Positions 1 to 64,000 of a DNA stretch of 64,000 nucleotides are shown here, in pieces (the stretch's first letter is position 1; each line of letters opens with the position of its first letter). Origin of the DNA: a virus. Lineage: Duplodnaviria > Caudoviricetes. The notes below the pieces were generated by a model. That model saw nothing but the letters and a program-made list of their open reading frames with translations, was not told the origin of the DNA and ran no database searches. Made by a program: the position numbers and the translations under genes. The stretch is from the IMG/VR virus record IMGVR_UViG_2839242338_000001, positions 1 to 64,000 of that record; one strand, given 5' to 3'.

Positions 1-945
1 TCATAGACAATTACTATAGTAGTTTATCTGGCGAACACCATCATTTCTGCCATATCCTTGAGAATAACCATCCTTGTTATACGTATGGGCGTAAATCAGT
101 TTCTGTTCTCCTGTCAAAATGTTATTCTGGTATCTGCTGTAAGTAGATGCTACCAGGTTGTGTAGCTGAATATGTTCACCTATATCTGGATATGGTATAC
201 CCCTCAACCGCAATTGGGTCTTATTCCAATACGGTTTGTTATCATAGGAATATGAATATTGTGACCTTCCTGTAGGAGAAGTGAGTATTTGTTTCAATAA
301 TTGTCCTTCGGCATCATATTGGTACTGCACCGAACTGCTATCCGAATAAGTTCGCTGAACAATCTTTCCATTTGTAAGGATAGTATTGATAACTCCTGAG
401 CCTGGTTCTTCGTATCCTGTAAGTTTACCTGCCCCATCAAAGGTATATCGTCTGATAAGCCCTTTATTACCATTTGACTCAGTGTATGCTTTAAGTTTGT
501 CACCCTCATAGGTGTACTCCCTAAAACCAAGTTTCGCATTAGACGAATTATCAATGATAGCGACCTGCTGGATGCGGCCATCCTGGTAGGTATATGTATA
601 TCCTTTATTTTGCAGTGTTAAATTCCCACTAGCATTGCGAGTCGTTGTTCGGTCAACTTGTGAGAACAGGTAATAATCAGCTGTATACACAAAGCTTTGT
701 TCAGTATTGACTGACAACTGACTATTTTCCCATTTACGGTAAGTACTTTTTTCAATAAGCCCAAACGTATTATAGTAATAGGTGGTGGTGTCGCGAATAC
801 CTTCATTAATATTGATAAGCTGATAAATGCGGCAAGTGGTCGGGATTGCCGATGGGGGAACAAGCGGGTCTTGATGACAGCTAATGGTCCCATTAAATAG
901 CAACACTATCCAGCAAAGGAATTTTAATCCGTATATTTTTTTCAT
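1..945 (-). CDS. Putative lipoprotein with YD-like beta-strand repeats
   Basis: N-terminal hydrophobic stretch then ISC; recurring YxY(D/N)xxG units (YTFDGAGKL, YQYDAEGQL, YNKDGY). Confidence 0.6.
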   Translation of the reverse strand: MKKIYGLKFLCWIVLLFNGTISCHQDPLVPPSAIPTTCRIYQLININEGIRDTTTYYYNTFGLIEKSTYRKWENSQLSVNTEQSFVYTADYYLFSQVDRTTTRNASGNLTLQNKGYTYTYQDGRIQQVAIIDNSSNAKLGFREYTYEGDKLKAYTESNGNKGLIRRYTFDGAGKLTGYEEPGSGVINTILTNGKIVQRTYSDSSSVQYQYDAEGQLLKQILTSPTGRSQYSYSYDNKPYWNKTQLRLRGIPYPDIGEHIQLHNLVASTYSRYQNNILTGEQKLIYAHTYNKDGYSQGYGRNDGVRQINYYSNCL

Positions 946-2294
946 TGAGTAGTGATCAATTTTAGAGAAACCCTTCGATTCAGGGCTTTATTGGCCTCGG
1001 TATCATTTGGTGAAATTGGGTATTGACTACCATAGCCAACTTTGAGGCAGCGACTTTCTGAAATACCCTGCTGGGTCAGGAAATTAGTAACAACTGCTGC
1101 GCGGAACTCAGATAGATCTTTATTCAGGCGTTCATTACCTACGTTATCGGTATGTCCTGCAACCTGGACTTTGAGGTCCTTATGACTCTGTAAATACAGG
1201 GCTATGTGTTTTAATAACTCTTTTGAATCAGCACGGAGTTTATAACTGCTCTGTTCAAAATAAAGCATTGGTAAGCTATCCAGCCGAAAGGCAGGGGATA
1301 TCATTATTTTTTTTGTAGAGGAATCAGGGTAAATTCTGGTGGTTGGGGCAAACGTATTTTCCGATTCTTCTTTTTTCACAATCACATAATTTAACCCATT
1401 GTGAAGGTTGATAGTCTGTGTTATTAATCTACCTTGTTTTTTTATAACCAAATCATATACTGTGGGGATTGCCTCGAAGGTGCTATACCAACCGATTTGC
1501 CCTTGAACAGGTGTTAATGAATATGTTTTACCATCGGCTGTTAGATTGCACTGTGCCCCCTGACCTGCCTGCACAGTCAGAATCGTTAGCTCACGCTGAA
1601 GCTTTATTGACTGTTTTATGGAACGGCCATCCACAGACTCAATGATTAAGTTACCATCATATCGCTGATAACCTTCTGCCGAGGCTTCGATAGCTACAAT
1701 GTCTCTTTGCTCAAAATCAAGGTCTAGTTTACCCGTTTGATCCGTATCCACGCATTTCTTAATCGTATTTTTCGTGTAGTAGAAACATATACTTGCCTTT
1801 AATGGCGTATTGCGCAGTGCATCTTTAATCACAAAATGGCTATGCTGAACCGCTTGTTGATTGGCTTTCGATGGCTCACTTGCACTGTCACCTTGGACAT
1901 ACTCTTTTTGTTCAGTTTGAAGATATGTATAGTCTTTTCGCTGCCAATCCACTGCAAGAAGTGGAATAACAATGGCTATCTGTTGAGAGTCATTTATTGC
2001 CTTTAATCCCTCAAGCGATAAAAATTGTGTACGATATCCTGCTCTTTCTAAAAGTAGACCTGTTGCTTCACAAGGTACCTCTGCTGAAAACCGGCCTAAG
2101 TTAGTACTAGTACGGACTAGCTTCGAACCCGTTACCATCTTTGCTGATAAGCGAACATCTGTCAATTCATTGTGGCTGGTATAATCAATAATAATCCCTT
2201 TTATACTTAAGCATGATGCATAGTTTGCCTCCTGAGAGTAGGCTGTCAGGCAGGAAAGCGTGAACATCAGAGCTATTGCCTTAATCCGATTCAT
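942..2294 (-). CDS. OmpA-family peptidoglycan-binding protein
   Basis: Signal peptide; C-terminal OmpA motifs (YFEQSSYKL, AGHTDNVG, NKDLSEFRA, GYGSQYP, NRRV). Confidence 0.9.
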   Translation of the reverse strand: MNRIKAIALMFTLSCLTAYSQEANYASCLSIKGIIIDYTSHNELTDVRLSAKMVTGSKLVRTSTNLGRFSAEVPCEATGLLLERAGYRTQFLSLEGLKAINDSQQIAIVIPLLAVDWQRKDYTYLQTEQKEYVQGDSASEPSKANQQAVQHSHFVIKDALRNTPLKASICFYYTKNTIKKCVDTDQTGKLDLDFEQRDIVAIEASAEGYQRYDGNLIIESVDGRSIKQSIKLQRELTILTVQAGQGAQCNLTADGKTYSLTPVQGQIGWYSTFEAIPTVYDLVIKKQGRLITQTINLHNGLNYVIVKKEESENTFAPTTRIYPDSSTKKIMISPAFRLDSLPMLYFEQSSYKLRADSKELLKHIALYLQSHKDLKVQVAGHTDNVGNERLNKDLSEFRAAVVTNFLTQQGISESRCLKVGYGSQYPISPNDTEANKALNRRVSLKLITTQ

Positions 2295-2304
2295 CCTGTC
2301 CTGA

Positions 2305-3518
2305 TTAATTAGCTGCTACGCCAATATTGCCTAATAACAGGTTCCATTTTGTTATGTCAGTGCCATCATAGGACATTTGATAGCGTTCCAGTTTAACCCG
2401 GACTCGTTTAGGCGTTACGTCTGTATAGATTACATCACCTGGATTACCACCGTAGCCCACAAACGTTTGTTGACCCGTAATTACCCCGTAGTAATTTCCA
2501 TCTGCCGCCTGGGACATTTCCTTAATGTACTGTATTTCTGACCACTCAATTTTTGTAGAGCTATAAGGGAGTAGCTTGAGCCGGGTTAAATATTCCCGAA
2601 CAGGAAATCGTCTGGCACCTGGGCGGCTTTTTGAGGTTACTTCTATTGTCGCGGCTGGCATAAAAAGTTTCGCAGCCTGGGCAATTGCATTGTCTTTCTC
2701 GGTTGTAGGAAGACTTTTATTCGTTATAATATTCAGGTATGAGACAAATTCATCTACCCTTTGCAGCGCTTTTTTACGATATAGCTGATAGTCTGCTTCA
2801 CTTAAACTAAGACTATTACCTTCTTTGACTGCCTTAGTTGGAGCCGAGTTGTCGGGGGGGCTGGTCTATCTTTTTCAGAAAGTGCAGCTTCACTACTTTG
2901 CTGAGGAAGCGAATTTGTAGGCTTAGGATATGTTTGAACTGAGACCGGCGGGTTTACTGTAGCTATAGTTGACTGAGGATTAACTGTTAGACTATTTGCG
3001 TTCAATCGCTCTTTTACTTCGACCAATAAAGGGGCAACATCAATGGCATCCCGCAGCAACAGGTGGCGGCCATCCCGATATAGAATCCCGATTAATTCAC
3101 CTTTTGGGATAGAGGCTGATTTGCCATCCTTAGTTGTGTAATTGACAATTGTTTGATTTTCATAGGCAATACTAGCCGGGATGACTGTTAGAGGGACTGC
3201 TTTTATAATATAGTCTCTATCATTTGTCCTAGATGGAGCTGATAAATAGCCTTGCAAGCGTTGCTCTGCCTGGGTCAGATCATCACCAAGTTCACTAATC
3301 ACTAAAAAATTGCCGTTTTTTCTAAATGCAATTAAAATATTTTGACGCAGGAAAGTCAGGGTTTTGCCTTGAGCAGTAAACGTAAGTTTGCTTTCGGATA
3401 AACCTGTTATCTGGGCGTTTTCTAGTCGATTGCCATTAGCTGTATATATAACATCTTGGGCTAATAAGCCAGTTGTTATATAGAGCACAAGAATAATTGC
3501 AAGTAAAGCTTTTCTCAT
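2305..3518 (-). CDS. Exported hypothetical protein, split by one frameshift
   Basis: ORFs 2802-3518 and 2305-2661 join across the G7 run at 2854-2860; the shifted frame reads ...EADYQLYRKKALQRVDEFVSYLNII...AKLFMPAATIEVTS. Confidence 0.7.
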
Positions 3519-3536
3519 GTATGGTGGGGTTGTGAT

Positions 3537-4346
3537 TTAACGAATAGTTTTAACTAGCTCCCGGGTAGCCTCGGTAACAAAAGCTTCCAGCTCATCCTGA
3601 TCTAAGTGTTGATACGGTTTTTTTTGCTTTGTTTCACCAGGCTTAAGCCAGAAACCGCTTACAAACATTCCATAAGCTCCTTTTTTAGAATACATACCTC
3701 TGCACCCATCTAAGCATGGTGTGTGGTGTAATTTATAGGACCCTACGATTTCGTTTGTTTTTACGTGTACCAGTTTAAACTCTACAGATGCTCCTCTTAG
3801 ATCACGGTAGTCTTCGATGAGACGTTGTTTGCCATCTGGATCAGTATAGCAAACATTTGTTGTATAACCCACCGAGCCATCCAGGCTAACCAGCTCAAGA
3901 ATCAAATCAGTATTTGTAAAGTCTTTAATTTTAGAGTAATCGATACTGTGATTACTATCTAATACCTGATTAAAGAGGCCTCTATCGCGAACACTAAAAC
4001 CTTCTTTGAATAGCTGTTTCTCAATAGCGTTGTATAAGGCTGTTTCATCATACTGCTGCTCAGTTTCCTGAATTTTAAGATTACTCTTGCCTTTTACCGT
4101 TTGTTTTACAACAACGGTGTTGACCATTTCAGATCTCTGATTACCAGCACTTTGAGTATTAGTTACACCGACACGTGTATTGGGGACACGTAACACTATT
4201 CGAGGAGATTTATTGACAAGCATTATTTCTGTCAATATGTCTGCGGAAGTTAATTCGGCAGGCTTTTGAGCAAACTTGATAACGGCACGTTTGCTACAAC
4301 CAATCAGAAAGAAGCCAATAATAAGAAGAAGGTACTTATGATTCAT
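3537..4346 (-). CDS. Lipoprotein, hypothetical
   Basis: Lipobox-like FFLIGC after a hydrophobic stretch; first gene of the 4-gene operon. Confidence 0.7.
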   Translation of the reverse strand: MNHKYLLLIIGFFLIGCSKRAVIKFAQKPAELTSADILTEIMLVNKSPRIVLRVPNTRVGVTNTQSAGNQRSEMVNTVVVKQTVKGKSNLKIQETEQQYDETALYNAIEKQLFKEGFSVRDRGLFNQVLDSNHSIDYSKIKDFTNTDLILELVSLDGSVGYTTNVCYTDPDGKQRLIEDYRDLRGASVEFKLVHVKTNEIVGSYKLHHTPCLDGCRGMYSKKGAYGMFVSGFWLKPGETKQKKPYQHLDQDELEAFVTEATRELVKTIR

Positions 4347-4628
4347 AAAGTAGAAGTTACGTATAGATTCGTAGCTATTGGCTAAGTATCATGGGGTCAA
4401 ATTAAATAATTTAAAGTATAATTACTAATATATAAATATATGTATTTGTACTGCTTATACTTATTATGTATTTAAGTATCCAAAAATTAATTAATTGCAT
4501 ATACTTGTAATTAAGCCATCTTAAAAGATTAATGATTTAGTAATTAATAATATTGACAAAACAACTTAGAGCAGATCAACTTAGGAATTTAGAAGTAGCG
4601 GCATAATTAGACAATTGCCTAAACCAAC

Positions 4629-4688
4629 GCTACGGGTAAAACACCCTTTTTTATACCGTCTTTTACCCGTTTCTTTTAGGCCAATGCT
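4629..4688. repeat. ~60-bp hairpin-containing repeat, copy 1
   Basis: gctacgggtaaaacacccttttttataccgtcttttacccgtttcttttaggccaatgct closely matches 11463-11521. Confidence 0.85.
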
Positions 4689-4873
4689 CTTTATGAGCAC
4701 CTTATAAAGTAAAAAAACACCGACTCAATCAGAATCGGCGTTCTTAAGTGTTCACCCTCCCTAGAGTGAAGTATTGGTAGTGACCGCTATCAGTCAGGCT
4801 TTTAGCATTTACAGGTTACTTTTTGGAGAAAGTACCTTTTTGACGAGGAGTTGGAAAAAAGTAACGATTTACT

Positions 4874-5089
4874 TCACCACTTCGCCCTAACTACCTGCTG
4901 ACGCTCTAAGCGTTGACGAATCATCTGTAGCCGTCGAATACTGGCTTTGTTACCATCCTGAGCAGTGGCGATAGCCAGCTTTACACACTTGAGTAGGTTA
5001 GATGTACGTGCCCAGGGAGAAATAACAAATTCCGTTTCGGGCAGGCAGCGGCCCTCAAAATAGCTTAGTAGTTCGTTGAGTTCATTCAT
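4874..5089 (-). CDS. Small hypothetical protein (DUF6965-like), paralog of 11509-11742
   Basis: MNELNELLSYFEGRCLPETEFVISPWARTSNL aligns with MNDLNDLLNYFKFRELPETPFVISRWAKTCNL; start at ATG 5089 chosen by paralogy. Confidence 0.7.
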   Translation of the reverse strand: MNELNELLSYFEGRCLPETEFVISPWARTSNLLKCVKLAIATAQDGNKASIRRLQMIRQRLERQQVVRAKW

Positions 5090-5155
5090 ACCCACTAATG
5101 TACATTTAGGCTGAATCGGTGATGTGTATAAAGCTGATTTTCTACCCAACGGTGG

Positions 5156-5368
5156 TTAGGAAAGCCCGTTTGCTAGTTTCTTGACCTGCTCAGGCGAAAC
5201 ATTCTTCACCTCTCCTTTCCCATCAAGCTTAACTGAAATGCGTCCCGAAGCCGTCCAGTATAACACGGTTCCTTTCTGTGTGCCCCGATAACAGCCACCA
5301 ATGCGAATTTCAACGCTGACCCGATCACCGGGCGAAATGACTGGCCTCATAGGCTGAATTTTACGCAT
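5156..5368 (-). CDS. Small KOW/SH3-like beta-barrel protein
   Basis: ISPGDRVSV...GTVLYW...ISVKLDG...VSPEQV pattern; degenerate paralog at 12346-12540. Confidence 0.6.
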   Translation of the reverse strand: MRKIQPMRPVISPGDRVSVEIRIGGCYRGTQKGTVLYWTASGRISVKLDGKGEVKNVSPEQVKKLANGLS

Positions 5369-6365
5369 TAGCCCCTACGATAAAGCCCAACTGCTTGTGA
5401 GCTGGGCTTTAATTACAAACTGGAAGAAGTTAACACCCCTATGATGATTTTGCCTTTACTCTAACTGGCTATACTAAAAAAGGTTTACCAGTGGATGGTA
5501 GCCCATTAATTTACACTCTATTTCTTCCTTTAATGAAGAGCCCAACTCGTTTGTATCTAGCGTTGTTTATGCCTTTTTTAACTCCTTCGGACTCGTCGCT
5601 TTTCCAATTCCTGTACCCGCAAAGTCTACAAAAACAAACGTGGCGTTGGTGCTCGTCACTACCCCATTTTGAGTCGTTGGTCCACCGGAATACATTACCC
5701 GGTCCCCTTTTTTAAAGTCAGTTGATTTCATCTCGTTGTATGGTTTCTTCTATAACACGAATGTGATCGTTTTCGATTACTATTAGTATTATTGATGGAT
5801 GCCAATGAAAAGCAGACGGGGTTTGATTTAGCCTCGAATGTGCTAATCCCCACCATTTCATAGAATAATACTGGCTAATCGATTACTTACCAGGATAATA
5901 AGCCCGATGCATATTGAATGGTTTCAGTAAAGTGACTATCCAAAAAACAGCTATACAAGCTAGGCTTAGCCCAATGGAGCTAGTATACATACGCCACATT
6001 ATGCCAGAAAATAGATAAAGATAATAGGTAGAAAAAAAGAATGTTTTACAGCCTTCACTTTATACACTTCCTACACCGATGGTCTAACAAGACACTTTCT
6101 AGTTTTCTGAGAGAAGGCTCAGATAGATAGAGTATTTGCCTATTTCCCAAATTCCTCGCACCTTCATAGTTGGATATATACATTCACACCATGAGCTATC
6201 TGATGAGTTTACAGGAACAGGACTATTATGGCGTGCTCTACAGGGGCGGTCTTCTGCTGCCTTCACTAACAGTACTTGTTGTAGTAGTGGTAATCGTTCT
6301 GGTTGTCCGCAGGAGACGGAAATAAAAAAAGTCAGCCGGGAAGGGCTGGCGTAATCTTTACTCAT

Positions 6366-6593
6366 ATGGAAAGTTTAGATTTGGCTCTGGCTAAAAAAAA
6401 GCAGGAGGTAGCAGACTATATAAATTACCTAGATGGGATCATCATTGACCTATTAAAAGCGTACCGCTTAGTTCAAGAAGATCCATATCCATCTGATGAA
6501 TCAAATGCCCTCGTAAAGCCACTATCTGAAGGTGCCGCTTACTATAGCAGATTGAAGCAGGATCAGGAGAAGTATTTCAAGACATTAAACTAA
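6366..6593 (+). CDS. Small helical hypothetical protein convergent on fibre gene 1
   Basis: ATG at 6366 in frame with the listed ORF; amphipathic helical sequence. Confidence 0.5.
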   Translation: MESLDLALAKKKQEVADYINYLDGIIIDLLKAYRLVQEDPYPSDESNALVKPLSEGAAYYSRLKQDQEKYFKTLN

Positions 6594-6641
6594 AAAGCCA
6601 GCCATCTTCTAGTTGGCATGGCTCTTTACTCACTAGCTGAA

Positions 6642-9269
6642 TTACTTTCGTTTCAGAAGCTGATGAAGTAAACCTTCCAGCTCAGCCTGTTTTTTCTTGA
6701 TAGCTTGTAGTTCGTGATGCTGCTGTTGCAACTGCTGTTGCTTTTGCTGGTTGGCTTTCTGCAACTGAATACTGTAAAGGGTCAATTCTTCAATCTTCTC
6801 CAGCAGCTTAGCATCCATTTTGACCACATCTATCCCCTTCTCGACCACTTCAGCCGCACTGGGTACACCCGGCAAATGACCTGTTCGATTGATGTGTTGC
6901 TCGACTTGGGCTAAGCTCTTCAAGGCATACCCCTTCTCGAACACATAATCACTCCAGTCTGCGGTAGTCTTTACGGCGACTTTTACCTTCTCGGTCAGAA
7001 TACCTTTACTAACAAATAGATTATAACCTGAAGGAGTCTTTTCCACTCCCTGACCGATGATAACTCCGCCCTCATTGGCATTTTGTACATAGGCTCCGGT
7101 GGCCGACCATAACTCGGCCGCTACCCTGAGCGAATTAGTGGTACTGCCCAATAACACATTTCCTGATTCATCCACCGTGAGAAACTTGGTTACATTGGGT
7201 TGACTGACAGGTGAAGAAAACGTTAAGTTTTCTAATCGAAGGCCAGATGTATTGGGCGTACCGGAGGTTAAGTGTAATTTGGCAGAAGGAGCCGTGTTGC
7301 CGATGCCCACATTGGCTCCTGCTCCCAGAATCAGGCTGTTGGAAGCGGTTACTTGTGCCCCATATCCAAGGGCCGTTGCATTCTGTAAATCTGGATTGGA
7401 GGCCGATACCCCGGCTCCGGTACCGATGAAGGTGTTGCGGGTGCCAATCGTATTTTCCAGGCCAGCGTTATAACCCAGGCTGACATTGTCGGAGGCTGTC
7501 GTTTTAAAGCCTGCGTTTAAGCCAATAAAGGTATTGCTGTTGCCACTGGCATTGGTGAAGCCGGCCCCATTACCCACAAAGGTGTTGAAAACGCCAGTGG
7601 AGTTGGTATAGCCCGTTGAGGCTCCCATAAATAGATTGAAGTTACCATTGGTATTGGAGAAGCCTGCCCGTTGGCCAAAGAAGACGTTGTTCTCGCCATT
7701 CACATTGCTATACCCACTATTGATTCCCACGAAGGTGTTGAACCGACCTATAGTGTTGGTATAGCCTGATCCCGCGCCGAAGAACAGGTTTTCTCTCCCG
7801 GTGGTGTTGGCCTGTCCGGCGCTGCCCCCCACAAATAGGTTAAATGCGCCATCGGTATTATTTTTCCCTGCATTAAGACCGACAAACGTGTTATCAGTAC
7901 CTGTAGTATTGCCGTAGCCCGCCAGCGACCCCACAAAAGTATTACCACTGGCCGTGTTGTTATAGCCTGCCTGATAGCCTATAAAGACATTGTTGTCTGC
8001 TGTTGCATTTGAGAAGCCTGCATGAGCCCCTACAAAGGCATTATGATTGCCCGTCATGTTACGTCCTCCTGCTTCAGAACCTACAAAGGCATTCTCGGAA
8101 CCAGTAGTATTAGTATAGCCCGCAGAAGATCCAATGAAGGAATTACCATTGCCAATAGAGTTATAATAGCCGGTATTGGACCCCATAAAAACATTCGATA
8201 AGCCCATTGTATTCGAATAGCCCGCATTCATCCCCATAAAAGCATTCCCTGAGCCAGTCGTATTCCCTACGCCAGCATAGGTACCTATAAAGGCATTACC
8301 GCCTCCAGTGGTGTTACTTGTACCTGCCAGGTAACCCAGAAAGGCATTATAGGAGCCGGTTGTATTATTGTAGCCCGCCGTGCTTCCTATAAAGGTATTA
8401 CTTTCTCCAGTAGTGTTAAAAGCGCCTGAACCATTACCTACAAAGGCATTCTGACTGCCGGTAGTGTTAAACGCGCCGGCATTAGCGCCGATAAAGGCAT
8501 TATAGGAGCCGGTTGTATTGGTTTTGCCCGCATTATTGCCCATAAAAGCATTTAGAATACCCGTCGTGTTCGCATAGCCAGCCGTATAGCCCATAAAGGC
8601 ATTATAATTACCGGTTGTATTCGAATAGCCTGCCTGATAACCCATAAAGGCATTTTGAGTACCGGCAGTGTTGGAATAGCCCGACGCGTAGCCTACGAAG
8701 GCATTAGCTTCACCCGTTGAGTTGGTAAAGCCCGCCTGAGCACCTATAAATAAATTTTTGCTCCCCGTTGTATTGGTAAAGCCCGCATTGGAGCCCAAAA
8801 AGGCGTTAAAACTACCGGTGGTATTGGCCTGACCCGCATTGAAACCTACAAACGCATTATCGGTGGCCGTGGTGCTGGCAACACCCGCATTGGTGCCAAT
8901 GTACGCATTATACGAGCCACTTGTGTTACCCGCCCCAGCAGAGGTTCCTAGAAAAGAATTAAAGTTGCCTGTCGTATTGGAATAGCCTGCTGAGTAACCA
9001 ATGAAGGTATTCATATGCCCTATCAGGTTAGCTGTCCCAGCAGAGCTGCCCAGAAAGGAATTAAAATTGCCCGCTGTGTTGGCCTGGCCCGCCTGATTGC
9101 CGATAAAGGTATTCTGAATACCGGTCATTGAATTGTTGCCCGCCGACGGGCCAACCAGCGTATTGCCAGTGGCGGGGGTTGACGAGTTGGGCGTAGTAGC
9201 CACATAATTGGTCTGAGCCAGAGCAGAACTGCTTCTGAGCAGGAGAAATAGATAGAATAGCTTTTTCAT
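6642..9269 (-). CDS. Secreted fibre-like repeat protein 1 (14-aa NTTGxxNxFxGxxAG repeats; tail-fibre chaperone/S74-like and coiled-coil C-terminus)
   Basis: Signal peptide; long run of 14-aa repeats; NVGIGNTAP; WSDYVF...HLPGVPSA...LLEKIEELTLY followed by coiled coil. Confidence 0.85.
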   Translation of the reverse strand: MKKLFYLFLLLRSSSALAQTNYVATTPNSSTPATGNTLVGPSAGNNSMTGIQNTFIGNQAGQANTAGNFNSFLGSSAGTANLIGHMNTFIGYSAGYSNTTGNFNSFLGTSAGAGNTSGSYNAYIGTNAGVASTTATDNAFVGFNAGQANTTGSFNAFLGSNAGFTNTTGSKNLFIGAQAGFTNSTGEANAFVGYASGYSNTAGTQNAFMGYQAGYSNTTGNYNAFMGYTAGYANTTGILNAFMGNNAGKTNTTGSYNAFIGANAGAFNTTGSQNAFVGNGSGAFNTTGESNTFIGSTAGYNNTTGSYNAFLGYLAGTSNTTGGGNAFIGTYAGVGNTTGSGNAFMGMNAGYSNTMGLSNVFMGSNTGYYNSIGNGNSFIGSSAGYTNTTGSENAFVGSEAGGRNMTGNHNAFVGAHAGFSNATADNNVFIGYQAGYNNTASGNTFVGSLAGYGNTTGTDNTFVGLNAGKNNTDGAFNLFVGGSAGQANTTGRENLFFGAGSGYTNTIGRFNTFVGINSGYSNVNGENNVFFGQRAGFSNTNGNFNLFMGASTGYTNSTGVFNTFVGNGAGFTNASGNSNTFIGLNAGFKTTASDNVSLGYNAGLENTIGTRNTFIGTGAGVSASNPDLQNATALGYGAQVTASNSLILGAGANVGIGNTAPSAKLHLTSGTPNTSGLRLENLTFSSPVSQPNVTKFLTVDESGNVLLGSTTNSLRVAAELWSATGAYVQNANEGGVIIGQGVEKTPSGYNLFVSKGILTEKVKVAVKTTADWSDYVFEKGYALKSLAQVEQHINRTGHLPGVPSAAEVVEKGIDVVKMDAKLLEKIEELTLYSIQLQKANQQKQQQLQQQHHELQAIKKKQAELEGLLHQLLKRK

Positions 9270-9469
9270 GGTTTTGTGATTTAGGAAGTTTACTTAAAAG
9301 TAAAGGTGCTATTAGTGTTGACAGAAATCTTCTGATCGCTGATTAATAGGGAAGAAGGCTATAACCTGTTACTTCTGACAGTATATGCTATAGCTAGTCC
9401 TGGCTAGGTAAAAAAAATAAAGCCTATTAAATTAGAGGAACAAAACAATTGAATCGTTACATAAACACT

Positions 9470-9515
9470 AAATAGTCTCAAATTTGATAGAAATAGTCCC
9501 AAATTTGATAGAAAT
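9470..9515. promoter_or_regulatory. Tandem 21-bp direct repeat upstream of fibre gene 1 (candidate LytTR-type operator)
   Basis: aaatagtctcaaatttgatag / aaatagtcccaaatttgatag, one mismatch, period 21. Confidence 0.55.
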
Positions 9516-9869
9516 GCAAATTATGCTGACTATTATTACGACTTGATTTTTGTGACTAATCTTAAAAATTGCCAATAGCTTATGACCTACAGTAGTTAGG
9601 CTTCTAAATTTCCCTTAATATAAAAACTGGATAAAGGCTCAGGTGCGGATTATGACTCTCTAGCCGGGCCGCCGTTGCGATGCCGAACACGAATGTAACT
9701 GGTGAAGGCGCTTGGGGGCGCCACTGGGTTAGTGTTGATGAGATGGAGAAGCAGACAGGGTATGACTTATTGTCGAACGTGCCAGAGAATGTGCAGCGGG
9801 TTGTTGAGGCAGGTATTGACAAGATTAATATTTAAAACAAAAATGCCCGGCGATTGACCGGGCTATTTT

Positions 9870-10726
9870 TTAGTTAAGTGGAATCCTGGAAAGTAACTCT
9901 TCAATATTATTTTCGGCATCAACTACCGCTTCCTGTTCTATTACACTTTCCATCTGTTGTAGATAAAGCCCGCTTTTACTTTTATCGAATCCAGAAGCGT
10001 TTTTATTAATAATGGCTATTCGCTGATAAAAGCTACCCTCAACGGCAAAATCTTTTATTATCTTAAAATTCAGTGTTGCCTTTGAAACATCTTTTATAAA
10101 TTGATCAGAACGCTGCCCGGTAATGTACATAATGTAATACTGGCGGGTAAGACGGTTATCCTTGACTCTCAGGACAGCATTCATCCTTACTGACTTATCG
10201 TCCTTTAATTTAACCGTGTCATTTACGCTGAAATTATTTGCACCGTAGTTTTTTCTAAAGTAATTATTTAGCGTGCTATGAAACTGTTGTTTTTGCTCTG
10301 CTTCTTCCGTTACATTTCGAATTGCTACATGCTGCGTATTTACCGCATTAGCAACAAAGTGAGCTACATCTAAAACGCACCCAGAAAGTAACTTGACATC
10401 TTCCGTCGTGCGGTAATAGTAAATTGATCCATTTTGACGTTTAATTGTTTTATCGAAAAGAACTGCATGTATTGATCGATAATTCTATCAATTACCTCTC
10501 CTTCGTCTGGATCATTGTTGTAATTATTGTATTCACCCGCCGAAAGCCATCCACCATCCGAAACGGCATACTTCCCCTTATCATAACTAATAAAAACAGA
10601 TACAGCAGCACTTGTAATTGTGGGAATACCTGTAATGATTTCAATAGTATTTCCACGAAGCTTATAGTTAAGTAGTCCGCAAAAGTCTTTTTTTACGATC
10701 TGAAATATTTCAAGTATCGATTCCAT
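9870..10726 (-). CDS. DUF1828/DUF1829-like protein, split by frameshift
   Basis: IEIITGIPT...VSVFI...YAVSDGGW N-terminus; ORFs 10370-10726 and 9870-10184 linked by open sequence in between; AT-rich. Confidence 0.6.
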
Positions 10727-11285
10727 TAGTCAAATTTTAAACCTGCGTGAACATCTTCTAATGTAAAATCGGGAAATAAGCGAAGTTGCGTTAAAATAGG
10801 AGGAAGTTTTTCGTTAACCCCATTAAAACTGAACTCATTACAAAATAACGAAAATCCCTGATTAATATCTTCAAAGATTGCATTTTCATGTAGATCAATT
10901 GAGTCTGTTCTGTAGGCAATTTCTTTACCTGATTCATCCCAAATATGAAAGTGAGGGGTTTTTACATGCTGTTCCGCTAAGGGGATATTTTCGTCTTTAT
11001 TGATATGGGTATGTCCGTCAGAGTCGAAACGACAAAGCGAATATTTCATATAGTCTTGTAAACTAAAGACGATCCATATATGGTATCCTTTTCAATTTTT
11101 TGTTGGATTTTAATCTCGCCACAACTATTGTTCGAACTGTAGCCTACTTCTCCTTGGCCTTTCCGCCAATCCCTATGATTTGACTTTTCTGCCGAAATAA
11201 TAATCCGTTTATCGTGTATCACTTTTGGCAGTATCAATAAGCCCTCGTACTCCTGATAATTATCCCTTACTTTTCGGTTGATCAT
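10726..11285 (-). CDS. DUF6978-like protein, split by frameshift
   Basis: LCRFDSDGHTHIN...PHFHIW motif; ORFs 11046-11285 and 10726-11049 overlap; TAATG coupling to the next gene. Confidence 0.55.
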
Positions 11286-11462
11286 TTTATAGTGTAGAGT
11301 TTTATATTCCCAGCCAGCACTTCCCTGCGGGCTTTTTTGTGTCTAGTCGTGAAGGTGCGAGGAATTTGGGAGAGTTCAAATTGGGCAATCCTATCTGTGA
11401 TGTGTAGCCACAGGGTATGTCCAAAGCGAAAGCCTTAAAAACCTAATCTTTGCTACTGTCAA

Positions 11463-11521
11463 GCTACGGGAAAAACACCCTTTTTTTACCGTCTTTCTCC
11501 CGTTTCTTTTAAGTCAATGCT
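11463..11521. repeat. ~60-bp hairpin-containing repeat, copy 2
   Basis: Matches 4629-4688; overlaps the stop codon of 11509-11742. Confidence 0.85.
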
Positions 11522-11742
11522 TCATTTGACTTGGTATGGCATAGGGCACTCTGGCTCTGTAGCCGATCTCGGATCAACATCAACGTCTTAATACTCGTCT
11601 TGTTTCCTGTTAAAGCGTTCTTCATCGCTAAATCCACGCAGTGGCGCAGGTTGCATGTCTTCGCCCAGCGGGAAATAACAAAGGGTGTTTCGGGCAGTTC
11701 TCGGAATTTGAAGTAATTCAGTAGGTCGTTGAGGTCATTCAT
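11509..11742 (-). CDS. Small hypothetical protein (DUF6965-like), paralog of 4874-5089
   Basis: Direct protein similarity and similar upstream sequence. Confidence 0.7.
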   Translation of the reverse strand: MNDLNDLLNYFKFRELPETPFVISRWAKTCNLRHCVDLAMKNALTGNKTSIKTLMLIRDRLQSQSALCHTKSNEALT

Positions 11743-11890
11743 GTAAACTAATATACGTTTACACTCAATCGCTGTTTTGAACTAGTGCATTTATCTTCTC
11801 AACGGCAGTTAATCAGGGAGCTACCCGGTAGTAGTGAGACAAAAAGGCTATACGATCGATCGTATAGCCGGAAGCTTACCCTAAGTGATT

Positions 11891-12274
11891 TCAATCCTTC
11901 CTATACACGATATAGGAAGATCCCTTGTAGTCGTGTCGGTTAGCGAGGATGGTAGGTTGTACAAAGTCGGATACCCAATGCACGCCATCATAAATCGCAA
12001 CGTGTCCGTGTGGATGTCCTGACACCTTCGGGAAAACAACCACGTCGCCAGCAACCCAGGAGCCTTCCTTTAGCGGCCCCTTATCCTGAAATCCTGCCAT
12101 TAACAGTGATGGGCCATAGTCTTTGGCATCTTGTGAGGCGGGAGGGATAATGTGAATGCCAGCAGCATGCAACGCTGCGTGTACATGCGAGGCACAAGCG
12201 CCTTCGCCATACTGTTTTTTACTAATAGAGCCGTTAATCTTAATAACGGCAGTGCCGACTGCCCAAGATGCCAT
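11891..12274 (-). CDS. CHAP/NlpC-P60 peptidoglycan amidase (Tae-like)
   Basis: GACASHV (Cys), AKDYG, GDVVVF, HPHGHVAIYDG (His), WVSDF; no signal peptide. Confidence 0.8.
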   Translation of the reverse strand: MASWAVGTAVIKINGSISKKQYGEGACASHVHAALHAAGIHIIPPASQDAKDYGPSLLMAGFQDKGPLKEGSWVAGDVVVFPKVSGHPHGHVAIYDGVHWVSDFVQPTILANRHDYKGSSYIVYRKD

Positions 12275-12345
12275 ACTATAAGGTGGTGTAGAGTTAAGGC
12301 TATATAAGGCAGGGCCAGATTAAATATACTGACTAACAAGCAACT

Positions 12346-12540
12346 AGACTGAATCGCCCTCCTTAACATTCTTCACCCGCTCCGGTGAAACATTCTTTTC
12401 TTATCCCTTCCCATCGAGCTTGATTGAGATACGTCCCGATTCAGTCCAGCGAAGCACCAAACTTTTCTGTGTACCTCGGTAGTACCATTAGTGCGAACTT
12501 CAACGCTGACTCGATCACCCGGTGAAATGACAAGATTCAT
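12346..12540 (-). pseudogene. Degenerate paralog of 5156-5368
   Basis: MNLVISPGDRVSVEVR, a frameshift, then YRGTQK...GRISIKLDGKG*EKNVSPE with an in-frame TAA. Confidence 0.75.
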
Positions 12541-12718
12541 TGTGCTGTCAGGATTTCATTCCAATCAGTTGTATAGCGCTTCAACAAGTACTCCTTTTTC
12601 GTCAACCAATCGGGATTGTAGAGTTGCAAATCAAATACAGCAAACTGTTTATTTGGTAGCTGGTAAACAGCGTGTATATTTCCACTCGATTTTAATAAAA
12701 TAGAAGTAACGTCGAAGC

Positions 12719-13018
12719 ATGTTTAACCCCCAACCGCCAGCTAATTCGCCCCTAGGTGAGTTGATGCTGGCCGAATCAAGATTTGTAGCCCTAACAGCGG
12801 AGTCGGGCAAGCAGCAGATTACGGATGAGTTTACTCAATTAAGAGAATTACTCTGGCAATTGATTGTAGTTGCCCCCGATTCGGCTCCATATGCCCAGTC
12901 CTGGAACCTGATTAACATCCATGCAAAAATTGACCTGATGGATTTTGAGCAGGGGAATCAGGCAGCACTGTCCAAGGTGCAGGAGAAGGTAAAGGGAGCA
13001 GTTCAGATGTTACCCTGA
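12719..13018 (+). CDS. Small helical protein convergent on fibre gene 2; paralog of 16648-16941
   Basis: LRELLWQLIVVAPDSAPYAQSWNLIN...KIDLMDFEQGN vs FRVLLWDVIEVSPDPAPYTHAWHLIN...KVDLLDFQKGN. Confidence 0.8.
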   Translation: MFNPQPPANSPLGELMLAESRFVALTAESGKQQITDEFTQLRELLWQLIVVAPDSAPYAQSWNLINIHAKIDLMDFEQGNQAALSKVQEKVKGAVQMLP

Positions 13019-13145
13019 TGATTTAGCTTTTCGACGCCAGAGCGAGACCATTCTATGTTTGCCCAACTGTAGTGAAAAGCAGTCAAAAGGTAACAGGGAG
13101 AAAAAGTTGTTTTACAACCTGCATTTCCTACACTAGCTACGGAAA

Positions 13146-14723
13146 TTACTTCCGGTTTAAAACCTGCTTTAACAATTGCTCTAGGTCAGCCTGCTTTTGC
13201 TCTAAAGTTTGTAGCTTCTGCTGATCTTGTTGGCGTGCCTTCTCTAATTGAATACTGTACAGAGTCAACTCCTCAACTTTCTCCAACAGGGTAGCATTCA
13301 TTTTCACCAGGTCAACGCCTTCTTTGGCTACTTGCTCAGCCGAGGGCACACCTGGCAAATGCTGATTGGCATTGATGTACTTCTTTACCTCATTGAGTGA
13401 GAGCAATTGATAACCTGGAGTAAATACCTTATCACTCCATTCAGATGGGTTATTGATTCGAAGCCGATAGCGAGCCTTGACCACATCTCCCTGTTCATTA
13501 ACAGTTAGGAACTGGTCTGTAGACTGAGTGGGTTTACTCTGACTGGTAAGATTGGTTAATCGCAATCCACTGGCATTTGCGGACTCGCTGACAACTTCCA
13601 GGCGGACGGTTGGCGCTGAGGTGCCAATACCCACGTTGGCCAGATGGCCTAAGATAACGGCATTGCTCACAGCCACCCTGGAATCAGCACCAATGGCAGT
13701 GCTGTGAAATATCCCTTCGGTGGCCTGACTGTTATAGCCCATCAATACGTTGTCGTCACCAGTTGTAATTGCTGTTCCTGAATTAGGACCGATGATAATG
13801 TTATTGTTTCCCGTGGTTACGTTCAATCCTGCTTGGTAGCCCAAAAATGTGTTATTATTCCCTGTTAGAGAGCCACCTGCCTGATAGCCAACGAGCGTGT
13901 TCCAGGAACCACGTTGATTCGTCGAACCAGCTCCCCAACCGACCAGCGTATTTGCTGCGCCAATCGTATTGCCATAACCGGCTGAATAGCCAAAGAAACT
14001 ATTCGTTGAACCGCTTGTATTGTTGTATCCGGCATAGTTACCTGAAAAGTTATTTCCCGAACCGGTGGCATTGGCATAGCCAGCAAAAGCGCCTACAAAG
14101 GTGTTATTGTCCCCTGAATGCGTATAATAGCCCGCTTTGGAGCCAACGAATACATTGTAAGAGACCGTGTTACTAAAGCCAGCGGAGTCGCCAACCATAA
14201 CATTATTGTGGCCGGTTGTGTTGGAAAAGGAAGTGTAGGAACCGATGGCAACGTTTGCGTAACCGGTGACATTGTGATTACCTGCAACGTAGCCCACAAA
14301 GCTGTTTGAGATACCGCTGGTATTGTAATAACCTGCTGCACTACCCAGGAATGAGTTATTGGCACCTGTGGTATTCATCCCGCCCGCAAACCGGCCTATA
14401 AAGTTATTCGAAGTACCCGTTGTATTGAAGCCACCCGCAGCAGCACCTATGAAGCAGTTCGAGTTGCCGGTGGTATTGCTTAAACCCGCCTGATAGCCCA
14501 TAAAGGTGTTATTTTCACCGTACGTAGTGCTGTAGCCCGCGGCATTGCCCATAAAGCTATTATATCGACCAGTGGTAATGCTAGTACCTGCCTGAGGTCC
14601 TACTAGTGTATTATAGGTGCCAGGCGTATTAAGATTAGCCGTATTGGCTACATAATTGGTTGGTTGAGACCATACATAAACAAAAGGAAATAGACCTAGC
14701 AGTAAGCAATAGAACGATTTCAT
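13146..14723 (-). CDS. Secreted fibre-like repeat protein 2
   Basis: Signal peptide, 14-aa repeats, WSDKVF...HLPGVPSA...LLEKVEELTLY, coiled coil. Confidence 0.85.
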   Translation of the reverse strand: MKSFYCLLLGLFPFVYVWSQPTNYVANTANLNTPGTYNTLVGPQAGTSITTGRYNSFMGNAAGYSTTYGENNTFMGYQAGLSNTTGNSNCFIGAAAGGFNTTGTSNNFIGRFAGGMNTTGANNSFLGSAAGYYNTSGISNSFVGYVAGNHNVTGYANVAIGSYTSFSNTTGHNNVMVGDSAGFSNTVSYNVFVGSKAGYYTHSGDNNTFVGAFAGYANATGSGNNFSGNYAGYNNTSGSTNSFFGYSAGYGNTIGAANTLVGWGAGSTNQRGSWNTLVGYQAGGSLTGNNNTFLGYQAGLNVTTGNNNIIIGPNSGTAITTGDDNVLMGYNSQATEGIFHSTAIGADSRVAVSNAVILGHLANVGIGTSAPTVRLEVVSESANASGLRLTNLTSQSKPTQSTDQFLTVNEQGDVVKARYRLRINNPSEWSDKVFTPGYQLLSLNEVKKYINANQHLPGVPSAEQVAKEGVDLVKMNATLLEKVEELTLYSIQLEKARQQDQQKLQTLEQKQADLEQLLKQVLNRK

Positions 14724-15060
14724 GGTCAGATAATTAACATTTAGAGGCTGAAAAATAGATAGTAAATTTATTAACTAGGTGAATCCATAGACATCGGATA
14801 AATATATGATACTTGCTATAGAATGGAAGTCGGGAACAATTTACATTAACTCCTGCATTGACCAGACTCGCTTTTTTACAATCGAAGATTCAGGCCAATG
14901 GTACTTATGTAGCCGTGTGTGCTGGAATCAATTGAGCAATTATTCTGCGATAAACTGACCACCTTCCAATAGTAAGTTACTCAACTGTTCAATTAGAACG
15001 ACCAGTTGTTAAATTGCTAAAGTCCACAGGGCAATGCCTTCGAAATCTCAAGGATAACAC

Positions 15061-15148
15061 AAAAACGCCAGCCCTAGTAGAGTCAGCGTTTTTTATTCCG
15101 ATTCCGAACCTGGCTACATTTAATTCAGCCGTCTAACATCATTGATCG
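15061..15148 (-). repeat. ~88-bp repeat (gene-end remnant plus terminator-like hairpin), copy 1
   Basis: aaaaacgccagccct..agag.cagcgttt ... aattcag.cg...acatcattgatcg shared with 20433-20518. Confidence 0.75.
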
Positions 15149-15222
15149 CCTGAGCGCTACACCTGGTAAATAATCAACCTGCCTATCAAAGTGGATGTAC
15201 TGGATTTCTTGAAGAGCAAAAC

Positions 15223-15611
15223 TCACTGGCGGTAAACACTGACGGTCTGACGAAGTAATGACCAGCAACGGCGGGAAAGAGGCAAACTTTCCCCTGTATG
15301 AAGATACAATATGGCCTTTTTTGATCTTACCTCGATCCGATTAATAAACTGGCAATTTACCAGATAATGCCGGTGTGAGCGAACAAACCAAGTGGGGGGT
15401 AAACTGGCACTGAGCCGTTTCAGGCAATAGGGGACTAAGCTGCGTTGGCCATCGACCCAATGGAGCCAGGTATAGTTCAGATCGCCTTCCAAATATACTA
15501 AGTCCGCTACGGCTAAGCGTTGAGCGCCCTGGTGATTCTGGTAGACCCGCAGAGGAGGCCAGTTGAGTAGTTCAGTAGGGCCAACAGTTGGTGGTCAATA
15601 TAAAATAGCAT
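15223..15611 (-). CDS. Stand-alone LytTR DNA-binding protein (5' end probably frameshifted)
   Basis: LVYLEGDLNYTWLH...LKRL...FVRSHRHYLVN...LPLSRR; frame is open back to ~15595 and the ATG at 15611 is in a neighbouring frame. Confidence 0.8.
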
Positions 15612-15929
15612 AGCCAGAAGTTTAAAAAGCAGACGCCTACCAAGACAAACCATGTACATGGGTAGCATTAATCTGTCTTCCGCAAATCAGATGCCAGCTA
15701 TTTTTCTTCGACACTCAACTAAATTTTTATGAACGCAACTCTCTGGAATGGTTAAATCAATCTGATTGATTGCTAACCATTGTATTTGTGGCTGGAACGT
15801 GGACTGAGGCATCTAACTAGCCTGTTATCTGTCAACTTTTCTTTCTTTCCACAAGCCCCTGGGAATCCAAGCCCTGTCCCTGTACGTAGTTTATAAGATC
15901 ACTTCATCTCAACGTTACCTACCCGATCT

Positions 15930-16253
15930 ATGTCGCTAACTAGCGAGATTATACAACTCAATAAGTCAATTCAGCAAATGAAACCTGTTATGGGCACCGT
16001 CAGTCTGGAAAAAACCTTCTCTCAACTCCAAAAGCTACTCGACCAGTTACGCCTTACGAATGAAGATAATCCTCGCTATCTGCTAGCGTGGAATCTAGTG
16101 GCTTACTATGCCCAGTCAGACCTAAAAATTCTTAAAGAATCCTTCGCCAACACTAAACTTCATCAATCTTCCACATTGGCAAAGACTACTTATGAAGCGG
16201 CATTCGCCCATTTCATTGAGCAGCTTGATTTGGCAATCTCACTGCTGTCATGA
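15930..16253 (+). CDS. Small helical protein, distant paralog of 12719-13018
   Basis: FSQLQKLLDQL...PRYLLAWNLVAYYAQSDL resembles FTQLRELLWQL...PYAQSWNLINIHAKIDL. Confidence 0.65.
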   Translation: MSLTSEIIQLNKSIQQMKPVMGTVSLEKTFSQLQKLLDQLRLTNEDNPRYLLAWNLVAYYAQSDLKILKESFANTKLHQSSTLAKTTYEAAFAHFIEQLDLAISLLS

Positions 16254-16647
16254 GCACCAATAAGTGACCTGTTTAGCCGTACTAGCCGCTGCCGCAATCT
16301 TGCCCCTGATCATGACTAGTGAACAACCTGCTGAAAAGGAATGAAAAAATACCCGCTAGACTCGGCAGATATCCCCTGTGATTTGAGTACTTCGTTACTT
16401 AATGCTATTGCTGGTTAGACGAAATTCTGGCAGGGCGTCAAAATAATGCCGACTTAATCTGAGTCGGCATTATTACATTCTATCCACACCACCATGTCCT
16501 AAAAAGGAACATGACTAAGGTTAATAAGTAAATGAATAACGATTATACTGGTGGTTTCCATTGAGTACAGCCCAGTCGCCTTACTAACTTTTTTAGTAGT
16601 GCACCAACGACTTACCGTATAATTCCCAACCAGCAGAGGCTTGACGG

Positions 16648-16941
16648 ATGGCCAAATTGCTGCTGGCCGATGATGAAATACAACTCCTGACGCGCGAATC
16701 AGGTGCTTATGAGGTTCCCCAGCAGTTCGAAGAGTTTCGGGTGTTACTATGGGATGTAATTGAAGTGTCTCCCGATCCAGCTCCTTACACACACGCCTGG
16801 CATCTGATCAACTGGTATGGGAAGGTAGACCTTCTGGATTTTCAGAAGGGTAATGATAGTAGCCTATATAGAAAACAGGAGAAAGTAAGAGGAGCAATCC
16901 AGTTGTCCCCCTTATGGATTAATTTTCCGGTACCTAGGTGA
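16648..16941 (+). CDS. Small helical protein convergent on fibre gene 3
   Basis: Paralog of 12719-13018. Confidence 0.75.
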   Translation: MAKLLLADDEIQLLTRESGAYEVPQQFEEFRVLLWDVIEVSPDPAPYTHAWHLINWYGKVDLLDFQKGNDSSLYRKQEKVRGAIQLSPLWINFPVPR

Positions 16942-17186
16942 TACTAACTGCCTCTGCTTGGATTTAATTGTTCTACTTTTTCTACTTAAATTCAGCTTAA
17001 AAGGGGCTTTTTGAACAACGCTCCCTAGGCCTGCTCAGAAGCCCCCCTATACTCCCTTTTTGCAACTTGTCTACAATCACCCCCTATCCTGTGTGGGTAA
17101 AAATTACAAAAAGGCAAAAAATTAGCGCTTCTGATGTGGCCTACACTTCCTACCCGGATGAGAGACCAATAACCCAAATCGAGCAG

Positions 17187-19399
17187 TTATTTTCGGCTTA
17201 AAACCTGTCTCAATAACTGCTCTAATTCGGCCTGCTTCTGCTTCATAGCTTGCAACTCCTGCCGATCCTGTTGGCGCTGTTGCTGTTGCATTTGATTAGC
17301 TTTCTCCAGCTGAATGCTATACAAGGTTAACTCCTCAATCTTCTCCAGCAGTTTTGCGTCCATCTTAGCCACATCAATGCCCTTCTCCACAACTTCAATA
17401 GCACTCGGTATACCCGGCAAATGCTGGTTTTCTTTGATAAACTGAGCTACTTCATGCAGCGGTTGAAGTTGGTAAGTGGGCGCAAAGACTTTATCGGACC
17501 AATCATCAGTATTTTTGATAGCCACCTTCACTTTCTCAGTCAAAATGCCCTTACTTACGAATAGATTGTAGTCGGAGGGAGTCTTATCTATACCACTACC
17601 AATAATTACCCCACCCTCACTATTATTTTGTAAGTAAAGCCCACTGGCCGACCACAACTCCGCCCCGACACGAGCACCCGCCGAGTAGGTGGCCAAGTAG
17701 ACATCCCCACTGGCGTTGACGGTCAGAAACTTGCTGGCCGCACTGGCAGGAACGAACGAAGAGGTCAGGTTGGTCAGCCGCAGCCCGCTGTAACCGGTGG
17801 TGCCCTGGGTGATCTCCAGCTTGTTGCCAGGTGCCGTATTGCCGATGCCCACATTGGCTCCTGCTCCCAGAATCACACTGTTGCTCTGACTAACCTGGGC
17901 CCCGTAGCCGATGGCCGTTGCATTCTGCAAACCCGGATTACTCGCACTCACCCCCGCCCCGGTGCCGATGAAGGTATTCTGGGTGCCGGTGGTGTTCTCC
18001 AGACCCGCATTGGAGCCAATGCTGACGTTGTCGGAGCTGGTGGTTTTAAAACCCGCATTCAGTCCCAGCAGGGTGTTGTTATTGCCCGTGGTGTTGGTAT
18101 AGCCCGCTCCGTTGCCCACAAATGTGTTGTAGACCCCGGTGGTGTTGGCATAGCCGGTGGCGGCTCCCAGGAACAGGTTGAAGCTACCGCTGGTGTTGTA
18201 AAAGCCCGCCCGCTGGCCAAAGAATACGTTGTTCTCTCCGGTGGTGTTGGTATAGCCTGAGTTGAGACCCACGAAAGTATTGAAGCGGGCGGTGGTATTG
18301 GAGTAGCCCGATCCGGCTCCGAAGAATAGGTTTTCGCGTCCGGATGTGTTGGCCTGTCCGGCGTTGCCGCCCACAAACAGGTTGAAGGCACCGCTGGTGT
18401 TGCTCTTACCGGCGTTGACGCCCATAAACGTATTGTCGGTACCGGAAGAGTTGCCCCGTCCGGCAAAATATCCCACAAAAGTGTTGCCACTAGTCGTGGT
18501 GGTATAGCCCGACTGATAACCAACAAATGTATTTTGGTTACCACTACTGCTGTAACCCGAACTTTCTCCGACGAATGTGTTCTGCGTACCGCCTACGTTA
18601 AGAAATCCAGCCGTGTGGCCTAAAAAAGTATTACTGGATCCTCCCTGATTACTGTAGCCTGCGTCGTAACCCATAAACAGGTTAGCACTGCCAATGGTAT
18701 TATTAGTACCAGCTGCAAGCCCCAAAAATGTATTTCGGGAGCCTGTTGTGTTGTCATACCCTGTCTGAGTACCGACAAACGTATTCTGGCCACCTGTAGA
18801 ATTAGTATAGCCAGCTTTTGAGCCAACGAACACATTGCCGCTAACGGTGTTGTTATAGCCTGCTGAGTCGCCAGCAAACAAATTATTATTGCCTAAATTA
18901 TTTTTATAACCAGCATAGTATCCAACAAATACGTTACTGCGTCCACCCCGGCTGTCGTAGCCCGCCGAGTTTCCCAGAAAGGTGTTGGAAACCCCATAAC
19001 CGTTAAGTGATCCGGCAAAGGCCCCACGTACACATTGCTGCTAGTGGTTCCATTCGTACTACCTGCTGCCACGCCCAAAAACGTGTTACTAAAGCCCGTT
19101 GAAGTACCTTCACCAGCATCTTTGCCTACAAATGTATTACCGCTACCGGTAGTATTGGCTGCACCAGCCGATGTGCCAAGAAAAACCCCTGAATAACCAG
19201 TTGTGTTGGCAAAACCAGTTTTATACCCCAGGAACACATTGCTGTTGCCTGTAAGGGTAGCATTGCCTGCCTGATTGCCAATGATGGTATTGTAGATAGA
19301 CGGATTAGTTGAGAGCGGTCCGTTAATGACCAAGTTGGTTTGGCCTGAAGCTAAACCAGTACTCAATAGACCGACAGCGAATAGATACAGCTTTTTCAT
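17187..19399 (-). CDS. Secreted fibre-like repeat protein 3, split by a frameshift near 19020
   Basis: 18893-19399 supplies the signal peptide and first repeats; 17187-18881 supplies the remaining repeats and the WSDKVF...LLEKIEELTLY C-terminus. Confidence 0.85.
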
Positions 19400-19435
19400 G
19401 GGAAATGTGTTTGAAGGTAAAAGTTTATTGATTCT

Positions 19436-19975
19436 TTAATAGCTTAAGTGTGCGGCTTTGATTGCCCACCTGAATCTGATACAGGTACGTTCCCACCGGT
19501 AAGTCAGCCCCCCGACCTGTGTCTGGTGCAGTCCTGCCAGCTCTCCGTCAATGTTGTCAACCTGCTGCAAGATCTGTCCTTTCGCATTTAGTAGCGTGTG
19601 CCGCACCCGCCCATCTGTGGGCAGGTTATAGTCAATGGTGGTTTGGTCGGTGAAGGGGTTGGGATAGGCCCGCACCTGCAAGCCTGGCGCATCGGTTGCG
19701 GATCGACCTGAACTGACGGGGGCAATGGTAGCCCGGAACACGGAGCCTGCCTGGGCCACAAACCCCGGTAGCATCGTGACCGACAGCCCGGCAGTATAGT
19801 GGGCCTTGGCCCCAATGTTCACCTCATTGTTGGCTACGATGGTGGCGACTGCTTTTTGGTCGCTGACGGCCCCTGCCGTAATAGTCTTGCCAATGGACAG
19901 TTGCTGTGGATAGTCTTGAGCCAGCAACACATGTGCCGTAAGCATGAATGAGATGGATAAAATCTGTATTTTCAT
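19436..19975 (-). CDS. Small T9SS type-A sorting domain protein with a coathanger-stack-like N-domain
   Basis: Signal peptide; AGLSVTMLPGFVAQAGSVFRA; AYPNPFTDQTTIDY CTD motif; frameshift at C6 near 19510 restores LPVGTYLYQIQVG...LKLLK. Confidence 0.8.
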   Translation of the reverse strand: MKIQILSISFMLTAHVLLAQDYPQQLSIGKTITAGAVSDQKAVATIVANNEVNIGAKAHYTAGLSVTMLPGFVAQAGSVFRATIAPVSSGRSATDAPGLQVRAYPNPFTDQTTIDYNLPTDGRVRHTLLNAKGQILQQVDNIDGELAGLHQTQVGGLTYRWERTCIRFRWAIKAAHLSY

Positions 19976-20432
19976 TATCTGATTTGGTTTAAGGGTTGAC
20001 TTTAGCTTTTAGTTTGGGTTACTGCCCGTCTTTCACCAATTAGGTTGCCGGGTGCTGAATCTCCGGTATTTGGTACCATTACCGCCAATGGTATCATGAA
20101 TAGTAGTAGGGCCAGCTGAAAACCAGCTCTTTTTATGGAAGAAAGGTAGGGCTGTTCCCAATTATTGTCAATCGGATAAACATATGATATGAGTCGAAAT
20201 TAAACCCTGAACAGGAAACACGGCAGGGAAATAAATGCGGGTTGTTGGCTTTTAAGACATTAATCAACCGTTCCAATTATGGACTGGGCGGTTAGTTTGG
20301 CTTTATCGGTGTAGTCTAATGCTGTTTGAGGTGTTGATTCACGTTGGAAATTACTTTCTGATTTGAGACAAAATCTGTCCAATTGGGGACATGATCTATT
20401 TACATAGATACACACTATCTATTGCGCTAAGC

Positions 20433-20518
20433 AAAAACGCCAGCCCTTTTAGAGCCAGCGTTTGTTAATGCCTCACCACTCGGCTGGCCTCAATTCAGTC
20501 GCCGGACATCATTGATCG
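20433..20518 (-). repeat. ~88-bp repeat, copy 2
   Basis: Matches 15061-15148. Confidence 0.75.
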
Positions 20519-20610
20519 ACGTGACAGAATGGGATTGTTAGAAAAATACGTAGTGCCGTGAGACTAGTTTTGAGTCAGTATCTTTTTGCCTGAAAAAAGC
20601 AGGGTTTATA

Positions 20611-21426
20611 TTGCACCAAAGCGTTATACTGCCAATCTATATGAATCTGTTTTTCAAAAGCAACCTATCCCCCGTTACCGTTATTCTAACCGTTTACAAA
20701 CGCAACAACCTGGATGAACAGTTGAATGCTTTGCTAAATCAGACCCAACCGCCCCAAACTATCTGGATTCTGCGTTACGAAAATTGGTTTCCTATCCACA
20801 AGAGAAGTGATAAAAAGACGGTTATCCGCTACTTTGATTGTGATGTGAATTTGAAATACTTCGGACGTTTTAGTCTGGCTATACACGCCACAACCACCTA
20901 CGTCTGGGTACTTGATGATGACATTATTCCATCCCCTACCTGGATTGAAACCTGCCTCCGAACCAGCGGGCAATACGGCTCTATTGTGTGTAGTAACGGC
21001 CGAATCATTCCTCCTCAAGATTACCAGCCGGAAAAGCCAAAAGGAAACGATTACCAGGAAAAGTATTTTGTTGGTGATATTCGTTCGTCAGCTAAGTCTA
21101 TTAATAGCTGTGTAGCGGATACGAGGGTTGATTTCGGGTGTTGTAGCTATTTTTTCAAAACCGAATGGACCCGGCATTTTTGGGCAATCTGGCCTAAAAC
21201 GTTCTCTACGGGGGAAGACATGCACCTGGCAGCTAGCTGTAAACTGCTGGGGGATGTGAATGTTGTTGTTCCCCAGCAGACGTCCTGGGCCAACAGCGGA
21301 AATATTAAACCCGCTTATGGGGTGGATGAGGAAGCATCCTGAAAAAAAAAGGATTTCATATCCAGCCGGGAAGAAGTGCTAAGATTTTTGATAAAAGATA
21401 AAAAATGGAAACCTATGTATTGGTAA
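20611..21426 (+). CDS. Glycosyltransferase family 2 (GT-A), with in-frame TGA at 21340
   Basis: VTVILTVYKR...LLNQT; YVWVLDDD; TGEDMH; the frame continues past TGA as KKKDFISSREEVLRFLIKDKKWKPMYW* to 21426. Confidence 0.75.
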
Positions 21427-21699
21427 CCAACGGATGGGTTGATCACAACTTGGGCTGCCATAAAATGTCATTCCTAACTAGTAAAACTACAGCCAGAGCG
21501 GAACAACCCTGCGGTTGTGTAGCCATATGGTTTTAGGTTTATTTTGGCGGGCTATAACCGGAATCTTCTGCCCACATAGCCGCTGGCAATGGATCTTTTT
21601 AGGCGTGAAACTAGACTAAAGAGCCCGTACCTGGAAAAATAAAAACAAACCAATTTTCATCCATATGACAGTGATCTTACTAAGAGCTCATTGACTAAC

Positions 21700-21850
21700 A
21701 AAAGGTTGTAAACGAAGGCACTTGCATCCCTTTTCAGGTAATCCATTGCCTCCTTTATGTCAATAGCCAAGAGAGCGTTAAACCGTGGTTTGCAAGATTC
21801 CAGTTTCATCACTGTTCAATGATGGCTGAGCTTTTCCTCAACAACTCGTA
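21700..21850 (-). pseudogene. Third, degenerate copy of the xis-like HTH gene
   Basis: Fragments VEEKLSHH and EAMDYLKRDA match VDEKLGHH and EAMKYLKRDA of the two neighbours. Confidence 0.55.
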
Positions 21851-21898
21851 CTATAGGTTTGAATTAGTGGTAAATAGTTGACTTTGAAATCTTTACCG

Positions 21899-22192
21899 CT
21901 AATCAATACGGCGTTTAACTAATCCTTTTTTTAGCCAGTCGTCAATATCCCCCTTTGTATACCACACATTTCGTCCCATTTTGTAGAACCGAAGTCCATG
22001 CTTTTGGTAGTATCGTAAGGTATCTCCGTCACGTTTCAGGTACTCCATTACCTCTGTCTCGTTCATCAGGAGGCATCTGTCAAATTCCTTTTCTCGCTGG
22101 GCATCCCGTTCAGCGGATAGCCGTATAGCTTCTTCACATTGATCTAATAAATCAGTGATGTGGTGACCTAACTTTTCGTCAACTATCAACAT
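21899..22192 (-). CDS. Excisionase-like HTH protein
   Basis: LMNETEVMEYLKRDGDTLRYYQKHGLRFYKMGRNVWYTKGDIDDWL (HTH_17/MerR-like). Confidence 0.8.
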   Translation of the reverse strand: MLIVDEKLGHHITDLLDQCEEAIRLSAERDAQREKEFDRCLLMNETEVMEYLKRDGDTLRYYQKHGLRFYKMGRNVWYTKGDIDDWLKKGLVKRRID

Positions 22193-22230
22193 GTCTTAAA
22201 GGGAATTACAGTATGTTCTTCTGTTTCATA

Positions 22231-22530
22231 CTAGCCGCCATTACGCCGATTAACTATCCCTTTTGCCAGCCAATCGTCTATGTCTCCTTTTGTATACCAG
22301 ACCTCCTTGCCTTTTTTATAGAATCCGAGCCCATGCTTTTGATAATGGTGTAGAGTATTTGCATCCCGCTTCAAATACTTCATAGCCTCACTTTCGCTCA
22401 TTAGCCGACAGCGATCTAGCTCTTTTTGCAGCTTTTCTATTTGAGCGTTAGAATCCTCTAAATGCTTTGCGCATCTTTCTAATACGTCTAAAAGTCTATC
22501 TCCCAATTGATCATTAACTACTAATTTCAT
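22231..22530 (-). CDS. Excisionase-like HTH protein (tandem paralog)
   Basis: Same pattern, ending WYTKGDIDDWL. Confidence 0.8.
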   Translation of the reverse strand: MKLVVNDQLGDRLLDVLERCAKHLEDSNAQIEKLQKELDRCRLMSESEAMKYLKRDANTLHHYQKHGLGFYKKGKEVWYTKGDIDDWLAKGIVNRRNGG

Positions 22531-22661
22531 TGTCTATGAGCTTGCTTCTACTAGGTTTTACAGTATTACTGAAGTGTAATAATTGGCCTGAATAAATTAC
22601 TTTACTGGATTAGAAATACCAATGCATCTATGTTGGCTTACTGGATAAGCTAAAGGTACAA

Positions 22662-24082
22662 TCAGGGCTTATCCTGCTGATTTTTACGATTAAATACTGC
22701 TCTCATGGGCTTAGCAGCATTCTGTCTGCTTAATTCCTCAATGTACTTCATGGTCATGTTAAAGTCACTATGACCCAGCATCAACATAATATCAAGTAGC
22801 GTAATTGTCCCATCTTCCTGCATAGTCCGACGTGCTAAATCTGCAAAGCTATGACGGGCGTTATGCATGCGAAGTTTCCCCGAAGGCCCACCTTCTTCTC
22901 AATATCGGCCAGTACTTTATTGATCTGCCCATCCCAGTAGTTTATTCGAGATGACAACTGTAGTCGAATCTCATAGGGAGCACCGTACAAATCATCCCTG
23001 TTGAGGTAGGTGGCATACTTCTCTGTTGGCTTTAAATAAGGCAAAAGATAATCCGTTGGCTCCGCATCCTGTTTCCACCAACGCTTAAGTAGATTCTGTG
23101 CTTCTTCCAGGATTGGGATTTCTACCCTATTGCCTGTCTTTTGCATATGGTAGGTCAGGTTTACGGGGTGACCATCTTTATCTAAATCAAAGTTTTGATA
23201 CCGAAGTAGCAATATGTCTGAGCATCTGGCACCCGCAAGCAAATGAGATAGCATCCACAGGGAAAACGCTTCTTCGGGCGTAACCCGCCTTCGGGTTGAC
23301 TCGACCTTCGTCTTTTTGATTTTGGCAATATCCTCCTCATTAAACTTGGATTTATACGCTGATTTGGCAGGCAAAGGATCAATCTTTGAGAATGGCGATT
23401 GCAGTGCTGCGCTTTTCCCCGAATGTCCTTTTATTCGCAGTATTTCGTTGTGAACTGCGCTCAGCGATTCCATGTATTGATTGATACTGGATGGAATCAG
23501 CAATTTACCAGTACGAGGAGATATATAAGATTCTCGTAAATAATCCTGAAACTTATCCAGAAACGAAGGTGTAACGGCCTTTAATGTTAGCCCATCGGGT
23601 GCATATTCAGCCAGTAGGTTAACGGCTGTCTTTCTTAGTGTGTGAGTGCGAACCGCATGATTTTTAGCTTTCTCAAGAGCCAGTTCAGTCAACTCGAAAT
23701 AAAGTTCAGGGATTGGATTTTTATAACGATCAGCAATGCTTCTAGGGCTAAGCCCATACCTTAATAATTCCAGATTATCGGGGCTATCAGGATCTTGACA
23801 GCTTTCTACAAACTTTTCAATCCGAAGGTACTCGGCGTAAATTTGGGCGTTAATGCTGTCGGCATTTGGATCATTGACCACCCACTTTAACCAGATGCCG
23901 TTTTTGGTCTTCTTTCTGGTTTTATCCGTTGCTGCCCAGCATTGCTCTGCATTCTCAATTTTTACATTGGTTGAGATTCGTGCTGGCCGCTGGTCTTGCA
24001 TATGCAGACGAACATATACCGTTCTACGGCCCATTCTATCAGACTTGCCATCGAGTTCAATGTTTAATGAGATTCGGCCCAT
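22662..24082 (-). CDS. int: Tyrosine integrase, split by a frameshift near 22880
   Basis: Arm-binding-type N-terminus; GARCSDI (R), MQKTG (K), HNARHSFA, LGHSD, MTMKY across ORFs 22835-24082 and 22662-22868. Confidence 0.9.
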
Positions 24083-24501
24083 TGTTACTGAAATTATTTT
24101 GACAATGGTTGAAACTCCAAAAAATCTAAAAAGTTATATTATCGTGAAAAATAATTCACAGATTTTTTTGATAATTAAAATTACTATAAGTGCTTGAAAA
24201 ATATGTGTTTTAGCATAATTTTCGCATATTATTTCCTGTAATAAACTCTGACTCATTATATTGAAATAATCATATTAAGTTAATTGGAGTTATTTTCAAA
24301 TTAAGTCGGATTGGCGTACCCATTAGCTTTCAGATCCTTACGTGAAAAATATGTTTTTACATAGTTTTGACATAATTGGGCCTTCCAGGAACGTTAGTTC
24401 TACAGCAATCGAGAGCAAAAAAAATAGCCCCGACTGCTGCCGAGGCTGTTTGATCAATCATTCATTTAACTGCTAAAGAGTAGGCTAATCCATTCAAACG
24501 A

Positions 24502-24852
24502 TTATGAATCCTGCCCCAGAGACCTGGGTAGATTGTGTTTTAGACGATGAAGAATACCCGCAGATTCGGACATTCGAGTGTACACCACATCCAGCGCAGT
24601 ATCCATCAGTTCGTCTATAGTCTCTAATGTGCTGGTCTTGTCGGTGCCATCCCGATGCTGAGACACAACATACCTTCGGTAAGCAAATAAGGCTGACATA
24701 AACACGTCTAATTGAGATATCCCCGCATTATTCTCATCGCGGCCATCTACAGCCAGATAGACAGGTATGTTGATGTAACCTGGTTCAAAAGGTATACAAT
24801 CTGCTACTAACTGATCATTCCCAAGGGTTTGTTGAGTTTGTGTATTATCCAT
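24502..24852 (-). CDS. Hypothetical protein
   Basis: Clean ORF coupled to 24845-25285, followed by a hairpin at ~24426-24448. Confidence 0.6.
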   Translation of the reverse strand: MDNTQTQQTLGNDQLVADCIPFEPGYINIPVYLAVDGRDENNAGISQLDVFMSALFAYRRYVVSQHRDGTDKTSTLETIDELMDTALDVVYTRMSESAGILHRLKHNLPRSLGQDS

Positions 24853-25285
24853 GATTTACACCTCCTTTTTCTACCCAGGCTGCATGGGCTTCTCTGTTTT
24901 TTAAGGTTTGCCATTTCTCCTGCAAATTCATCAGGAACGCCGTTATTCGCAGTGTGTTGAAGGTAACATGATTACCAAACTCCTTAGTTGTCTTTCGGTA
25001 CTCCTTGTTTAGCCAGAAAAAAAACAGTTCGTTTATAACTTCGATGTCGGTAGCGGCTGAGGCTTCTGAGAGATGCCTACCAATCAATTCATCAAGCTCC
25101 TGACGAGCTCCCGCAGGGGAAGTGTGAAAGTCAATTGGCGATAGTTCAGGGATTGCCTCTAAGCTCGCTTCCTGTTGATCCTGACCGTCCGTAAATGGAG
25201 GTGTGTTTTGGGTTGCATCTTGAGCCGTTTGCTCAGGGTTGTTTGCATGAGAACCCCTACCCACGTAGTTTTGCTCCGTGTTCAT
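24845..25285 (-). CDS. Hypothetical protein
   Basis: Clean ORF ending in KGGVNHG and overlapping the next start, typical of Bacteroidota mobile-element operons. Confidence 0.6.
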   Translation of the reverse strand: MNTEQNYVGRGSHANNPEQTAQDATQNTPPFTDGQDQQEASLEAIPELSPIDFHTSPAGARQELDELIGRHLSEASAATDIEVINELFFFWLNKEYRKTTKEFGNHVTFNTLRITAFLMNLQEKWQTLKNREAHAAWVEKGGVNHG

Positions 25286-25490
25286 TTGATTTAAGAAGTT
25301 AGGTGAACATTTGCCCCTCCGCTATGGCCTGAGAAACTTTAGCATTGGGGCTTTTTATTGGTTATCAATGGGATTACTTACTTTGCCGGGCATCCTTAGT
25401 AAGGAACTATGCAGCTTTTCTGTCTCTCAATGACAATACAATATTAATCAAACTTTCCATTTATAGCAAGTTAAAGTGCAAAAAAATATT

Positions 25491-25700
25491 CTATTTGTGG
25501 AAAGTAATTTTAATCTGCATATCCAGAGCATCTGCTACTCTTTTGAGCGTTTCGACAGTTAAATTTTGCTTACCACTCTCGTACTTATTGACAGTAGGTT
25601 CACCCACGCCAATCTTTTCACCCAATTCTTTTTGGGTTAACCCTTGTTCGGTACGAGCTTGTCTAATTAAGCTACCTATCTCACTTTTAAAGTTTGACAT
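25491..25700 (-). CDS. XRE-family HTH regulator
   Basis: IRQARTEQGLTQKELGEKIGVGEPTVNKYESGKQNLTVETLKRVADAL. Confidence 0.95.
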   Translation of the reverse strand: MSNFKSEIGSLIRQARTEQGLTQKELGEKIGVGEPTVNKYESGKQNLTVETLKRVADALDMQIKITFHK

Positions 25701-26371
25701 CTGAATCTAAATATTAGTGTAAATATACAGTTTAGACTGCCATATATTGCAAGTAGTCACGCCATTCAGTAGCTAGCACACCACCCCACATGGAAAAGTT
25801 ACAATTACAATCAATTGATTTCCATTAGCTAACTAAAGGTAATCCACAGTTACGTTTTGCGCATGTCACCGCAAAACTCAAAAGGTAGTTTTCTCATTGG
25901 ATTTTCCGGTGACATCATAATAACTTGATAATCAATACGCTTATCGTATTTCTTGCGGCATCAGGATTCCTGACACCGATCTCAGGCAAAGGATACGATT
26001 TCAAATCTGCCCCTTCTCTCGCTTGCCATTCCGGGCAAATGATACCAGCGCTGGGATTACTAATGCTGTCCAGGCTTCGGCCTGATCTATTCCGAAAAGC
26101 AAAAGGCAAACCCGACCCCAAATAAAAGCCTACACTTTGTAATCAGAATATGCCCACAAAATGACCGGAGGGAGCAAAAAAAATGGGGGTTCTATATGAG
26201 GGGGACACGGTTATAGTCCCAGCATCATGGAACATTCATTTTCATTTCCAGACCCTTTTTTTCAGATGGGGGGGGTACTTTTTTTAAGTACTGGTACCTC
26301 TACCTCCCATATAGCAGGTACCGGTACTATAGCCGTAGCACCTTCTGACTTTTTTATAAATCAATGAATAA

Positions 26372-26540
26372 TACAGTATAGTGTTTATCAGATAGTTATG
26401 GTTGTCTTTGTATAATATAGCCAGTCTATATATCCTCATTATCAATACGTTACAGATAGGCGACTACAGTATACGGACAACTACCGGAAAATCTGGTAAT
26501 TCTGATTATCAGTGGGTTAGACTAACCTAGCTACAGTATT
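26372..26540. promoter_or_regulatory. Cluster of IHF-consensus boxes and TACAGTAT repeats (candidate ori or packaging site)
   Basis: WATCARNNNNTTR matches at 26386, 26440, 26507; TACAGTAT at 26372, 26465, 26532. Confidence 0.5.
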
Positions 26541-26861
26541 GCATACTCTTTTTATACGGGCAGGTTAATGATTAATAGGCCTATTTTAATACAGGTGAAA
26601 ACCGGATCAAAAGTCAGTTCGGGATTTTTCCGAAGTGATACTTAGTAAAGGATTAAACTGCTTTTGCAATCATGTGAATCCCCTCACTTAACCCGCAAAT
26701 CTTTTCCACTTGTCAACGATTTCAAATCGACACTGATAGTCAATGGTTTATGGCAGTTTGTTAAGTGAATGGTTGTGGGGTAGACCCACCAATCTCTTTA
26801 CTGCTGCCCTATTGTATCACATTGTTACAATAGCTATATTTACTTCATATATAGCGAGATA

Positions 26862-27229
26862 ATGGAACAGTTAGGCCAACGAAAGGGAGTGGGTTATGCG
26901 ATTAGACACAAATCGAACCCCTATAAAAGTGCAGAACAGCGCTATTATGCGACGATCTACCAGCCCGACGAGTATACACTCAATGTAATGCTGGCACTGC
27001 CCCCAGAGCCTTACGGGTGCTTTCTATGCTGGCGGCTCGGCAAGACCCACTAACTGGTATTAGTTATTGCACCAAACTGGAAATGAAGAAAATCCTGTCC
27101 GGCAAGCGCTGCAATCTCTCCCATGCAATAGGCGATCTGATTACTGCCGGACTGGTAGCTAAAGGAAAATCACTGAATACCTATTTCATTAACCCCAAAG
27201 CATTTCGTCCGATCTCCATCGACTTTTAG
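26862..27229 (+). CDS. RepL-like winged-HTH replication/maintenance protein, split by frameshift
   Basis: NLSHAIGDLITAGLVAK...NTYFINP pattern; overlapping ORFs 26862-27053 and 27017-27229. Confidence 0.55.
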
Positions 27230-27246
27230 CCGTATCGACCTTATCT

Positions 27247-30200
27247 ATGAACAAATACTTTCACGAACAGGAGTTTGGTGGTGGGATGCGGCAGGATATT
27301 GAGGCCAGCAAACAACCAGACGGAACTTACCGCTACGCTCGAAACGGGCGGATACTCTTTGTTCGTGACCAATCGTCAACCAGCGACGGGCATAGTTACG
27401 TGTTCAGCAACATTGTCGGCAATAAACTACTGCTCTCGCTTCCAACTGGCTCAACCATTCTGCACTTTGCCGAATCAAGGCAGGGCACAGTGGTCTTCTC
27501 CGTTCTTGGTAACAGTTCAGAGATTGGCCTTTGGGCGTTTGATACGGAACTGAACGGGATCATCACACCCGGCGAGTATACGACACTCTATACCGACAGC
27601 TACGATCCGCACCTGAAAAACAAGCCGTATGTTCTTAGAAAGTTTAATCAGCCCAATCAGGACCGGCTGGGCTGGCTAACTACGGATCGGTTTGACTCAG
27701 AAATTCGCTACGAGAACGAACGTATTGAGCGCATCTACTGGACGAACCGGCGTGGAACCAAGCACTGTCTGAACGTGCGGGCCAAACCTGCCGACTCCGA
27801 GCTTACGCCCCTGACGGGCTACTATCCGTCCTACTGGTCAGCCCATGCGTTTCGGGATCGGCCCGATGTGGTATTTCCCGTAATCAAACTACTGGGAGAG
27901 GTAAAGGAAAACTGCCGAGTGGCGCGTATCAGGTAGCGGTTCGTTACCGCTCTAAAGATGGTATCCGTTCGGCTTTCTCGCCCATCACACGCCGGGTATT
28001 CGTTACCAGTGAACCCCTGGAAGCGTATAACGCGGACGGAACGATTAATCAGGTACTAACATCAGCTTACCGCTCAAATCATCACAACCGGACGATGGGA
28101 GCGAGTGGTAAAGTGACGGGGAAAGTTTGCGATGGGAACTGAAAAACATCGACGTTCGCTGGCATGAGGTTGAACTGGCTGTTCTGTACTACGAAACCGA
28201 AGGCTTGCCACTGTCCATTACTGGACTCAAGCCCGTTTCAACGGGTGGAGCGTACCTGGACCCAACGAGTATAACCCTTGAAATTTCCCAGCTTGACGGA
28301 CAGGAACTAACGCTTTCTGATCTGACGCAGGTGTATGATCCGGTATTGAAGGTGGGCACCCTGGCAGCCAATCAGAATAGACTGTTTGAAGCAAACCTAA
28401 CCCGGCTCAAACCCTTTGGCGTGGACTCATCGGCAGTTAGCTACAGTCCGGTTCTTAAATCCATGCTGGCCGATGTAACCCGCGAGCCAACCTTTACCGC
28501 TGTTGATAATCCTGTCTCTCACCGGAAAGACAATGACCCGCTAACGAATACCTACGTGGATTCTGGGATTATCACGCGAAAAACGTTTGGCTCCCAGCAG
28601 GAAACCTACTCGGTTACTGACGACTATTTCAATGATAAGGGACAGGTCTGGGAATGGCTGCACGGCTCTTACTTCCGGGGAGAGACTGCCGAGTATGCCT
28701 GCGTATTGTTTGACCGGCTGGGTCAGCCTATGTTTGCCTATCCGCTACCTGCATTCACTTTCCCCGAGCAGTTCACTCCCGGCCCAGCCGGAGAGAAGGA
28801 TTACTATACACTCACCAAGTTAAATACCGTGAGTGGACTCTACGAGCTGCGCATGATGGGGGTTGCCGTGAGTGGCATTCGGATTCCCGAAGCTGATCTG
28901 TATGATGCAGACGGACGGCTGAATGTCAGCGGCTTTTCTATTGTCCGGCGCAAGCGACTTCCCCGCCTTCTGCATCAGGGGGTGGTATTTCCCGTCTGCC
29001 GTACCGAAGGACTCCGTCCCGAGGATGATTGTGCAGAGAATACGGGGCGAGCCTACAAGCCCTTTGCGTTGCCATATCTAAACTACTTTGGCGATGAGTT
29101 CATTCGACGGAACCGACATCTGTATCCATTGCCTACCCCTGCGGCACGGCTCATGATAACATCTGGCGGACCACTCACAGCCAGCCCTATTATCTCAACT
29201 ATCATTCGCCGGACGTACTCATTGAAGGGAGTTTTAAAGCCCCTCAGTCGGGGGATGTGTTAAAACATGTAGGCGTGGCGGGGCAAGCTTATACGCAGGC
29301 CGCGATTCCCCTACTGGCCCGAACATCGCCCTTCACGGCACACCATGATTATACCAAGAGTCTGAATACAACGACGGCCTTTTCACGCCTGACCAGTCTG
29401 ATCACGCTGGGGCGACCGGCAATTGGATCAACGAGTCGGCTCTCGCTGGCTTTACTACTGAATGAGGGTTTTGGGGTGACTTATGAGAAGTTTGATAAAG
29501 ATGATCTGAACCTCAAATTCGAGACAGGTACCCACCCCGAATGGATGGAAATCCCAGGGGACATCATTATCTACGGCGATGGCCTATTACAGCGGAATAG
29601 TGTGCTGATGAAAACCACCGACTGGGAAGCGGTCGATGTAGCCGAGAGCATTGACCGACCTGCTTCCTTCCGGCTAGTCAATTACATTCAGGCAACGCCC
29701 GAACGGAGTGATGAGTATGAACCCTACTATAGCCTCGGTCATTTTCAGCCGATAACCCAGGATATACTCAACGAGACGAATTTTGTCTATGACGAGGCTG
29801 GCTCACGCACTCATTTTGAATTTAATTCCGTGGAAGTCTGGGGTGGGGATGCGCATGTGGGCCTGTTTGACTTTACCCGGATTTATCCATTTCCCTCCGA
29901 TCAATGCGAGAAGCACGACTACAGCCTGTCGCATATCCTCCCCATCGAGAGTAAATACAACCTGATGCTGCGGCCTGGAAGGACCTTTGCGCGCTCTGCC
30001 GTCCGGCCCGAAGAAACCTCCTGCGACAATACCGGTGAGCAGTTCCTGAACGGGATCATGCACCAGCAACCCGAAGACTGGAACTACAATAAAGTGCTGT
30101 TGGTGGACACCTCAGCGGTTAGTTACGGCGTTCAGCCCCGAGACTTTCTGCCCGTCATTGAGCAACCTTCGGGCTTTTGCTGGTCGCCCGTCAAGCAGTC

Positions 30201-31221
30201 AGGTCAACTCCTGGACAACTGGCGGATGCGACTTGCTGGTGATGCGGGTCAGGGTGACGGCTCAATGGGAGCGATTACTAAACTCATCAAGAGCGAAAGT
30301 CAGGGACTCTATGCCTGGCATTCGCATGGGGTGGAACTACTGCCATTGGAACCCATGAATTTGCAGGCTACTGATACGGGAACAATCCTGACTTCATCAG
30401 GAGCCGTGTTTCACCAGGGCATTCCCATCAGTAGGAAATACGGTACGGTTCATCCCGATTCGGTATGGAGTCACGCGGGTCAGATGGGAGCCTGGGATGC
30501 CCGGATGGGCGTACTGCTTCGCCACGATACAGGTGGACTGGATTTATTGTCTCAATCAGAGAATCTCACCGACCTGATTGAGACACTGACACTTCCTTTA
30601 TCCGCCGGTAGTGATGTTACCATGAGTAACTGGACCTGTTTTACGGGCGTGGACTCTGAAAATGGTGACGTGTGGATTACGCTGTGCAAGGTAACCGGGC
30701 AAGCGCACACGCTTGGCTACAGCACCAAACTACGGGTTTTCGTGGGTGAATACGATGCCTATCCCGCTCTATACGGCAATCGAGGCAGGTTGCTGCTAAG
30801 TGTAAATCCAGCAAACCCCCACCAGCTTTGGGCGAATAATCGGGGGCAGTATGGCCAGTTTTATGGTAGTTACTTCCCCACACTCCTGCGCTTTATTGTC
30901 AATGTGCAGCCTACCCAGAATAAGACGTTCACCAACGGGCACATCCTGGTCAACGTGGGCGGCTGGCCACAAATTACTAAGGTAACCCACTGGACACCCA
31001 ATGGCGGAGAAGCGCAGCGCCATATCTTAACGCCCCATACCGATGACCGTTTTAGTTATCACAGAGATTGTCTGCAATACCCGGCACACGAGTGGAACTG
31101 GGACGAAAGTAAGGAGCGACTACGGGGCCACTATCAAACGGTTGAGCTGGAGATTGCCAATGATGAGAGTAATACACCGGCCCATATTATGAGCTACAAA
31201 ACCATCTTTCGATCTGCCTAG
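27247..31221 (+). CDS. Crassvirales-type muzzle / tail stabilisation protein (~1,320 codons), three frameshifts
   Basis: Ordered motifs FGGGMRQD...GTYRYARNGR, GKLPSGAYQVAVRY..DG..S..SPI, NRLFEANL, GSYFRGE..YACVLFD..G, HSPDV, WGGDAHV, PIESKYNLMLR, KQSGQLLDNW, ISRKYG, ERLRGHY; frame changes near 27900, 28125 and 29135. Confidence 0.75.
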
Positions 31222-31481
31222 CCCAAAAGCATTCCGGCCAATTTCCCAGATCAGATTTTCAATTGGCTGAATAAAACGCCGAGTGTTGCCCTGCCAGTGT
31301 TAACCGGAGCTGGCGTAGTGGGTGGAGTAGCAGCGAACTCGTTACAACGCCCAAATAAGTAAAGCTGAATGTAATGACTCCACTACCATTATTTTGACTC
31401 CTTCCTATTCCTTAGGTGGTAATATTGGAGACCATTCAAAGGCATAGTCTACCCGTCTATCTTTCTCCACATCTATTCTGT

Positions 31482-32117
31482 CTATCTTTCCCCCTTTTCT
31501 GGATTTACTTTCTCCTCATACAATTCAATAATAAAGCATATCCATTTACCTTCGACTTTATTGACAATGAAGTCGAAGCCATGAGTAGAAGAGGTTCCGG
31601 GTGCATATTTTTGTATAAATGGCGGGTCAAATTTACCATCAACAAAGTCGAGTTTTGTATAAACCTTTCTACAAATTATCGAATCAGGGTACTTAATTAT
31701 ATCATCTATTTCAATACTTCTTGAGTGTGTATGGGTTTTTATTTTTGATCCCCAAAAAATAAAAACCCGAAGTCTAACCTTTTCTATTTCTATTACTTCA
31801 TACCCTATATTCTCAAATTTAACCTTGAATTGAGCTCCGCATTCAGTTGATTCTCTACCATCGGATATTTTGAATATATTAAGCGAGGATTCAGTTTTGT
31901 TTCTACTTCCTAGGCTTGCATTTTGAGTTAATATAAACGTACCGAAAACCCATATTCCGCTCACTAATATAGCGGTTACCTCAAATGAGTTTTTTGTAAT
32001 CTCTGTTCTTTCCTTGTAAAACGTAATTTTTCGTCTTGGTAGTTTTATAGTATATAGCAAAACATTACCTACAAAAAAACTAATAGGATTATTATTATTA
32101 TTATATATAGCATGCAC
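31482..32117 (-). CDS. Low-GC hypothetical membrane protein (3' end probably frameshifted)
   Basis: TM segment VTAILVSGIWVFGTFIL; AT-rich compared with its neighbours. Confidence 0.5.
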   Translation of the reverse strand: MHAIYNNNNNPISFFVGNVLLYTIKLPRRKITFYKERTEITKNSFEVTAILVSGIWVFGTFILTQNASLGSRNKTESSLNIFKISDGRESTECGAQFKVKFENIGYEVIEIEKVRLRVFIFWGSKIKTHTHSRSIEIDDIIKYPDSIICRKVYTKLDFVDGKFDPPFIQKYAPGTSSTHGFDFIVNKVEGKWICFIIELYEEKVNPEKGER

Positions 32118-32270
32118 TAAATCGCCTTTAAGTTGAAAGTATTATATCTGTTTTTTTTAGACCGAAAAAATATTATCATCCTTAAGGGAGAGCATCACTT
32201 TTCCCTCACAAATCAGGGTAAAATATATAAAGTAAAAAACGGGAAAATTCACCTATTTAATACCCTTTTT

Positions 32271-33550
32271 TTATTGTAGTGAAGCAAGACCTAACTGATT
32301 GAAGGGTGGATTTTGGCGCTGCCACTCGAAATAAGACGCTGACGATGTATGCACCTTGATTGTTGGTTTAGCATGGGGACGACACGGTTCGTCCCATTCG
32401 ATGGGATAGCTAGTGCATGCTTCAACTGTCAATAGTTCGATCTGTGACTCATCATTTCCAAGATTATAGTCTGGGTTAATTGCTTGACTTTCAATATGTT
32501 GAATTTTAGCGATGCTAGTTTCGGCATTAGTTGGTTTGAAAGTCCTGCTTTCCTGTCCCATTTGTCCCGTGTCCCACGAATGGGACGTAGGGTATTTAAA
32601 AGATGATTCTGATTGATCCTTGTCAATAGGATATTGTTTCCCATCTCTAATGGCATCGCGTATAGTACGGCAAGCGGCACGAAAGTCAGTCACATTCGCT
32701 TTACGACTAATGGCATCTTCCAAGGCAGCAACGGCCCCTGATTCATTCAGTATGCCACTTGCAATGTATCCCCAGCGGTATAGGCAGCTCTGTTTAGATG
32801 AGCATGTTTATGTCCATCAGGAGCATCTTCGATCACGCGAATACAGCGCCGAAGAGCTATATCGGAAAAATCATCCGACTTGTTGTTGTAGACGAATTTA
32901 TCTCTCCTGACAGGAATCAGTGGCGGTGGAGTATAGAGCCCACCAAAAGGAGTTGCTTCGTGGTTAAAGTAGCCGTCTGAGTCGTATGAATAGCCCCGCA
33001 GCCTGGATACGTCGGGAGTGTCATCAATCCGAACACCATACTTCTTTTGAAAAATCTCCCGCAAGGCCCGAAATTGACTGCCGTGTTGCTTTGGGTGGAC
33101 AATCGGTATCAACACAAAATAGCCTGTTCCAGAAACTGACTGACCGCAATAGGCAACATTCTTAATTCGGCATAACTGCTCTTTGAGTTGGCTATAATTA
33201 GAAATGGACTCATTCCCCTTAAGGTCAATATCCAGACAAATCAAACCGCTGTGGCGAATCAGGGCAGATTCTTCCCGGCGCGAGAATAGTCCACTGGGTG
33301 AAATGGCTGGTAGAGTGGCCTTGATTCGGTCTCGCTGTTTTTTGTCTTCTATAGCTCTAACCGATTCAACCTGTTTGCGATATTTCTCAGAGGTGAGCCA
33401 GGTTAATAAGTTAACTGTTCGGGGGTTATCAGGAGTCCTATAGTTGGCAAAGCAACTGACCTCAACGGACAAAATGGATTTTAAAGATGCGTCTGTCCCA
33501 TCAGTGGGACACGGGACAGTGGGACAGGGATTGGCTATCAGTGAGTCCAT
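32271..33550 (-). CDS. BT4734/VirE-N-type primase-like protein, split by a frameshift near 32775
   Basis: KATLPAISPSG, HSGLICLDID, SVSGTGYF, DVSRLRGYSYD, GHKHAHLNRAAY. Confidence 0.85.
32554..32586 (+). repeat. Iteron-like motif copy 1
   Basis: TGTCCCA-TT-TGTCCCG-TGTCCCA-CGAA-TGGGAC. Confidence 0.85.
33494..33526 (-). repeat. Iteron-like motif copy 2 (inverted)
   Basis: Reverse complement reads TGTCCCA-C-TGTCCCG-TGTCCCA-CTGA-TGGGACA. Confidence 0.85.
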
Positions 33551-35270
33551 CGGTATACAGTTGATTTTTTGCTCTCATCTCCAAATACTATCGTTGATAT
33601 CTCCCGGCAACTTTTTCCCTGCGCAAATAACTCTCGACATTTAGTTTTCTGGGCTTCTCTTTTTGGATCACTACCGACTGGCTCCGCATCGGCAGTAGGA
33701 GCTGGTTTGGGCAGTCTGTTGTAAATTCGTACGGCATGTGTTTTTAAGGTCTCCACGATACGTATGGCATTTTCAAAATCTTCATCGTTGCATAGAAGTG
33801 GTCCTTTAATCGCATTTTTATCGAATGCCCGAAGAACTGTAAAAACCATGGCAACGCGAAAACAGATAGTCCCCAAGCGGTTAACTGTTCCGTCCAAATC
33901 ATTCGCGACGTATTCCCGCAACTCAGTTTTCCAGGCCTGGAATAACTTCACAAATGCAGCCTGTTGATGATCAGTCAAATCAAAATACAATGGCTCTGTT
34001 AACGCATGAAGATGTCCATACATTTTTTTGAAACCTTGACCCAACTCGCCAAAATAAGCCGCATAGTCGCGTTTACGCTTATCGAAAACGTTACGAAACT
34101 CGGAGCTGCTTTTCATTTCGTAAAATAGGAATCGGCTAAATAGGCCATTCTCGGCGGTTGGCATTAAAGATTTTAGCTGATCAAAGGTGGATGACAGTAC
34201 TAACGACAGATACGGTCTGGATACCTCGACATACTCTCCACCATTAGCACGCCGGAAAAAAGTACATCTTTCATGATGGAAGGCATTTCGTAACAAATCA
34301 GTGAAGCCCGCATAGTCCTGCTTTACGGCATCGGCTAAGGTGTCACCTTCCGTTTCGAACATGATACCCCGTTCTGAGTTTTCCGTTAGGTTTTGATAGA
34401 GTCCAGTTTTTGAGTTATTCGCTGGAATAAAAAGCATTAACTGGGGTGGAGTGGTAGGCGGTATTGGTGGAGTTCGTTCCGCCGATTTTTCCTTCTGATA
34501 AACTTTTTTGTCCATCTCATACCGTTCTTGATCCCGCCTGAAGTCTTCAAGGGTCTGATTGTATTCGTCTCGAAGAGATTGGTGGATGCTATCACCAAGC
34601 AGGCGGGCATACTCAAGCCCCCCTTTCCTGTACCATATGGGGCTAGTACATAGGCATATAGGTTGCTACCGACGTATTTTCCATCATAATGCCCTAAAAT
34701 ATTAGGCATTAAACCACTGAGCACTCCAAGTGCTCCGACTAAAAATACTTCCCGTTCAGAATCAGTCGTAAGCTGTTTACATGCATTTGATAAACAACCT
34801 GGTAAGGCCTCATACATCTGACTAGAGAAGCTGGATTTGTCCCATTGTCCCGTGTCCCATTGATGGGACGAATCACTTTCTGTTTTATCGTTTGGCTTTT
34901 CCTTCGGCTCCTCTACCTGTTGCCATTCTTCATTTAAGTCAGTTTCTGGCTCAATATGGATGATACGTTCCTCACCGTTTGAAGATTTAACGGTAGCTGG
35001 TTGATCTGGACTTGCGCTATATTTAACTTCACTATCGGCCAGACTTTTAGATAACAGATATTCCGCTACAGCCTCATCTTTTGTTCTGGGACTCCCCTTT
35101 CCTTTATCTCGAGTCTTTGCGACAGCTTCACTTCTAAACTTGAACCAAGGCTTCTTCCAGGTGGGTGTCTCAAGCAAAATCCATACAGAACCATCTTTAG
35201 CGGTAAATTTTTTTGGCATATCTCCTCCCGCTACACCTTGCGTAGGAGCCTGATTTTGACTAATTTGCAT
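33538..35270 (-). CDS. DUF3987-family replication protein (P-loop-like), split by a frameshift near 34620
   Basis: NLYAYVLAPYGTGKG; LFIPANNSKTG; FETEGDTL; LLRNAFHHE; ENGLFSRFLFY; C-terminal HTH. Confidence 0.85.
34838..34869 (+). repeat. Iteron-like motif copy 3
   Basis: TGTCCCA-T-TGTCCCG-TGTCCCA-TTGA-TGGGAC. Confidence 0.85.
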
Positions 35271-35329
35271 AAGTCTTTGAAAGTTTTAGAGGTAATGATC
35301 GTGGTGGGTCATTGCCTCTTTTTATTGGG

Positions 35330-35650
35330 TTAGATCAGTGGCGCGAGAGTTAAAAGCCAGTTTTTGAGCAGGCCTAAGTCATTTACAACGTGAGTTGGAA
35401 CTCCTTTTTCTTCAGGCACTTCAACCACTTTTCCCACGATTGGAGGAATGATGATTCGGAAGTTTTTTTTGTGGATTTCGCACCTCAACAGAAAACCATA
35501 CTCCGGGGTCAAGACCTGCCATACAGTTCCATTCACTCCCCAAACAGCACGGGCGCAGTCGGTCACTAGAATAGGAGATTTTGGGCGAGAAGTCGCATTT
35601 TCCGGCTCGCAGAATAAGCCTAGGCGTAATCGCGGCTTAGGATTGCTCAT
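35330..35650 (-). CDS. Hypothetical protein
   Basis: ATGA overlap with the upstream xis gene. Confidence 0.55.
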   Translation of the reverse strand: MSNPKPRLRLGLFCEPENATSRPKSPILVTDCARAVWGVNGTVWQVLTPEYGFLLRCEIHKKNFRIIIPPIVGKVVEVPEEKGVPTHVVNDLGLLKNWLLTLAPLI

Positions 35651-36009
35651 GCCGATACCCCTTTTTGCGAACGCTTGCGAAGGTGCGCACTTACCTGTAC
35701 ATCAGCAGCGCGTTCAATTTCTGCAATATCCACCGTCTGGCGTGTTTGACTGCGTAGCCAATTGAGTATAATGGCTTTTTCGTAAAGAACTCGCTTTCCA
35801 AGCTTGATAACGCCTGGTATTTCTCCCGACGCTGATTTTATTCGCAACGTTGATTCTGGCACACCTGAGCAGGTAGTCGCCAGCCATTTGAAATCGCCGT
35901 AGGGGTCGGCATTAGGTAAAGGTGATGGTGCGGATTTATGTTTGAGGTCAAGTAGCAAATCCTCAATATTGCTTAACCGCCTTGCAATTGTTTCAAATGG
36001 ATTTTCCAT
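35647..36009 (-). CDS. Excisionase-like HTH protein
   Basis: MENPFETIARRLSNIEDLLLDLK...GEIPGVIKLGKRVLYEK..ILNWL. Confidence 0.85.
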   Translation of the reverse strand: MENPFETIARRLSNIEDLLLDLKHKSAPSPLPNADPYGDFKWLATTCSGVPESTLRIKSASGEIPGVIKLGKRVLYEKAIILNWLRSQTRQTVDIAEIERAADVQVSAHLRKRSQKGVSA

Positions 36010-36057
36010 TGCATCAGTGTTTGTTTGACTGTGCAATGATAGGGGGCAAAATAGGTG

Positions 36058-36087
36058 GTAAGGGGCAGGTAAGGGTTACGTAAGGGG
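36058..36087. promoter_or_regulatory. Three GTAAGGG repeats at 11-bp period upstream of xis
   Basis: Copies at 36058, 36069, 36080; TATCATTG -7-like box on the minus strand at ~36034-36041. Confidence 0.55.
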
Positions 36088-37206
36088 GTTACGAGTTTCA
36101 GCAATACTTAATTCATCTTTAGCCAATTCTAAAGCTTCAGGATAATCATTTAGCAACTGAATCGCGTTTTTCAAAGCTTGTCTGTTTTCGATAGATAATC
36201 TGTCATTTCTGCTTTTACAGAAACGATTATAAAACTGCTGAAATGGCTTCCAGGATAAGCCATAGAAGTCGGTAGCTTCCTTGTAGGACTTTTCCATCTT
36301 TCCAGCCACAAAAGGCGGCAAGCATTTTTTTTCGTGGCAATAGTAATAGAATAGAGCTAGAGAAGCCTGTGTAACTTCTTTACTTACAGTGCTTTTCGCT
36401 GATTCTAGTAAAGTGTCTCTTGGGAGCATTTTTTCCTCTGCTACAGCCTCTGTTAGGTAGGATATAACAGCTTCGCCAACTTCAATTTCACCACTCAATA
36501 TTGATAAGTAGTCGTCTTTACTTATTCCATAATCAAATGAATCAATTGGCAAACCATAATGCGTTACTTTAACCTTCTTTGATTTGTAGAAAGATGTCAG
36601 TGTTTTAGCACGTTGCAGATTAACATCATAGGGCGGCCTTTCCCATAATGCCCAGCTTATAGCTATAAGTTTTCTTCCGAGTGCCCTTATATATAACTCT
36701 ATATCTGCAAAAACATGCTGTATAATGTCTTCTGATGTGGGTAATTTCTTATATGCTACAATTTGGCAAGTCACTGAAAATCTTTCACTCAGAAGACGGA
36801 TTAAAAAGTCTCCCCCCATCAGTTGGTTTATAAAATTGTAGCCAGGAGCTTTATCTAAAATCTCATAGAAGACAAAGAATTGCTCAACTAACCAATTCCA
36901 GTCTAAGGGAGATTTTTCAGGGAAGTAGAATACATTTTCAACTTTGTTTTCACCGTTATATGACCATATTGGAAGTAAACCAATACGGTACATCCATAAT
37001 GCACGATACAATTCATTTGTAATTTTACTAGCCTTAAAGGAGCCATCTGGGCGTGTTAATCTGGTAAAAAAGAATAATTCCGACTCCTGTCGAACTCTTT
37101 TTAGTGTTTCTATCTGATAGATAGTAGGTTTCTCGAACTGTGCCATTACGCATTTTTCCGCCCGCTCAAATGGCGACGCTAGTAGGGATCGCAATAGGTC
37201 TGCCAT
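36076..37206 (-). CDS. Hypothetical protein (possible element regulator)
   Basis: 376-aa ORF between int and xis. Confidence 0.65.
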   Translation of the reverse strand: MADLLRSLLASPFERAEKCVMAQFEKPTIYQIETLKRVRQESELFFFTRLTRPDGSFKASKITNELYRALWMYRIGLLPIWSYNGENKVENVFYFPEKSPLDWNWLVEQFFVFYEILDKAPGYNFINQLMGGDFLIRLLSERFSVTCQIVAYKKLPTSEDIIQHVFADIELYIRALGRKLIAISWALWERPPYDVNLQRAKTLTSFYKSKKVKVTHYGLPIDSFDYGISKDDYLSILSGEIEVGEAVISYLTEAVAEEKMLPRDTLLESAKSTVSKEVTQASLALFYYYCHEKKCLPPFVAGKMEKSYKEATDFYGLSWKPFQQFYNRFCKSRNDRLSIENRQALKNAIQLLNDYPEALELAKDELSIAETRNPLT

Positions 37207-37260
37207 ATTATTTTCGAATGTGTTTACATACTTAACCTCTTTGTTGATCTGCTAGTAGGA

Positions 37261-38586
37261 TTACAAGTTGTCAAAGGCAGCATCAACTAAATCCGTATCA
37301 AACTCAGACAGATAAATCTGCGTCGTCCGTTCGTCACTGTGCCCCATTGCTTCACTAATGACACCTGTAGCCACGCCTGATCTTTTAAGTGACATAGCGA
37401 AACTGTGACGCGCAACATAGGTCGTAAGTGGGGTTTCTATTCCCACGGAGGCTCCTATGGTTTTCAAGTCTACATTAACCTGCCCCATAATCTTGCTACA
37501 ACGATTCTGGCGCTGGGTTGGAGTAGTATGTAGAGCAGTATTTAGGATTGGGAAAATGTAGCTAGTTGACCGAACTTCACTAGGCCGGTAACGGTCAAGA
37601 ATAGCCAGCGTTTGTGTCATCAGGCGAATGGAAAACTTACCCCCAGTCTTTTGGCGGATATAAGTCAAACGTGGCTTGTCATCCAGGTCTTTGCCGATAT
37701 TTGACCATCGTAAGTTGGCCATATCCACGAAATTGATTCCACCACAGTAGTATGAGAACAGGAATAAGTCTTTGGCCAGTTGTAGGCGCTCCTGCGTGTT
37801 ACGCAAGCCTGCATATTTCCCATCATCCTGTGATGGCTGATAGGCTTCTATTTTTCGAATATCAAGTTTACTGATTGCCCGTTTTGTCGTTTTGGTGTCA
37901 AACTTGCCAATCTGAAACTTGTTGGTTTCAGCGGTATTGCGGGCAAAAGGGTAGGAGGTAGGCTTTGAATAGCCGTTGGCAATAGCTTTATTAAGTACTG
38001 CTCGCAGGGTGCGAAATCGAACGGAAAGCGAGCTGTCAGCTACTCCCTCACTTCGCATCTTGGTTTCCCACTGGTTACAGAACTTGACTGTAACGGCATC
38101 GAAAGAAGTGTCTTGACCTTCACCAATAAAATGTTGTAAGCTGTTCTTGACATCCCTATAAACCCTTCGGTTGCCAACGTTTCCCGTTTTTTCGAACTGA
38201 TTAATTAATTCATCGAAATAGGCTAGAAGCTTAAACTTACGAGTGGCTAACCGTTCTGTGCTTACCCGTGTCGCAACGGATTGGGCGTCGTGAACCTCGT
38301 CAGCTTCGGCAAGCGTTTCGGCAGCGTCGCTGTATTTTTCCTCCCATTTGCGTAGTGCTGCCTCAATAGCTTTGCGTTTATCGATTGGGACATTCTTTCG
38401 AAATGTATTTGTTTCCTCGTTCCAGAATTGGGGATGCAATGACAGGCCCGTAGCGATATATTTGCGTTTACGATCTTTGGTAATTCGCAGCATAAACGGG
38501 TGCGAGCCATCGGCAAGTGTTTTGGAAGGGAAGTAGATTGCCTTTACGCTTGCCTGGCTTTCCTTATGCTCGGTTGATTTGGCCAT
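37261..38586 (-). CDS. int: Tyrosine integrase (arm-binding, SAM-like and catalytic domains)
   Basis: LRITKDRKRKYI; GGINFVDM; RQKTG; YVARHSFA; MGHSD; TTQIY. Confidence 0.95.
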   Translation of the reverse strand: MAKSTEHKESQASVKAIYFPSKTLADGSHPFMLRITKDRKRKYIATGLSLHPQFWNEETNTFRKNVPIDKRKAIEAALRKWEEKYSDAAETLAEADEVHDAQSVATRVSTERLATRKFKLLAYFDELINQFEKTGNVGNRRVYRDVKNSLQHFIGEGQDTSFDAVTVKFCNQWETKMRSEGVADSSLSVRFRTLRAVLNKAIANGYSKPTSYPFARNTAETNKFQIGKFDTKTTKRAISKLDIRKIEAYQPSQDDGKYAGLRNTQERLQLAKDLFLFSYYCGGINFVDMANLRWSNIGKDLDDKPRLTYIRQKTGGKFSIRLMTQTLAILDRYRPSEVRSTSYIFPILNTALHTTPTQRQNRCSKIMGQVNVDLKTIGASVGIETPLTTYVARHSFAMSLKRSGVATGVISEAMGHSDERTTQIYLSEFDTDLVDAAFDNL

Positions 38587-38733
38587 TCTGTGTAAACCGG
38601 TTTACTCGATGGTTTACACAAATATATATAATCAACCATAACTAACCAATACTAATAAAATCAATTTTGATATAAAATGCTGAAAATAAGTACATTGTGG
38701 TATCGTTGAAAATTAATTAATAGTACAGGTCTA

Positions 38734-38779
38734 TGCTTTGGGAGCAGGAGGTCGTAGGTTCGAATCCTGCCACCCCGAC
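38734..38779 (+). tRNA. 3' half of tRNA-Pro(TGG), an att site rather than an intact tRNA
   Basis: tgctTTGGgagcaggaggtcgtaggttcgaatcctgccaccccgac contains anticodon loop, T-arm and acceptor 3' strand; no D-arm or 5' acceptor upstream. Confidence 0.85.
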
Positions 38780-38781
38780 AC

Positions 38782-38824
38782 AAAAAACGGCCCTTTCCAG
38801 CGGAATTGGGCCGTTTTTCTTTTT
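38782..38824 (+). terminator. Intrinsic terminator-like hairpin
   Basis: aaaaacggccc...gggccgttttt followed by a T-tract. Confidence 0.7.
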
Positions 38825-38875
38825 ACCCCCTGCTTATTGGCAGTTTTTTGGCAGCAATTGGCAGAAAAATATAGT

Positions 38876-40048
38876 ATGAAGCCAGGCACCAAAAAGGAAT
38901 TTCCCTATACTCCAGCCCGATTAGTTGACTCTACCATTGAGCCGTATGTGATTTGTTACATATGGGATGCACAGAAAAAAAAGAGTATTCGAAAGCGAAT
39001 CTCATTGCGGGGTAACACTGTTGAAGAAAAACGTAAAGATGCTGTCCAACTCATTAAGGAAATCAACCAAAAGTTGAAGGATGGGTGGCATATCGACGAA
39101 CAATTACCTGAACCAGTTCCGGAGCCAGAGCCAGAGCCAGCGTCCATAGTAACAAAGGCGTTCACGTTTGATGAAGCAGTTACCTATTACAAGGTGACTA
39201 AAGCGGTAGAACTGAAAGATAATACCGAGGGCTTAAACGAACACTATTTTAGACATATACGCGCTTTTTTTAAGGCGAAAAATCTAACAGAAGTAATACT
39301 GAAGGATGTCAGTGTAACCATGATGTTCGAGTTCTTTGATACTACCGCTGTAGGAGGCAGGTTTCGAAACAACATGTTAGGCTTTTTTAAGTCGTTTTTT
39401 ACGTTCTATGTCAATCGTGAAATACTGACTAAAAGCCCTTGTGCAGTCATTAAAAACGTTAGAGTTGATGCATCGGAAGATCACCGCCCCTTTAATGCTC
39501 AACAAGCTAAAGACATTCGGACTGCTATTCTGGCCACAGGAGACGAACAGTTATGGCTCTTTTGCGCCTTTATCTACTTCCTGTTTGTGCGCCCTGGGGA
39601 GGAACTAAGGTTTATGAAAGTAGGCGACATCCTGACTGACCAGGTGCGGATAACATCTGGTACCGCTAAAAATCGAAAAACTGGGTTTGTTGATATTCCA
39701 GCAGGCCTGGAGCAACTAATTAAGCAACACCGGCTACGGGATTATCCACCTACTGATTATGTTTTCACTATTGCAGGTCATCCAGGACCAGTTCATATAG
39801 GCGAAAACTACATCTATAAACGCCATCGTAAAATCATGGAGAACCTAGATTTGTTTGGCCATGACTACGACGTTTATAGTTGGAAGCCGACTGGAGCAAT
39901 TGTACTCTATAAGGCAACGAAGGATATCATGCTGGTTCAGCGACATTGTCGGCATAGTACCCCAGACCAGACATATACCTATTTGCGGAAACATGGTTTG
40001 GTCTTCGAAGGGCAGCGAGTAACTGAGTTTCCTCAGTTGTGGGAATAA
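38876..40048 (+). CDS. int: Prophage tyrosine integrase
   Basis: VRPGEELR, AKNRK, YSWKPTG, CRHS, TYTY; three TTGGCAG arm-like repeats at 38838-38865; ATG at 38876. Confidence 0.85.
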   Translation: MKPGTKKEFPYTPARLVDSTIEPYVICYIWDAQKKKSIRKRISLRGNTVEEKRKDAVQLIKEINQKLKDGWHIDEQLPEPVPEPEPEPASIVTKAFTFDEAVTYYKVTKAVELKDNTEGLNEHYFRHIRAFFKAKNLTEVILKDVSVTMMFEFFDTTAVGGRFRNNMLGFFKSFFTFYVNREILTKSPCAVIKNVRVDASEDHRPFNAQQAKDIRTAILATGDEQLWLFCAFIYFLFVRPGEELRFMKVGDILTDQVRITSGTAKNRKTGFVDIPAGLEQLIKQHRLRDYPPTDYVFTIAGHPGPVHIGENYIYKRHRKIMENLDLFGHDYDVYSWKPTGAIVLYKATKDIMLVQRHCRHSTPDQTYTYLRKHGLVFEGQRVTEFPQLWE

Positions 40049-40113
40049 AATATTAAGAGTTAGGCCGTTGATATTCTTAATATTATACCTTCGCAAATAA
40101 CTCCATTTGTATA

Positions 40114-40587
40114 ATGAAAGAAAATCTAGACGCTGCGAAATCAATTATAGAAGCTGTATCTTCAAATGTCTGGACAGCCATCATTGGGGTTTTTATTCTC
40201 ACATGTTTTTGGATGACACTAATCTATTTACGTGCACCTTCCTTTTACCATCCAGCTCCAGTTTACATTTTTATAATTACAGCATTTTCCCTAGCTATTT
40301 GTTGGTATTTAGGAGCAATGATTGGATTGTCTTTTTTGTTTATGAAAGACGATAAATCAATAGATCATGTTGAGTTATTGCTAAAGGGCAGTGTATACGC
40401 CATCTTCATGTTAGGAATGCTGTTAGCTTATAGCTATTTTTTTAGTATTCGTTTTAGATTTTCATTACAGTTGGGCTATTCTGCTCTCATAGGGACATTC
40501 ATTTCAAATTATGGATCGTTTCTAATAAGTAGCTTGAAGAGAAATCGTAAGGAAAAAACTACACCCGCCAAAGATCTACCTCAGTAG
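40114..40587 (+). CDS. Four-TM membrane protein (moron)
   Basis: Four hydrophobic segments; AT-rich. Confidence 0.65.
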   Translation: MKENLDAAKSIIEAVSSNVWTAIIGVFILTCFWMTLIYLRAPSFYHPAPVYIFIITAFSLAICWYLGAMIGLSFLFMKDDKSIDHVELLLKGSVYAIFMLGMLLAYSYFFSIRFRFSLQLGYSALIGTFISNYGSFLISSLKRNRKEKTTPAKDLPQ

Positions 40588-41971
40588 CGATGCCTTGGCG
40601 TTGATCCCCGAGCGCAGCTTTCATTGAACCTACCAGATAGTTGACACCACGGATATGTACCTTTCTGCGGAAGGAAAATAAGGCTAGGTCGGCAGGGGAT
40701 AGGTAAACCAGCTTAGTGACCGAAAATGTATCGGCTTTGAAGGCTTCAAATTTACGGTAACCGGCATCAACCAGATTGTTTGTTCCACTCCAGAGTAGGC
40801 TCCGGCCACCGCGCGCGTTTGTGGCCAGTGGCTGACCACCTACCAGGCCGTTAAAGAAAAGCAGCTTTGGCAATGCGCCATTCTTATTATCCTTATTATT
40901 AGGTGATATGCCTGGTTGCTGGGTCATCGCCCGTCCGGTGGTAGCATTGGTCAACAGCGTAGAAATACGAGACTGAATCGGTATCAGCGTTCCACCAGCA
41001 TTGTCGGGTGTCTCGGCAGTCGTGTATTTATCCATCACGGCTGGCACTGGTTTCAATAAACCGTCGTTTCCATCAATAGCATAGGAAAGCTCCAGGCGGT
41101 TGGCCAGTTCCGGAGTCTTTACATGATCAGGCCGGGCCTTGTCGGTCCAGTCAACTATATCGGCGCTGGCCAGGATATCTTCCCCAAAATCCATTGTGCA
41201 GATATTACGACGGATATCAAACTCCAGATACAGATTAAACAACTTGCGCAGGTCGATCAATAGGTTTGGCATTGTCAGGTCGGGCAAGTGGTTATTGCTG
41301 TTAATTGACGTTGCTCCATCCAGGCTAAACAGGTTATAGAAAATGAGCCTGGCTAAATCGGGATCTTGCCAGAATTGACCTGCGAAACTCCAGCCCGTTA
41401 ATGCCGAAAACTGGCTAAACACCCATTTCAGAAAAGGCATAGGTACCCGAGCAACAGTATTGTAGGCACCACCCGTATACTCATTCATCAGGCCATTAAA
41501 GCCCGAAACAGCCTGGTTACCGTAAAACGTATCATTCTGAATCGTTGGGAAACAGTACCGATCGGTCAGGTAATTAGCGGCCGCTACAGGAGCCGAGGGT
41601 ACCGCATCAATTCCGAGCCCTAGTTGAGAGAGTAACAGATTTTGATTATCGCCAAAAATCTCGCCTAAGTTCTGGTTGAAGAATAGGCTAAACCCTTCTG
41701 GTTTAACCTCATGGATTTGAACAAAGCCCTGTTCAATCATGTACCCATATACGTATTTCTCACACCGAAACTTTCGGGATTGATAGCCTACTTGGTCCTG
41801 ATAGAAATAGCCCAATAACCGGCGGTTAGTAGGGGTATTGGGCAGGTCGAACCCATACACTCGACTTCCCTGAATGGTGTTGAAATCAAGGAGGGGGTTA
41901 AATCGCTCCAGGGTTACATTGCTGCCGGGTGTCAGGTCGGCGGGTTCGCCATCGATGCGGATATCTAACAT
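40559..41971 (-). CDS. Phage tail/baseplate-region protein
   Basis: MLDIRIDGEPADL...F.LPNTPTNRRLLG N-terminus; directly follows the tape measure gene. Confidence 0.65.
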   Translation of the reverse strand: MLDIRIDGEPADLTPGSNVTLERFNPLLDFNTIQGSRVYGFDLPNTPTNRRLLGYFYQDQVGYQSRKFRCEKYVYGYMIEQGFVQIHEVKPEGFSLFFNQNLGEIFGDNQNLLLSQLGLGIDAVPSAPVAAANYLTDRYCFPTIQNDTFYGNQAVSGFNGLMNEYTGGAYNTVARVPMPFLKWVFSQFSALTGWSFAGQFWQDPDLARLIFYNLFSLDGATSINSNNHLPDLTMPNLLIDLRKLFNLYLEFDIRRNICTMDFGEDILASADIVDWTDKARPDHVKTPELANRLELSYAIDGNDGLLKPVPAVMDKYTTAETPDNAGGTLIPIQSRISTLLTNATTGRAMTQQPGISPNNKDNKNGALPKLLFFNGLVGGQPLATNARGGRSLLWSGTNNLVDAGYRKFEAFKADTFSVTKLVYLSPADLALFSFRRKVHIRGVNYLVGSMKAALGDQRQGIATEVDLWRV

Positions 41972-41972
41972 G

Positions 41973-44900
41973 CTATTTTAGGTTGGACTTGTCAACTACT
42001 ACATCAATCTGATTCCAGACATTGACAAATGATTGAACAGATACAGACAGATTCTTTTCCGAAATAACGCGCAGTAGCGTACCCTGATAATCCTGCTCAT
42101 AGCGGCCATTATTCAGAATTGCCTGAATGGTATGCAACTCGTTTTGAGTGGTATCCGTCAGCACTCCTAAATCCGTATGTGAATTGGCCTGGAGTGTCTG
42201 AAGCTCCGTTTTTAAGATGGTTTGCAGGGTGGTAAAATTCTGCTTCGTGTCTGTGCGGAGTAACGCTTGCTGGGTAGCATTGCTCAGTTGCATAGCAGCC
42301 ATATCTGTATGCACGGCTTTGGCTAAAGCCAGCAGACTCGCCATTACATGTTGGTCAAGCGTGGATAAATCGGCATGAACGCCCTCCTGAAGGGTTGTTA
42401 GATCATTATGCAACGTCATGCCGTGATTAGACAGGTCAATATGAATGCCATTTAGTAGGGCATCAAACCCTGCTTTCGATACATCCCGTAAGCCCGTAAT
42501 ATCTACGTTAAAGCTCTTGATTAATAGAAGCATATTCTGAGCAAACGTACTTCGCAGCAAGGCCAGCTCTTCACGCAAATCGCTACCCAGGTTGGGCAAC
42601 TCTATTTTCATAGTTCCCTGCAAAGCAATCAGGTCAGTATGAAGTTCATTGCTGAGCGTGCTAAACATGGAGGCCAATCCGGTTTGTTGGGTGGTTGTGC
42701 TGTTCTGGATTTGCTGTTGGAGTAGTTTCAGTGTATCGGCCACCAACTTAATGGCATCAACAGTGGCCAGGGTATTTTTGCCAATCGCTTCCATTAGGGC
42801 CGTGCTCTTATCGACTTCGGCCTGGTAGTCGCTGGTATCCGGTGAATCGGCGGCTGAATTGGCATCATCCATCCAGCTACCACCACCGCTTGACGCTGGG
42901 TCAGAAGATGAATCACTAACCGGCTCTGAGCCTGGCACTGGCTGGCTCGTTGCAGCACTACTACTGCCATTATATACGCTACTGGAATGGTCCTCCTGTG
43001 TATAGCCCCATCCTGAAACATAATTCCGCCCTGAGCCATCACCGGCGCTCCGTTCCTATGCAAGCTGGAGTGTAAGAGACTATCTACAACACCTTTATTA
43101 TTTCGGTAGGTGTTTCGGCTCAGAACCATCACCGGCTCGCCACCTTCCATCTCGGCTACTTCTTCGCCCGTATCGCGCCGGGTAATGGATAAGCCCGATT
43201 CACCGTACCGGCTCCCGTGTCGAGGGCCTTCGGGAACGCCCGCGTTTTTAATGGTACCACCCCTGGCCATTGAGGGTGGTTGCTGGGCTTTTATGGCCGC
43301 AATCTGAACACCAGCCGCAATAGCCGCACCCGCTGCACCAATCAGACCAAATGGCCAACCGAACATCGCCAGTGATTTCAGCGCGGCCTGGATACCATTG
43401 ATGATCGCCATGGCGATATCTAATTTTTGCTGCCGTTTAAACGCATCAAGCTGAGCTTGTTTGGTTTTAGTATCTGCCGTTTTATTGATTTGATCAACCC
43501 CCTTTTCATACTGATCTTTACTAATCAGTCCCTTGTCATATTTCTCCTTCCAGGCCGCGAGTTGGGTAGTTTTTTCCTTATTGATATTACCCAGCTCCTT
43601 ATTTAAGGCGGCTGTATTTAGAGTTTGCAGGGCTTGTATGCCCATAACAGCATACCCACCAACGTTATCAATTTTATCGATGTTGGCTTTTTGGGAATCG
43701 GTCAGTTGCTTTTTCTCTCCAGCGAGTTTTTTAGCCAGCAGATCGCTGAATGTGCTAAAATCGCCCTGCATCAACCCCTTTACCGCGCTAAAAAACTCTT
43801 CCTGGTTTTTCTTGCGAGCAGCGGTTTTTTCTTCACTCAGGGTGGTTTTATCGTTTTCGTACTTCAGATCATTGGCCGTGAGCTGAGCTTTTAACTTATC
43901 ATCTGTAGCCTTATCCGCCTGCGCGCGCCGGTCTTTATCCTGAATCAACTCCTGATTCTTAGCTTTCTCTTCGTCGGCTTCGCGCTGGAGCTTTTGTTTA
44001 TTGTATTGATACTCGGCATCGAGCCGGTCTTTTTTGGCTGCATAGATTTTATTGGCATTGTCCTGCGCCATTAGCAGGCGGGCATCTGTATCGGCCAGAG
44101 TAGCCTGATACTGGGCATCCTGGAGGGCTTTGGTTTCGGCCTGATTTTTACGACGATACTCCTGTTCAACCTTCTCTTTTCCCGCAACCAGGTTATCATT
44201 AATCTGTTTGAGCAGGACCGCTTTCTCGGTTTCATCCTTAATTTCTTTCTCAACTTCCGATCGGAGTTTGGCAGCAACATCGTCGAGTTTCTGAATCTTA
44301 TCGGCTTTCTCATCACCCGCAATCTTGATCTTCAGATCGAGCGTGCGTTTGGCAGCATCGGCTTCGTCTTTCTCTTTTTTAGCCCGGGCTTTCTCTTCGG
44401 CATCGGCAATGTCCCGGACCATTTTGGCGTTCAGGGCTGTTTCCCAAATCGCTTTGGTCTCGGCACTGGCCTTGCTGGCCATAGCTGCTTCTACTTCGGC
44501 ATCCCGTTTGGCCCGAATCTTGGCAATCTCCCGAGCCAGGTCATCTTTAATGGAATCAATGCGAGCCGTTTCAATCTGTTTCAGACCTTCATTATTGGCC
44601 TTTACAGCTTCGTCGGCTTCTTTTTTGGCGGCTTCAGCTGCTTTCTTGGCTTCCGACTCACGGAGTTTTTGAGCCGCTAATTCCTTTTTAGAAAGTCCCT
44701 GAGCATGCTCATTAACCTCAGACCCAGCGGCATCTTTTGCGCCTGCCGTACTGATTCCGGTTAGTTTGTTGACATGGGCGGCATGATCTGTTAGCTGACC
44801 CGATTGCCCTTTTTTGACTTCATCCTGATAGCCCTTATTGAACCCTTCCGCAATCTTTTTACCGCCATCTGAAATGATTTTAGCTGCTTCGGCAAAGTTG

Positions 44901-46627
44901 AGCGAGGTGATTGCCTGCCAGAACAAGACTAACTGGCCAGCGGCCACCTTCAAGGCGGAGAACAGACCGGCAATGCCCCCTCTTACGGTTGTGGAATGAT
45001 TGTACAGGGTGATAAATCCAGCTACCAGAAGAGCAACCGCACCAACAACAAGCCCAATTGGGTTAGCAGTCAGAGCCGCATTGAGTAACCATTGGGCGCC
45101 AGTGGCGGAATTGGTCCAAATTTGCCGGGCTTTTTCAGCGGCTGCATGGGCAATGCTGGCAGCGGTAGCGGCAATGAGATGCCCATTAAAAGCCAGCATG
45201 GCCACACCCAGGGCAATAAACGATTCCTTATTCTCACTCAGGAATTCGGGTACTGCCCGGATGGTATTAATAAAGGCGACAAAACTCTGGAGAACTTTAA
45301 CCAGCATGGGCTCCAAACCTGAACCCAATTCAGTTTTCAGTAACGACAGGGTTGCTGTTGCCTGTTTAGTCTGATAATCGAGGGTTTGTGTGTTTTTAGC
45401 CGCCTGGCTATAAGCTTCCTGAGTACCGGTGAGTTTAGTGGTTAACTCAGCAATTTCTTTGCGGTGCGATACGATGTGAGTGGCCGCTACTACGTTTTCA
45501 GCACCGAATAGCTTTGTCATTTCGGCCGTGCTCAGGTTTTGTTTACCTAAGTTGTCAAGTGCCTTGTCGAGTCCGACAATCTGGGGGTTTGTTTCATCGG
45601 CTCCGGCGGAGAGTTTCAAGAGCACATTTCGCAAACCGGTACCCGCCTGTTCGCCTTTGAGGGCAATGGTGGACATCGACTGGAGGACCGCGTTAGTCTG
45701 CTCAAAACTTAGCTTTGAGGAAGCGGCAACGGTACCGGATGCTTTCAGAGAGGATGTCATCTCACTGATTTCAGCCGCACCCTCTTTGGCTCCAGCGGCC
45801 ATGACATTGACGAACCGGTTGGCCTGATCGGCACCCTTTCCAAATTGATTAAGCGATTCGGCTACTGCTTTAGCCGCGGGCTCCAGTTCCATCTGGCTAG
45901 CCTGGCTCAGGATGATTGCTTCCTTAGTAATCTCGGCCAGGGCTTCTTTCTGGGCCAGCAATTCGGGCTTGGCCGAACCCATGATCTGGTAGGCTTTCAG
46001 CATTTCAGCAGCGGTCATGCCGAAAGCGGGCCCCGTATCTTTTGCCTGCTGTTTTAGGTAGTCGAGATCTTTGCCAACCAGACCTGTAATAGCCGACAAT
46101 TGCTGAGCAGCCGTCTGGTATTCCCGGAATTCTTTGATGCTATCAGCTACCCAGTTGATGACAGCCTTGCCAAACTCGATAACGGCTGTAATAGTGAAGG
46201 CTGCCGTTATCCAGTCCTTCATCTTAGACCAGGTCGATTGGGATTTATCTACTTCATCGCTAACTGCCCGAATGTTGGCTCGATGGTTGGCAATAGCGGT
46301 ATTTACCTCTTGAAGGTCAGCAGCTTTTTTCTGGTAGGCTTCGGTACCAGGTGTGAGTTTCTGAATTTCACTATTCAGCTGGCGATAGTAGCCCTGCAAC
46401 TGCTGGACGGTCATCCCCGACACGCCCATCTCTTCCCGCACAGCCTTAATGCTGGCTTCGAGTTCTTTTATAGCGGTCTTATTATCGACCCATTCCTGAG
46501 TGCCGCGCTCAACTGTCTTCTGGGCTTCCTTGACGTCGCTTAGCTTTTTTTCGAGTTCCCCCAGCTCATTGATGACGGGTTTACCATCAAATTTGAGCGT
46601 AAAAATGGCTTCTTCCTTGAGTTGCAT
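41973..46627 (-). CDS. Tape measure protein (TP901-type core), split by a frameshift near 43005
   Basis: Coiled coils; ANRFVNVMAAGA, GEQAGTGLRNVL; ARGG...GPRH...EMEGGE; shifted frame YTQEDHSSS...VPGSEPV joins 41973-42938. Confidence 0.9.
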
Positions 46628-46651
46628 AGTGCTGCTGGTAATTACCAGCAG

Positions 46652-46686
46652 CGAAGGAATAGCCTGTATTGAGGAGTAGGTAGGAC
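46652..46686 (-). promoter_or_regulatory. Late-promoter motif copy 1 (GTCCTACC-N19-TTCCTTCG)
   Basis: Same 8-mer and spacing as at 58533-58567 and 60915-60949. Confidence 0.65.
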
Positions 46687-46898
46687 AAGAAAAGTATCAA
46701 TATGACAGAATTGATGAAAGTATGATTCTATCATGTATTAGTGTAAATGTCTTGATATTGTATAAAAATGTCTCTAGTATATGTATATGTCATAGGTAAA
46801 ATCAGTGGTATATAATATGGGTTTTTTCCCGTATTATATACCGGATAGTTTTTTTTATTTGCAATAGATATTGATAATTATATAAGTCACTTATTCAC

Positions 46899-48202
46899 AT
46901 GGATTTAGAATTAAAAAATTTAGGACAAACTCTTGCTATTGGTGCTTTTTTTTAATTAGCATTCGCTCATATTTTTATAATTTCGAGACTTTTTTTTCAA
47001 TAAAGCTTGGAACATTAACATTCCTGGAGCGTATGAATAGGTACTCTGCAAGAGTTTTCTTGGTTTCTCCTGGTTCAGAGCCTGGAAAATTCTTAATAGG
47101 TGCTGCTTATTTTGCTATTGTACTTTCGATTGGCATGTTACTGGAAGATTATTCGAAAAATGTTGTTTCAAAACGACTAGAAAAAACAGTTCAGTTTATT
47201 TTAGAAAAAATACCAATAATTCCTGATTTTAACGAAATACTTCCTGCTGATGATGATATTAGGATAAATAATTTTCTGAAAATAAAGCGTGAAGGTGATG
47301 GCCTTTCCAGCTTCATCGAAAATATAAATTTAGATAAATCAAATTTCTATAATTCTTTTATACTGGGAAATATATTTGGCAAAAAATGGGAAAAATATAA
47401 ACTTCAGCCTACAATTGAAAAAACCATAGTTGTTATTTCGACAATACAAAAAAATAAAAATAGCATGAACTACAAAAAAGCAAAAGATTATTTTGAGCAT
47501 AATAGAACAGATAGCGCGTATTATTTTAATCAATATGATAGTTTGAAAAATGTGGTAAATACAATCTACTATGGAGCAAAAAATTATGTGTTTCAAACAG
47601 ATAATTACTTTCAAGAATTAAGTTCGATATCTATTAGGATGAATTTTTCAAGAGCAGTTACTTTTCAATTTTATATGATGTTTGTGTTAAGTTATATAAC
47701 TTGGATGATTCAACTTTTTGCTTTTGGTATTAAATATGCGTACAATTCATTTTATTTAAAATCAGCCATAAGTTATGATTATCTAGGGAAAGCAATTTTA
47801 AAATCTATAGTCTTAATAGTCATTTTTTATGCAATAATGGCTTTAAGTACTAAGGCATACGTTTCAGAACAGACTAATTTTTTATTGAGGACGTATGGCT
47901 ATTATATTACATTGACATCTGATAATCATCAATCTGAATCTACAATAGATACAAAATCGACTAAATTTGTGCAGCCTGATAGCTTAAATAAGGATAAAGA
48001 AAAATCTAATATTTTAAAACCTAAAGATTTAAATAACGATAAAGAAAACCATAAGAATTCAAGATTTAAAGATTCAAATAAGAATGATCAATCCCATAAA
48101 TCTACTCAAACTAAACATTCAGATAAAACTGACAAATCTAATGGCAGTCGCATTAAAAATACCAATCGTGTAAAATCTGATAAGTCTAATAAGCACTCTT
48201 AA
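46899..48202 (+). CDS. Low-GC membrane protein (moron); probable start 46899 with a frameshift in T8
   Basis: MDLELKNLGQTLAIGAFF upstream of the listed ORF; three TM segments; K/D/N/S-rich tail; opposite strand to the tail genes. Confidence 0.6.
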
Positions 48203-48749
48203 AATACTCCTTCATTCCCCTCAAAATAGGCTCAGGCATTGACTCTAGTAGCTTATAACTGGTTTCATAAATCAACTTGCCCCGAACGGGATTATAAAAC
48301 GCATTCTTCGCACTCCCTCGCCTGGCTCCCAGGCGTAGCCGATTAACAGCAATGCCCCAGGCAATCCGGTTGACCGCTCGGCTGTCGGTAATTGTGACTC
48401 TTCGCTTGGCATCTTTTATATAGCCAGGTATGTAGCCAAACTTATCCAGACCTACTTCCCGTACAAACTGTTCCAGTATGTCAATGGGTGGCATTTTGTT
48501 ATACAACAGTTGTCGCATATCCTTAAAACGGCCATACCCCGCAAAGCCAATGCTAAACTCGGCATACATGTCCCGACCCACAACGACGGCCTGGTGGCGG
48601 AGCGAGTCGAGCAGTTCACCGGTCAATACATAATCTGCCTGACGCAGTTTGGCCTGCATCACCAGTAGGGCTTCCGCAACGACACCACCCACCACATCGG
48701 TAGCGATCCGTTCAAATTGTTCCTGAGTTAGTTGAACACTGTTCGCCAT
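48186..48749 (-). CDS. Phage neck/tail-completion-like protein
   Basis: TGELLDSL...YGRFKDM pattern; position in the tail operon. Confidence 0.55.
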   Translation of the reverse strand: MANSVQLTQEQFERIATDVVGGVVAEALLVMQAKLRQADYVLTGELLDSLRHQAVVVGRDMYAEFSIGFAGYGRFKDMRQLLYNKMPPIDILEQFVREVGLDKFGYIPGYIKDAKRRVTITDSRAVNRIAWGIAVNRLRLGARRGSAKNAFYNPVRGKLIYETSYKLLESMPEPILRGMKEYFKSAY

Positions 48750-50432
48750 TATAGATCGGTGAGTTGAACGTAAATCTTATCTCCACTCACGAGCGTTATA
48801 TAACCCGTCGAGCCATCGGCTAGTAAGGTAAAAAGGGCATGATACTGGTAGCCATCTTGGTTATAGACCGTGATGTTCTCACGAAAGAGAACTCCATTTT
48901 TATAGACACGTAAGCGAGCTGACGCACCCGGTGTACCATAAGTGAATATACGCCACTGATACCCACTAAAACTCGTGGTCGGGAAATCCAGATCATTGCT
49001 GCCGGTGGCATAAATGAAACTACCACCACGGCCTTGCATCGTCCAGGCATTACCCATATAAGGCGCATCGGCTGTTTCAATGCTAATACGCGCGGGTACA
49101 TTGCTCCGATAGTGCCACCGGTCAGCGGGTACGGCATAACTATAACCAGCCGGATTCGCCAGGCAGGAACCATACTGGTTCGCATATGCCTGGGTGTCCA
49201 TCACAAGAAGTGCATGATCGATCAGGCTTTGAAGCTGATCGGCGGTTTCGCCACCGAAGGTACCGGCAGGGATGCTGAGCGTGGCCACCGTGGGTTCCAT
49301 GCCATCCCCACAGTTGTTGCGTTTATAGGTACTGGGCTTTTCGATGAGTGTATTCACAAACGGCGTTGTGGCACAGGCTCCTGATAAGGTAGGTGCCGTG
49401 TAGCCTTCGGTACCTGGAGCATTTGCTTTACTACGACGTGGTTTGACTAAACTCGAATCATCCTGATAGCGTAGCTCCAGCGTGGCCGCTCCCAGATAGC
49501 CGGTACGCAGGCCATTCTCATTAATCAGACAAAACGTATTAGCGGGTACCCACATGGTGGGCCGGGCCGCTGCCGTGGGTGCGGTTGGCAAGGCACTGTA
49601 GCCGATTTCGTTTTTGGCAAACTGAAATGAGAAGGTTCGCCCGGCCAGGTCTTCATCGTCGGTGCGTAAGGCCAATGCTGTTTCGCTGGGAACCAATGCG
49701 ACAAAGCCTTCCTGACAGACTAGGTAGATTTCTTCACTAATGGCCAGCTCCGTCAGGTAATCCAATGCGTCGCCATCCAGTAGTCCGGTGTTCACGGTCA
49801 ATACCTTCTCACCCCGTCGATCTCGGCTAAACAACTCTGCGGATGTGGGTAGGTAGTCAGGAGCCAGCGCCCGTTGGGCAGCCGTACCCTTAACCGTTAT
49901 GGCTCGACCTGTTTGGCCCGTACACCGTAGCGTATCGTAGCCCCCCAGCGAATTGGCAAACAGCAAAAACAGGGTATTCGGCTCATATTCCCGATTTACA
50001 TTGTACGTTCGGACTTCGCTGAGCCGTTGAGCCGATTCGTTGCTTAGCCAAACTTGGTATGACAAAACTTGCTTACCCGTTGCCGTTTCGCGCGCAGGTA
50101 GACCGAGGGCTGTAAAGCCAACCGGGATGCTATACACCGAGTACTGCGATACGGCCGTAATTTTTTGCGGGGTCAAGGTCTCCACTGTCCCATCAGAATA
50201 GGCCAAATCAACGCGTAACCACAGTTCAGAGGGCTTTGGGGCGAAATTGACCAGGTAGTATAAAAATTCTGGCTGTGCGGTTTCGACCCATTTTTCAGTT
50301 GGTTGCCAGGTCAAAAACTGCCGGGAATCAGCTAAATACTTCGTAAAGAAGTGATCCCGCCAACCCGCAAATTCATCGACCGCTAAGGCTCCCTTCAGGG
50401 CGTATTCGAGGGGTAGCGTTTTGTTGGTACTA

Positions 50433-51621
50433 GTGTTTTAACTCTCAATCGTTGACGGGTAAAGCCGTTTTAGTTTAATTCGGGCATCCTCCGCTGTAAA
50501 CTGCCAGTCTACTTTGGCCAATTTATCATTTCGTTGGCTTACCCAAGCCTGTACTTGCTGATCGAACTCGGCCTGGCTGGCTACCCGATGCGTTAAGCCT
50601 TGGCGGGTTAGGATGCTTAATTCAATTTCAGCTACGTTCAGCCAGGAGCCATGCTTAGGTGTATAGACAAAGTCAATCTTTTGCAGGATAGTGCGCGCCC
50701 GTTTTGGCTCAAATACCTCATACAAGGCTGCTTTTCGGTGAGCCGATAAGTTGTCCTGTACCAAGGTGATCCGGTCCGCATCCGTATACCATTCTTCCAC
50801 AATACGGCCCACTACCTTCGCCCATTCGATGCTGTTATGACTCTGGGTGACCACCACCTGCCGCTGCCCAGCCAAGGGCTGAGCGACCATAAAGATCTCC
50901 ACGACACCCTCTCGTTTGTACTCATAATCAACATGGTCAACGCCGTTTTTATCTGTGAAACCCAGATGGGTCTCGCTAACTAATTGCCGACGGGCTTCGT
51001 CCAGGCATACAATTGGCCGTTTCTGGTCAAATGGACGCTGGTATACATCCAGTACCTCTTCCATCTGGCAGACAAATTCGGCAGAGGCTTCGGGGATTAC
51101 CCACGACTTGACCCGCCAGGGCTTAAGCTTGTTTTTTTCAGCATCTTGCGCACCGTCTCTCGACCAATTGTTTCGACATAGTTCAATTCGATCATTTTCT
51201 GGGCTAATAAACGTACTGTCCAGTGTGCATATCCAGCCGGTGGATTACTACACCGTAGCGCAATCAGATGAGCCTCTACTCCGCCATCAAAAACGACATC
51301 TTTATACTTTTCGCGCTTTTTACCATTGAGGGCAAACTCGAAACCATCTTCTACAAAGCGCTCCCGTAGGCGTTCAATGCTACGAATACTAACCTGATAG
51401 GTGCTTTTAATGTGTTGATCTTTCAGCCAGTCAGGTTGGTTCTCATCGGCAGCCAACAAGACATAAGCTCGTTTAACGGCCTGACTCTTGGCATTGCGTT
51501 TGGCAATGATAGCCTGTAAGTGCTGGCGTTCTTGATCGGTCAAGGTGACATGGTACTTTTTCATAGAGGGCGTACAAGGTTTACCTCAAAAATACCCGTC
51601 AGACACAAAAAGTCAAAACAC
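50433..51621 (-). mobile_element. IS630-family insertion sequence
   Basis: TA duplication at 50431-32 and 51622-23; terminal IR GTGTTTTAACT / GTGTTTTGACT. Confidence 0.95.
50438..51564 (-). CDS. IS630 transposase, orfA/orfB joined by a -1 frameshift
   Basis: HTH orfA; A7C site at 51131-51138 gives KKNKLKPW...; DDE motifs CLDE, QDNL, WLNVAE. Confidence 0.95.
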
Positions 51622-51999
51622 TAGGTACTAAAACACCGGCATTTTCAACCCAAACCTGAACCAGATAGGGCGTAATCTGGTCGCTACAGCTCACGATTTT
51701 GGCTTGGTCAGGCCTAGGGGCATTCCGAAACAGAAAATCATCGAGGAATACCGACACATCGAATTGCGCTCCGGGGTAGATATCCGCCCCTAATTCGGTG
51801 CGTTTGGGCAGTTCCCGGCCTGGCAGGGTAATCAATTCAGTATACTCGCCAGAGCCGGGCGACTTCGGCTTTTTCAAACACAGGTAATAAATCAGATCGG
51901 CCCGCGCGGTGATGCTATCCGAAACCGCATCGATGGTGTAAGCCACGGCATTGCGCGATAAACGCAGGGATAAAAACGAAAGTAGTGTTAGTGCGTCCA

Positions 52000-52491
52000 T
52001 TAGGCAGGAAAGAGTAAATGAGTAGCGGGTACGGTCACGTCCAGATCAACGTAATGGCCTTCCAGGTTCACGTTGGCCAGCATGCCAATGGGAAAAATGC
52101 GGTCTACCGGCTCAATAACCAGATCATACATATCGCTCTGGTCTTCGACAGACTGAATGGCAGCATCAGCAGCCAGATCAAGGCGACCTAACAGGTCCAT
52201 GATGAGCTTTAGCGTCAGGTTTCTGGCTTCGAGACCAGCGCGCGCACTCACATTGGCGGGTTTGGTCGCAATGGTGAGCGAACATTGAAACGTGATCAGG
52301 TCGTTTTTTCGCATCGCTTCGGCCACCTGCAGGAAAGCGGTGGTACCCTGATAGTCGTTGGTATAATACCCTGATATTTCATCGACGGCTTTTTCGCCAT
52401 TACTAAGGGGTAGATAATAGTCAATGCCTGGCATGGCTTCGACCACCGAACGGATGAAATCATCCAGGCTCAACAGATCAGTAATTTTCAT
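52000..52491 (-). CDS. Phage protein (tail terminator-like)
   Basis: Start MKITDLL overlaps the upstream stop; position in the tail operon. Confidence 0.55.
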   Translation of the reverse strand: MKITDLLSLDDFIRSVVEAMPGIDYYLPLSNGEKAVDEISGYYTNDYQGTTAFLQVAEAMRKNDLITFQCSLTIATKPANVSARAGLEARNLTLKLIMDLLGRLDLAADAAIQSVEDQSDMYDLVIEPVDRIFPIGMLANVNLEGHYVDLDVTVPATHLLFPA

Positions 52492-53329
52492 TCGGGGTAG
52501 GGGTTTTATCGGTGCGCTCCTGCTGGTCCAGCAGATCATCGAGTAGGGTGGCAAACAATAAGTGAGCAGGAGTTTTGCAGACTTTATCAAAATCCCCGAA
52601 ATGGCCTTCTTTGGCTACATTTTTCAATAGCATGATCCAGCCACGGCCATCGCCATAACGCGGTTCCCGGCTCCCTCCAAACAATTCGCCATACTGTTCC
52701 AGAAACTCATGATTCGTTCGTTCGAAGTAATCCAGGATAATTAGCTTGGTTTGGATATCCAGCGTGGCCAGGGCTTTAGCCCGCTCAGCCATGCGCTGCT
52801 CGTTGAATTCTTCGCGCACGTCACCATTCCAGTCGAGCGATTTTTGGAACTTCCGCCAGTCGGTGCGACGTGGACGGCACAGGATGGCAATCAGCCGGTC
52901 GAGTGCTTCCGGCGTGGGTTCGTCGGGGTGGGCGAATTCAACAAAGGCCATATTCGCAAAAGCGATATCGACGGCGGTCGAGTCTGTGAAATTTGCTGCC
53001 GGCAGATGGTAATTTACGCCCTGGTGTACGAACGTATCAAGGGGTGGTTTGCCTTCGGGTTTACTGGTAAACAGCCAGGCACATTGCTGGCGAAGTTGGC
53101 CCCACTGCCAGGGGGTTAATACTAGATTTTTCCACACTTTGGGGCTCATACCCAGCCACACCCGGCAGGCCGCGGCTTCGTTTTCGATGGTTTCAAATGA
53201 CCCCGCTCCGGCGCTCCGGTTTGATTCCAACCGTGGGCACATGATCAACTGCTTATACTGTTCAGGGGTTAGCTCTGCCCAGGATTCAGCGACCTGGTAG
53301 GTTTTTGTGCCAAATTCAATTGTTTTCAT
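52478..53329 (-). CDS. Conserved phage protein
   Basis: ESWAELT..QY and LIAILCRP motifs; operon position. Confidence 0.65.
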   Translation of the reverse strand: MKTIEFGTKTYQVAESWAELTPEQYKQLIMCPRLESNRSAGAGSFETIENEAAACRVWLGMSPKVWKNLVLTPWQWGQLRQQCAWLFTSKPEGKPPLDTFVHQGVNYHLPAANFTDSTAVDIAFANMAFVEFAHPDEPTPEALDRLIAILCRPRRTDWRKFQKSLDWNGDVREEFNEQRMAERAKALATLDIQTKLIILDYFERTNHEFLEQYGELFGGSREPRYGDGRGWIMLLKNVAKEGHFGDFDKVCKTPAHLLFATLLDDLLDQQERTDKTPTPNENY

Positions 53330-53534
53330 TGTTACGGCTCTCTCCTGAGCGGGTTTTGTCCAGTCCTAATTCTTTCCGCATTTCATCCCGGTTTTCAAGC
53401 CTATGCACCCGACGATCGACGTCGTCAATCTTCTCCAGCTTTTTTTGGATATACTGCCAGAAAAAAGCGACCAGGCCGAACGAAACAGCCTGGCCACCCA
53501 GTGTAGTAATAATGTTTGTGAGCGTCTGCGACAT
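53316..53534 (-). CDS. Small single-TM protein (holin/antiholin candidate)
   Basis: One TM segment then a charged tail; in the lysis cassette. Confidence 0.5.
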   Translation of the reverse strand: MSQTLTNIITTLGGQAVSFGLVAFFWQYIQKKLEKIDDVDRRVHRLENRDEMRKELGLDKTRSGESRNNENN

Positions 53535-54547
53535 TAGGCCAATGCTTTGAGCGTTTGTATGGCCAAAGCTAATTTGCCCTGGTAGGTGGGGTTAGGACAA
53601 AACCGGCGATAGATATGCCGCAAATAATCGGATCGTGTGACCAGGCTGTATTTAGCAATGACCTGTTGTTCGTAAGCCCTATAATCCGCCATTGATGCGG
53701 ATTCACTTTTGTACCTACAGTAACCCGATCTGGACAGACTCGAATAGTAACCCCGTCCGTTTTTCTTCATCCCAAACAAGTTATGACCCGGTGAAGCTAT
53801 CCACCAATAACCCGTTTCAACGGCTGAAATGGCAAACGCAATGTCGGGATAGGTGTAGCCCTGATCCTGAATTAGAAGCCAATACCCCTGAACTTTAGTA
53901 CCAGGTACGTGGCCAGTCCGATTCGCCAGCCCCAGTTTTCCAATTTGGCTGCGCGCTTTTGCTTCCGGTAAAGGTCGGCCTGGGCCTGCGCCGTTAACGA
54001 TTCGTTGGATTTGCCCTGTTGCCGGTTGTTGAGCTGGGTAATCGTTTTGTTCTGGGCAGCAATGGCCCGGCTCTGCTCGGAAAGCAAACTGTCCTTTGCT
54101 TTCACCACGTCGAGCAGCATCAGCAGATCGGCTTTGTCCTTCAGCACCTGACGAGCGCCTGCTTCGGTTAGTCGAATCGGTTTGGGGTCGATTGCCAGAA
54201 CCGGCCCCACTCGTTTGCTGCTGTCGCCCAAAGCGATTATTATACAGGCGGTCGATTTCAGACTGGAGAGCAGGGCCAGACAGAGAATCAATATGCCGGT
54301 GACGTGCCTGGCGTTTTTTATCCAACGCGCGCAGGCGGGACTCATGAGCTTGTTGCTGTTCATATAAGCGAAGATTGAGTTTACCCTGGCCTTCCAGGAA
54401 CTTGTAATAGGTGGTCGAATCCAGGCTCCAGCCCTGAGGGGGATGGCTTTGCTTCCAGATCAGCAGGCCACCCAGTAGTCCGATCAGGATCTGAGCGACA
54501 ATGGCCACACCGAAGAGCCAGACAGGTAAGGTTAGATTTTGCTTCAT
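53534..54547 (-). CDS. Membrane-anchored protein with a C-terminal GH73/glucosaminidase-like domain
   Basis: N-terminal TM; AISAVETG...HNLFGMK...Y.S...S.ADY lysozyme-like motifs. Confidence 0.65.
   Translation of the reverse strand: MKQNLTLPVWLFGVAIVAQILIGLLGGLLIWKQSHPPQGWSLDSTTYYKFLEGQGKLNLRLYEQQQAHESRLRALDKKRQARHRHIDSLSGPALQSEIDRLYNNRFGRQQQTSGAGSGNRPQTDSTNRSRRSSGAEGQSRSADAARRGESKGQFAFRAEPGHCCPEQNDYPAQQPATGQIQRIVNGAGPGRPLPEAKARSQIGKLGLANRTGHVPGTKVQGYWLLIQDQGYTYPDIAFAISAVETGYWWIASPGHNLFGMKKNGRGYYSSLSRSGYCRYKSESASMADYRAYEQQVIAKYSLVTRSDYLRHIYRRFCPNPTYQGKLALAIQTLKALA
53872..54363 (-). CDS. Spanin-like protein embedded out of frame within 53534-54547
   Basis: Hydrophobic N-region with Cys, coiled coil, C-terminal TM (WGWRIGLATYLVLKF). 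Confidence 0.55.
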   Translation of the reverse strand: MNSNKLMSPACARWIKNARHVTGILILCLALLSSLKSTACIIIALGDSSKRVGPVLAIDPKPIRLTEAGARQVLKDKADLLMLLDVVKAKDSLLSEQSRAIAAQNKTITQLNNRQQGKSNESLTAQAQADLYRKQKRAAKLENWGWRIGLATYLVLKFRGIGF

Positions 54548-55175
54548 GATTCGGGAATAAACCGCACGACGTAGCGCACATAATTTTTGGGTCTTGGAAT
54601 GTTGACATACACGCCCTGCACATTATTGCCCGCAGTGGTATTGCCACCGGTCGCGTAAAAAATGCGGATGCGCGGATCGAGTGGCCAGTTACTGACGAAT
54701 TCGACGTGACTCCAGATTCGATACGTCACCACATCGCCCGCGATCGCGCTGGTACTGGGTGGCAGCTGGAGCTTTTTCATGGCGTTGAAGCTGGCAACCG
54801 CTGCCAGATTTGACCCTTCGGCGTAGAAATACCACACGTTTTGAGTACCCACCCCACGAAAGCACCACACCAGGGTTTTGCACCGGCGCCGACCCGCTCG
54901 GGATGCGGCCAACCGATTGATTTGAAGTAGACATCGATTTGTGGATGATCATTCCGGTTCGATTTCTCCTTCACATAGACCTGCGAAGCCGCCGTTTCGA
55001 GTAAACAGAGCCGCTTTCGATTCAGAGAATCTACGCGTACAGAGCCTGGTAAAAGCTGGCAAACAGCTGCATGAACATAAAAAACAGGCCAAATAAACAG
55101 GCTAAGACTACCCAGGCGGGCGCTTCGTTGAGTAAGGAGTCCAGCGAACGCTCGGAGTCGATTCGATTGTGCCAT
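54544..55175 (-). CDS. CHAP-domain endolysin, split by a frameshift near 54812
   Basis: PWCGAFVGWVL (Cys) in ORF 54777-55382; AGDVV, SHVEF (His) and GGNT in ORF 54544-54912; 5' end overlaps the upstream gene. Confidence 0.75.
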
Positions 55176-55846
55176 ATACGATAGAATTGAGGGAATGCAA
55201 CACGGATAAAAAAGACCGCCACCAGGAATGTCAGGAAGGTGAGCGTGAAGGACAGCAGCGCACGAATGGGTGCATTCTTCATCATACTCTGCCCGATGGC
55301 ATTCATGGGGTCGGCTTCGAGAGGAGCCCCGAATAAATACGTCATGCCCACAAAGCCGATGAACAACCCGATAATGATCCAAATCGCCTTATTGGTCGAA
55401 ATCATCAGCAGTGGTTTTTTCTCGGAATCAGAGACCGGCAAGGACTCATTCAGGTTCAGCTCAGCGCCTAATCGAGTGGCTTCCAACTCGGCATTTTTTG
55501 CCTTCCTTAGAAAATCTTTCGCTCGCTCAGGATCACTGGTAGTACGGGCGATTTCCCGCCAATCAGCAGCATCCTCCAGCAAGCCGGCGCGGGTCTCCAG
55601 CTTTTCTTTCCGAACAGCATCCGCGACCTGCTGGGCTTTAGCCAATAACTGCTGTTTACGCTCTTGCAGGCCCTGCTCAACGGCGTCGAGTTCGGCTTGT
55701 TCGGCAGAAAGTTCCTGAACTAGATTATCAGCCGCTTCGGCGTACCGATCGCTGATCTGTGGTGCATCCGGCTTTTGCACCTTAAATGTGTTCCGGGGAT
55801 TGTCTTGACGGGCTACCATCGGCTTGTTTTTATCGTCAGTTTTCAT
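55031..55846 (-). CDS. Coiled-coil plus 3-TM membrane protein (holin candidate)
   Basis: Three TM segments; directly upstream of and overlapping the endolysin. Confidence 0.55.
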   Translation of the reverse strand: MKTDDKNKPMVARQDNPRNTFKVQKPDAPQISDRYAEAADNLVQELSAEQAELDAVEQGLQERKQQLLAKAQQVADAVRKEKLETRAGLLEDAADWREIARTTSDPERAKDFLRKAKNAELEATRLGAELNLNESLPVSDSEKKPLLMISTNKAIWIIIGLFIGFVGMTYLFGAPLEADPMNAIGQSMMKNAPIRALLSFTLTFLTFLVAVFFIRVAFPQFYRIWHNRIDSERSLDSLLNEAPAWVVLACLFGLFFMFMQLFASFYQALYA

Positions 55847-55875
55847 AAAAATTCATCGAATCGCCGAACCGGGGA

Positions 55876-56877
55876 TTAACGCATGCGGAAAATGCCTTTG
55901 TAGGTCGAATTGTCGGGGAATTCGTTGGGGCCCGCAGCCTGGTAGCGGTCGCTGTTTTTATACAGCGGATATTGGTCGGCGTAGCTGGTCAGATAGCTCT
56001 TCAGTGCATTCAAACTAGCAGCCGCTTCGGTGTCGGCCTTGCTCTGGGCATCCTGCAATAGCTTGGCATCGACGGCCTTTTGGTTGTAAATCCCATCAAA
56101 ATCAGACAGGATGCGCAAACCACCACCCGACGTTTGCACCACATTGAGGTAATACAGCGCGCGGGCATAGGCACAGGTGGCCGTCGCTTTACTGACGGCT
56201 TCCATCAATCGGATATCCACCGGCTGCAAGGCAGTGGTCTGGATTCGCTTGGCTTTCAAATCATCGAACTGCGCCGAACCAATCAGGGGCTTAATCTGCT
56301 GGTTTTCGGTCATGTGCAGATAGGGAATCAGCGACAAAAACAGCCGGTAACTGCCAGCAGCCTGCGGCAAATTGTCCGTCAGCTCCGAACCCGAATAAAT
56401 AAACAGGGCATTGGCACGCTTGAAGGCATCCGAAGCCGTCCAGGTTGGGTAGTTGGCCTTGGTTCGTTGCAGGAAGAGCAAGGCCGTTTCCAGTGCAGTA
56501 GCCGCATTTTCGGCACTTTCCCGCTGCCGTTTGTCCAGAACTCCGATGCGCACCGGCTGCGTTTTATCGGTGGATTGCTCCTGCAAGCCATTGTCGCCAT
56601 CATTGCCCAAACTAAAGGGCAAATATTTAGTGTAGGTATAGAAGGCCAGCGCCCGTTGGAGCTTAGTGAGCAGCAACCGGTTGTTGGGCGTTAGTGCATT
56701 GGGCGCACTGCTGTTATACTGGGTGTCGAGTTCATTGAGCATCTCGTCCCCAATGGTCGGGCGGATAAACTCGTCTTCGGCCAGTTGAATAAACGGCTGA
56801 ATAAAGGCGAGTGTCGTGGCTTGATTAATGGCCCGACCCAGAAATAATTTTAGATCGTCAATCGATTTGATAATCAT
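55876..56877 (-). CDS. DUF6712-like phage head-tail region protein
   Basis: Two repeats of the pattern PFI..AE...I.P.IG; follows the portal. Confidence 0.7.
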   Translation of the reverse strand: MIIKSIDDLKLFLGRAINQATTLAFIQPFIQLAEDEFIRPTIGDEMLNELDTQYNSSAPNALTPNNRLLLTKLQRALAFYTYTKYLPFSLGNDGDNGLQEQSTDKTQPVRIGVLDKRQRESAENAATALETALLFLQRTKANYPTWTASDAFKRANALFIYSGSELTDNLPQAAGSYRLFLSLIPYLHMTENQQIKPLIGSAQFDDLKAKRIQTTALQPVDIRLMEAVSKATATCAYARALYYLNVVQTSGGGLRILSDFDGIYNQKAVDAKLLQDAQSKADTEAAASLNALKSYLTSYADQYPLYKNSDRYQAAGPNEFPDNSTYKGIFRMR

Positions 56878-58224
56878 TTTTTGCCCGATTTGTCGGTGGT
56901 TTTAGTGTCTTTGGTCGCCTGATCGTTGCCGGTCTGCTGATCTTTACCCGCTGTATTGCCGGTAGCCGTGTTTTTCTTGCTGGAACCAGCTTTGTTCTGG
57001 TCGAGCGTTTCGAGCAGGATATTTTTGAAGCCAAAGAACACATCTTCGGGTAGGCCCAATTCACGCTTAATGGTGCGATTCCAGTAGCTTTCAATGACCT
57101 GACGCTCGCGGGGCGTGCGGTAAAACTGTTGGTATTCGGCAGATACACGCAGTTCAGAGCCAGAACCCCGAGCATCTTCCCGTCACTGACACCAGCAAGC
57201 CCACTGAGAATGCCACTGGCATTAGCGAAAGCGGTCACGGCCATTTGGTACAGCTCCGTGTACTCTTTACCGGTCAGCTTGGATTCGACCGTTTCAAACT
57301 CAATGTAGGGTTGCATTTTGCCGTCGATACCAACCGCGCATTCGTCAAAAATGACTTTGCGTTTGCCTTCGGTACCGAACAGCAACTCGTCTACCTGCCC
57401 GTAGAATTTCTTTCGGAAGGCGTCTTTGCTCTCGTCGGTATCGCCACCAAACTTGTCAATGAATGGCTCCGCCACCCGGCAAATTTTAGAGACATTATAC
57501 TCGGTATCGAGGCCATTATTGTGAAACCCCGGCACCCGGTTAGCGAGCCGAATCCATTCCGCTGCCGCCCACCAAATGGGGAAACCGTAATAGAATTGGC
57601 CCGTTTGCTGGCGTTTGAGCTGAACCAATGTTTCGGGTGCGTTCTTGGTTTTCTGGGTCCAGGCAGGCACCGCCACTGCCTTTTTGACCATACCCAATCA
57701 GGAGCTAGTAGCCAGGTATCTACAAAGCCCTGCGTAGCCATCGCTGCCCGAACGGTCAGACTATCGCGCAATGACAGCATGAGCTTACCACCCTCCCGAC
57801 TGTGGTTGATGAACGCGTTGCCCGATTCGACCAGGTAAGTCATTTGCCCGTTGGCCAATTCCTGCAAATCATTGAACTCCTCAAACGCCTTGATTTTATC
57901 GTCGGTGTAGGGCGTCATAACGGTGTCTTTCCCATCCAGACTATGCTTGAACCAGCCGACGCCAGCTCCAAACAGGAAGTCAGCGCGCGTTTGAACCAGG
58001 TTCATCACGTCGCCGTTGGATCGATACAGGTTGATCATCTCATTGGGCAGCTGGTTATTGGTGCCCCAGGGATAGATATTGTAGGATTTGCCACCAGCGG
58101 ACACTGGTTTTTTAATCAATCCCTTAACCGAATTGGCATCCTGATTGCCTTCAGGAAAGGAAACCGAAGCCGATGGGCGGGCTGTGGTCATGAATGCGGC
58201 TGTGCCGAGTTGAGTCAGATTCAT
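56874..58224 (-). CDS. Portal protein, two frameshifts
   Basis: YPWGTNNQLPNE...FLFGAGV, FYYGFPIW, and after correction GSELRVS; joins ORFs 57391-58224, 56858-57697 and 56874-57059. Confidence 0.75.
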
Positions 58225-58510
58225 TAGAATCGGTGGTCAATTAATTTACCATTGAATGATACCAATAGCGGGATATGCAGCTCAAAGCGATTGTCATTCT
58301 GATCAATCAGATGGAGTTTTCCGGCCTGCCGGTTCTCGTGTTTGATACTGGTCAGGTCTTTTTTGGCGACCGTCTCCCCAGCCCGACGTCGAACGCTGGT
58401 TTTACTACCGAATTCACCACTGGCTTTTCGGTAGGTCAGATCGAAATAGGGGAGTGGCCACTAAGCCCACTGGCCCGATACGCCTGAATAACTTGAGAGA
58501 GATAAATCAT
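58224..58510 (-). CDS. Small phage protein preceding the portal (one frameshift)
   Basis: MIYLSQVI... then PYFDLTYRKASGE...HIPLLVSFNGKLIDHRF*; TAATG coupling to the portal. Confidence 0.6.
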
Positions 58511-58532
58511 CCGATTTGCCCGTTTGCTGGGT

Positions 58533-58567
58533 CAATGTTCGGCTTTGCGTGGGCGTGCTGGTAGGAC
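58533..58567 (-). promoter_or_regulatory. Late-promoter motif copy 2 (GTCCTACC-N19-GAACATTG)
   Basis: Conserved 8-mer and spacing. Confidence 0.7.
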
Positions 58568-58835
58568 GAAACTTTTTAGGGGGCGGTTTCCGGTCTTTTC
58601 CGGTATGGGGCTAATGGACAGATTTCACAATCAACTCATTAGCCCGAAAAGGGGGGTATTTTCTCCGGTGTGCTGAGAGTTGACCGCCCGCGCTATAGCG
58701 AAACGGCGGTCGCCAAAATCGAAAAATAGAATATATGCCGCGCCCCAGGTATTGGTTGGGGGCGCGGGACGAGTTGGCTGGCTCGTGGGCAAAAACGAGA
58801 AATGAAATATTTAGATTCTTGGGATTCTAAGCGAG

Positions 58836-60395
58836 TTATCGAATGACAATGCCGCCTTCCCTCATGCCATTGGCTGCTACATACTTGGAATACTTCTTGA
58901 ACAACAGATAGTCAAAGCAATCGCTCAAGTGAGTGGCAAACTCTTGCGGAAGATTCTTGTTTTGCTCTGACTTCTTGATCTTCTCATAGCTTGTGCCATC
59001 GATAGGCGCGTTCTGGAGTGAGATCAATAGCGGTTTGCATGTTGTCTCATTGATGCGAATCTTAGGCAAACGTGTGTTTGTCTCTTGCAATAGGCTGTTG
59101 ATAACACGATAGCGAACATGATAAGGCGGATAGGCATCTTGAACCTTATCAATAATCGTCCAGCCTGCTTTTGTAAAGGCGGCCTTGATAATACCGAAGT
59201 AGGTCTTATTTCGACCAGCATCCTTTTTGTTGGCCCCATTATCACCGTACACATACATAACCCGCTTTTTGTGGCCCGCATATTTAGCGATAAAATCAGC
59301 ACAGAGCTTCTCCACCAGGCTCTCGGTGGCGGTCTTTACAAACAGTACATCATTAATCCGGTACTCAGAATTAAAATCCTGAGCCATGATGAGCGACGTA
59401 AATTCGGCGTTAAAATCCCAGCTCGTATCAACGGCTTTATTGGGATCATAATCAGTGCGCTCGTGCACATACAGGCGTGACACATCATCAAACTGGTAAC
59501 CATAGCCTTGACTGTAGGTATGTCGGTTTGTATCCAGAGCATGATAAAAGCCGTTGGCAATTCGGGTTAGGCGGTGATTCAGGATCTCAATATTAAAGCT
59601 CAGCTCATCACCACAGGCTTCGCGCTGATCTTCGATAAACGAACCGGGTAAAAACTCCAGATTATCGTAAGCGGTCGACTCCAGAAAAAAGTACTTCTGT
59701 GGGTTGGTCTTTTGCAGTTCTTCGGTGTTATAAATCCAGTTGCCTTGGGGGAGCCAGGGCGCAGACGTAAAATCAGCAATGAGCCAATGCAGGGGGTGGT
59801 TAAATCCTTTGCGCCCTGGGCGTGGGTCTTTATAAATATGCTTATTGGCCCGCACCGTAGGACGGAGTACCTTATTGAAAAACGGCTCTTTAATGGTGGC
59901 CGATTCATCAATATAGAGCTGATCAAAGTTGGCACCCCGGATGGTTTCTTCTCGATCGGCACTGACGAACTGGGCCGTATAGCCATTGGCGAACACTAAA
60001 CAGTTGTCATACGTCCTGATCGTATTGAGTGCCGATTTCCAGTGTTCGGGCGGACGACGGTTAATGACATAATGCCCAAAGCCGGTTTTGGTATTGTATT
60101 CATGCAACCCATGTTCCTCAAAGACACTACTGCTTTGCGACAAGATGATATCCTGAACCTGTCGGTAGGTCAGACCCGCAATTCCAGCTTTCGCCCTGGG
60201 TAATTGAAACGCTGACTCAGCCAGCAAATGAATGAGGGTGCGGGATTTACCCGAACCACGCCCACCCTGAAACGTCATACGGAAGCCTGACTGATACGCC
60301 CGACCTTCCTTGGTAAAATCAGCCTGATTACTGGTAGCTCTCTGGTGGAACTGGAGCTGCTTGGCATTCAGACGCACAATCGCTTCCTTACTCAT
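58836..60395 (-). CDS. terL: Terminase large subunit
   Basis: Walker A GGRGSGKS, Walker B LYIDES, nuclease motifs SWDFN and HLSDCFDY. Confidence 0.92.
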   Translation of the reverse strand: MSKEAIVRLNAKQLQFHQRATSNQADFTKEGRAYQSGFRMTFQGGRGSGKSRTLIHLLAESAFQLPRAKAGIAGLTYRQVQDIILSQSSSVFEEHGLHEYNTKTGFGHYVINRRPPEHWKSALNTIRTYDNCLVFANGYTAQFVSADREETIRGANFDQLYIDESATIKEPFFNKVLRPTVRANKHIYKDPRPGRKGFNHPLHWLIADFTSAPWLPQGNWIYNTEELQKTNPQKYFFLESTAYDNLEFLPGSFIEDQREACGDELSFNIEILNHRLTRIANGFYHALDTNRHTYSQGYGYQFDDVSRLYVHERTDYDPNKAVDTSWDFNAEFTSLIMAQDFNSEYRINDVLFVKTATESLVEKLCADFIAKYAGHKKRVMYVYGDNGANKKDAGRNKTYFGIIKAAFTKAGWTIIDKVQDAYPPYHVRYRVINSLLQETNTRLPKIRINETTCKPLLISLQNAPIDGTSYEKIKKSEQNKNLPQEFATHLSDCFDYLLFKKYSKYVAANGMREGGIVIR

Positions 60396-60897
60396 TGGGC
60401 AGTTCCTCCCCACCAGATAGGTTATTATTGATCGTGACGTTGTTCTGCACGTATTTCACGGTACGCGCAGGCATCAGCTCATCAGCGGTCAATGACGACT
60501 GATCATCGTGAACTTTGCTGAGTTTGGCAATCTCCCGAGTAGCCGCAATGATGGCTTCTGCATTGCGATCCTTCACTGCCAGCGACATGGCCACGTATAG
60601 GTTTTCAATTAAAATCTTACGTGTGCCTTCCCGATCGATGTCATCGACCTTACCGTATAATTTGGTTGATTCAGCCATCAACTGATATGCCTGTGAGTAT
60701 TTTAGACCATACTCCTGCATCAGCATATTGACTACTTGTTGAGGTGAAAACAACTTACTGCGCCAGGCAAAGCATTTGCGGTACTTATCAAGCGTTTCGT
60801 GCTCACTCGGCTTAAGTGGTATTCGATGTAATAAATGGTCTCGAAACTTGTCGAGTTTGTCAGCGACTTTATCTGCCTTTGTCAGTTCTGTACCCAT
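60388..60897 (-). CDS. terS: Terminase small subunit (putative)
   Basis: Helical HTH-like protein overlapping the terL start. Confidence 0.65.
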   Translation of the reverse strand: MGTELTKADKVADKLDKFRDHLLHRIPLKPSEHETLDKYRKCFAWRSKLFSPQQVVNMLMQEYGLKYSQAYQLMAESTKLYGKVDDIDREGTRKILIENLYVAMSLAVKDRNAEAIIAATREIAKLSKVHDDQSSLTADELMPARTVKYVQNNVTINNNLSGGEELPNE

Positions 60898-60914
60898 ATA
60901 AAAAAAGCTACAGA

Positions 60915-60949
60915 CAATGTTAGTAGGTAGCTTTTTGGGATGGTAGGAC
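60915..60949 (-). promoter_or_regulatory. Late-promoter motif copy 3 (GTCCTACC-N19-TAACATTG)
   Basis: Conserved 8-mer and spacing; near-consensus Bacteroidota TAnnTTTG box. Confidence 0.7.
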
Positions 60950-60993
60950 AGATTTTGTAATTTGAGGCCAGTTCAACCTAAATCCAAAATAAT

Positions 60994-61839
60994 ATGACCA
61001 CTATTAGTGCGAATAGCCTTTTTCATTTTACTCCTTTAAAAGATAATTTACTTGGAATACTTGAAACGGGTTTTAGGCCAGCTTATAGTCCTGAGTTCGG
61101 CAAATCAACCAATGGTAAAGTAAATGAATGTGAAATTGCTATGGTATGTTTTTGTGACTTGCCCATTTCAAATCTGAGGAAACATATTGGCTTAGATGGT
61201 ACAAAAGGGTATGGGAAATATGGACTAGGGATGACTAAAGAATGGGGTATGACAAATAAGCTCAACCCTGTCACTTATTTTACTAACCAATCTCATCAAA
61301 TTGAGGCAGGATTAGAAGCTTCTACCAGGCTACTTAAGCTGAGCCAACATTACGATGAAGAGATGGATAAAATGACAAAAAAATATGGCGGGCCTAAATC
61401 AACTCCTTATAGCGATGAAGAGAAAAATATGATTGCAACTTATACTTATATAAAGTCTGCTTTTGAGGCTAGTAATGTAATTATGAACCATATGAAGCCA
61501 TACCAAGACGCCATAAATGGAATAAGATATTACAATGAAAGGGAGTGGAGATTAGTTGTACCATGTAATGAAAAAAATAACTACGAAGTCCCTGTAATTT
61601 GGCCTACCATGTTTCCCCATCAACTCTTAAAAAAACCTATATATAAAGATATAATATCGAAAAAATACATGTTAAATTTTTCCGCCATTGACGTAAAATA
61701 TATAATTGTTGAAAATGACGCTGCAGTCAAAGATGTAGTAGATAAACTAGCATCACTTCCTCATAAATATTCAGAATCAGATAGAAATCGACTAATCTCT
61801 CGAATAGTTACTTGTGAACAAATCGATGAAGATTTTTAG
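60994..61839 (+). CDS. abiGi: AbiGi-family protein
   Basis: SANSLFHFT, MVCFCDLP, YGKYGLGMTKEWG, LNPVTY, YYNEREWR. Confidence 0.85.
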   Translation: MTTISANSLFHFTPLKDNLLGILETGFRPAYSPEFGKSTNGKVNECEIAMVCFCDLPISNLRKHIGLDGTKGYGKYGLGMTKEWGMTNKLNPVTYFTNQSHQIEAGLEASTRLLKLSQHYDEEMDKMTKKYGGPKSTPYSDEEKNMIATYTYIKSAFEASNVIMNHMKPYQDAINGIRYYNEREWRLVVPCNEKNNYEVPVIWPTMFPHQLLKKPIYKDIISKKYMLNFSAIDVKYIIVENDAAVKDVVDKLASLPHKYSESDRNRLISRIVTCEQIDEDF

Positions 61840-61961
61840 CACTACAATCAACTCGACTTAACACAAGTAACTTACTAGAACTAATTTTTAATTGTTATTT
61901 CAAGAAGGGTTGTAATAAACCGGTTATTATCTTAGGCCTCAAATCCTTATAATTTAAAATT

Positions 61962-62408
61962 ATGGAAACAAGATTTTTTATTGGTGACTATTACCCAAGC
62001 ATAGGACGCCCTTATGTAATTGTTTCAGCTTATGAAACGGGAGATGAATTATTAATGGAGCGATTTATCTTATTCAAACACCCTAATGGTGATAGTGAGA
62101 TGAGTCCATTACGTATTACTCGACCTAAACTAGATTTGACTCTTGATGATTTTATTGAATCAGAAGTTAGATATACTGAGGAATGGATATTTTATGAGAT
62201 TATATTTCCACGTTATCAAACGATTGAGACAGTCTCGTATGGTAATTATAGTGTTTGTCTTAGACCAACTAATAGGGCAATTCTATTCGAGTTATTGGCG
62301 AAATTCAGTGATGAGATGAGCCAAGTTCGCAACAGTACTAAAAATACTACCTTAAAAAACATAATTGATATTTATAAATCACAAGATAATAGAAGAACCA
62401 CAGAATAG
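61962..62408 (+). CDS. Hypothetical protein (moron)
   Basis: AT-rich ORF co-oriented with abiGi; hairpin at 62437-62463. Confidence 0.6.
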   Translation: METRFFIGDYYPSIGRPYVIVSAYETGDELLMERFILFKHPNGDSEMSPLRITRPKLDLTLDDFIESEVRYTEEWIFYEIIFPRYQTIETVSYGNYSVCLRPTNRAILFELLAKFSDEMSQVRNSTKNTTLKNIIDIYKSQDNRRTTE

Positions 62409-62494
62409 AAGGCATTTGCAAATATTTATAGATAAGAGCCGCCAGGTGAGATACCCGGCGGCTATCCTGTTCAATACAACCTAAATATAAAAAC

Positions 62495-63067
62495 CTAATC
62501 AAACAGCCCAACTCCACTAGGATCACTGATCACCTTCATGGCATTCATCCTCATTTCTTTCTCACCTTCCACATAGCCCTGGTTGTCCAGTAGCGTGCCT
62601 TCGTCGAAGAAATGCGCCCATCCACGTTTTAGAGACCGCCCACGCTCGTTATGCTTATCTAGGGCAAAATCAGGAATGGGCAATTTCTGGAACGGATGGC
62701 GGAGCCAGTGCCAGATCAGCGTCCAATCGACCATGCGCGATTTCTTACACCGACACAGAAGGAGAACAGCATGCGTCAGGAACAAACGCTGGGGCTCGTT
62801 CTTGTCTTCTTTCTTTTTAGCCTGTTCCTGATACGAACGATATAACGCCCAGATGTTGGCAGGCATATTTGGTTCAGCTAGCCCGACGTCTTCACTGCTC
62901 ATGATGCGCAAACGCTTCCAGACGTACTCGCCATAATTACTGTCATACAGCTCAACGGCCCAGTACATGGCCTGATCTTCAAGCCCACGGCGAATGCACT
63001 TTTGAAACGCACTACTACATTCAAAAAAATCATATCCCTTCTTTGTCCTTAAATCGTATTTGCTCAT
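62495..63067 (-). CDS. MgsA/RarA C-terminal-like protein lacking the AAA+ domain
   Basis: SAFQKCIRRG, KRLRIMSSEDVGLA, AVLLLCRCKKSR, IPDFALDKH. Confidence 0.8.
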   Translation of the reverse strand: MSKYDLRTKKGYDFFECSSAFQKCIRRGLEDQAMYWAVELYDSNYGEYVWKRLRIMSSEDVGLAEPNMPANIWALYRSYQEQAKKKEDKNEPQRLFLTHAVLLLCRCKKSRMVDWTLIWHWLRHPFQKLPIPDFALDKHNERGRSLKRGWAHFFDEGTLLDNQGYVEGEKEMRMNAMKVISDPSGVGLFD

Positions 63068-63237
63068 TGCTCAATGGTAATTTTTCCGTTTATGACTGTT
63101 ACTCGTACTGTCTGCCCGATAGAAAAACCGGCCTGACTCATCCACTGACCACCCAGGTTCAGCGAGGGCATGAAGATCAATTGCCGTCTTACATTTTTTC
63201 GGGCCATAGAACCCATCTTTCGACTTTTCGTGTACAT
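63064..63237 (-). CDS. symE: SymE-family (AbrB-fold) type I toxin-like protein
   Basis: PSLNLGGQWMSQAGFSIGQTVRVTVINGKITI. Confidence 0.8.
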   Translation of the reverse strand: MYTKSRKMGSMARKNVRRQLIFMPSLNLGGQWMSQAGFSIGQTVRVTVINGKITIEQ

Positions 63238-63313
63238 TTGCACCGTCTGATTAAGAGTTGAACATCCTTGCTTTAGACAGAAGCCGGTAGCTCTAACTAC
63301 CGGCTTCAACCGT

Positions 63314-63519
63314 TTAAAACAGGCTCACTTGAGCCACATTGATTTGCTTCCGGCGTAAACCGGTTCGGACATTCATCCAGGCATCACGGACGCACTCACC
63401 AAAAATATCCACAAGCCTTTTTTCCAGAGCCGGTGCGCTTCCTGCATCACCATCTTCAGTAGGTTTTTCTTCTTGGTCATTTTCGGGTTTTCAAACTTGG
63501 TTGGCTTGCGGATATACAT
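63314..63519 (-). CDS. Small phage protein (one frameshift) ending in QVSLF
   Basis: MYIRKP...VMQEAHRLWK, then VDIFGECVRDAWMNVR...AQVSLF*. Confidence 0.55.
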
Positions 63520-63674
63520 TACAGTGGCAGGTTAAGGGTGATTGAAATAGCCGCTACCTGATAACCAGGAAACTCGCGGTAAAAAGACTGGAGTGCTGTG
63601 AATTCACAGGCCGCTTGTACCAGGGCGGTCGCTCTAACAAGGCCCTCAGTGAAATGGATTTGATACGTGAACAT
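63519..63674 (-). CDS. Small hypothetical phage protein
   Basis: MFTYQIHF...; TAATG coupling to the next gene. Confidence 0.45.
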   Translation of the reverse strand: MFTYQIHFTEGLVRATALVQAACEFTALQSFYREFPGYQVAAISITLNLPL

Positions 63675-63782
63675 CTTGCTTGCAATCAGGGGTTTATTTC
63701 TGCTGACTACTCTGTAATATTCTCCCAGCAGAACGGATAGACAATGCGTCAATCTTTATAAATTTCATTCATACATCACAGC

Positions 63783-64000
63783 TTAAAACAGGCTCATTTG
63801 GCCCAGTTGAGCGGCTTTCACCATTTTCGGTGTAGGTGGGGGCAAATCAGGTTGTACTTGCTTTTTCTCCTCCCATTCGGCCTTTTCTTTTTGCCATAAG
63901 CGCCAGCTGTGGCATTCTTCTTTCCCGGTCATTGGCTCAATAGTTGGCATACCGGTCATGCTTAAACGTCGGTTAATGTGATAGCCAAAACGCCATTCGT
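63783..64000 (-). CDS. 3' end of a gene running off the window, ending in QMSLF
   Basis: Open frame EWRFGYHIN...PPPTPKMVKAAQLGQMSLF*. Confidence 0.5.
   Translation of the reverse strand, partial: EWRFGYHINRRLSMTGMPTIEPMTGKEECHSWRLWQKEKAEWEEKKQVQPDLPPPTPKMVKAAQLGQMSLF

Follow-up and report, generated by a model that had tools for sequence, protein, structure and literature searches.

Why a muzzle gene of the crAss type should stand apart from any virion operon in a Cytophagales genome is the question raised by the locus described here, which lies in a 64,000-nt stretch of DNA (the window). The initial annotation had proposed a satellite-like element using a captured muzzle to poison or redirect the tail assembly of crAss-like phages, and had given as its alternative a deletion relic of a crAss-related phage in a non-gut host. 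The carrier is a soil/water bacterium. The features considered are collected in Table 1.

Table 1. Features of the muzzle locus and its surroundings, in window coordinates.
Feature	Position	Strand	Basis
Two tandem xis-like genes, 97 and 99 aa	21899..22530	-	HTH_17; mutual 55% identity
Tyrosine integrase	22662..24082	-	Pfam Phage_integrase and Phage_int_SAM_5
Two small ORFs, 116 and 146 aa, part of the backbone	24502..25285	-	
XRE-family HTH regulator, divergent from the RepL-muzzle pair	25491..25700	-	Pfam HTH_3, E 6.9e-18
Long non-coding spacer between the divergent XRE and RepL-like genes	25701..26861	.	Repeat scan
RepL-like small winged-helix gene (predicted)	26862..27229	+	ESM Atlas; homologues in prophages
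Muzzle gene, full-length crAss-type (tail-tip gatekeeper)	27247..31221	+	Pfam; AF2/Foldseek; intact homologue
Muzzle shift 1, apparent -1	near 27894-27896 (GGG)	+	
Muzzle shift 2, apparent -1	within 28112-28142 (GGGG at 28118-28121)	+	
Muzzle shift 3, apparent -1	29136-29139 (CCCC)	+	
Separate small integrative element	31482..38586	-	PHROGs integrase, primase, helicase; Pfam HTH_17
Exact 48-nt repeat of the tRNA-Pro(TGG) 3' part, right boundary of the 49.6-kb island	38734..38781	+	

The muzzle frame extends from an ATG to a stop over about 1327 codons and was read in four pieces (27193-27936, 27729-28142, 28112-29263 and 29098-31221). In the Pfam scan, three of them matched PF25731 (crAss_MUZ) with the order of the model kept (E 5.2e-11, model positions 3-162; E 2.3e-6, positions 450-552, at 26.5 bits slightly below the 27-bit cut-off; E 6.2e-19, positions 909-1215), and PF25729 (crAss_MUZ_C) was matched with an E value of 3.3e-15. 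The pieces covered residues 4-1308 of an intact 1308-aa homologue colinearly, at 50-58% identity, and when joined, with X at the breaks, they gave 1327 aa with zero in-frame stops. The structural comparison with the PhicrAss001 muzzle foreseen in the initial annotation also gave a match: an AF2 model of the part 29257-31221 (pLDDT 85.7) had 7QOK_A, the muzzle of that phage, as its best PDB match in Foldseek (E 5.1e-20), at 15-16% identity across the structural alignment and TM 0.45 by query. No PDB sequence was matched at E ≤ 0.01 with a profile of five close muzzle relatives. A tblastn search of 50,697 phage records matched 12, all of them either crAss-named or from phages that we take to be crAss-like. 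The annotation of this frame as a full-length Crassvirales-like muzzle gene was thus confirmed by the two Pfam families and the structural match.

In an alignment of 60 sequences, the muzzle retained all 3 invariant columns as well as the 21 nearly invariant columns inside the window piece, and in a quick tree its terminal branch (0.46) was not longer than that of its sister (0.56) or the median (0.96); hence, no sign of relaxed drift was seen. Its GC content of 52.5% is about 5 points above that of the host (47.3%). A similar excess was found for the muzzles of two related prophages, G291 (60.3% against 55.1% in the flanks) and G176 (62.8% against 58.8%), which is consistent with a donor phage adapted to this host.

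The initial annotation had held that the frameshifts needed correction, and rightly so. Each of the three muzzle shifts is of the kind that one missing base would produce, and deletion-type shifts of this sort also occur in conserved host genes, at 0.40 per kb: 10 of 28 such genes were broken in this way, by 13 shifts of which 12 fit a single deletion, and a homopolymer of at least 4 bases was present at 9 of these sites. Furthermore, an independent contig reaches shift 3, the single muzzle site that it covers, with a depth of only 2.9; it has an extra C after 29135 that restores the frame there, and is otherwise identical to the window across the aligned span. On these two grounds, the muzzle frameshifts are best read as assembly errors, single-base deletions. 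That the shifts are instead real mutations, and the whole unit a dead, decaying pseudogene, appears very unlikely. Such decay would account for the density of shifts in the element (five in about 5.8 kb of coding sequence, namely three in the muzzle and one each in the RepL-like and integrase genes), which exceeds the genome-wide value, and the independent data reach only the one muzzle site. Nevertheless, all five shifts are of the deletion type by frame arithmetic on their coordinates, the three in the 3.98 kb of the muzzle compare with 1.6 expected (Poisson P(≥3) about 0.22), and the joined frame is free of stops, which, with the broken host genes and the recovered C, argues against decay. 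Since the indels are best explained as errors of assembly, a retained function of the muzzle is possible.

The TAG stop of the RepL-like gene is separated by 17 nt from the muzzle ATG, exactly as annotated, and its own apparent frameshift lies at a CCCCC run (27000-27004). The nearest ESM Atlas clusters for the protein were RepL PF05732 / wHTH (score 0.93). The gene had no match in Pfam or PHROGs, with Pfam RepL being absent even at E ≤ 10, so the label "RepL-like" denotes a putative kinship, a resemblance by language model and predicted structure only. Homologues of 112-169 aa were present in three intact muzzle-bearing prophages, and a partial one (73 aa) was found in the metagenome contig L064. 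The "origin-like" region described upstream proved to hold only weak repeats: in the repeat scan, a pair of 11-nt direct repeats (26738-26748, 26764-26774) and a palindrome with 11-nt arms (26809-26833) directly upstream of the RepL-like start, and no Rfam family was matched in the spacer. A near-consensus promoter-like stretch just upstream of the gene was read by eye, as were direct repeats ahead of the RepL-like genes in G291 and G304.

The absence of capsid, portal, ring and terminase genes beside the muzzle, part of the original description, was found to extend to the whole genome. A tblastn comparison of 163 ORFs from two related prophage regions with the entire 9.1-Mb genome of the carrier recovered only the muzzle and RepL-like genes, genes of the XRE and integrase types, and a few others whose hits lie at unrelated distant loci. 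No capsid, portal, ring or terminase gene and no helper-type phage gene was found in this search, and the ~830-aa protein, LysM protein, ~520-aa protein, giant protein and TerL of the related prophages were equally absent. Fragments of neighbouring phage genes were not detected on either side of the pair, even at E ≤ 5. The muzzle is therefore confirmed as an orphan in this genome, complete and accompanied only by the RepL-like gene of related phages.

Genome searches for further muzzle genes, to which four collection scans were added, took in 300 members of the family, 53 of the genus and 400 of the order. Carriers comprised 5 of the 300 other family genomes, one further genome of the genus and 5 of the 400 order genomes, and the frame was always open (1243-1850 aa) wherever the contig spanned the whole gene. 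Of 18 further distinct muzzle loci examined with context, not one was an orphan; each lay among other large co-directional genes in a phage-type cluster, with large same-strand genes after the muzzle in 16 of the 16 loci where downstream sequence was in view. The supposed solo recurrence beside an integrase and RepL was accordingly not seen at any of the 18. The nearest relative of both genes is one prophage, G291:C1 (muzzle 50-58%, RepL-like 46-49% identity), and a RepL-like gene precedes the muzzle in the same orientation in G291 (by 13.5 kb), G304 (5.8 kb) and L064 (7.3 kb). The G304 copy is the first gene to run rightward at a strand switch, with repeats upstream. In the intact relatives an ~830-aa protein and several proteins of ~180-235 aa are encoded between the RepL-like gene and the muzzle; after the muzzle comes a conserved set of large genes, one of which encodes a giant protein of 1500 to over 4000 aa.

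The XRE gene, two small ORFs, integrase and xis reported as the neighbours of the pair were found as described, the XRE gene and the integrase with Pfam matches. This backbone is low in GC and unrelated to the pair, and neither att repeats nor defined ends were found for it. The integrase was read in two overlapping frame pieces (22835-24082 and 22662-22868), and the same genome holds an intact paralogue of 454 aa. Only the xis-like ORF 22231-22530 was covered by the Pfam scan (HTH_17, E 1.1e-4, below the cut-off); 21899-22192 was called xis-like from its identity to it, and a third xis-like paralogue adjoins the paralogous integrase. Among 53 other genomes of the genus, 26 share the XRE gene and its flank (~25200-25750) at 64-97% DNA identity. 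The two small ORFs had no match in Pfam or PADLOC; two other members of the genus have weak homologues of the 146-aa one next to XRE genes. The PADLOC scan, which covered flanking ORFs, gave no match. In the paralogous int/xis/XRE backbone, located elsewhere in the genome, the place of the pair is taken by conflict-system-type cargo (Pepco/Trypco1), so that the RepL-muzzle pair itself looks like cargo and not debris.

The pair sits within a composite 49.6-kb island at tRNA-Pro. The 3' end of this tRNA is repeated twice (48 and 32 nt, exact), with islands of 49.6 and 45.3 kb; tRNA-Ser(GCT) and tRNA-Pro(TGG) are adjacent at the left edge. Three integrases were found in the window, and an ISL3 transposase lies next to the tRNA. 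The separate integrative element abuts the 3' end of the muzzle and comprises an integrase (37261-38586), a 376-aa ORF, a frameshifted primase-helicase (32747-35270), an HTH_17 xis-like gene and small ORFs. It separates the muzzle from the adjacent prophage, which is of a different, tape-measure type, as first proposed (42794-46627 matches phrog_28, E 1e-46). The setting is a hot spot with stacked mobile elements. That the whole 49.6-kb island might be a novel phage with virion genes too divergent to be recognised is extremely improbable. A 48-nt att-type repeat delimits the island, an integrase stands at one end and many of its ORFs are without a family match, but its remainder (ISL3, a Tubulin_2 protein, T9SS-sorted Ig-repeat proteins, OmpA-family, CHAP, glycosyltransferase) does not consist of virion genes, its gene orientation is mixed and no conserved muzzle partner occurs anywhere in the genome.

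The reading towards which the evidence leans, by a modest measure, is that the pair derives by deletion or recombination from a temperate crAss-like prophage, and the alternative put forward in the initial annotation fits better: intact temperate crAss-like prophages with the order RepL-like, then muzzle, exist in relatives. Both genes have their nearest relatives in one prophage, with order and orientation kept, no orphan was found among the other loci, and the 97.45-kb G291 prophage, flanked by a 20-bp direct repeat, lies in between the same two tRNA genes, tRNA-Ser(GCT) and tRNA-Pro(TGG), that stand side by side at the left edge of the island here. A temperate phage of this type, still intact in related Cytophagales genomes, would have left the RepL-like and muzzle genes; everything between them and all that followed the muzzle would have been lost, and the pair would have come to adjoin the unrelated backbone in the tRNA-Pro island. 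By itself the protein would form at most a hexameric tail-tip plug and could not build a virion. We infer both this origin and the lack of a present function, the likeliest current state being a defective-prophage remnant without a demonstrated role. The full operons around the homologues agree with a relic; the indels, read as assembly errors, do not speak for decay.

Several observations count against a remnant and favour its main rival, a cassette retained (exapted) for satellite or anti-phage use, which we regard as rather unlikely. Both genes are complete, with clean boundaries, a 17-nt junction and no neighbouring gene fragments, where random deletions in ~90% coding DNA would usually cut genes; the 1327-codon frame is whole once assembly errors are allowed for; conserved residues are retained on a branch that is not elongated; and Pepco/Trypco1 cargo occupies the same position in the paralogous backbone. 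No relative of the muzzle closer than 51% identity was found, which likewise counted against a remnant. The palindrome and the promoter-like stretch (the latter by eye) directly upstream of the RepL-like gene also suit a cassette, and int, xis, XRE, replication-type and one helper-type structural gene within ~9.5 kb resemble phage satellites. On this view, a small integrative element would keep one virion gene together with a crAss-type replication module made up of the spacer repeats and the RepL-like gene. Muzzle protein produced from the resident element while a related crAss-like phage infects the cell would either enter helper tails (satellite-style retargeting or hitch-hiking) or cap and poison tail assembly (interference). 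Nevertheless, the arrangement is a one-off among muzzle loci, so that a propagating element family with this cargo is not in evidence; neither a packaging gene nor a packaging signal was recognised, the PADLOC scan of flanking ORFs was negative, the genome holds no helper-type phage and the backbone lacks defined ends. The satellite-like element of the initial annotation thus found no positive support, with 0/18 recurrence and no helper-type genes in the genome.

Among known systems, Bayfield et al. (2023, PMC10172136) describe the PhicrAss001 muzzle as a hexameric assembly of ~1 MDa that acts as the gate of the tail tip and probably makes contact with the cell surface. The protein described here is of the same family as this gp44 (7QOK/7QOL) by profile and predicted fold, with the same N-to-C order of regions and a similar length (solved chains of 1354-1361 residues), but differs in its low identity and TM value, in its host (Cytophagales instead of gut Bacteroides) and in standing without ring, hub, portal, capsid or cargo genes. 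For the RepL genes of the prototypic crAssphage (Carjivirus communis), a preprint (PMC10983915) places one as the first gene in a strand block, immediately downstream of a predicted origin. The likeness to that description is a small RepL-type gene heading a co-directional block, as at the G304 strand switch with its upstream repeats; the difference is that the gene here has no Pfam RepL match and resembles RepL in language-model features and a predicted wHTH fold only. Phage satellites (P4-like, PICI, cfPICI, PLE) are likewise small, with integrase, excisionase-like, XRE-type, replication-type and helper-virion-type genes, but the element here is without a packaging or capsid-remodelling gene, defined ends, a helper or a second example, and to our knowledge no satellite carries only a nozzle/muzzle gene. 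Cryptic prophage remnants also consist of few phage genes left in an integration hot spot among mobile elements, usually with truncated edge genes, whereas both genes here are whole and the edges clean. The crAss-like prophages (G291:C1, G304:C4, G176:C1 and IMG/VR contigs of 67-96 kb) have integrases not close to the one beside the pair, and a full module (~830-aa protein, about four small proteins, muzzle, LysM, ~520-aa protein, giant protein of 2932 to over 4000 aa, TerL (phrog_6681)) of which the window carries only two genes, RepL-like and muzzle; it is nevertheless in these prophages that the nearest muzzles (42-58% identity) are found, as is the nearest RepL-like gene, which stands before the muzzle in the same orientation and has short direct repeats ahead of it.

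The gene at 27247-31221 is a true, full-length muzzle gene of the crAss type, as the initial annotation had proposed from its ordered motifs. Successive frame pieces of this gene matched the Pfam family crAss_MUZ (PF25731) in model order, at model positions 3-162 (E 5.2e-11), 450-552 (E 2.3e-6; its 26.5 bits fall short of the 27-bit cut-off) and 909-1215 (E 6.2e-19), and its C-terminus matched crAss_MUZ_C (PF25729) over model positions 1-81 of 83 (E 3.3e-15, 56.7 bits). A whole-genome profile search of the Cytophagales genome that holds the window (G000) recovered the same three muzzle places, and no second match to the muzzle model was found anywhere in G000. When the gene was compared by tblastn with 50,697 phage records, 12 were matched at 21-25.5% identity, among them the uncultured phages cr85_1, cr128_1 and cr108_1, the Bacteroides phages DAC15 and DAC17, the Cellulophaga phage phi14:2 and one faecal virus, which we take to be crAss-like; the matched genes were annotated in most records as 'stabilization protein' or as a virion structural protein. 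In a full HMMER comparison with 1.84 billion cluster representatives, 729 relatives were obtained at E <= 1e-3, nearly all of 1200-1600 aa, with the query spanning their C-terminal half. Neither this comparison nor alignment-based scans of contigs (genome, viral and metagenome) yielded a relative above 51% identity, and a single-protein scan of a genome contig collection gave none closer. The features of the locus are collected in the table.

Features at and around the RepL-like/muzzle pair (window coordinates)
Feature	Coordinates	Strand	Position	Remarks
Host-type glycosyltransferase			left of the xis-like genes	
Integrase backbone (xis-like genes, integrase, small ORFs and XRE gene)	21899-25700	-	left of the pair	
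Two xis-like genes			left of the integrase	one with sub-threshold HTH_17, the other 55% identical to it
Tyrosine integrase			left of the small ORFs	
Two small ORFs			left of the XRE gene	no assigned family
XRE gene			left of the pair	HTH_3, E 6.9e-18
RepL-like gene	26862-27229	+	17 nt before the muzzle gene	
crAss-type muzzle gene	27247 (ATG) to 31221 (stop)	+		four overlapping open frames: 27193-27936, 27729-28142, 28112-29263, 29098-31221
211-aa ORF			right of the muzzle gene	
Separate small element			right of the 211-aa ORF	frameshifted primase-helicase, xis-like gene, own integrase (37261-38586)
Third integrase	38738-40048			leads a prophage with a 1277-aa tape measure

The structural comparison with the PhicrAss001 muzzle led to the same identification. 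The product of 29257-31221, the C-terminal 654 aa, was folded alone by AlphaFold2 with a 60-sequence alignment as input (mean pLDDT 85.7). The best Foldseek match of this C-terminal model was the PhicrAss001 muzzle 7QOK_A (E 5.1e-20, TM 0.45 by query), followed by the muzzle chain 7QOL_P and then by the podophage nozzles of SU10, VP1, P22 (gp10) and T7 (gp12); by sequence, a profile of five muzzle relatives gave no PDB match at E <= 0.01. In the published description (PMC10172136), the PhicrAss001 muzzle has a core like the T7 nozzle, to which crAss-specific parts are added. The order of the Foldseek matches agreed with this description and, together with the Pfam matches and the relatives, identified the gene.

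Each of the three frame changes in the muzzle gene was of the kind that one missing base would produce, and one shift in the RepL-like gene and one in the integrase had the same deletion direction. All were located at or near runs of G or C: GGG 27894, GGGG 28118 and CCCC 29136 in the muzzle, CCCCC 27000 in the RepL-like gene and GGG 22856 in the integrase. The genome itself (9.09 Mb in four contigs) has a marker completeness of only 94.65%. For a survey of its frameshifts, 176 ORFs of at least 200 aa from 18 stretches of related genomes were searched against G000, and 28 were kept whose best match, outside the muzzle finding, had at least 60% identity and at least 80% coverage. Ten of these 28 conserved genes were broken in the assembly, with 13 frameshifts in 32,178 nt (0.40 per kb); 12 of the 13 had the single-deletion direction, and a homopolymer of at least 4 bases, mostly C or G, was present at nine of the junctions. 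At this rate 1.6 shifts would be expected in the 3.98 kb of the muzzle gene, so that the three observed are unremarkable (Poisson P(>=3) ~0.22). With an X placed at each break, the gene could be translated over 1327 codons free of in-frame stops.

Furthermore, the one public run found to overlap the window has four short contigs in the muzzle gene (28118-28271, 28503-28650, 28869-29024 and 29014-29169; depth 2.9); a look-up for RNA runs on this stretch gave none. They were identical to the window over the aligned spans, save one extra C behind 29135, exactly at the third muzzle shift; the run covers 28118-29169 of the gene and one of the three shift sites, and may share the sample of the assembly. 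One of the contigs begins exactly at 28118, with 34 unaligned letters. Most probably, the frameshifts of the element are assembly errors and the muzzle gene is intact. Deletion-type frameshifts were seen across the whole of G000 (within the window, for example, at 52000-53329, 54544-55846, 56858-58224 and 32747-35270), and apparent pseudogenes in this genome are not to be taken as decay.

The muzzle gene stands without its structural partners. When 163 ORFs from the two best related prophage regions were compared by tblastn with the whole of G000, only the RepL-like gene and XRE-type and integrase-type genes were matched near the muzzle besides the muzzle itself, with a few others at unrelated distant loci; terminase, the giant protein and the ~830-aa protein that accompany the muzzle in related prophages were absent from G000. 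No other virion-module gene of the related phages was present in the window or the genome, in agreement with the initial annotation, which had also correctly assigned the adjacent prophage to a different, tape-measure type. In the flanks, a tblastn search with all ORFs of three related prophage regions (E <= 5) detected no neighbouring phage-gene fragments beyond the RepL-like gene; at ~50% divergence, pieces under ~30 aa would be missed by this search. The GC content was 40.7% in the backbone, 47.6% in the RepL-like gene and 52.5% in the muzzle gene, the genome having 47.3%.

The integrase, xis-like, XRE and RepL-like genes lie within ~9.5 kb, in a unit without recognised ends, and no direct or inverted repeats were found between the candidate junctions of the integrase/xis/XRE-RepL-muzzle unit. 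No Rfam family was matched across 20000-40500, and PADLOC gave no credible match for the small ORFs or for the cargo of a paralogous backbone described below. The Bacteroidota-type promoter consensus TTTG-N17-23-TAnnTTTG had three matches in the window, 2.45 being expected, none of them near the pair, and a scan for sigma-70-type promoters was not above chance. The XRE gene, the start of a 146-aa ORF and the spacer between them (~25200-25750) were found at 64-97% DNA identity in 26 of the 53 other genomes of the genus, often in several copies per genome and in varied contexts; the copy in one genus relative (G211) adjoins an ORF of 1267 aa, perhaps a tape measure. This segment looks like a promiscuous regulatory module. 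In run X1, a contig of 15,986 letters passes from a stretch resembling 25433-25477 to one resembling the window from 32296 on, omitting 6818 bases; the likeness is low (7 differences in 45), and the side has 35 letters. Probably, this contig derives from another organism's related element that lacks the RepL-muzzle block, or it reflects a shared motif.

Relatives of the muzzle locus were collected with the muzzle model in 300 other genomes of the family (five with a match) and 400 other genomes of the order (five with a match, four of these new). The DNA of the locus, searched against 53 other members of the genus, gave one additional muzzle (in genome G304), and scans of genome, viral and metagenome contig collections gave eight more loci. 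Homologues standing alone beside integrase or RepL genes did not recur: none of the 18 distinct other muzzle loci with context was an orphan, all of them lying within phage-type gene clusters. No second orphan muzzle was present among these loci or in the searched genome samples, and no family of related elements was seen. Large genes on the same strand followed the muzzle in all 16 loci with downstream sequence in view, typically encoding a protein of 580-1326 aa (with a LysM domain in genome G291), a protein of ~500-540 aa and a giant ORF of 1500 to >4000 aa. Upstream, many loci had a ~800-850-aa protein and several proteins of ~180-260 aa; the ~830-aa protein, a suspected portal, had no match in Pfam, PHROGs or phage tblastn, and its AlphaFold2 model from six sequences reached a pLDDT of 43.3.

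The closest locus was found on contig C1 of G291, where a 1308-aa muzzle with 50-58% identity is carried by a prophage of 97.45 kb. This prophage, inserted between tRNA-Ser(GCT) and tRNA-Pro(TGG), is flanked by a 20-bp direct repeat at the 3' end of the tRNA-Ser gene; it encodes a probable integrase of 408 aa at its end and a terminase large subunit (phrog_6681, E 8.6e-29). It also encodes a giant protein of 2932 aa, and contig C21 of the same genome holds a second, more distant muzzle locus. The muzzle-bearing prophage on contig C1 of genome G176 contains three tRNA-like genes (Pro-GGG, Met-CAT and a third for which an odd anticodon of 4 bases was called; concatenated-loci positions 17034-17619), and its integrase adjoins a tRNA-like 3' end.

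The RepL-like gene is, judging from these comparisons of sequence and gene order, of the same phage lineage as the muzzle. Its nearest homologue, with 46-49% identity, is a 121-aa ORF of the G291 prophage, 13.5 kb upstream of the muzzle and on the same strand. Homologues were also detected in G304, on the metagenome contig L064 and in G176 (169 aa). The one in G304 has 112 aa, is the first of the rightward genes at a strand switch and precedes the muzzle by 5.8 kb; the one on L064 precedes it by 7.3 kb. Direct repeats upstream of the gene were seen by eye in G291 and G304; in the window, a repeat scan found two 11-nt direct repeats and one palindrome upstream, and no iteron array. According to a preprint on prototypic crAssphage (PMC10983915), a RepL gene takes the first position of a strand block with a predicted origin directly upstream, a layout that the RepL-like gene here resembles.

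The initial annotation of a RepL-like gene just before the muzzle held for adjacency and position, but not for a profile match: neither the window pieces nor two intact homologues matched the RepL profile PF05732 in Pfam, even at E <= 10. PHROGs gave no family for the protein, and a word-based homologue search with the gene returned its own record alone. For the G291 protein, the nearest ESM Atlas clusters carry PF05732 (score 0.93, 165-169 shared features against a guide value of 170), and the structure rows gave TM 0.67-0.74 to wHTH, Crp-type and RepL clusters, the C-terminal half lying on winged-helix models; the Atlas's own model has a pLDDT of 0.54, and by the tool's guide values these matches are leads only. 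From the profile negatives, these leads and the layout, 'RepL-like' denotes resemblance and position, not an established family membership.

In G000, 19 nt separate tRNA-Ser(GCT) from tRNA-Pro(TGG) at a place ten kilobases to the left of the window, and this spacing shows that the tRNA-Ser site occupied by the prophage in G291 is empty in G000. The 3' 46 nt of tRNA-Pro(TGG) (contig C1:24938-25012), with two flanking bases, recur exactly at window positions 38734-38781, and a 32-nt copy of its 3' end lies at C1:119907-119938. The three tRNA-Pro 3' ends delimit two stacked islands of 49.6 kb and 45.3 kb. The former includes the muzzle and ends at integrase 37261-38586; its remainder holds genes for an ISL3 transposase, a Tubulin_2 protein, T9SS-sorted Ig-repeat proteins, and OmpA-family, CHAP and glycosyltransferase proteins, with no virion gene recognised there. 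The latter is the tape-measure prophage. Just past the second tRNA-Pro copy, where the integrase gene 38738-40048 starts, the sequence is similar to that following tRNA-Pro in G291, so the two genomes seem to use the same site. An insertion orthologous to the G291 prophage was also considered: the genes flanking that prophage map to C1:15-24.7 kb of G000, but the tRNA-Ser site is unoccupied here and the next genes map elsewhere in G291, and it was not supported.

Additional observations were made in this region. The Tubulin_2 protein (895 aa, E 2.9e-43; C1:27134-29821, minus strand) is encoded just inside the tRNA-Pro island, beside the ISL3 transposase. At 17187-19975 (minus strand), ~15 tandem copies of a 51-nt (17-aa) repeat occur with a weak T9SS C-terminal sorting signal, flanked by 36-nt and 27-nt direct repeats at 15060-15148 and 20432-20518; the genes there are apparently one large surface protein broken by frameshifts. 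The integrase backbone recurs once in G000 with other cargo: a diverged paralogue, whose 454-aa integrase is intact, lies at C1:125966-~132000. Where the RepL-muzzle pair would stand, this copy has four different genes of low GC, one of them encoding Pepco/Trypco1 domains, which are possibly conflict-system cargo; within C1:125966-133200, this cargo adjoins a lipoprotein and a 336-aa ORF.

On balance, we slightly favour the reading of the pair as a remnant of a temperate crAss-like prophage. The nearest relatives of both genes belong to one phage lineage in which order and strand are kept (G291, G304, L064), the arrangement is unique among the 18 loci, and the locus is a pile-up of mobile elements. 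Several observations argue against mere debris: both genes are whole and closely adjoining, no truncated pieces of neighbouring genes are detectable at the flanks, all invariant and nearly invariant residues of a 60-sequence alignment that fall in the window's muzzle piece are kept, the terminal branch of the muzzle shows no lengthening (0.46, where its sister has 0.56 and the median is 0.96, by a quick tree with an incomplete careful search), and conflict-type cargo occupies the corresponding position in the paralogous backbone. Such a pattern could reflect a recent, clean recombination between genes at their boundaries, or else selection for both genes. True pseudogene decay of the unit is quite improbable, and that the locus is a complete virus that went unrecognised is hardly credible.

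A retained satellite or interference role for the pair, as suggested in the initial annotation, is doubtful: the wholeness of both genes would suit it, but the element was not seen to recur as a family. A more specific and somewhat less probable version is that a mini-element derived from a temperate crAss-like phage keeps only a replication-type module and the tail-tip gatekeeper, used against or atop incoming relatives. Such an element would be replicated in step with an infecting phage and would supply a foreign muzzle. This muzzle might plug the tails of the helper, as a structural-decoy defence, or might give hijacked virions a new tip; in that case the element would be a satellite of crAss-like phages, the first of its kind.

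Until now, crAss-like phages have mostly been known from the gut, as viruses that do not integrate. The present locus, with its intact relatives, reveals a temperate crAss-like lineage in Cytophagales of soil and water that leaves recognisable pieces in host chromosomes. With a whole, conserved-looking tail-tip gene of 4 kb standing alone next to a replication-type gene, the locus lends itself to testing whether bacteria or their small mobile elements reuse single podovirus virion parts in defence or to hitch-hike; even as mere debris, it would record a past infection of the host by crAss-like phages. The assembly frameshifts are, in addition, a warning against inferring decay. In the literature searched, no description was found of an intact solitary muzzle joined to a replication-type gene on an integrase backbone, nor any paper joining crAss-like, prophage and Cytophagales; among the matches listed on Crassvirales, satellites and tail stabilization proteins, none concerned an orphan muzzle by its title. 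The muzzle family and defective prophages are already known kinds; what appears new, from the sequence of this single case, is an intact solitary muzzle gene joined to its phage's replication-type gene on a small integrase backbone.
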